From Bugula neritina (lineage: Eukaryota > Animalia > Bryozoa), in contig OZ037765.1 of NCBI GenBank assembly GCA_964035545.1, forward strand, positions 10,612,698-10,676,697: DNA of 64,000 nt. The letters run 5' to 3'. The position numbers were made by a program, and so were the translations under genes. Under the pieces are notes generated by a model that saw nothing but the letters and a program-made list of their open reading frames with translations, was not told the DNA's origin and ran no database searches. Positions 1 to 64,000 of this stretch are shown piece by piece (position 1 is the stretch's first letter; each line of letters opens with the position of its first letter).

Positions 1-782
1 ATTTTGATAAAAAACAATATATTAGCATTTTGATCCTATCTATGAAAACCCGATCTTGTAATAAACAAGTGAAAAGTGCTATCAGCTCAAATATAATATA
101 ATATAATATCAATCGCTAATAAAGGTGGAAAGAAAAACTTATAGATTTCAATGAGAGTTTTACCAAATTTGTAGCAACTATAATCCACAAGTTGCAGTAC
201 TTTTTGCAAAAAATCAATCAAACCTATAACATTAACAAGCTGCTCAATAACATTAACAGGTTTAAATGTTTTGGCAAGTGATATTTTCCTGGCCCTAGAA
301 GCTTTGCACAACACAAACTCCTTTTAAGACTGAGTCTTTTTGACATAATGCTACAGCTTTCAAAGACCGCTATCAGTCTATACTCTATATGATGACAGTA
401 GACAGTGAGGGGTGTGTAAGCTAACAGAGAAGGGAAGTTGTGAAATATAAACACACATTGCTATTTCACTACTGTTTATCAAGTAAGCACAAATAACATC
501 AAATTGACTTTTTGTTCTGTTAAAATAATAGAAAGAATTTACGTTGTAAATAAATTGAGCAAGTAAAGTAAAGATTAAGCATAAGTGCATGTAATATTAC
601 TTCCTAGCTTTAGTATAAATGCTCCAGTGTAGTAGCTGTTAGTAATTAACAATAAAGTTAAGCTGATCAGCTTCATGCATAACCCAACATATTTCTATAA
701 CAGGCAGCAGCTAAGCGCCAGACAACAGGTTTCTTACTGAAAGGCCCGAGTGAGGCAGAAATATGAACTATAATTCACTTAC

Positions 783-811
783 CGAGCAGGCATTTCAGCT
801 GCGGAGGCCAT
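783..811 (-). CDS. Possible first coding exon (MASAAEMPAR) of an unidentified minus-strand gene running off the left edge
   Basis: ATG at 811-809 in a locally GC-richer patch, followed by a consensus donor CG|GTAAGT. Candidate downstream exon(s) lie at ~224-377. No recognisable homology. Confidence 0.25.
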
Positions 812-1689
812 GTTTAACTACCAGTACCAGCTATATGCATGTGCCAACCTTCATCTTTCAAAACCTTATGATAACTAAAATAAAACACAATTGTGTGGTT
901 GAGCTAAAAGCCTGTCACTGTTACCAGCATATTTAGTCAAGTACTAAATGAAGTATATATTCATATTTGTGTAAAGGTAACCAGCTTAAAAGGTTGCATG
1001 TTTACTGCTGAATGTGCTGGATATATATCACAATACCTGGTATGATTAAATTGATCAAGTATACATTTTTCCAGTACACCTGCCACTTATGCAGCTGTTT
1101 GAGATGATAAGTCTTTGGATATGTTATTAGTAACAGCACTTCATAAGAGTTTTGATGGGAATATTTAAAGTGAGTGTGCAGCCACTGAGGGTAATGCTGT
1201 TCAACAGTAGATAGTTAGTTATATTATTGATTACCTGTATTAAGCAGCAGCAGCCTATAGTCAACAACTAGCTATTGCTAATCACTTGAATTCTACTTAG
1301 TATACAAGTTGATTAAGCACTGCTTAAAAATCCAATATTTTCTAAAAAGCATTATAGCATAACTTGAGACCAAAAAGAAAACCATTACAACTAGGGCTTC
1401 ACAAAAAAATTTGAGAACACATTTATAAACATAAGTAAGCTAGGCTAAAAGGATCAATTTAGAATGGATAATAATAAAGTTTGGTTAGGGAGAGCGAGGT
1501 GAAACAATGATGATAATATAAGATTAGCAGAATAAGGTCTTTAGGATTCTAAAAACTATTATCAAAGTCTCAACATTAGTATCACACGTTATTGATTTTG
1601 AACTCACTCAAACCTGTTGAGAGAGCAACAGACTCTAGGTTACCCAAACTGGTTAGAGAAAATCAACTACTGAGCCAATGTTTGTTTAC

Positions 1690-2760
1690 GCATGCTGCAA
1701 TAAAAATATAGAGTTGCATATGCGCAGGACCACGGGGATGGGGGGGGGGGTGAAAGGTGACCAAAGGTGACCATGGCGTTTGTGGATCTGAAAAAGGCAT
1801 ATGATCCTTAGAAAGCATGATACGGCACTGTTTGAGAAGCAGTGAGTGTTTGAGGCCAATACTGACATCATTAGGGATATGTATAAGGATGTTATTACCA
1901 GGGTTGCGAAAATCGTAGGTGAAAATGAAATTAAAAATGGGACTCCGTCAAGCTTCATTACTGAACCCATTATTGTTTGTAATTGTTATGTTTGTTTGTA
2001 ATTGGTGTATGTTGTTTACAGATGACCTGGTGTTGCGTGATGAGATAAAGGTTGAACTGGAAAAGAGGTTAGGAGGCTAGAGAAGACGACTACAGAGAAT
2101 GGAGCCTTAAAATTGGAGGCGTCAAAACAGAGTATCTCTTGCTCATGGGAAGTATGGGAGACATCAAGCTTGGAGAGTATAATGGCCCTGGGTACACTAG
2201 CTTGACCCAATGCACAGCTTTCAAATATCTTGGAGCAACTATTTACCAAGAGGGTTGTTGTAAAAGCAAGGTTGAGCTTGAATTAACAGGGCCTGGAACA
2301 ATTGGCGAGAACTGACAGGAGTCCCCAAAAAGTTAAAGTTACAATTTATCTACATAACACTAGTACATCTAAATAATGCTAATATGTTACATATTGTTAT
2401 ATAAAAATAAGACATGACCAGTTGGCTAGAAGGGTTGGAGTCTGTAAAATGAAAATGCTGAGAATGCTGGAAATTAGTTTGGAAGAGCATAGGACAAATT
2501 TAAACATCAGAACAAAGCATATGTAATAAATATAACAGAATTGATGAGGAAAAGAAGACTAGAGTGGTTTGAACATTAGTGCCGAAAAGATAAAAAGAAC
2601 GTAAAGAAGGTAAGTCAAAACATAGGTGGAAACTGGAAAGACACTACCGAGAAGGACCTTCAAGTTTGTGGCTTAAAGCAAGAAAATATCAGCATAGGAC
2701 CTGATGAAAATGTCTGGTGGCCTTGATATTCGGCAAGCATCCACTACTCGTTCAGGTGAG
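1690..2760 (+). mobile_element. Decayed RTE-clade non-LTR retrotransposon (RT and C-terminal remnant)
   Basis: Frameshifted fragments IIRDMYKDV, GLRQASLLNPLLFVIVM, MLFTDDLVL, FKYLGA, WNNWRELTGV, KMKMLRM and RRLEWFEH match RTE RT motifs in the expected order, with many stops. Confidence 0.8.
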
Positions 2761-2849
2761 AAATTGATGTTGCAAATTTACATTTATGAATGTACAATAA
2801 TAACTTAACTTATAATAAAGTGTTGTTATAATAGTTGCATTTGATATTT

Positions 2850-3860
2850 ATTTACCAATTGGCATTACACACTCGTACTGATACTGTAATTGATGCTCAT
2901 TGTGTGTATTGGTATGAATATAATGATGATATTAACTCACGGTTGCTGACTTAAACTCATGTTTTACTTTGTTGAAATAAACCTTACTTTTAGACTTACT
3001 AAAATTTTTAGTAACGGCAACATTAACTTATGACTACCGTTGGAGAGTTATAATAATAATAATACTAATAGCCATAGTTATCATAACCATTACTAACATT
3101 TATTAGATTTAATAATTAAATCATTTTCTATATTAAAAATTATTAAAAAAGATAAATTTAGATCAAATTACCAATTAAATTCAGTATATCACTATGTAGT
3201 TGATACTCAAATTCTGGTGAGTATGGTAATATTAACTGGAATGCACAACTACAACTACTAAATAATGGTAGTACTACTTGAGTAATAGTCACGAATACTA
3301 ATACTAATAGTAATATTATAATCCGCATATCAATAATATTCTTATTTATAATGATATTTATATTGGTATAGTCGCAGCCATTGTAATAATATAAAATTTA
3401 ATCATAATGACAATCATATCCATATCAATATGAACTGATATTAATAATTTCAATTCAAACTGTTTCCTATTCAGAAAAGGAAACAATTTGAATTTCAATT
3501 AATATTATCATTGTGATTAAAAATTAAACATTAAATTCAATATTTCACTACAACTTATAAGCATTATGAATATCATTATAATCATTAATAACTAAATAAG
3601 ATAATTTATTATAAAAATGTATTAATAAAATTCAAATTAAGAAGTAACAACTATAACAAAAAGCAAAATTCAATAGTTATAGTCATAAGACACTCAAACT
3701 AATAGCCAATAGGGCTAAGAAAATATTTAATACTTGTAATATAAATAAATATAATCATTATCATACCTATAATCATAATGATGATAATATTCATATTGAT
3801 ATTCCATTTAATAATTATAATACTAATAACCATATATGATATATTCTGATTTAACTTTAT
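2850..3860. repeat. Cryptic 3/6-nt periodic low-complexity block
   Basis: Runs such as aatact aatagt aatatt and atcata atcata atgatg ataata; no exact tandem unit. Confidence 0.75.
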
Positions 3861-6800
3861 AGCGACAGAGGGAATGACAGTGATTTTAGCGACGGGCAAG
3901 ATGAGGGGCTCTCACAAACTTACCCCACTCGACTGAATGTGAGTCAAAATAAGGCAACAATTCAAAAGAACCCCGAATCAAAGCAAAATGTGTTGCATGC
4001 CAAAATGAAGAATGCACCATCTTGGTTGGCAGTGGAAAAAACCAAAAAAAGCAAAAAGCTGATTTTAAGTGGATTGAATGTGACCTCTGTGCATTATGGT
4101 TCATAGCACTTGTCAGGATCTCAAGGTTTCAGAGGCAACTGCTATTGTCAAACTGGCCAGCAAGGGAGTCAAATGGTATTGCCCAGGATGCCAAAAAGGC
4201 TATACAAGGCCAATCACCATCTATCATACCTCAAATGTCCAAACTTAGCTGCCTGCAGCAAATGGTGGAAAAACTGAATGAAAAGGTGGATGAATACCAA
4301 CACCATACCACTGAACAAGTTCAATGCCTAAAAAAGTCCTGAGCCGAGAAACTAAAAAATGACCAACTGGCCAAAGATATGAAGCTCGCAGTGCAAGCTT
4401 GTACCTCTACCAAAGCTCTACTGACTGCAGAACTTCAGAAAAAAAAAGCTTGAAGAGCGTAAAAAAATGCCATTCTCTATGGTCTAAATGAACAAAAAAC
4501 TGCAATGGAAGATATTACCGAGCTGATGCAGAACTCCCTTTTTAAAAACTATGACAAACCACTAAAGGCATTTCGCCTTAGTCAAAAAGATGAAGGAAAA
4601 ACTCACCCTATCAAACTAACATTCAAGGACGAACAAGCAAAATGGAGCTTCCTCAAGAGAGTAAACCACCACTCGCGAGCTGATAAAATGTTTTGCAAAC
4701 TAGATGTTAACAAAGAGATACGAAATAGAGAATACCAGCTACGCGAGCAGATACGCAAGCTAAAGTCTGAAAATCAGGGTGAATATTGCATTAGAGACCT
4801 ATCTATCGAAAAGAAAAGTCTCTCGGGGAAACTGGGAGAAAATGAATCTTGTCACAACAAACGGACATTAAGCCTTTATGCTAACACTAGATCAGCAAAA
4901 GAAAAAACTACTGAAATCGCTGCCTTGACCAAAGACTTTGATATTATCTGCCTTACTGAGACCCATCTTGATGCCAACATATGTGACAGCTGCATTATAG
5001 AGACCCCTGGTCTGGATTTCTTTAGACATGACAGGAACATCCACGGTGGTGGGTTCCTAGTTGCTACAAAAAGTTTTTTGCAGGCTAGTAGCATAAACAT
5101 TGAGACATATGGTGAAGAAATGGTCATCATAAAACTTCCACCAAATCTTATTCTTTTACAAGCATCTGCGACACAAACGAAAGTGCCAACATCCACTTAC
5201 AAGTATTAAAATCAAAAACGGTAATATAACTACAGACAGTCTGGAATGCGCAGAAACTCTAAATAACGATTTTCGTAGCCAGTTTTGTGTTGATGAAGCC
5301 ATTACTGATCTCCCCCTTCTCCCTACCAATAGCAGGGCTCTTGAGATCAACCCTGAAGGAGTCAAGATATTAATTCATGATCTGAAGAACAATAAATCTC
5401 CAGGACTTGACCAGATACGAAAGTGTGAGCTTTTAATAGACCCTGGTATAGTAGCTCAATGTCTTACATGTCTTTCAGGCCTCAATAGACTCCGGAGTGC
5501 TCCCAGCACAATGGAGAACTGCCAATGTGACACCAGTCCACAAAAAAGGTGCCAAAGACGAGCCATCAAACTATTGCCCAATCTCTCTCACCAGCATCCC
5601 CTGTAAAATGTTAGAACACATTGTTCTACATTATCTAAACAAATTACTTGACAGCATGCTCTACAACAGACAGCATGGTTTCAGGAAAGGCTTAGGCTGT
5701 GAAACTCAGCTTTGTGCTTCCTACCACAACATAGCAAAATCTGTAGAGCATGGTCATGTTATTCATGGAGTAGTCCTTGATTTCCGTAAGTCCGTTGTAT
5801 TGATGGCATTAACCTAAGCATAGCAAATTGGATCCAAGGGTTCCTAACAAAAAGAAGTCAGAAAACTGCCATACGCGATGTATTATCATCAGATCTCCCT
5901 GTCTCCTCGAGGGTGCCACAGGGTTCGGTACTAGGGCCAACCTTGTTTCTTATATACATAAATGACCTACCACAAGTGATAACATGCTAAGTGAGTCTCT
6001 ATGCTGATGACACCCTGATTTATGCTGCTGTGAATAGCAATGAGGACAAGCAGCTTTTCCAGACATATATAGATGCTCTACATAAGTGGTCCATGAAATC
6101 GAAAAAATGCCTTTTAACACGGAAAAGTGTGAGGTGATCGTCTTTAGCAAAGCCCCAAAGGCATATCCAGTGTTTGACCCCAGCTATGCACTTGGTGGAA
6201 TTCCGCTCAAATGCAGACAAGAGATCAAATATCTTGGTATAATTCTGCAGTCCAACTTGAAATTTGAGCAACATATTACATCTAAGATCAAAAGTGCCTC
6301 CAAGGTCCTAGGTTGCATAAAACACTCGCTTTATGAAGCCCCTGCCAATAGCAAACTACTCGCATACACCAGTCTCTGCGGACCAATTCTAGAATACGGC
6401 GATACTCTTTGGGACCCAGCGGATTCAGCTAATATTGATGCCTTAGAGCAAGTACAGTCCCAAGCAATCAGATTAATTAACAATATCAAAGGAAGACAAG
6501 GCATCTCAGAAGCTCGAAATAAACTCAAACTACAACTTCTCAAAGACCAAAGAAAAACACATAGGTTGTCACTGTTAATGAGAATTCTCTCAGATGAATC
6601 TAAACACCAAACCTTAGCCTCAGCTTATGATGAACTGACTAAAAATAAAAACAAGTACACTATCACTATGTATACGCGAGCTGCACAGAGGGGTGAGCCA
6701 ATATCTATCTATGCTGCGAGCAAGGTCTATTTTAACAGTTTTCTCCCCCGCAGTGTGAGAGATCTGAAGCTAAGGTCAACTAACACACAACAATAAACAG

Positions 6801-6915
6801 CTATATGCTGCTATACTAACTCATACTGACATTTATCACTAACCAAAGAGGCGCTCCACGTTTGCACCATAACGGTGACATTGACTTTGAGTGTTCTATC
6901 GTCTACGAGGTGAGT
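3860..6915 (+). mobile_element. Degenerate CR1-type LINE: PHD-finger ORF1, then APE endonuclease and RT (ORF2), with an internal deletion
   Basis: ORF1 across a frameshift reads CQNEEC..WIECDLCALWF/HSTC..KWYCPGC (PHD). APE start: LYANTRS, IICLTETHL, DRNIHGGG. RT: [39 protein letters not shown]. The C-terminus FLPRSVRDL is CR1-like. Multiple frameshifts and stops. Confidence 0.92.
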
Positions 6916-7400
6916 TATTACTATTTGAAATATTATTATAATTATAAATAATAAAATATGATTTATTTTATATTATAAGTTTACAACTATTATTATTTAA
7001 TAATTTATAATTATCCGAATTAAGAATACTTTGATTTAAATTTTATTTTGTTGCTATTAGTATTAAAATTTTTATAACTTAATTTTATAATTTAAACTTA
7101 AGCCTAGCAGTAGCCCTAGTCTAGCCCTTTTAAGGCTTAGCTTTAACACGAACAGTAACTGTTAACTCTCGAGTTAAGCCTAAACGGGTAAGTCTAAGGC
7201 CAAGGGCTAAGACCAAGACAAAAACTAGAAGAGCAAGAACTAACTCTAAGACTAGAGTAAGAGCTAAAGTAGTTTTAGAAGTTAGAACAAAGCATAGGCA
7301 GCAACAGAATTCACGCATCAGAACCAAAATCAACATGTTATACAATACACTTTACCTATGGAGTTTATGAGTGTTATCATTACCATTATGATTATTACTT
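6915..7400. repeat. Cryptic hexamer-periodic block
   Basis: gctaag accaag acaaaa actaga ... tctaag actaga gtaaga gctaaa. The 6-nt period produces the spurious alternating-residue ORF 7130-7345. Confidence 0.75.
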
Positions 7401-7790
7401 ACTAAATTACTGGGTTGCTAATTTTTACAGCGCAAATTTTCATTGAAACGGTGGCCGATTCTTGTTTAAGCGCACTTTGACGTATTTAGCCTCAATTTTG
7501 CGTGCGCACCAAATTAAAAATAAAATTTAAAAAATTTGCAAAAATTTTTTTTACAAATTTTTAAAATTTTATTTAAAATTAAAAACAGGTAACTCTAATA
7601 CTGGTTGTATACTTAAAAACTTTGCGGCTATTGAAACTTTATCAGAGCCCTTGATATTATAACCATAATAATAATGTTTAGGGACGCGAGAGTAAACCCG
7701 CTTTCTACCAAAGGGTTCAAAGTCCTACAATGATAATATCGTTCCAATGAACTCAAAAATATTAAGTCTATTCCAGCTCAGTGTATCGTT

Positions 7791-7972
7791 CTGTTGGTCC
7801 TGTTCGATTTGTTTTATAAGCAGCTTCAAGTTGGGGGTGAATGAGTGCAGCAGCTTATAGTTCTCAAGTTCAAACGGAAAGATACTGACTAAAAGTTGAA
7901 AAACTCGAAGCCTACACTCAATCACCCCTAACTCGCAGCTGCTTATAGAACGATTCGTGCTGCTCACCAACA
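7791..7972. repeat. Imperfect inverted repeat (~80-bp arms, short loop) upstream of SETD9
   Basis: tataagcagcttcaagttgggggtgaatgagtg (~7816-7848) is the near reverse complement of cactcaatcacccctaactcgcagctgcttata (~7915-7947). Pairing extends, with mismatches, both outwards and inwards. Confidence 0.85.
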
Positions 7973-8097
7973 AAAACCTTGACCTGGGGATTTTCCAAAA
8001 TGGTACACTAACTACACCAACTTAGACGTAAAGCTTAAAACCTATAAACTTTTGAAAAATACCAGCATACAGTTACGCTCACACTGGTTTTACATTT

Positions 8098-10699
8098 ATG
8101 ACATGGAAAGAGTATCGCCACAGGTTTTTGCCTTGGATAATACTTAATGGAAAAAACAGGTAGGTTCAAGTTTTAATACCTGACTGGCTGACACTACTAC
8201 TACTAGTACAGTAGTGCTACTACCAATATGAATATGGCAATAGTAATACTATTAGTGTAAGTGTTACTTATATGATTAGTATAAAGTATTGCTAATACAA
8301 ATTGAAATACTAATAGTATTAGTAATATCAATAGCTGATTTGACTTTACACTTGGAGTCTTGCAATTTTCTCTAGGCACTTTTTAAAAGTTGTTTGCAAA
8401 AATGACACAATCAAATGCTGAAATGCATATTCATGTTAATATAGATTTATTTTAATCGAGTTTTATGCTGCCGATTTGACGTATTAATGATTAAAACTTT
8501 AGATGATGTCTGTTGCAGGTTTCGTCAATGTGTAACTTCGCCAACGTCTTTCCAAAGTGAAAATATTGATGTTGAGTACTACGACCATAATTTTCAAATA
8601 AAATTAAAAGACTACTTGAGCAATGTAAATCACCGTCTGTCTTATTTGGGATGTACTGAAACCTTCTCTCAAGCTCACATGCAGCGTAGTTTCAAAAGAG
8701 ATACAGAAATTTTTCATAAATCATCTTATGAGTGTGCTTCAGATATCCTTGGCTTTTCCCTTTGTCGTTCTTCAAGCTCAATAAAAAATGCAGGCTTGGG
8801 TGTGTTTGTTGCTTTTGGAAAAATACCCAAAAATTCTATCGCTGCTCTTTATCCAGGTAAAGTGTACTATCCTCGTACATTTAATCTGTGCTGTGTAGCT
8901 TTCTCATGATAGATTTATGTTTAATTAGCATCATTAGGTTTTTCATATTTTTCATTTTGCAGGTTTAATATATGAACCAGGTGAGCCAGTATTATTGCAG
9001 TCAATACATAATCAATTTGTTCTCAGATGTAAGGATGGGGTTTTAGTTGATGGTAATGATAGAGGAATTTCTAAATTTTTGTATAGGTAAGTTTGTTGCA
9101 GACTAAATTAAAGGACATATTTTTACCCTACCAGCTGTTTATTGGTAACATATGATAAGCTGTCATTTGGTCTCAGCAATTATACTAAAATAGAAATAAA
9201 TTAATAGTGATGTTGACTCTGCAGTTTGCATGTTAACATAATAACAGCAGAACAATGCAGAGTTTATCTGCATCTATAGGTTTGGACTTTTTGTGTTTGC
9301 TTACCAGTATATACTCAACACTTTTTGGGCATCTGAGCATTCCACTACCATTTTAAGCTTTAGTCGTAGAGTTTTGTCTGAATTCATCTGCATGAAATGA
9401 TTAGATTGCATTTTTATTCACCTTGTCTGGCAAATGCTTGCTGTAAATAAGTTTTACTACTGCTGATTTTACTACAATATAAAGTCTTGAGGTAATGAGA
9501 CTCATTTTCGTCTCATCTTGAGAAAATCGTTGAAGCAATTAAAAATTAGACATATGTTTGCTCTTTTTGTACAAGTAATTTCAAAACTAAGTCTCGTTAA
9601 ATTTAGTTTATTTTATTTTAAGACTAGATAAACTAATGATCAGCTCAGCAATGTTGTTTTGAAAAAACTTTATATTTTACAATTGACCAATAATAACCTA
9701 CTAGAGTTTTCTTTTTCCAAATCCATTTTTTCGAATACAATTATGGTATGCCACAGACTGGTTCTGTTGGCTGGGAATAAACAGATGTGTGCAATCAAAT
9801 ATTTGATCATTGTTATTACTATTGTTAGATAAGGCTATTATATTGCATGATAGTTAAATTGTATTTTGTCTTAAAATGATTGTATTCGGAAATGTTTTTT
9901 CAAGTTTATCATAGATAAAACTGCTAGACTAATTTATTAACTTTTAGAAGCTGTGCTGGTCGAGATATAGTTGGTAGTCACCTCACATGTGATATATCCT
10001 GGTTAACAACTCATCCAATAAACGTGCTGTCTGTGGGCCAATATGTTAATAACCATAATGAAGGTAGGCTTGTTTATGAGAAATATATTTAATTTTCTGT
10101 ACAGGTGTCAAATATTTTTAAAATCATAGTGCAATGTAAGCCTTTAGAGGTGATGAAAAAAGTTTTTGAATAAAAAAGTTGTTTTATGAGATATTCGAGA
10201 TTTCTTCACTTAACTTTTTCTGATATCTTAATAATTGTATATAAGTTTTTGCCCTTAAAACAAGACTCACTTTTTACAAGTGCTTATAAGTTCTTGTGGC
10301 TATTGTGGCCAGCATTGGTAAAAAAAATTAATTTTCATATCTATAATTTTTGCATTTGTCTCTTTAGATAACCCTGCTAATGTAGAATACCAAGAAATCG
10401 ATTTGTCCGCCGATTTTCCTGATAATTTACTAAAATACATTCCAAATACTTACTACAGTGCTAATCATCAGTATGGCATGCAAAGGTTTGTATTTTCGGT
10501 GAACGTTGATCAATGCTATGGAGATTTCTGTTATAAAGACTGTTCTATCATAGTGAAACTCCTTTTCAATTAATGATTATAATACTTGGACTAAATTGCT
10601 CTTTTTAACAGGTTAAGGCGAATAGTAATGCTAAGAAGTTTGAGAGATATCACAGCTGGAGAGGAACTTTTTTCAACCTATTTTACAACCACACTGTAA
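8098..10699 (+). CDS. SETD9: SET domain-containing protein 9 (6 coding exons)
   Basis: Exons 8098-8159, 8519-8856, 8963-9086, 9948-10063, 10368-10485 and 10612-10699 splice in frame (GT-AG). Motifs WKEYRHRFLPWI, SSIKNAGLGVFV..ALYPG, LRCKDGVLVDGNDRGISK, GQYVNNH and RDITAGEELFSTYF are characteristic of SETD9. Confidence 0.92.
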
Positions 10700-11566
10700 A
10701 CCATAAAGAAATTTGATGTAACTTTAACTGGACCGACTTACTGAAGTTTCAATTTAAACAAGAGGAATATATTCTGGATACATATATCGCTCAGTGATAT
10801 TATATTAGTTATATTGTCAGCTATTGATCCAATTTTTTTCATCGAAAGCTATAATTTCAAGTAACAACTTTGTAAATTGAGAACTTCAACTCCAAAGTCT
10901 TACCCTCACACATTCTGCACATCTGATCTCTGAATTGAATATTCTATTAATATTGGCCAGAAAAATATATTGCTTTAAGTTTTACTATTATTTTGTACTA
11001 CTTAGTTTTTTTACATTTCTTAAATATAATTATATCTTTATAAAACCATGAAAGTATTTTCTCATGAGCCACAAAGTAAAAAAGTTGACCATTTGTCACC
11101 TTGACCAATAAAATGTTACCAAACCAAATATAATTAATAACTTAAAATGGCAACTATTGTTATTATATTTTCAATGTACTGGTATATTTCCTGCTAAAAA
11201 GATAACATTCAAACTAAGAGATTTTCACTACATAATATTATGTTAGTGATACAATGTGTACATCAGTAAATTATCATTCTTGGAACAAATGATATTTGAT
11301 AAACTTTTAAAGGAGCAACCAACTTTGTAGGAATTGTAAAAAAATACATTGCAACTGAAGTTCCAAAAATTTGAAACTGATTAATATAGTTGCACATGAA
11401 GCAATGTTACAATAATGAAATTATCACATAGCTTCAATACAGAACAAATACAACGTGAAATAATGCCATTATGTGAAATCATTTAATGGCAAGTAATGTG
11501 TAACCTATAACTGAGATATAACCAGTTTCAGTACCACTACTGGCAGAGTTAGTGACCAGACTCCTA

Positions 11567-14500
11567 CTACACAATGGGTTTGCCATGCTGCATTGTCATG
11601 TTTTGTTTTTTTAAAGATGACTCTTCTTGCCTGAACGCCAGCTTTGTATTCTTCTTTTCTACCCGTCTTTCCTATTAAAATAAAAAATGTGCTTGCAAGT
11701 GATAATTATATATAGAATGCCTTTCACAAAGCAGTGTATTTTTGTAGAATAGGTTGAACTTCTTGGTAATAGCTAATTGCAAACAGTGAAGATAAAGAAC
11801 ATGGGATCAGATAGAAGATGCATTTTCTGAACAGATCAATTGAAGCTGTCAATTTTCAGTGAGAAAAGCAAATAGAGCACAGCACAAATGTATAGCTTGA
11901 AGAAATTGCTTTACTAAAAATAATACTGGATGAATAATAACAGCTATATTAGCATTTTGAAAATATGCCCGTGATTTTTGAAAATCTTGCAGAGATTGAA
12001 ATTTATATAGTGTACTGTTAGATACAAACCTTTCGTTCTGCTTTGACAGCAGCTTTTCTCTGGCGTCTCTCTTCACTTTGCTCTCCTCTTTTTCTAACTG
12101 GTGCAACAAGCACTTCCTCATTTAGGTTATCTAAAGCCCGCAACTGCTTTTTGGTAAGGCCCCTTGATTGAATGGACTCCACAGGTATACCCAACTTTTT
12201 AGTTAATTCAATCTTTTTGGATGAGTTCTATAATAAACCCAACATTTGAACTTCTTCAAAGCAATGCAAAACGCATGTAATTCATTGCTGCTTAATAAAA
12301 TACAGAATGGTGGGCTACCTTTTTTTTCCAAGGATCTTCAATAACCTTTGGATGATTGTATATATCAGAATAAGTACCTGCATAAAAATAATACAAATGA
12401 ATGATGCAGCTGTTTAAAGATTGTCAATAGTATTAAACACCATGACAGGATTACAAATGTAAGTAATAACACTATCGCAGGATTAAAAATGAAAATAATT
12501 GCGCAGCTGAATGAACAATGAACCAAAAAACTTACTCAGAATGGATTCACAATCCCATTTACTTGTATTCCCTTCATCCACCACAACTACCTCAGTCATT
12601 TCTTCTTCACTTTCGTCATCACTTTCCATATCTACTTGTATATCATCTCCATTTAGCTCTGAATCAGGCAGGGTACTAAAGTAAATGAGTTTAAAGATTA
12701 GTAGAGTGCAATTAAAATAGTTTAATAATAAATCTATTTTTATTCATTACCATTTCTAGAATAAACAGTGGCATGGTGGAATATTCTATGCTTTGTTTTA
12801 TAAAAGCTTGTCTATTTAGCACAACTACGAAAGAGTTGTTAACAAACCGGATTTTTAGCATCACAGCAACGAAAACATGAAGAAAACACGTTTAAATGGC
12901 ATACGCTAAAGTTTAGATACAATACCAATAACAATGCTTTTCTATAACGTTATCAATTATTAAACAAGGATTTGACCCGTGTTTTGCTTAAATAAAAATA
13001 TGGTTCCAGCGCAATTTTTCTGAACAAAATTTGTACAGCTTTTATTAATTGCATGACTCTGTGAAATATTGTACACCGAATATTCAAAACACTCAATTGG
13101 CTCACAGTTGGACACAATGAAAGTAACAAGTAAGTAATATAAATTGCCAAGACTATACATAATATAATACTTGAATTCAATTAGCAATTAAAAACATACA
13201 CTTTGACTTGTTGTTTTTCAAATTGCTTCAGCAAGAAATCCATAAGGGGACCATCAGTACCAACTTTCCCATCAATTTCTTCATGATCCAAAGCACCAAT
13301 TTCCTCTTCATCATATTCAGCATACAACTGCGAAACATTTAAATGTCAATTTCTAGACATGCAATACCTATATTAATAGGAAAAGATAACAGCCCATCTG
13401 TAATCAGTGTCATCTCGTAGCTGGAATACAATTGGTAACAAAACATTTGCTAACAATAATTTCTGCTTTCCAATATACAGCTGGTGAATAAAAATTTATA
13501 AACTACATACTCACTTTTTCAAATTTATCGTCAAGAAGTGTAAGGGCAGCATTTCTGTTCACAACAGAGCTACTCATTGAGTAACTAGTGAACCTAGTTT
13601 TAGCCTCATCCTCCGAGAAAGACTCCATTGAGCCAATCTCATCAAGATCCTCACCATCAAAGTCTGAAGATATATATCCATCTCCTTCCTCCCTGAAGGT
13701 ATTAGAGGCAGCCCCACATCTGAAGAAAATAGCCTATCTTATCATTTTCTGATGATGGTGGTGCTACCAACACATGAAAGTATTATACCCTTTATCAAAA
13801 TTTATAGTCAACATTCCATCTGTGTGCGCGAGTGTGTGCGTGTATACAATTAAACTGCTACTCAAGAAATATACTTTTAAAAGTGGGCAAGTTAACAAAT
13901 ATATAAATATATACCTAATACTCTGACTTAATAACAAACTAAATCACAACAAAAGCTATAATAAAATTAGTTAACCACCTAAGTTAAACAGTAATACTTT
14001 GTAAGTTAACATTTTGACCTGCATGGCTGTAATTAGGGCTCAGAGCTGAATACCAATTACCCAGTCTGCCAGATTGTATCATTACATCTAGTTTTAGTGA
14101 TTGGAATAGCAACAAGTTAAGGAACATGGTTCCATTTGAACTACAATATGCTTGCAATATGTATGCTAAACGAAAAGACTTCAATTTACCTCCTTTACAC
14201 ACACTGTTAATCCGATTTGATCTACGGAATGGTCACACATAAACTGCAATGACAAACACACCTTTCAGCTGACGGTAACATTTGCTCCTCAAGCCATTTG
14301 CTTTGCCTATCACCGACACTCATGTCGTCTTGAGACATTTCATCTCCGCTGTGATTAGCCATAGTTACAAAGTCATCATCTAGTTCTCCATCAATGCTTT
14401 CCTCATAATCACTATCAAGGGCAGCAACTATATCAGGATCCCAGTCTATCTTTGGCCCTAAAAGTACAAGCTTTGCAATAAACAACTGATTAGTAAATTT

Positions 14501-15287
14501 ATTGTTTGGTAAAGAATCGCATTGTTATACATTTTATAAACTAAGTAAGTTTTTAATTGAACTACACAAATAACTAAAACTAGCAGTACCAGAGACAGGA
14601 GCAGCCAATTCCAACATGCCAATTTTTTCTTCAGTTTCAGAAGGTAAGACTTCTGCAGGTAAAGTAACTCTCGACTGAAATAAAAACAAGTAAACATTGA
14701 TTAAAGGACATGACTCGTCAAAGAAGGTATACTGGACTACATAAGCAGATCATTGTCCGGTTTCTCACCGCGGCAGTAGAGCCAACTCTGAATAGTTCCA
14801 AATCTTCTGAAGGTTCAACTTGATTCATTTGTTCGACTGTCCTCATGTGCTGCTCATAATTATATTCATCATCATAATAAATGCCCATAGTAGCTAGGCG
14901 CTCTTTCTTAGCAGCTTGTGCCAACTACAACATATAACACAAACTCAACTTTAAATGTGATAAGTCGAGCAACAAAACTGGCCCACATAAACAAAGCTTT
15001 CTAGCATTAGAGATTTTTGAAAGTGAGCGTTTCAACAGGGTACTAACTTTACAAAATAATAAGCCCACCTCATCACCGGTGACAAGCACCATTCGAGACG
15101 CATCTTCATCAGCTTGCAGGGGATCTTTCTGACTTCTATGTATTAGTTGATATGTAATGGCATTCTTTTTATCTATGAACTTTTTCTTTTTTCTAGGCTA
15201 AAAAATCATTAATAATTTTTGGGTGCCTAAAACTAAACTTAATAGGATATTGTTGCAAAAAGTTGCCAAGAATTATTTACATACCAT
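11567..15287 (-). CDS. LTV1: Protein LTV1 homolog, 40S ribosome biogenesis factor (~11 coding exons)
   Basis: ATG-only exon 15287-15285, then 15197-15069, 14924-14769, 14674-14590, 14457-14262, 13719-13515, three short exons within ~13328-12319, 12227-12030 and 11671-11567. Motifs: MPRKKKKFIDKK..LIHRSQKDPL, GIYYDDEYNYEQH, DPDIVAALD, TRFTSYSMSSSV, YDEEEIGALD, KWDCESIL. Confidence 0.95.
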
Positions 15288-15949
15288 GTTGAAGAAATAA
15301 AAGAATCTGTATAACGCCTTTTCAGTCTATTCCGTAGCTCAAACAAACTACAAACAGAATTGTCATAAATAAACTGCAACAAACAAAATACAGGCATTAC
15401 CATGATGGTGAATTACAAAACTCAATAATAAACTTAGGCAGCTTTATTCGCAAAAAAAACGTTAACAAAGCTTGAAAAACAAATGAAAACTGTATTGATG
15501 GGTATTAAACGATAACAGCTACCATTATACATTATTACTGTTGCTAGACTTCAAGTTATCTTACTGAGCCTGCAACAGCGGTAAAATTTGACATGTGACA
15601 GCTTTCTTACTTCTGATAATTTATAGCTATATTTTTTGACCATTTTATTATTGATGACAATTAAAATAAGAGCCAGCGTTATTATTGAATGGGTAAATAA
15701 ACTGTCTAAGTCTTCTACAACTTTTTAAATAAAACTATAAAAATTGCTACATTAACTTCACTTGAAAACAATAAATCCAAAAAATAATAATCTTTTCAGA
15801 TGGATACTGATGTGGGAATTGTAGCAACATGCATTATAACAGAGCGCATAAATAATGAATGAAGGGTAAATTAGCTCGCCATAAAGCAATACAAAAGCTG
15901 CTTAGCATAAGAGTATAAAAATCTAGTTGCAAATGAGCTTAAATAATTT

Positions 15950-16633
15950 ATTTGAACTATCAATGTACTAATTACTGGAGTTAGATCAATATGGTCATGA
16001 GTATCAGCACTCGAGTACCAGTATGCGATTGAGTAGCGCAATCAGTTACACCATCATTATGATTATCATTATGAGTATGTGTATTGAATATGGATTATGA
16101 TTACTAGTATCAGTATGACCATCACCATGCCGCATGCGACATGTCATTGTGATGGTTTATCATTATGACTGTAAGTATTATGGCTGTAAGTCACTAAGTG
16201 TAGGATTATCACTATCACTATGACACTGAGTCTGATTATCACTATGAGTTAGAGCATCAGTAGGCTATGATTATCATTGTGATTATGAAGTGATAATCAT
16301 TTTTATTGTTATTATGATAATCAATAATCATAATGATTTTTATGATGACTTTGATTTAGTTTTATCATAAGTATCCAAGTATTACTATTAATATTAGTAA
16401 TGCTGTATTACTATTAATATAGACATGGTCACATACTGATATTGATTATTGATACTCATAATTTAACGTTAAGTTGTTTGTAATTGAATTTAAAGTTAAA
16501 TCTAATGTTACAGTAAAACTAAAAGTAAATGTAATACTCTAAATCTAATAGTTATTAGTTATAGTTATACTAAGAGTAAGACTAATACACATACTTACAG
16601 TTATACTTGTAGTATTACTATTAGTTAGTAATA
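15950..16633. repeat. Cryptic hexamer-periodic block (consensus about A-N-T-A-T-S)
   Basis: attatg attatc attatg agtatg ... agtatc agtatg accatc accatg ... attatc actatc actatg. Confidence 0.85.
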
Positions 16634-19435
16634 GGCCCATCTCAAAATATTTAGTACACACAGAAAAAAATTATCAAAAAATAAAACTTGTAGTAGAAAG
16701 CTCAAACTTTGTGATAAGGGTAATTATCAGGTGCTGAATTCAAATATGAAATTATTTTTTTGCTATAGGTGCTTAAACTTGACCTTTAACCTCTCAAAAG
16801 TCTGCAGTCCAAAAAAATGGTGAAATATAAATGTTTATATTTTAATAAGCAAAACATGGTTTTAGACTAATATAAGGGCTCTGAATTAAAAAAAAATACT
16901 AGTTTTTATCTGTGATAGACACATTTATACCTTTGGCTCTATAAAGTCAACACCCAAAGAAAATTTATTAAAAATATTGCAGCATAAAGAGACAAAAGTT
17001 TTATGATTGGTTTTAAACAGAATGACTTTATTTTGGAAAATAATTTTCTACAGACTAAACTTTTAAAATTGACAGCATATGCATACAGCAGGTGCCTTTC
17101 CAAACCATCTATGAGGTAGGCTAATAGCTTGTTACTTTTTTGTATAAATTGACAGTTCACCAGTAGTCCTATTATATCGAGTACAAGACATTCACACAAA
17201 CAAAATGCATGCACAAAACATAAAATATTGTCAACAAACCATGAAAAACATATTCACTAACACACTTCCTTCTACCTTATCTACACTCACATCTCCTCCT
17301 ACAAAAAACAGTAAGACAAATTATAGAATGTTTGCTAATGTTGATGTACACATTTAAACTTTCATCATTATTTCACAAGTAGCAGTTGCAGAAACCATGT
17401 GAGCTTGAGCTGATGTTATTGCAGCCCTCTCAATATTTTGCTAGTTGTAGGAGTAGATTGTTTAGTCTACATTTCTATTGTACTGGCTTCATCGTAAGAT
17501 TTATCTAAACTTAATTAAGCTGTATATTTCAAGTATGATTTTTATTTTAATCGCTCTTCTGAACTTTCAATTTGTCTATACTTGTTCAGATGTTGACATA
17601 CTCCTCAGTTGTTGCTTCCTTCTCTCTTGCTGCACTTCGGACCACTGCTTTTTTCTGATGAAGCATGGCTCCTAGCAGTGGACTGTTGCCTGGTCTTGAA
17701 AGGCATAGAACTATTCTATACAATATAAAAACTAAAATATATGAGTTTTTTAGTTTGGTAAGCTATTGAGACTAATGCTTAGAAGAATGAGGGTTAGCTA
17801 TAATCTAAGTTATTGGCTATTAATAACTTAATGAATAAGATAATGAAACTAAATAGTTGCAAAACAAGAGCTAGCCTACAGAATAAAGTTGTATTTAAAT
17901 TGACTATTAGTGTTACAAGCTATTACACTATTGACAAGTTGTTAGCAATGATTAATTTGCTTAAGTACCCGTAGCGTACATGTCCGTAGTATAACTTACT
18001 CATTCAACTTAGACCTAAGGAGCTAATCCAAATCACTATTATGTACTAAGTAGATATATTAACATATTAATATTATTGCAACTTATTCCTAAATTTCTAA
18101 TTAAATTAAATTTATCAAGTGCAAACTATAAAAAATGCCAATAAGCAGGGATCAAGCACTCAGAGTGAGAGTAGTGAGAGTAAGAGTAATCACTTAATGT
18201 TTATGTTATTAAGAAAAGTAATACTAATAGTAATAGTATTAGTATTGGTAATATCATATTGAGTTCAATATCATTACACTTACAGTTTGAATTTACACAT
18301 CGCAGTTTACAATATTCAGTATTGACTATTGAATTCAAAATGAATCATTAAATGGTGAATGGCTACTACAATTTCAATTTGAATTTTAAGTTGCTGATCG
18401 CGACAATAAAAGTTTTAGTTGAATATAAATTATGGCAATTCAAAACTAAAGTTTAAATACGCAAGTGCAATTTAAACTTAATGCATTAAAAAGTTATTTA
18501 CTTAGTTATTTAGTTCTTATTTCCCCATTATCATTAATTTTAAATTATTAATAATAGAAATGTTATGATAAACTTAAAGAGTTACTCGTTATCGTTATGA
18601 TTGGGATTATCATTGTAAGAATTGATAAAACAAAAGAATAAAGCCTTAGAGAAAAATTGACTGAAAGTTATATTGTTTGATAAATATAAAAAGTTATGAG
18701 AAGTTTGGAAAAATACAATTAATACTAACCTGACGAAATAAATGAAAACTAAACCGCTATGCCATCAGATTATTTTCTTGGCAACAAACCGGATGCGCTA
18801 ATATACTCTAAATTCTAGAAGTTTCAAGCTGACTTTATTTATGAAAACAAAATGGGATTACTGTGTAATTATTTTATACTTATGAATAAACAGAATAAAA
18901 ATATATTTCTTGTTGTAAAAAATGAGTTTGAGCAAAATAATAAAATTTAACTATTTTATTTGAGAGTGTAAACAAAAAGCGTTAGCAATTTCGTTCTCAC
19001 GTGCTCATACTCAATTTACGGACAATTGTTGCGGACAAAAAATTCGTGAGGTTGAAACACTAAAACAGGAATATCTAAACTTGTACTGCTAGGAATTAGA
19101 CATTCAGCACACCAAGAGATTGACAAGCTTTTTTAGAACAGTTTAAAGAAAAGAATATAATCATAATATATATTTATAAGAAAGTTATGCTATGTCAAAG
19201 TTGAAATGTGTTACCCACTGAATTTATTTTTCAGTGGGTAAAATTTATAAACTTGTCATTTTTTCAATAAAAAATGCATAATATAGCTTAAATATACTAA
19301 TTTTATAATAAATTAAAATGTTTTTTATTCTGGGACACAGTGAGTTTACATATTTGAAGCATCAGAGAGCTAGACAACATCATTTTTGAAAACCTGTCCT
19401 TATTTTGCACTGTACTAATTATTTTGAGATGAGCC
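16634..19435 (-). mobile_element. 2.8-kb DNA transposon derivative with ~25-bp TIRs and a 4-bp TSD (Sola-like by TSD length only; unconfirmed)
   Basis: Left end ggcccatctcaaaatatttagtaca matches the reverse complement of the right end, ggctcatctcaaaataattagtaca. AATA flanks both ends. Subterminal gtgctgaat motifs occur in inverted orientation. A decayed minus-strand reading frame starts MPFKTRQQ at 17706. Confidence 0.8.
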
Positions 19436-22250
19436 AATACTAATAGCAAATGTAATACTAATAATAACAGTAATGGTAAGTTAGTAAATCACTAAAACTA
19501 AAAGTAAATGTAATAGTCCACCTAACAGTAACTGTGAGTTAACTACAACATTAAATTAATTTTATAACTGTTCAATTAATGAATATAAGTAAAACTAACA
19601 CAATAGCAATATGAATAACATTATGATTATGATTAACTTTAAACTCACTAAGTCTAACTGTAAGTGTAATTGTCAGTATGAGTATTAACTATAACTTAAC
19701 AGTAACAGTAACTAACTATGATCAAATTCAAATATATTTTATTATTATAATTTTATTAATTTAAAATTTAAATTTAATATTCAATATTTATATAATTCAT
19801 ATTCATATAGGTAAATGATAATCATAATGCCAATGATAATCCTAAGGCTAATGATTAGATTTGAATTAAAACCACTGCACACACTAATTCTAAAACATCA
19901 AAACACAGTTATTCAAGATGAAATTTAACAATTAGTTTTACTGATACACTTTACTTTATTTTAATCTATCCCTAAAAGTACATGGCATTACTGATACATT
20001 TAAGTTAAAGGTAATTTACTGATTGCATATACTTTTACTTTTAGTTATCACTGCATGCTCATGCTGATAAAATGAGATTGATGGACGTAGTTGCATGCTG
20101 GAAGCGAGCAGTATCGATAGTTAAGTGTAGTTTTGTAGGCAGTATTTTACCTGCATTAGTGAGTCCAGTGTTAAGAAAGGTTTTATCTCCGTTTATTATT
20201 TAGCTCACAGTTTTATTGTTTACCAATAGAGTTATCTTCTCACATTATTGTTTTATTGTTTCATCATCAGAGGCAGCGGTCAAGTATTATATAATCGAAG
20301 AAGGAGTGGCAATGAAGAGCTCAAACCACAAAACTAACGCTACTTAAGAAGATAACTCTATGTTCCAAACTAAAATTGGTAGGCTTGTGTGAAAGAGATA
20401 AAAAAGAGCTTCACTGGGTACTACTGACCTGGGAATCTTCATCTCCACCACAATTTATCATAGTAATAGTAATACTAGTAACAACAGTAATCTTTGTTAG
20501 TTTCAAATAGAGCTATTTGATTTACCCAGTCCTTTAGTAATATTATTACTATTAGTATTAGCATAACGATAAGTTAAAAGTATACTCATACTAATAGTTA
20601 TAATAGGAATATTATTATACTAATGTCTACTACTTAAGAATACAGTAGTCGTAGACGTAGTACACTAATTTACTGGTACAGTAGTACTAGTACTAGTAGT
20701 AGTAGTAGCACTAGTAGGACTACTACTACTAGTACTACTACGTCTACTGCACTACTACTACTAATAGTAATACTAATAGTAATACTACTATTACTATTTG
20801 TGCTAGTACTACTACTAATACTAGTAGTAGTAGTAGTAGTAGTAGTACTCTAACTCTACTGTCTCTAGTACTAGGTCTAGTAGTAGTACTCTTACTCTAG
20901 TACTATTAGTACTAATTATCTAATAGTAACTGTAATGCTAATGCTTATACTAAATAACTCATAGCAATACTAAATAACTAATAGGAATACTAATAGTAAT
21001 ACGAAAAATAAATCAAAATGGCTATTATTATTACTATTAGTATTAGGTATTTGGCATTAGTTATGCTTATACTTTGACTTTGAGTATTACTATTAGTATT
21101 ATACTGTCAGTTATACTTATATTTTGACTTATAGTTATATTCAATAACTTAAAGTTATACTAGTTATGGAGTTGCAGTTGAGTTATTGCTTATATTTATG
21201 ATAATAATTAAATCACTTATAATTATTTATTATATTTACATTATTTTTATTAATATTAATTATTAACTTATACTTTAACTTTTAGTTATTAATGTTAACA
21301 GCTATTTACTATAACTAATACTATTGCTTATTAATATTAGTTTAGACTTACTCATTTACAACAAGTATTAGTATTACACAAGTTTATAAGTATATACTTA
21401 ATCTTTTAAACTTGTGGAACAGTCATACAAATACGTGTACTAAGTGAATAAGTCTAAATTTAAGTAACTTATACAGTTCTAGCAGTATGGCTTATGAGCA
21501 TGAACATTAGTATTATATAATTATAATGCTAACAGTAAGTGTAACTATAACTATTAGATTTAGTATTGCTACTGGTATTACAAAGTATTACATAGTGAAT
21601 GATTTTCTGTGATCTGTTTGATATTGACATTGCAATTGGTATAAGTATTACATTTGTTATTAGTAATAATAGTATAAGCATTAGCATTACTATTATACCA
21701 AATCTAATACTTATACTCACATAATGATAGTATTTTAATATTAATAATCAATCAGAGCAATGAAATTTCAATCGTAATTATAATAATTTTATTTTTAATT
21801 TCACAAATGCTTTAAGTTTTAGCATTTCCTCTGTTGTCCTGAGGCCGATTATGATTTCAGTGTAGATCACAGTCAAACATCGCCATGCCCATAGACCCTG
21901 GATCAACCGTTGAATTTTAGAACTGTGATTGATTGTCACCCGTTTAATTTTTTTCCATTACAACCTTAGCTATTAACATTATTAATATTGATTTTTCCAG
22001 TTTCACACTCAGAATAATTAATGTAGTTTAAATGAATATTACAATCGTTTACGGTATGACTGTATGAGTGTATTGTAATCATTAGAAATAGATTATAAAT
22101 GTAATATCATTACTGATACCATTACTAATAGTGAAAGTTATAGCCTATTTAATTTTATATGACTGTTTCATGCTAATAGTAATACTGTAAGTGTAACTGT
22201 AACCATATGCATATCTTGCAATGACCATTACTATGTGCTGAAACCCTTCA
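19436..22250. repeat. Long cryptic 3/6-nt periodic region, including (AGT)n/(ACT)n runs at ~20640-20900
   Basis: agttat acttat attttg acttat agttat; agtagt/actact arrays; interrupted by two GC-richer islands. Confidence 0.85.
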
Positions 22251-23919
22251 GATATATTAACTTGTTAACACCAATATCTCCATGCAAACCCTAACTTCTA
22301 TTTTTACTTTACTTTACCTTTTTAGTTGCAAGTTTTTACCAGTTGCGAAAATAGAGGCAAATTAACCATTTAACTGCCATATGTCATTTGAAGTATATAT
22401 TTCTTGCCTTAAATCAAACCCTGCATAAAAATTAATTTCTCAAAGGCTTTTATGGTACGATTGTCACAATTTTAAGCCTATACTTTTTAGTGCGCTGCAG
22501 TTGTGCTTTAATATTGTGTCACATTTCAGTAAGTTAGTTGAAAAAAAAATTAAAACTAGCATTGGCAGTTGCAGCAAAGCAATGCAACATTAAATATAAA
22601 TTACTATTCTGCTTTTAGATGGGTGGTGGACAAGTTTAGAATCTTCTGTAATTTTTTTCAGTCACTTTTATCCGAATGAGACCACAGCATCTATAGAATC
22701 CTGACTTCTCTGTGGAAGAGCCTTGATAATGAAGATTTAGAATATTTAGTACATGAATAGGTATGTGCTTATTTATGTTCAACAGCATCTTAGAACCTAA
22801 CATGAAACGTTCTCTGTGTTTTAAAGCTCATCACATTATAAATGTTATTTTCAATGTTTTTCAAAGATTTTGTTATCTGGTATTTTTTTTATATTGTAGA
22901 AGTTTGATATGTGTGTCTAGTATAGACATTATTTGATGGGCATCACATAATAAATTTTATTTTTTAAGGAGAGTAAAAATGTCACATGATTGCTATAATT
23001 GATTTTGAAAGGTTAATTTTTATGATTCTAAATCATTTATAAAATTATAGTGTCTGTTGTATAGTCTTCATGCATAATACTAGACCTCCTGGTGGAGTTA
23101 TTGGGATCCCATCAGTCATATAAAGGGGAGGGGGCGCCTCATATCTTATTGTAACAGTAGTATACCTTGTGGTTTAGATTTATATTACTTGTGGAACCCC
23201 CCCCAATCTCTCTTGTCGAAAAATATGCTGTTTTGTGAGTCATTAATAGAAACTGGGTCATTTTACTCAATTTAGTACACATTCGAAATCTCCAGTTTTT
23301 AGCTATTTTTCCCAATTTAGCTGCTAATATATATGGGTTTTTGCCTAAAACTAATAGCATGTCAATAAATACAACTAAATAGTCAAGGTTATTTTTAATT
23401 TTGCTTAATATCCCATGTTTTTCCTAATTATTTAGCTAATTTGGATTTGCAGACCGTTACAGTTTTTTTCGTAACGGTAGCACATATATAATATCAAGTG
23501 CATATGACAATGACGTGTGCTTTAATGTTGGGGAATCCCCTCCCAGCCTTTTCTGTTATGCATAATGAGAATCGGCACATACAAATACCACGTATAGTAA
23601 ATTTCAATGAATTTTGAGCAAACTTTAATGTTAGGTCATAATTTGCTGGTGTGTACTAAATGAAGTAAACTGACTCAACTAGTCTGTTTTATTCTGTAAT
23701 TTGAGCTTCCTTTTAGGTAAGATTTAGTAGTTTACTATGACTGCATAAAGTCTACTCAAATAAAGGTTCCATTTGAAGGACTAACAACCCTGATGTGTAG
23801 CTTTGTTTGTTAGTATTTGTTTTATTAGTATTTTAATTTAATTAATAGAATTAAACAACAGCTGTAATCAAAGAAGGGGGTGAGTAGTGGCACAAAGTGG
23901 ATGCCTAATCAACTCAATA

Positions 23920-51394
<27,475 letters not shown>

Positions 51395-52351
51395 TTCAGG
51401 ACTTTCTGCTAAGGGAAGAACAATTAACAGAGACAAAATGCATTATAAAATTAATATATTATTGGGAAATAGTAAAGCTGTAATTAGTTTTATCTAGCTA
51501 AAAATAGCTTTTATCTTGCATACTATGAACTGCGACTATGATTTACAGAATTATCAACAAGACTCATCAGATTTGAATTATAAAAACTAAAGTCATGAGT
51601 GATCATACTGAAGCACACAAAACTATTGAGACTAAATTGTTTCATACATGTAAAGTATTCGTCTTTAGTTTTTAGTACATTATAGGCTATTTTATTTTTA
51701 TTCATACTATATTTTGTTGCTTTATTAAAAATATATGATATTAAAACTGTGCAGTTTAGTTTTCAATATGTTGTCTTTTCTACCCTTTCATAATTGCCAA
51801 AGCTTTGCTGAAAAATAGTCAATTCAGCTTTATTTATTATACATTGTAATGTATATAATATATACACATTTATTTATAATCTAATAAAAATTAAATGTAC
51901 AAATACAGTGTTATAACCTTTTATTACTAGTAACTGAAAATCATTGCTCAAATGATATTTCTAGTGAAATAAACAATAATGCAGATACAACAAGCAAAGC
52001 AGCATGAAGATGCTGTCACATGGACGGATTTCTGCTAAAACTTTGCACAAATGGCAAAACCGGGCAGTTTTGTGCGAATTCTATATGGTAAATATGCTAA
52101 ACAAATAGCATGAAAAGTTCTTGTGGTAGTGATTTAGTTGGCTGAGTTCACTTTTTGGATTTCTATTTTCATTCCTATCATTGAGAATAGTGAGCGATAT
52201 TTCAAAATGAGACAACTTATAATGTGGCGTAAAGCCATTGGCAAATGCATTTGGTCACTTTAGTTTTGCTTTGGCTAGCAAAGTATTATGCAGGTAACTT
52301 CTGTACCGGATTTTCACTTCATGAAAAATACCGATCCAGGTGGCCAGACTT

Positions 52352-55300
52352 TCAGTCACTGGCTTTAGAATTAGAATCTATCAGAGGGTCAGAAGATTCA
52401 AGTTTAGAAGAGTTTAGTGTGAGATGGTGGTCTGCTATTAGTTTGGCACCATTAATTCCTTTCACAGAAACTCTGCTAGGTTTCACCATAACTCCATAAT
52501 TTGGTTTACATGTAAAGTACTTATGTCCCTGAACACTGCCATCATTTTTACCAGAAGCAGATTTCAATTCTAGGCCAAGCCAGCAACCATCGGAAAATTC
52601 TACCGCTCCAATGTATCGAACGACAGCTGAAAAAATGAAAGATCACTTAGTTTCAGCTTTTAATTGAGCCAGGGCTAATGTACATATATAATTCTTGGTG
52701 CAAATAGGCAGTGTATGTGATGCAAGAACATGTGGCAAGTAAATACCAGAAAGGAAAAAATACAGCCATGTCTTTACCTTGACTCTTCAAACTAGAAAAT
52801 ATTTAGATGCAAATCTTGCCAATAGATATTAGACTTCAGCGTAGGGCCACACAATGCGTTTTACACGCCCGTGACGTGCGAGAAAACCCGTTTAGCCCAA
52901 AAATGGGACGTTGTGTGCGGGATTTTCATGCGTCTAACATGCTGAGCGAGAAGTGCAGGAAGCTCGTGCGTGTTTGATCTAATTGGCTTATTATCATTTA
53001 GCGAGCACACTTTTTTATTTTAATTCACGTTTCAGCTTTTAGCGAACTGAGTTAAAAAAGTTTTATATAATTTGCATTTCCGCTTTTATAATATCTAAAG
53101 TCACTTTGCCGATGACGTAGTTTTATAAACAAACGTCTGTAGGCGAGCAGTAAATTTTAACGCTAACATCATTAGCTAATATATTTTCGCACTCACAACA
53201 CACGCATTGTGTGTGGCAGGTCTATATGGGTACGGGTTTTCTCGCACGCCACGAGCGTGTAAAACGTGTCATGTGGCCCTACGCTTAGAGGATCACACCT
53301 ACCCATATCATTATTAAATAACACAGTCATTCCCTCTTCCAGTTTATATTCAGAAGATGCCTGTGTTTTCCTATTGGTACGTTTTACTCGAGATAAGGAA
53401 CTAGACCTTGACCTAGTATGCTTTGGCGTGGAGGTTCCAGATGCACCATCATTGAAAGAACTATTTAGACTTCCTATACTGCTACTAGCACTTCGATGAC
53501 CACCTAAAAACAGTGAGGGAACTCTAGCCTATCTTAGTACAAATGCTTTTTCTGCTCTCATTATATCAAGATTTTGTAATAAAAATGAACTTGGGTTGTA
53601 ACAATTGATATTAGAACAGAAGCAAACTTAGATTAAGAGTTAATAATGAATAAAAGTATAAGTTAAAGCAATTTTTATAAAATTATTGACAACGTGATGT
53701 CAAATGCAAATATTATTATAACAGACGAGACAATTGATTAAAATAAAAAATATATTAAAAAATAGGAGTTATGAGAACCAGGCAAGCAACATTTACCAAG
53801 AATGTACAATCACACTGACTGCAGATTTCATTAACTCAGCTTTTTGTCTCTAAGTATTATAGCTTTTCCAAACACATATCTATTTATATACATTTTTAAA
53901 TTTCAAAACTCTAAAAAAACATGTTAAAAAACAAGTGACTAGTACTAGCTGGTCTATATAGAGCTAGAGTTGGTCTATATAGAGCTAGAGTTGGTCTATA
54001 TAGAACTAGAGTTGGTGGTAGGACATAGATTCAAATTAGGAACCACACTTTTCCTCAAAAGGCAAAGAAGTAATAAACTCAATAAAAGTTACAGGTAGTA
54101 CTTACATTTATTCTTTTTACCTAAATACAACGAATTCAACAAAGCAATTTAGCGCATACCATTTTATATACATTACATTTTCTTTCAGTTTATGCTTCTG
54201 TTGAAAACAAACATCTTATCCAGATTTCAAATGTATTAAAAACATGTATTTACTGAAATGTAAAGCAATCTTACTAAAAGTTACGTTATATGATGTAAAC
54301 TCAGTATTCCTGAGCCTCACTAATTTGGCCCATCTCTCAGCATTCTATCCAGTTCCACACCATCATACACACCAATAGAGTGAATTATTGATAAAGTCTA
54401 GAAAAATATGCTAATCTTTTGCGTACATGTAAAAATGTCGCAACGTACTAAACACATTTTTTTAATTATAAACTCAGAATGTCAAGAATCAAGATCAGCT
54501 AGCTAATGTTTAATGCAAGATTGGCTAGAATGAACTTACCAGACATGCGTTTAACTCTGAGAGTCCAAGAAGTATCCTGGTTTAGAGAATTCAGTGAGTT
54601 GAGAGAATCAGTTGAACCGGTTCTAGTTAGCAAAGCTCTAAATATGAATATTAATATATTATCAATCTGCACTTTACATACACATTTTAAAATATAATAA
54701 ATTAAAGCATTCAAGTAAATACAAACACAACTCAAACAGATTGCTGTCAAACTGATATTTATATGATAACTACTCGATATAATTATTAAGTTTTTGTAAA
54801 TAATAAATAAGCAGCTAGTAAATTTTTGATGTTATGCAACTATACTAAAATTGCTAGCAATTTTAAGTGGTAAGTTAAACTTGAGTTTTATTCCGCTAAA
54901 CTGTATTTGCAGTAGCTATGAGAGAGCTGATTATTCATGCTTTATTACCAAAGTCAACTCTAACTGCAAGTTAGTAGTACTTAAAGGTGTAGCTTTGTAG
55001 TTTAGTCCAACAGCTGCTTTGTAAAAAATATTATTCTATGATAACAAGACTGTAAGATGCATGACAGAAATTATTCAGCTATAATTAGGCTGCAATGCAG
55101 GTTAATATAACAACTATTGGTTGAATAACAACAGCAACTGGTTCCAATACTAAAACAGCCTGTGCATATATAAAATGCATACCGTTTCAGCTTTCCAATA
55201 GTAACAAACACACCGTGCTTGGGTTTACATGCAAAGTACCTCTCTCCAGCTATAGAGCCGTCATTCTTACCAATAGGTCGGTCCAACTCAACTCCATACC

Positions 55301-58300
55301 ACACACCTTCAAAATACGATCACTATACAAGCATGCTAATCATGTTTCAGCAGTTCTTATGTGGTGGAAAGATATTATAAGTATAGGACTGACCAGGAGC
55401 AAATTTAGTTTCTCCGATAAATCTGATCGTGCCTTTTTTAAATCCAGCAGCCACAACACGATCTCCTTCAACAAATCTGATAGTTTCACCAACATCAGAG
55501 CAGATGGAGTTGGACCTAGACACACCTATCAACATAATTGCCAAAAATTAACTTACGCACAAAATAGTGCATCAATTAAATCTTATTTGCAGCAATTTTC
55601 CCTCAACCAAACCTGTAAATAAAGCCCGTCACCTAGCAAATCAAAAAGACAGATTTCTGCAAAAAGTAATGCGAATAGCTGCAAGAAGGCAGTAGATATT
55701 ATTGACAGGTTGCTGCTTATTGTCACCTACGCAGGTGCTGAATAATCGCAGCACTGAGCTACAGCTAATGGTACTACTGGTTGATTCGTAGCATTAAATA
55801 TGCACACCATGTATATGATTAGAAACGTTCAAGCCCCGCTACCTTGTCTAGAACTGCCACTTCATATGTAAATTATCTCAAAAACGTTTAAAATCATGAC
55901 AACTTTTTCATTATAGTCAACGATTCATTCTTGAATAATTAAAAAAGCCTTGGAAATTTTATCCTGAAATAGCCAATACAAAACATCCAAATTATCAATG
56001 AGTAATTTGCATATGAAGAGACGGTATAAAAGCTAAGCAATGTTTATTGACTATAAATAAATATTATATATAAGTTCTTTGGTTAATTCATATGCAAACT
56101 GTGCTTCCCAATTTGATGTTTAAAACCTGATACATACGAGCTGCACAGAGCGGTTTACTAATAACCGAACGTCTTCCTGTAAATATTGTTGGTAAAATCA
56201 GACTTCACAACATTCATGTACAAACAACTCCAAAAATAGTTCATTAAAACACCAGTCACAGGATAATTGCACAAAACTTACTTACTAGAAAGTGCCATAA
56301 TAGATGTACGTATACATTACATCAGCAGTAGGAATACAATATAAAATATCATACGATTTTAGCAACACTTAAAATTTAGTCTTAAACAAAATAGCCACGA
56401 ATAAAAATAATTTCCAATAGACATATGAAAAAATTTTTAGTTTATTTAGTTACTGCGAAACACTTTTCAAGCAAATAAGTTATAATTAGTAGATTCTAAA
56501 AATATTTCATTTCTAATAACAAGTAATAATTATAAATAATCTTAGAAACTCGAGATAGACATGATGCACCAATACAAACCTGTGTTTATCTTTGAAACTA
56601 CATTTGAGAGGTCCAACTTCTTATGGTCCACGTCAATAGAGCTCCGACGAGCGTGAGGGCGAGGTTTAGCACCAGGTTTTGATATCTTAATAACTGGCGT
56701 GAAAATACCTAAGAAAAAAAAATTAAAACAATTGATTATTTGATTGCTACATGAAAATATTCACACAACTCGAAAAATTGGAAATTCAGTCACTACCTCT
56801 GAATGATGGACACTTGAAGTACGAAATTCCATCAACACTTCCATCATTTTTTCCATCTGCTCCTGGCAACTCAACACCAGCCCACACACCACCAGCAAAC
56901 TCCACTCTTCCACAGAACATGAGTCTACCTTGCTGAAAATAATCTTACTAATTGAGATGCCTGAACATATATGCTAATAGTACCATATAAGCAGAATACA
57001 ACCCTACCACTGTTAAATTTTTTGGAAATTTAATTTTACATTTTCAAAAATATTTTTTTAAAAATTATCAATTATAGTGATAGAACTCCTATTGAAACTC
57101 AACTTACAAAAGCACGAGTGTGCAAGTAATGCAATTATTCACATAGTATTGTCAGAGAAAAGTATGCAATGCGCCGAATCTACATACCCTCTCATCATCT
57201 ATCATGACCTGATCTCCAATGGCTACTCCCATAGCAAGAAGTAAGGCTTTGCCGTGTACATCATCGTAGTTGGGAACAGACACGTTCTCTTTCTCCTCGT
57301 AAGACTGCAGCAACTTCCTCATACGTCGCACAGCCAATGAATGAGCAGAGTCGGGTTCATTCACATCTTCCTCTGGTATCAGTTCTACCAGCACACGCAA
57401 GCATTGGAAATCAAAAAATGTTTAAAAACAAGCCATTATATAAATCGACAAAAATAAACAAAAAATTCTTAGTAAAAATAGTAAACGAACTTATAGCACA
57501 TTATTTGTTATGTCAGCTATAAAATCTGTTCAAAGTAGTAGAGGCATAATGCTCAAGTGTAACTCAGTAACTCAGTAACTCAGCTGACCTGCTAAATGCT
57601 TACTGAATGCTAGTGGCTCATCAACACACATCTATGCGAGTACATACATAAAAAATTGAAAGTTTCAAATTTATATATATTGCAAAAATATGAAACATTT
57701 AATGTCACAATATTAATTAACTCATCTTGTCCAATAAATCAAGTTTTTCTTTTTTCTATATCACCCATCATATTGAAGCATTTTAACACAGCTGCAAAAG
57801 TTTCTATCTAAATAAAATATTTTCAAATAGAGCCACTCACTAAATCTCTCTACACACGAGGTTATTTTTACTTACTGCCTAATCAGTTAATTCTCAAATA
57901 ATTTGGAAAAAATTGAAATTAATGAATGGTCATTCATAAAAATCGACTTCGTCCATTCGATTAGAATGCAAGAAACTCAGAGAGCTATTCATTGTTTACC
58001 AATAAACTAATTACTGACCTTTTGGGCACAACCCGGAACTATTTTTGAAACCAACATTTGCTCCTTTATCAAGAAGTATCTTAGCAGCATCATAGGACAT
58101 GTTCATACATGCAATATGAAGGGCCGACCCACCATCAAAACCTTCACACCCATAATTTATGTCGAATCCTAAAAAGAACACATGTTACTTATTCATCAAT
58201 GCATATTATATTGCTTCCGAAGAAAATTTAAATATATAATTGATTTGAAAACACATGCCCAAAAATTAGTACATATATATTTATAACCAGGTTATGCTTA

Positions 58301-59697
58301 AGCCCTAATGCTGGAACTATTAGAAAAATTTGCCACACTGTACCTAATTTATGCAGGCCAAAGAAGTTGTATTAAACTACTAATTAATAGTCTACTCTTT
58401 ATTACATAAATTTCTTTATTTTTTCTGTTATGGGTATAATATTTATGGTTATTCATACATCTTCATGGAAAAAGCATGAAAATTTAGGCTTTTACTATCA
58501 TAAATATTTCATAATAAATTAAATATCATCAGTTTTCAATTTGGTGCAAAAGGAAAATACATAAAATACTCAAAACTCAGGCGATTTGAAGCCAATCTGT
58601 GCCAATGTTATACTTATTACTAGTATTAACAAATCCTAATCAGTACCAGTAATATAAGGTGCAGAGCCTTCATACTGCAGAGAAGAATGACAGTATAGCA
58701 AACACAATGTAATGAAGGCATGTGTTACAAAGTACAAGATGCAGAGCTTTCATACTGCAGAAAGTATAGCAAACACAATGTAATAAAGGCATGTGCTACA
58801 AAATACAAGATGCAGAGCCTTCATACTGCAGAAAGTATAGCAACTAGCAAGGATAATGTAAATAAGATATGTTACATAAGCTTTGGTAAGCGATACCTAA
58901 AGGAGTGTTGTGAGACAGAAGAGAGTTAATAACTGCAGGCACGTTGTAGAATGCTCCGTAATGGATAGCCATCATTGCCATCCACAGATCTCTAATGTAA
59001 ACACTTGCATTTTTTTCTAGCAAATACTGTATACAGGTAATTGCCATTTCACTGTTTCCTACATTCTTAGAGCCACATCGAGCAGCAAAATGCAACAATG
59101 TGAATCCAGAGACTGAATCATAATCATTAACCCCACAGCCAATGGAAATCAACTGCAATACATAAGAATATTCTACAATTGAGACAAAAATGTATGTACA
59201 AAAATAAAAAGGCATATTTTAATATTCAGAGTTTACAATAACCATCACTAAAATAAAAAATTAAAAGAAAATACACGTGTACAACAGTTATTTACCTTTT
59301 CAATGTAGAAGATCATGTTGCTTTGAATTGAAGGTGACCATTGGCGTATTATTGCAAACACTTGAGGAATGCTAGCAGTTTCAAAACATTTCGAACACTC
59401 TTGACAAGATAAAGTAAAATATCTATTATTATGATTTGTTGAACACTGTGAGCAATATGGTGGATCTGAAGCAGCATGAAAAGCTGGTTCAACAAATGTC
59501 AGCATACTACTGTAATCAACTGAATCACTTTGTTCGGCACACACACTTTCGGTTTCTTTAGTACCATTATTGTTATATCTATTATGTTCACAAGACTCAG
59601 ATTCTGAAGGACCGTCTAATTTTAGTTCAAGTACATCAAAAGTGTCATCCATTAAGCAGTTTGTTGAGCTCGTAGAAGCTATCGTCAAACCAGACAT
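52352..59697 (-). CDS. CLIP4: CAP-Gly domain-containing linker protein (CLIP3/CLIP4 family): ankyrin repeats plus 3 CAP-Gly domains
   Basis: Exons ~59697-59296, 59152-58897, 58168-58019, 57384-57188, 56932-56797, 56708-56580, 55525-55394, 55306-55183, ~54635-54539, ~53504-53303 and 52626-52352. Ankyrin repeats: [27 protein letters not shown]. Three CAP-Gly domains each retain GKNDG; three domains favours CLIP4 over CLIP3. Confidence 0.88.
52839..53284. mobile_element. 446-bp MITE with ~53-bp TIRs, PIF/Harbinger-like
   Basis: gcgtagggccacacaatgcgttttacacgcccgtgacgtgcgagaaaacccgt matches the reverse complement of the right end, gcgtagggccacatgacacgttttacacgctcgtggcgtgcgagaaaacccgt. The flanks are TCA and TTA (TWA-type TSD with one mismatch). 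Confidence 0.88.
53950..54014. repeat. 21-bp tandem repeat x3
   Basis: ggtctatatagagctagagtt repeated. Confidence 0.9.
58658..58843. repeat. ~71-bp tandem duplication, ~2.5 copies
   Basis: tgcagagcYttcatactgcaga..agtatagcaa recurs three times. Confidence 0.9.
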
Positions 59698-60099
59698 TGT
59701 ATCTGAAAGAAGAACAGTTGATAAAGTGGTAATATGGTGTATGCTACCATAAAACTTTTAATCACATTTGCAATTGCAATAATGACAATTGTTGAAACTC
59801 AATAGTATCATCGTTCAAGCATATTCAAGCAACAAATTCTATCATTGCAAAAAAGGATTGACGGACAGATTTGTTGCAGAGAAGGTAAATTTTGGTAGAA
59901 AAATAAAATTTACTACACATTTGACTTTGTTTATAAAATTATTAAATACTCTCATAATTTAGATAAACTAATTATTTCTTGTCTCCATCAGAAAAATAGT
60001 GAGACTGTAAATTCAAAAAATAAAACATCCTAACGTGAATGACAATCTTCACTCAGAAAACTTTTCATCATGATATCCATATTGATCATCTATGATGTT

Positions 60100-61170
60100 T
60101 AAATGGTATTGAATAATCATAATCATGATACCCTTACAAAAAGCCCTGCCCCTTGGTAAGGGGCTAAGGCAGTAAGTTATTGCTTTCACCTTTTAGCCTT
60201 TAGATTTATCCTACACAACACAAATTCAAATTTTAGTTGCGCATACTGATAGTGATACTCCAAGTAGTAAAGTATATTCACATTGATTCTGAATTACTGA
60301 CTTTGAATGTGACATTCACTTTTAGCTCAAAATAAAAATTAATAAATAATAATTAGTTATTATAATCATTGATATTTAATGTTATAATATTATTAATAAT
60401 AATAATATTAATAATTATAATCATAATTTTTAAAGTTTTAAAAAGTAATCAGAACCTTTTGTAACGGTCACAGTATGCATTTGTAAGTTGCCAAAAATAT
60501 GTTCAGTTTTTATGGTTCATATATTCAATTTTATAATCACAATGATACTGATCTAATCATAATGATATTATTAAATGTGATAATTTAATAACAATAATCA
60601 TAATGGTAGTTACCAAGCAAAGCTTGGTAGCTAAATCCTGTATTTGAACAATACGGCTTCACGCCTCTAGTACGTATATAAAATATTTTATAAATCGTTT
60701 TGCTGCTGGTAAAGAATACTGGTTACACAAAAACTACACGAGCAAGGTATATATTTGGGCCGTTAAAATATTTAGCCTCTTATTCTTAGATCTGCAATCG
60801 AATAAAAAACAGAATGAAAATAATACTTGCAGCCGTCTTTCAATCTTAATAATATTATGTCGCACAGGTTTAAAAGTAACTCCCAAAGATGGATTGTTCA
60901 ATGCGCTTATCCTAATCAACTTTCACCAAATCCAATGCATCAGCATGTTTATATTCATATTGATATCGACTTTATTATTACTATGACTATAAATTTACAA
61001 CTAAGAGCAATATTATTAAACTAAGTATTTAATAATGATTTGCACTGTTCAAGTTCATCTTACACGGTTACATTCACGTGGACTTTGAGTTTTGCTTTAG
61101 CCTTTGCTTTAGGCTTTAAGTTTAAGTTTAGAGATTTAATTTATTTTTAATAAATATAATAATATGAGTT
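60100..61170. repeat. Cryptic 3/6-nt periodic block
   Basis: For example tttgag ttttgc tttagc ctttgc tttagg and aatcat aatgat attatt. Confidence 0.7.
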
Positions 61171-62435
61171 ATTACCTTTGAAGACATAGAACACTTGGAA
61201 ATACTCAGGGTTATAGAAGTGCCATATTTGTTTCACGGTGTGGACTAACGGTTAGGTGGTAGTTGTGTTGATTTTTTTATTTTCTCTTATATAGACCCTC
61301 TGGTGTTTCTAACGGTCCTTGGTAATGGTATAAAAAAAAACTATAGTAGTATAGTATTAGTATACTTGTAAGTTTGCATATAATGATGTATAGATGTTAG
61401 TTCACTGCGAGCAGCAGACCTAGTGGTTATTGCCATATTTTCGCGATCTCGTGGGATTGCATTGTATGCCATTGCCAATATTGAGTGTTCTTCCTGCAAA
61501 ATTTTCATGAGGAGATTGAGTTGGTTAGTCCTGTGCCTCTGTTTGAGAGGCTGAAGGCCAAGCTGAAAGCATGCCTCAGTGAAACTTTCTCGTCCCTTTA
61601 ATCCAGCAATAAACCTCACCGCCCTGTGCTAAAACATTTCCGGAGACTCAGTGTCTAGCTAATGTTGGATCCCACACGGTATCTGCGTACTCGAGAATGG
61701 GACAGCACAGATTAGTGTAGGCCAGTAGCTTACCTCTTCTGGCGGCCTCATGTAGAACGTGTTTAATTGCTCCCAGAATTTTTGAGGCCTTATCCTTTTT
61801 AAGTGTAATATGCTGATCAAATTTAAGGTTTGATTGCATTACAACCCCCAGGTATGTTGTTGTGTCTACCAATCCATCTCTACCTCTCTTAGCTTGTACA
61901 GAGGTCTGTAATTTTGATCGCCAAACGCTATGATTTTACATTTATCTTCGTTGAAAGGCATTTTCCAATCAACTGACCATTTGTGTTGCCCTGGAATCTT
62001 ACAGCGTCTTCCTTTGTGTTAACAGCCTGATACAGTGGCTTATCATCAGCATAAAGGCTCACACTGCAGTTTAATTTTAGTGGGAGATCATAAATGTATG
62101 TTAAAAATAGTGTTGGACCTAGGACTGAACGTTGTGGAACCCCTGAGGTCACTTCTAACTCTGAGGAAAATATTCCTTCAATATCTACTTTTTGTTTTCT
62201 ATGTGTCAAAAAATCTTGAATCCAGTTTACCAGTTGTGGATGTATTTCTGGTATTAGTTTCAATTTTTGCATTAGTAAAGCATGAGGCACCTTCTCAAAA
62301 GCCTTCTTGAAATCAAGTACCACAGCATGTGTCATTTTATTGTTCCCTTAGTTTTTGCTAGTTCCTGGTATGTGGCGCAGAGCTGCGTTTTACAAGACAT
62401 CCCTCTACTAAGTTCTGAATCCATGTTGTCTATTA
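61170..62435 (-). mobile_element. 5'-truncated, decayed CR1-type LINE related to the 3.9-6.9 kb copy
   Basis: NRQHGFR, HAVVLDFKKAFEKVPH, SGVPQRSVLGP, YADD, YLGVVMQSNLKFDQHI and LLAYTNLCCPILEYADTVWDP closely parallel the other copy. Frameshifted. Confidence 0.92.
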
Positions 62436-62960
62436 ATAATAAAATATTGTTATTATTATTATTGAATTTGAAATTAATAATTTAAATTATAAAATATGTA
62501 TAGTAATAATAATAATTTTAGTATAAAACATAATAATACATGTATGTTATACTTATTATTATATTTTGATTTATCATAACAATCATTTGATTTTATTAAT
62601 TTTAAATAAAATATTATTTTTACTGTTTAAATTTATAATAAAATTAAATATAATTCGTAATAATTAGTAATTTAATGTTCATAAAGTTATAGTTTTGCTT
62701 TGTATTACGTGTAGTTATAATATTAGTTATAACTATTGCTCTATAAGTTTTACTCTTACTAATAGTAATAGAGATAGAGCAATGATTAACTTTAAAGGTT
62801 ACTGATTAGTCTAGCTCTTAGTTCAAAATTAGCGTTAACAGTAATTGTAAGTGTAAACTGTAAGTGTAACTTCTTTTGCCTTAGAGTTTATACTTTTAGT
62901 TATAGGTGTCATACTAATAATTTTACAGGTTGTAATACTGTTAATTTTTGTTTAGTTCTA
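62435..62960. repeat. Cryptic 3/6-nt periodic block upstream of INTS10
   Basis: agttat aatatt agttat aactat; attgta agtgta aactgta agtgta. Confidence 0.7.
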
Positions 62961-63081
62961 AAGGAAGCAAAGATGTTATGATTATCAAGTCAAACTAGTT
63001 AAGCAGTAGCACCGTTATATCCGAATCCAAATATCTAGCCTAATGATTACCAGTATGATTATGTTTGATAGAATGATAGCA

Positions 63082-63466
63082 ATGTCAGGATCTGACGAGC
63101 AAGAGTTTATAGAATGGATAAAAAGTAAAGCTGAGTCTGTTAAAGAAGCGAACATATATGAGTCGAAATCATGGCTTCTGACAGGGACTAGTATTTTTCC
63201 AAATAACATTTCTTTGAAGGTAAGTGCCTTCATAATTTTGTTATTGCATATAACTTATTATGTTATGCAGCATATGTGACAGCTATTACATATAGTCTGA
63301 GAAAAATGCATGCGGAATATTGGTGAAGTTGTTACATAGGCTAGTTCTTTATAGTATTTCTGTTTGACAATTTTTGTGTGTTTTCAATTTGTTTGTAGAT
63401 GGTGTCTTATATGACTTCAAAACAAGACAGGAATGTTGCCTTATCATCAATCACTTTGACATCAAT
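63082..63466 (+). CDS. INTS10: Integrator complex subunit 10, first two coding exons (63082-63219, 63399-63466); gene continues beyond the window
   Basis: MSGSDEQEFIEWIKSKAESVKEANIYESKSWLLTGTSIFPNNISLK resembles the INTS10 N-terminus (EFL..A......W.AK.WL.TA...YP..F.IQ). Donor AAG|gtaagt; the next exon is open in frame. Confidence 0.75.
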
Positions 63467-64000
63467 GTGCGTAAAACTTGATTTAGTTGAATTTTGGAAG
63501 GATGTATTCTGGCATATTTGAGCTCTGTTGCTTACTTAATACCACAGGTTTATGCTGCCAGGGCTATACATAGTAAAAGGCTTAAATACTGTCATTGACT
63601 TTTCACTTGTAAATAACTCTAGTGAGACGATTTTACTTTTTTTTTCAAATCGTGAAACTGAAAATTAGCAAAGTTTTTATTTTTCATTTAAAGTAGATTG
63701 AGTATATAGGTGTTTATAGTTTATACACAAAACCTGGCATCTACTAGTATAATTCCTAATCTCTTACCAAGTATCTTGTGTAATAATTCATAGTGTGAAA
63801 ATGAAACTGGTTGATAGACTCATTACTTTACAATCTCAATAGTAAACTTATCAAAGTTTTTATTATGTTTTTTTATCTAATTAGCTCGACTCTCTTCTAA
63901 AAATCTTTTTCTTGAAAAGCTGCTTTTGATTGCAAATTTTATCATAAGTTGGTAGAATTAACACGCTTTTATTTTGTATGCATTCTTGAAGGCTTGATGC

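Follow-up and report, generated by a model that had tools for sequence, protein, structure and literature searches.

Fast-changing six-base repeats fill the non-coding DNA adjoining gene starts in Bugula neritina

Between the divergent genes LTV1 and DOCK7 of the bryozoan Bugula neritina lies DNA with a 3/6-nt texture, which raises the question of whether such sequence is a code read at promoters or the trace of a process acting on the DNA itself. The initial annotation of the 64,000-nucleotide stretch analysed here (the window) had allowed for both, proposing either a six-base counterpart of the periodic An/Tn clusters (PATCs) of C. elegans or a locus-specific slippage process. We scored periodicity, in frames of 150 nt, as the mean match at lags 6 and 12 minus the mean match at lags 4, 5, 7, 8, 10, and 11. 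Positions 15950-22250 show a strong excess at lags 6 and 12, confirming that this non-coding DNA is periodic, and so do two further head-to-head spacers in the window (Table 1). A score of 0.10 is passed by 7.2% of window bases, compared with 0.1% in block-wise first-order Markov simulations. There is no excess at lag 10. TRF bore out the absence of a fixed unit: apart from the AGT/ACT run at 20680-20850 and a weak row of 11 hexamers with 66% matches, it finds only short arrays of 2-3 copies with periods of 6-41. The consensus does drift, from a TNA/ATS lattice at 16.0-16.3 kb to TA-S-TA-W (S = G/C, W = A/T) at 20.4-21.7 kb. A register described as largely kept proved to be so only locally; over 300 nt, the phase-coherent Fourier power at period 6 stays at or below 4.5, indicating frequent phase slips.

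Table 1. Periodic tracts and neighbouring features of the window (lag score as defined in the text; a slash in the splice motifs marks the exon boundary).
Feature	Position	Strand	Lag score	Remarks
Tract	2883..3851 (2883-3579 + 3699-3851)	.	at least 0.10	LINE insertion parts it from 7073-7333
Tract upstream of SETD9 promoter region	7073..7333	.	at least 0.10	
SETD9 coding exon 1 (MTWKEYRHRFLPWIILNGKN)	8097..8158	+		donor AG/GTAGGT; matches N-terminus of NCBI SETD9 of Bugula neritina, P0001
Tract filling SETD9 intron 1	8169..8379	.	at least 0.10	starts 11 nt past donor; acceptor ~8510
LTV1 first exon	15285..15349	-		ends ATG/GTATGT; 5' end is trans-splice acceptor, exon start ~15347
Hexamer-periodic tract, LTV1 side	15970..16637	.	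0.17-0.25	mostly TNA/ATS lattice; cut by later transposon
TIR transposon, 2.8 kb	16638..19432	.		inserted into older tract; RNA contigs stop sharply at 16638 and 19432
Periodic stretch within transposon	18158..18434	.	within 0.10-0.51	in all 97-98% copies
Hexamer-periodic tract	19437..19909	.	within 0.10-0.51	continuation of 15970-16637 before transposon arrival, from score and target-site duplication
Non-periodic core between two tracts	19910..20404	.	~0	AT skew changes sign
Main tract, DOCK7 side	20405..21755	.	up to 0.51	TA-S-TA-W lattice; profile T A. T A S T A. T A S
Final tract block ahead of DOCK7 body	22106..22254	.	within 0.10-0.51	
Two tract blocks	60179-60473, 60904-61153	.	at least 0.10	spacer between CAP-Gly/ankyrin gene and putative INTS10
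Tract	62672..62916	.	at least 0.10	ends ~40 nt before acceptor-like site (~62955), 160 nt before putative INTS10 ATG

The names given to the two flanking genes hold, as Pfam finds LTV on the minus strand and DOCK-C2 and DHR-2 on the plus strand; the earliest DOCK7 exon that we recognise is at 25513-25731. The 2.8-kb transposon in their spacer has nine genomic copies at 97-98% identity, with 4-bp target-site duplications, and its own AATA duplication falls inside the LTV1-side tract; it is an insertion into a pre-existing tract and not the source of one. The periodic stretch it carries was inherited with the element rather than made locally, and diverged relatives hold a weakly periodic, unalignable stretch at the matching position. 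To the right lies the non-periodic core, a candidate bidirectional promoter region of LTV1 and DOCK7 on sequence grounds, followed by the main tract with its inverted patchwork of (AGT)n and (ACT)n at 20680-20850. CpG observed/expected ratios gave no clear islands by which to place promoters, and no RNA contig spans 15350-16050 or the core. RNA contigs lying on the tracts gave no information; they are short partial matches from other loci with false joints.

The texture seen upstream of SETD9, and between a CAP-Gly/ankyrin gene (minus strand by Pfam) and a putative INTS10, was recovered as tract blocks by the score. Exons were searched one by one. The SETD9 name agrees with the NCBI entry for B. 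neritina, and a word search with its exon 1 matched B. neritina only; exon 1, tract, and acceptor follow one another as in a first intron. Of the non-transposon DNA on the 5' side of genes, 44% is tract; the share is 0.4% in gene bodies and 0% in the two tail-to-tail spacers (57%, 0.6%, and 0%, respectively, with AT matching), in agreement with their reported absence from tail-to-tail spacers and most introns. TRF shows arrays of 13, 16, 17, and 21 nt in the introns of DOCK7, but not the lattice. Promoter-side placement is supported by a second locus as well, about 47 kb of JGI metagenome contigs from the same species complex (85-93% identical to chromosome 2), which we walked alongside whole-genome pattern tallies. 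There, tracts precede the exons of a FERM gene and, by 0.35-1.3 kb, the start exon of PGM, whose acceptor lies 45 nt ahead of the ATG. A divergent AT-skew switch also has a tract, and the convergent one has none.

The LTV1 transcripts bear on what these spacers are. Three LTV1 mRNA contigs (1.5-1.8 kb) end at the first exon, and one of the three carries 23 extra letters that match clustered SL-RNA-like genes on another chromosome; the tract lies upstream of this spliced-leader acceptor (~15347-15349). Rfam returned no match to the leader RNA gene, and the literature we searched held no report of spliced-leader trans-splicing in Bryozoa. Given such trans-splicing, mRNA 5' ends in the B. neritina genome are not transcription starts. 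Of the gene starts that can be mapped, SETD9 has its tract in 5' leader DNA, as the filling of intron 1, and the tract of LTV1 is probably leader as well, which would be transcribed upstream of the acceptor. Much of what had been read as spacer is probably transcribed leader, either first intron or outron, and we infer transcription likewise for the tracts upstream of DOCK7 and PGM.

We then asked what unit underlies the drifting consensus. It is a strand-symmetric pentamer, TA-S-TA, plus one W, which places a G:C pair at every sixth base whichever strand carries the G. Runs of three TA-S-TA-W units occur ~40,000 times genome-wide, against ~10 expected, and are evenly split between strands (20209 forward, 20238 reverse). 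An S is followed by another S six bases on with a probability of 0.50 in tracts and 0.21 in controls. The two variable letters behave differently: genome-wide, W is identical in ~90% of neighbouring pairs and S in 38.4% (3101/8073), compared with 75/95 and 41/95 in the window and fetched loci. When two successive units have the same S, the one that follows carries the other letter in 70-85% of cases genome-wide. Agreement of S rises to 0.60 at a lag of three units (hand tally of the first 100 places listed), which suggests an 18-nt higher order. Tracts are depleted, on both strands, of A/T runs of at least 4 (12.7 per kb, with 29.5 per kb in the AT-matched controls) and of poly(A)-signal hexamers (7.6 versus 11.7 per kb); TACTAA(T) and GTAAT rank among the commonest tract hexamers.

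Single strands of tract DNA fold better than their shuffles and than AT-matched introns (-13.2 versus -8.6 kcal/mol; z -1.1 versus +0.2). Within the window tracts, the order of C and G cannot be told from coin flips with respect to direct repeats, inverted repeats, and short hairpins, and because this order looks random, any hairpin preference is drawn solely from the perfect arrays genome-wide. Perfecting of quasi-palindromes in the window was rejected, as a C/G-randomised null yields as many hairpins. Two other sources of the scrambled S were also set aside: C-to-G flipping by point mutation (3/61 versus 16/290 substitutions), and local inversion, which would flip both letters whereas S varies within runs of constant W.

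Alignment of a Virginia-lineage contig, representing a second B. neritina lineage, shows how the tracts change. They stay in place, while indels of 3-24 nt and one array expansion of 1 kb alter them; in a small sample of ~700 aligned tract bases, 6 of 11 indels are multiples of 3 (3, 3, 6, 6, 12, and 24 nt), compared with 8 of 43 outside (p = 0.024), so that lengths change by whole units as in a slippage repeat. SETD9 intron 1 holds 0.2 kb of tract in the window and ~1 kb of (AGTACTGCTGCT)n and similar arrays in the second lineage, among them a clean array of ~50 copies of a 12-mer. In that lineage, intron 1 of GRAMD1 contains (ACT)n(AGT)n, and 46 bp replace window positions 3507-7265. Substitutions amount to 8.8% in alignable tract and 8.4% outside, with an identical spectrum, and changes from S to W are not avoided in tract (48/61 versus 231/290). 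Between two JGI assemblies of one locus there are 6 indels and no substitutions, a difference in which assembly error is indistinguishable from real variation. Across three lineages, tract position is kept while sequence turns over. The slippage proposal therefore stands as to the type of turnover, with its unit-length indels and lineage-specific 1-kb array, but not as to being locus-specific, since the lattice occurs tens of thousands of times genome-wide.

We tentatively favour, at somewhat less than even confidence, the reading that the tracts are hairpin-prone, promoter-associated slippage DNA, chiefly a scar left by a process acting on the DNA rather than a code that is read out. They would form a genome-wide class of hypervariable simple-sequence DNA that brackets promoters and fills the 5' leader that is transcribed and then discarded, as a first intron or as an outron upstream of a spliced-leader acceptor. 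Replication or repair slippage may both create the lattice and renew it, moving several units at a time (12, 18, and 24 nt). Such steps may be favoured where complementary S letters occur in adjacent units, since TAGTA-W-TACTA forms an 11-bp dyad able to stabilise slipped hairpins. The driver would have to be peculiar to DNA near promoters, for example origin activity or an open, negatively supercoiled state with repeated melting; tolerance alone is insufficient because internal introns hold other minisatellites but not the lattice. Against slippage in its plain form, likeness between neighbours is predicted at all positions, and the S letter violates this prediction even though W conforms. 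Moreover, selection on texture would likewise produce what is observed, tracts at nearly all gene starts that persist in three lineages while turning over.

Such selection is central to a second reading, which we consider possible though on the doubtful side: TA-S-TA arrays with 6-bp spacing would be a selected duplex-level element, read strand-blind by a symmetric or minor-groove-binding chromatin protein or by way of melting, flexibility, nucleosome affinity, or another physical property, and would mark or insulate promoters as a functional PATC analogue, with slippage only renewing the array. The S/W pattern is indeed kept while G:C orientation is free, strand symmetry is perfect, A/T runs and poly(A)-signal hexamers are depleted on both strands, and tracts occur at every 5' end examined and are absent from AT-matched introns and 3' spacers, with their position maintained across the three lineages. 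However, substitution in alignable tract is neutral in rate and spectrum, with S-to-W changes unopposed, three transposons sit within tracts, and tract length differs ~5-fold between lineages, all of which disfavours constraint at the level of bases. We regard as rather unlikely the broader proposal that most B. neritina promoters are marked by a strand-blind lattice, with TA-S-TA every 6 bp and base-pair strength rather than orientation mattering, which selection on duplex properties or a symmetric DNA-binding factor would keep and which would organise chromatin or start-site choice before the transcripts are trimmed by spliced-leader trans-splicing.

A signal acting in RNA appears quite improbable. 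In this case, repeats of UACUAAU (branch-point-like) and GUAAU/GUAAG (5'-splice-site-like) located in the outron or first intron would help with trans-splicing or with removal of the first intron, block premature polyadenylation, or feed a small-RNA pathway; alternatively, long imperfect RNA hairpins would do so. The presence of tracts in first introns and upstream of a spliced-leader acceptor, the abundance of TACTAA(T) and GTAAT, and the shortage of poly(A)-signal hexamers are consistent with this. However, no polarity relative to gene direction was found for ACT/AGT (85/85 on the DOCK7 side), for 5'-splice-site-like motifs (32 sense, 30 antisense), for branch-point-like motifs (17 and 15), or for W, which is mixed; an ATG-rich (TNA)n variant also occurs, and many strong donor-like sites would compete with trans-splicing. 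Finally, remnants of one transposon or satellite family inserting near promoters are scarcely credible as the source: although transposons are frequent in these spacers and one carries a periodic stretch, two tract pieces (~0.7-0.9 kb) match >200 loci, usually on both strands and with neither common ends nor a consensus, at only 67-79% identity over 100-380 nt (a few short matches of 40-90 nt reach 91%; the best non-self matches are 72% over 280 nt for the 881-nt piece and, as the best long match, 78-79% over ~110-125 nt for the 678-nt piece), and the 2.8-kb element entered a tract that already existed.

We found no description in print of a promoter-side six-base lattice. The closest parallels to the tracts are cryptic simplicity of the Tautz type and the microsatellites of promoters and first introns, which share scrambled short motifs without a fixed unit, unit-sized indels, enrichment at gene starts, and polymorphism between lineages; the B. 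neritina tracts differ in that one lattice dominates genome-wide and fills about half of 5' DNA, in being strictly strand-symmetric, and in copying W but not S between neighbours. Repeats are likewise enriched at human gene starts (PMC3566118). Hairpin-forming expandable repeats and quasi-palindromes (CNG, AT-rich palindromic) resemble the tracts in that their units are self-complementary, fold better than controls as single strands, and expand greatly in particular lineages, and in having (ACT)n beside (AGT)n, whereas the hexamer units here have a built-in mismatch at W and their C/G order in the window gives no more hairpins than random. The PATC analogy survives in position only: both are periodic non-coding DNA tied to a class of gene region and not to a repeat family, but the period is 10 in PATCs and 6 here, PATCs spread through introns while the tracts flank promoters, and the tracts have no 10-bp phasing of A or T runs, which are depleted rather than clustered; PATCs protect germline genes from silencing, and such a role for the tracts is hypothetical. 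In the outrons of trans-splicing organisms (nematodes, tunicates, flatworms, and others), AT-rich DNA similarly precedes a spliced-leader acceptor and is lost from the mRNA; we know of no periodic lattice described in them.

Whichever reading is true, the tracts must be read together with spliced-leader trans-splicing. If mutational, the lattice is the visible genome-wide footprint of a promoter-specific DNA instability and a natural system in which to study hairpin-assisted slippage and the life cycle of repeats. If selected, it would amount to a promoter or chromatin signal of a new, sequence-level kind with its information in base-pair strength and not in sequence, and a strand-blind promoter lattice, if true, would represent a novel type of animal promoter architecture, encoded in the sequence. 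More generally, in a phylum with few genomic resources the lattice offers a practical way to mark gene starts without annotation.

We scored periodicity by subtracting the match at lags 4, 5, 7, 8, 10 and 11 from that at lags 6 and 12, and call blocks passing a cut-off of 0.10 tracts. The score exceeds this cut-off in 7.2% of bases, compared with 0.1% in Markov-1 simulations. Within the spacer between the divergent LTV1 and DOCK7 genes (15950–22250), where hexamer periodicity without a fixed unit had been read from the sequence, the lag-6/12 blocks are sharp and TRF returns short arrays only, which bears out that reading. The accompanying claim that register is largely kept did not hold over distance: phase-coherent Fourier power is weak outside an AGT/ACT run at 20.55–20.85 kb, so register slips often. 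The tracts are built on TA-S-TA-W units (S, G or C; W, A or T), hereafter the lattice. Genes were placed by Pfam on single exons, the exons being searched individually by reference; SETD9 is 94% identical to the NCBI SETD9 of Bugula neritina, and the earliest DOCK7 exon recognised presumably lies at 25.5 kb.

Tracts, genes and mobile elements in the window, with the clustered leader genes on chromosome 3
Feature	Position	Strand	Evidence or remark
Tract blocks, LTV1–DOCK7 spacer	15970-16637, 18158-18434, 19437-19909, 20405-21755, 22106-22254		lag score
Tract blocks elsewhere	2883-3851, 7073-7333, 8169-8379, 60179-60473, 60904-61153, 62672-62916		lag score
SETD9 first coding exon	8097-8158		MTWKEYRHRFLPWIILNGKN; upstream of tract 8169-8379
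LTV-family gene	14225-14524	minus	Pfam, single exon
LTV1 leader junction	15285-15349	minus	one LTV1 mRNA contig with leader of at least 25 nt (…CTAGACTAACTTCTGTTGCTAAAAG)
DOCK gene	DOCK-C2 at 35.0 kb, DHR-2 at 46.1 kb	plus	Pfam, single exons
CAP-Gly/ankyrin gene	52.3-59.2 kb	minus	Pfam, single exons
LINE, endonuclease and reverse-transcriptase ORFs	3507-7265		splits a tract
2.8-kb TIR element	16638-19432		9 copies, 97-98% identity; inserted in pre-existing tract, AATA duplication
Reverse-transcriptase fragment	61344-62347		among tract blocks of the spacer between the CAP-Gly/ankyrin gene and putative INTS10
Clustered leader genes	chromosome 3 at 31.46, 31.51, 31.63 Mb		AG/GTAAAT donor after each leader

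With transposons removed, tracts occupy 44% of 5'-side DNA, 0.4% of gene bodies (43.6 kb) and 0% of the two tail-to-tail spacers (10700–11566 and 51395–52351); in AT-matched subsets the shares are 57%, 0.6% and 0%. The absence from tail-to-tail spacers reported by the initial annotation thus stands, and gene bodies are nearly free of tracts as well. SETD9 intron 1 is filled by its tract, which begins 11 nt past the donor, and the LTV1-side tract begins 620 nt upstream of the LTV1 acceptor. Two tracts flank a non-periodic core (19910–20404) at which AT skew switches sign, and we infer that this core is a bidirectional promoter. A second locus, covered by ~47 kb of JGI metagenome contigs from the B. 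neritina complex (85–93% identical to chromosome 2), has tracts upstream of FERM-gene exons, at a distance of 0.35–1.3 kb before the PGM start exon (whose acceptor lies 45 nt before the ATG) and at a divergent AT-skew switch; its gene bodies and its convergent switch have none. Internal DOCK7 introns lack the lattice, although they tolerate tandem arrays built from other units (13, 16, 17 and 21 nt) that reach 0.6 kb.

Those intronic minisatellites (26398–26906, 35682–35873, 45002–45127, 46780–47399 and 33878–33986; units of 16, 13, 21 and 17 nt, up to 36 copies, 86–91% matches) have many GTA/TAC-rich units that are nevertheless off the hexamer lattice. A perfect (TA)54 also occurs among them.

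The evidence argues against an RNA signal: relative to gene direction, ACT/AGT, W, 5'-splice-site-like and branch-point-like motifs showed no polarity. On both strands tracts are depleted of poly(A)-signal hexamers and of A/T runs with at least 4 bases. The evidence also argues against a repeat family. Two pieces of tract, 678 and 881 nt in length, matched over 200 loci spread across all chromosomes, on both strands at most loci, at 67–79% identity over 100–380 nt (a few short matches of 40–90 nt reach 91%). Such low-identity, both-strand matches rule out a transposon or satellite as source; alignment to a single consensus, which the initial annotation had named as one outcome that would undo its proposal, was not what we found.

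The TIR family is young, with termini GGC(C)CATCTCAAAATA… and 4-bp target-site duplications; relatives of ~5 kb with 72–83% identity occur at 9.667 Mb of chromosome 5 and 13.68 Mb of chromosome 1. The element is matched at 95–99% by contigs from runs that carry a tentative RNA label, and a join of 17299 to 17603 is identical in three such runs.

Genome-wide counts used the assembly of 216,009,554 bases in 321 contigs, in which the window is chromosome 1, 10612698–10676697 (the published genome is 216.00 Mb; PMC11480708). (TASTAW)x3 has 20,209 forward and 20,238 reverse occurrences, against 4–11 expected per strand; the reversed control, an ATS lattice, has 2,671 and 2,655. In tracts, the base six positions after a G/C is again G/C in 50% of cases versus 21% in AT-matched controls, and the position profile, T A. 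T A S T A. T A S, is identical around G and around C. The two variable positions differ in behaviour: in four-unit runs genome-wide, central W agrees in ~90% ((5041+4832)/11009) and central S in 38.4% (3101/8073, p about 1e-97), with the S following CC or GG being different in 70–85%. Adjacent units in the window and fetched loci share S in 41/95 and W in 75/95 (p = 7e-7). In a hand tally of the first 100 places listed, S agreement for lags 1, 2 and 3 was 0.36, 0.42 and 0.60, which points to higher-order steps of 18 nt and 12 or 24 nt. Segment inversion is excluded as the cause of S variation because S changes inside runs of constant W. Complementary S in adjacent units creates an 11-bp dyad, TASTA-W-TAS'TA, and single-stranded tract DNA folds at -13.2 kcal/mol versus -8.6 in AT-matched introns (p = 0.0007), also beating shuffles; whether assessed by direct repeats, by inverted repeats or by hairpins, C/G order in the window tracts was indistinguishable from coin tossing.

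From the Virginia draft (assembly GCA_010799875.2; PMC7576161) we aligned one contig to window 1–9237 at 85–92% identity. All three tracts of this interval are in place in the Virginia lineage. Substitutions amount to 8.8% in alignable tract and 8.4% outside, with an identical spectrum (C-to-G changes 3/61 and 16/290, respectively), and tract indels measure 1, 1, 1, 1, 3, 3, 6, 6, 12, 13 and 24 nt. In Virginia, arrays of (AGTACTGCTGCT)n and ACT/AGT occupy ~1 kb of SETD9 intron 1, where the window has ~0.2 kb of tract; Virginia GRAMD1 intron 1 reads (ACT)~20 then (AGT)~22. The LINE is absent at the orthologous Virginia site and is thus an insertion polymorphism between lineages.

Conversely, a 740-bp MITE-like insertion with inverted GATCGATC-rich ends (Virginia contig 8979–9719) is absent from the window (7711–7815). 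Two JGI assemblies of one locus differ by 6 indels and no substitution, reflecting real variation or assembly error; a pair of these indels (32 and 21 nt) falls at or inside a tract. Non-coding divergence of the UK reference from the Virginia draft and JGI contigs is ~8–15%, which fits the known cryptic species inside 'Bugula neritina'.

Three LTV1 mRNA contigs from three studies all end at 15349, and one carries 23 extra letters that are not in the window. The genome has 7 copies of this string, 6 of them in the chromosome 3 clusters, where flanks including an upstream box are conserved and a well-folding RNA of ~130 nt (z = -4.0) is found, with no Rfam match. Because the extra letters match clustered leader genes with an AG/GTAAAT donor, LTV1 is trans-spliced at ~15347, and the DNA upstream of its acceptor is a candidate outron. 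Full-text searches returned no description of spliced-leader trans-splicing in Bryozoa. The seventh copy (chromosome 2, 10831157), perhaps a pseudogene or a variant leader gene, has the same upstream box but continues into ACTAAGACTAAG… with no GT donor.

Full-text searches likewise returned no account of such tracts, whose features point to a promoter-linked process or property of the DNA itself that is blind to strand. Selection on a duplex-level lattice would accommodate the placement of tracts at nearly all 5' ends and also the S rule, which plain slippage leaves unexplained, but base-level constraint is disfavoured by the neutral substitution pattern, by the transposons tolerated in tracts and by tract lengths that differ 5-fold, and we consider such selection a rather unlikely second choice. 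We tentatively favour hairpin-assisted slippage, in which several units at a time would slip, helped by hairpins, in leader DNA near promoters.
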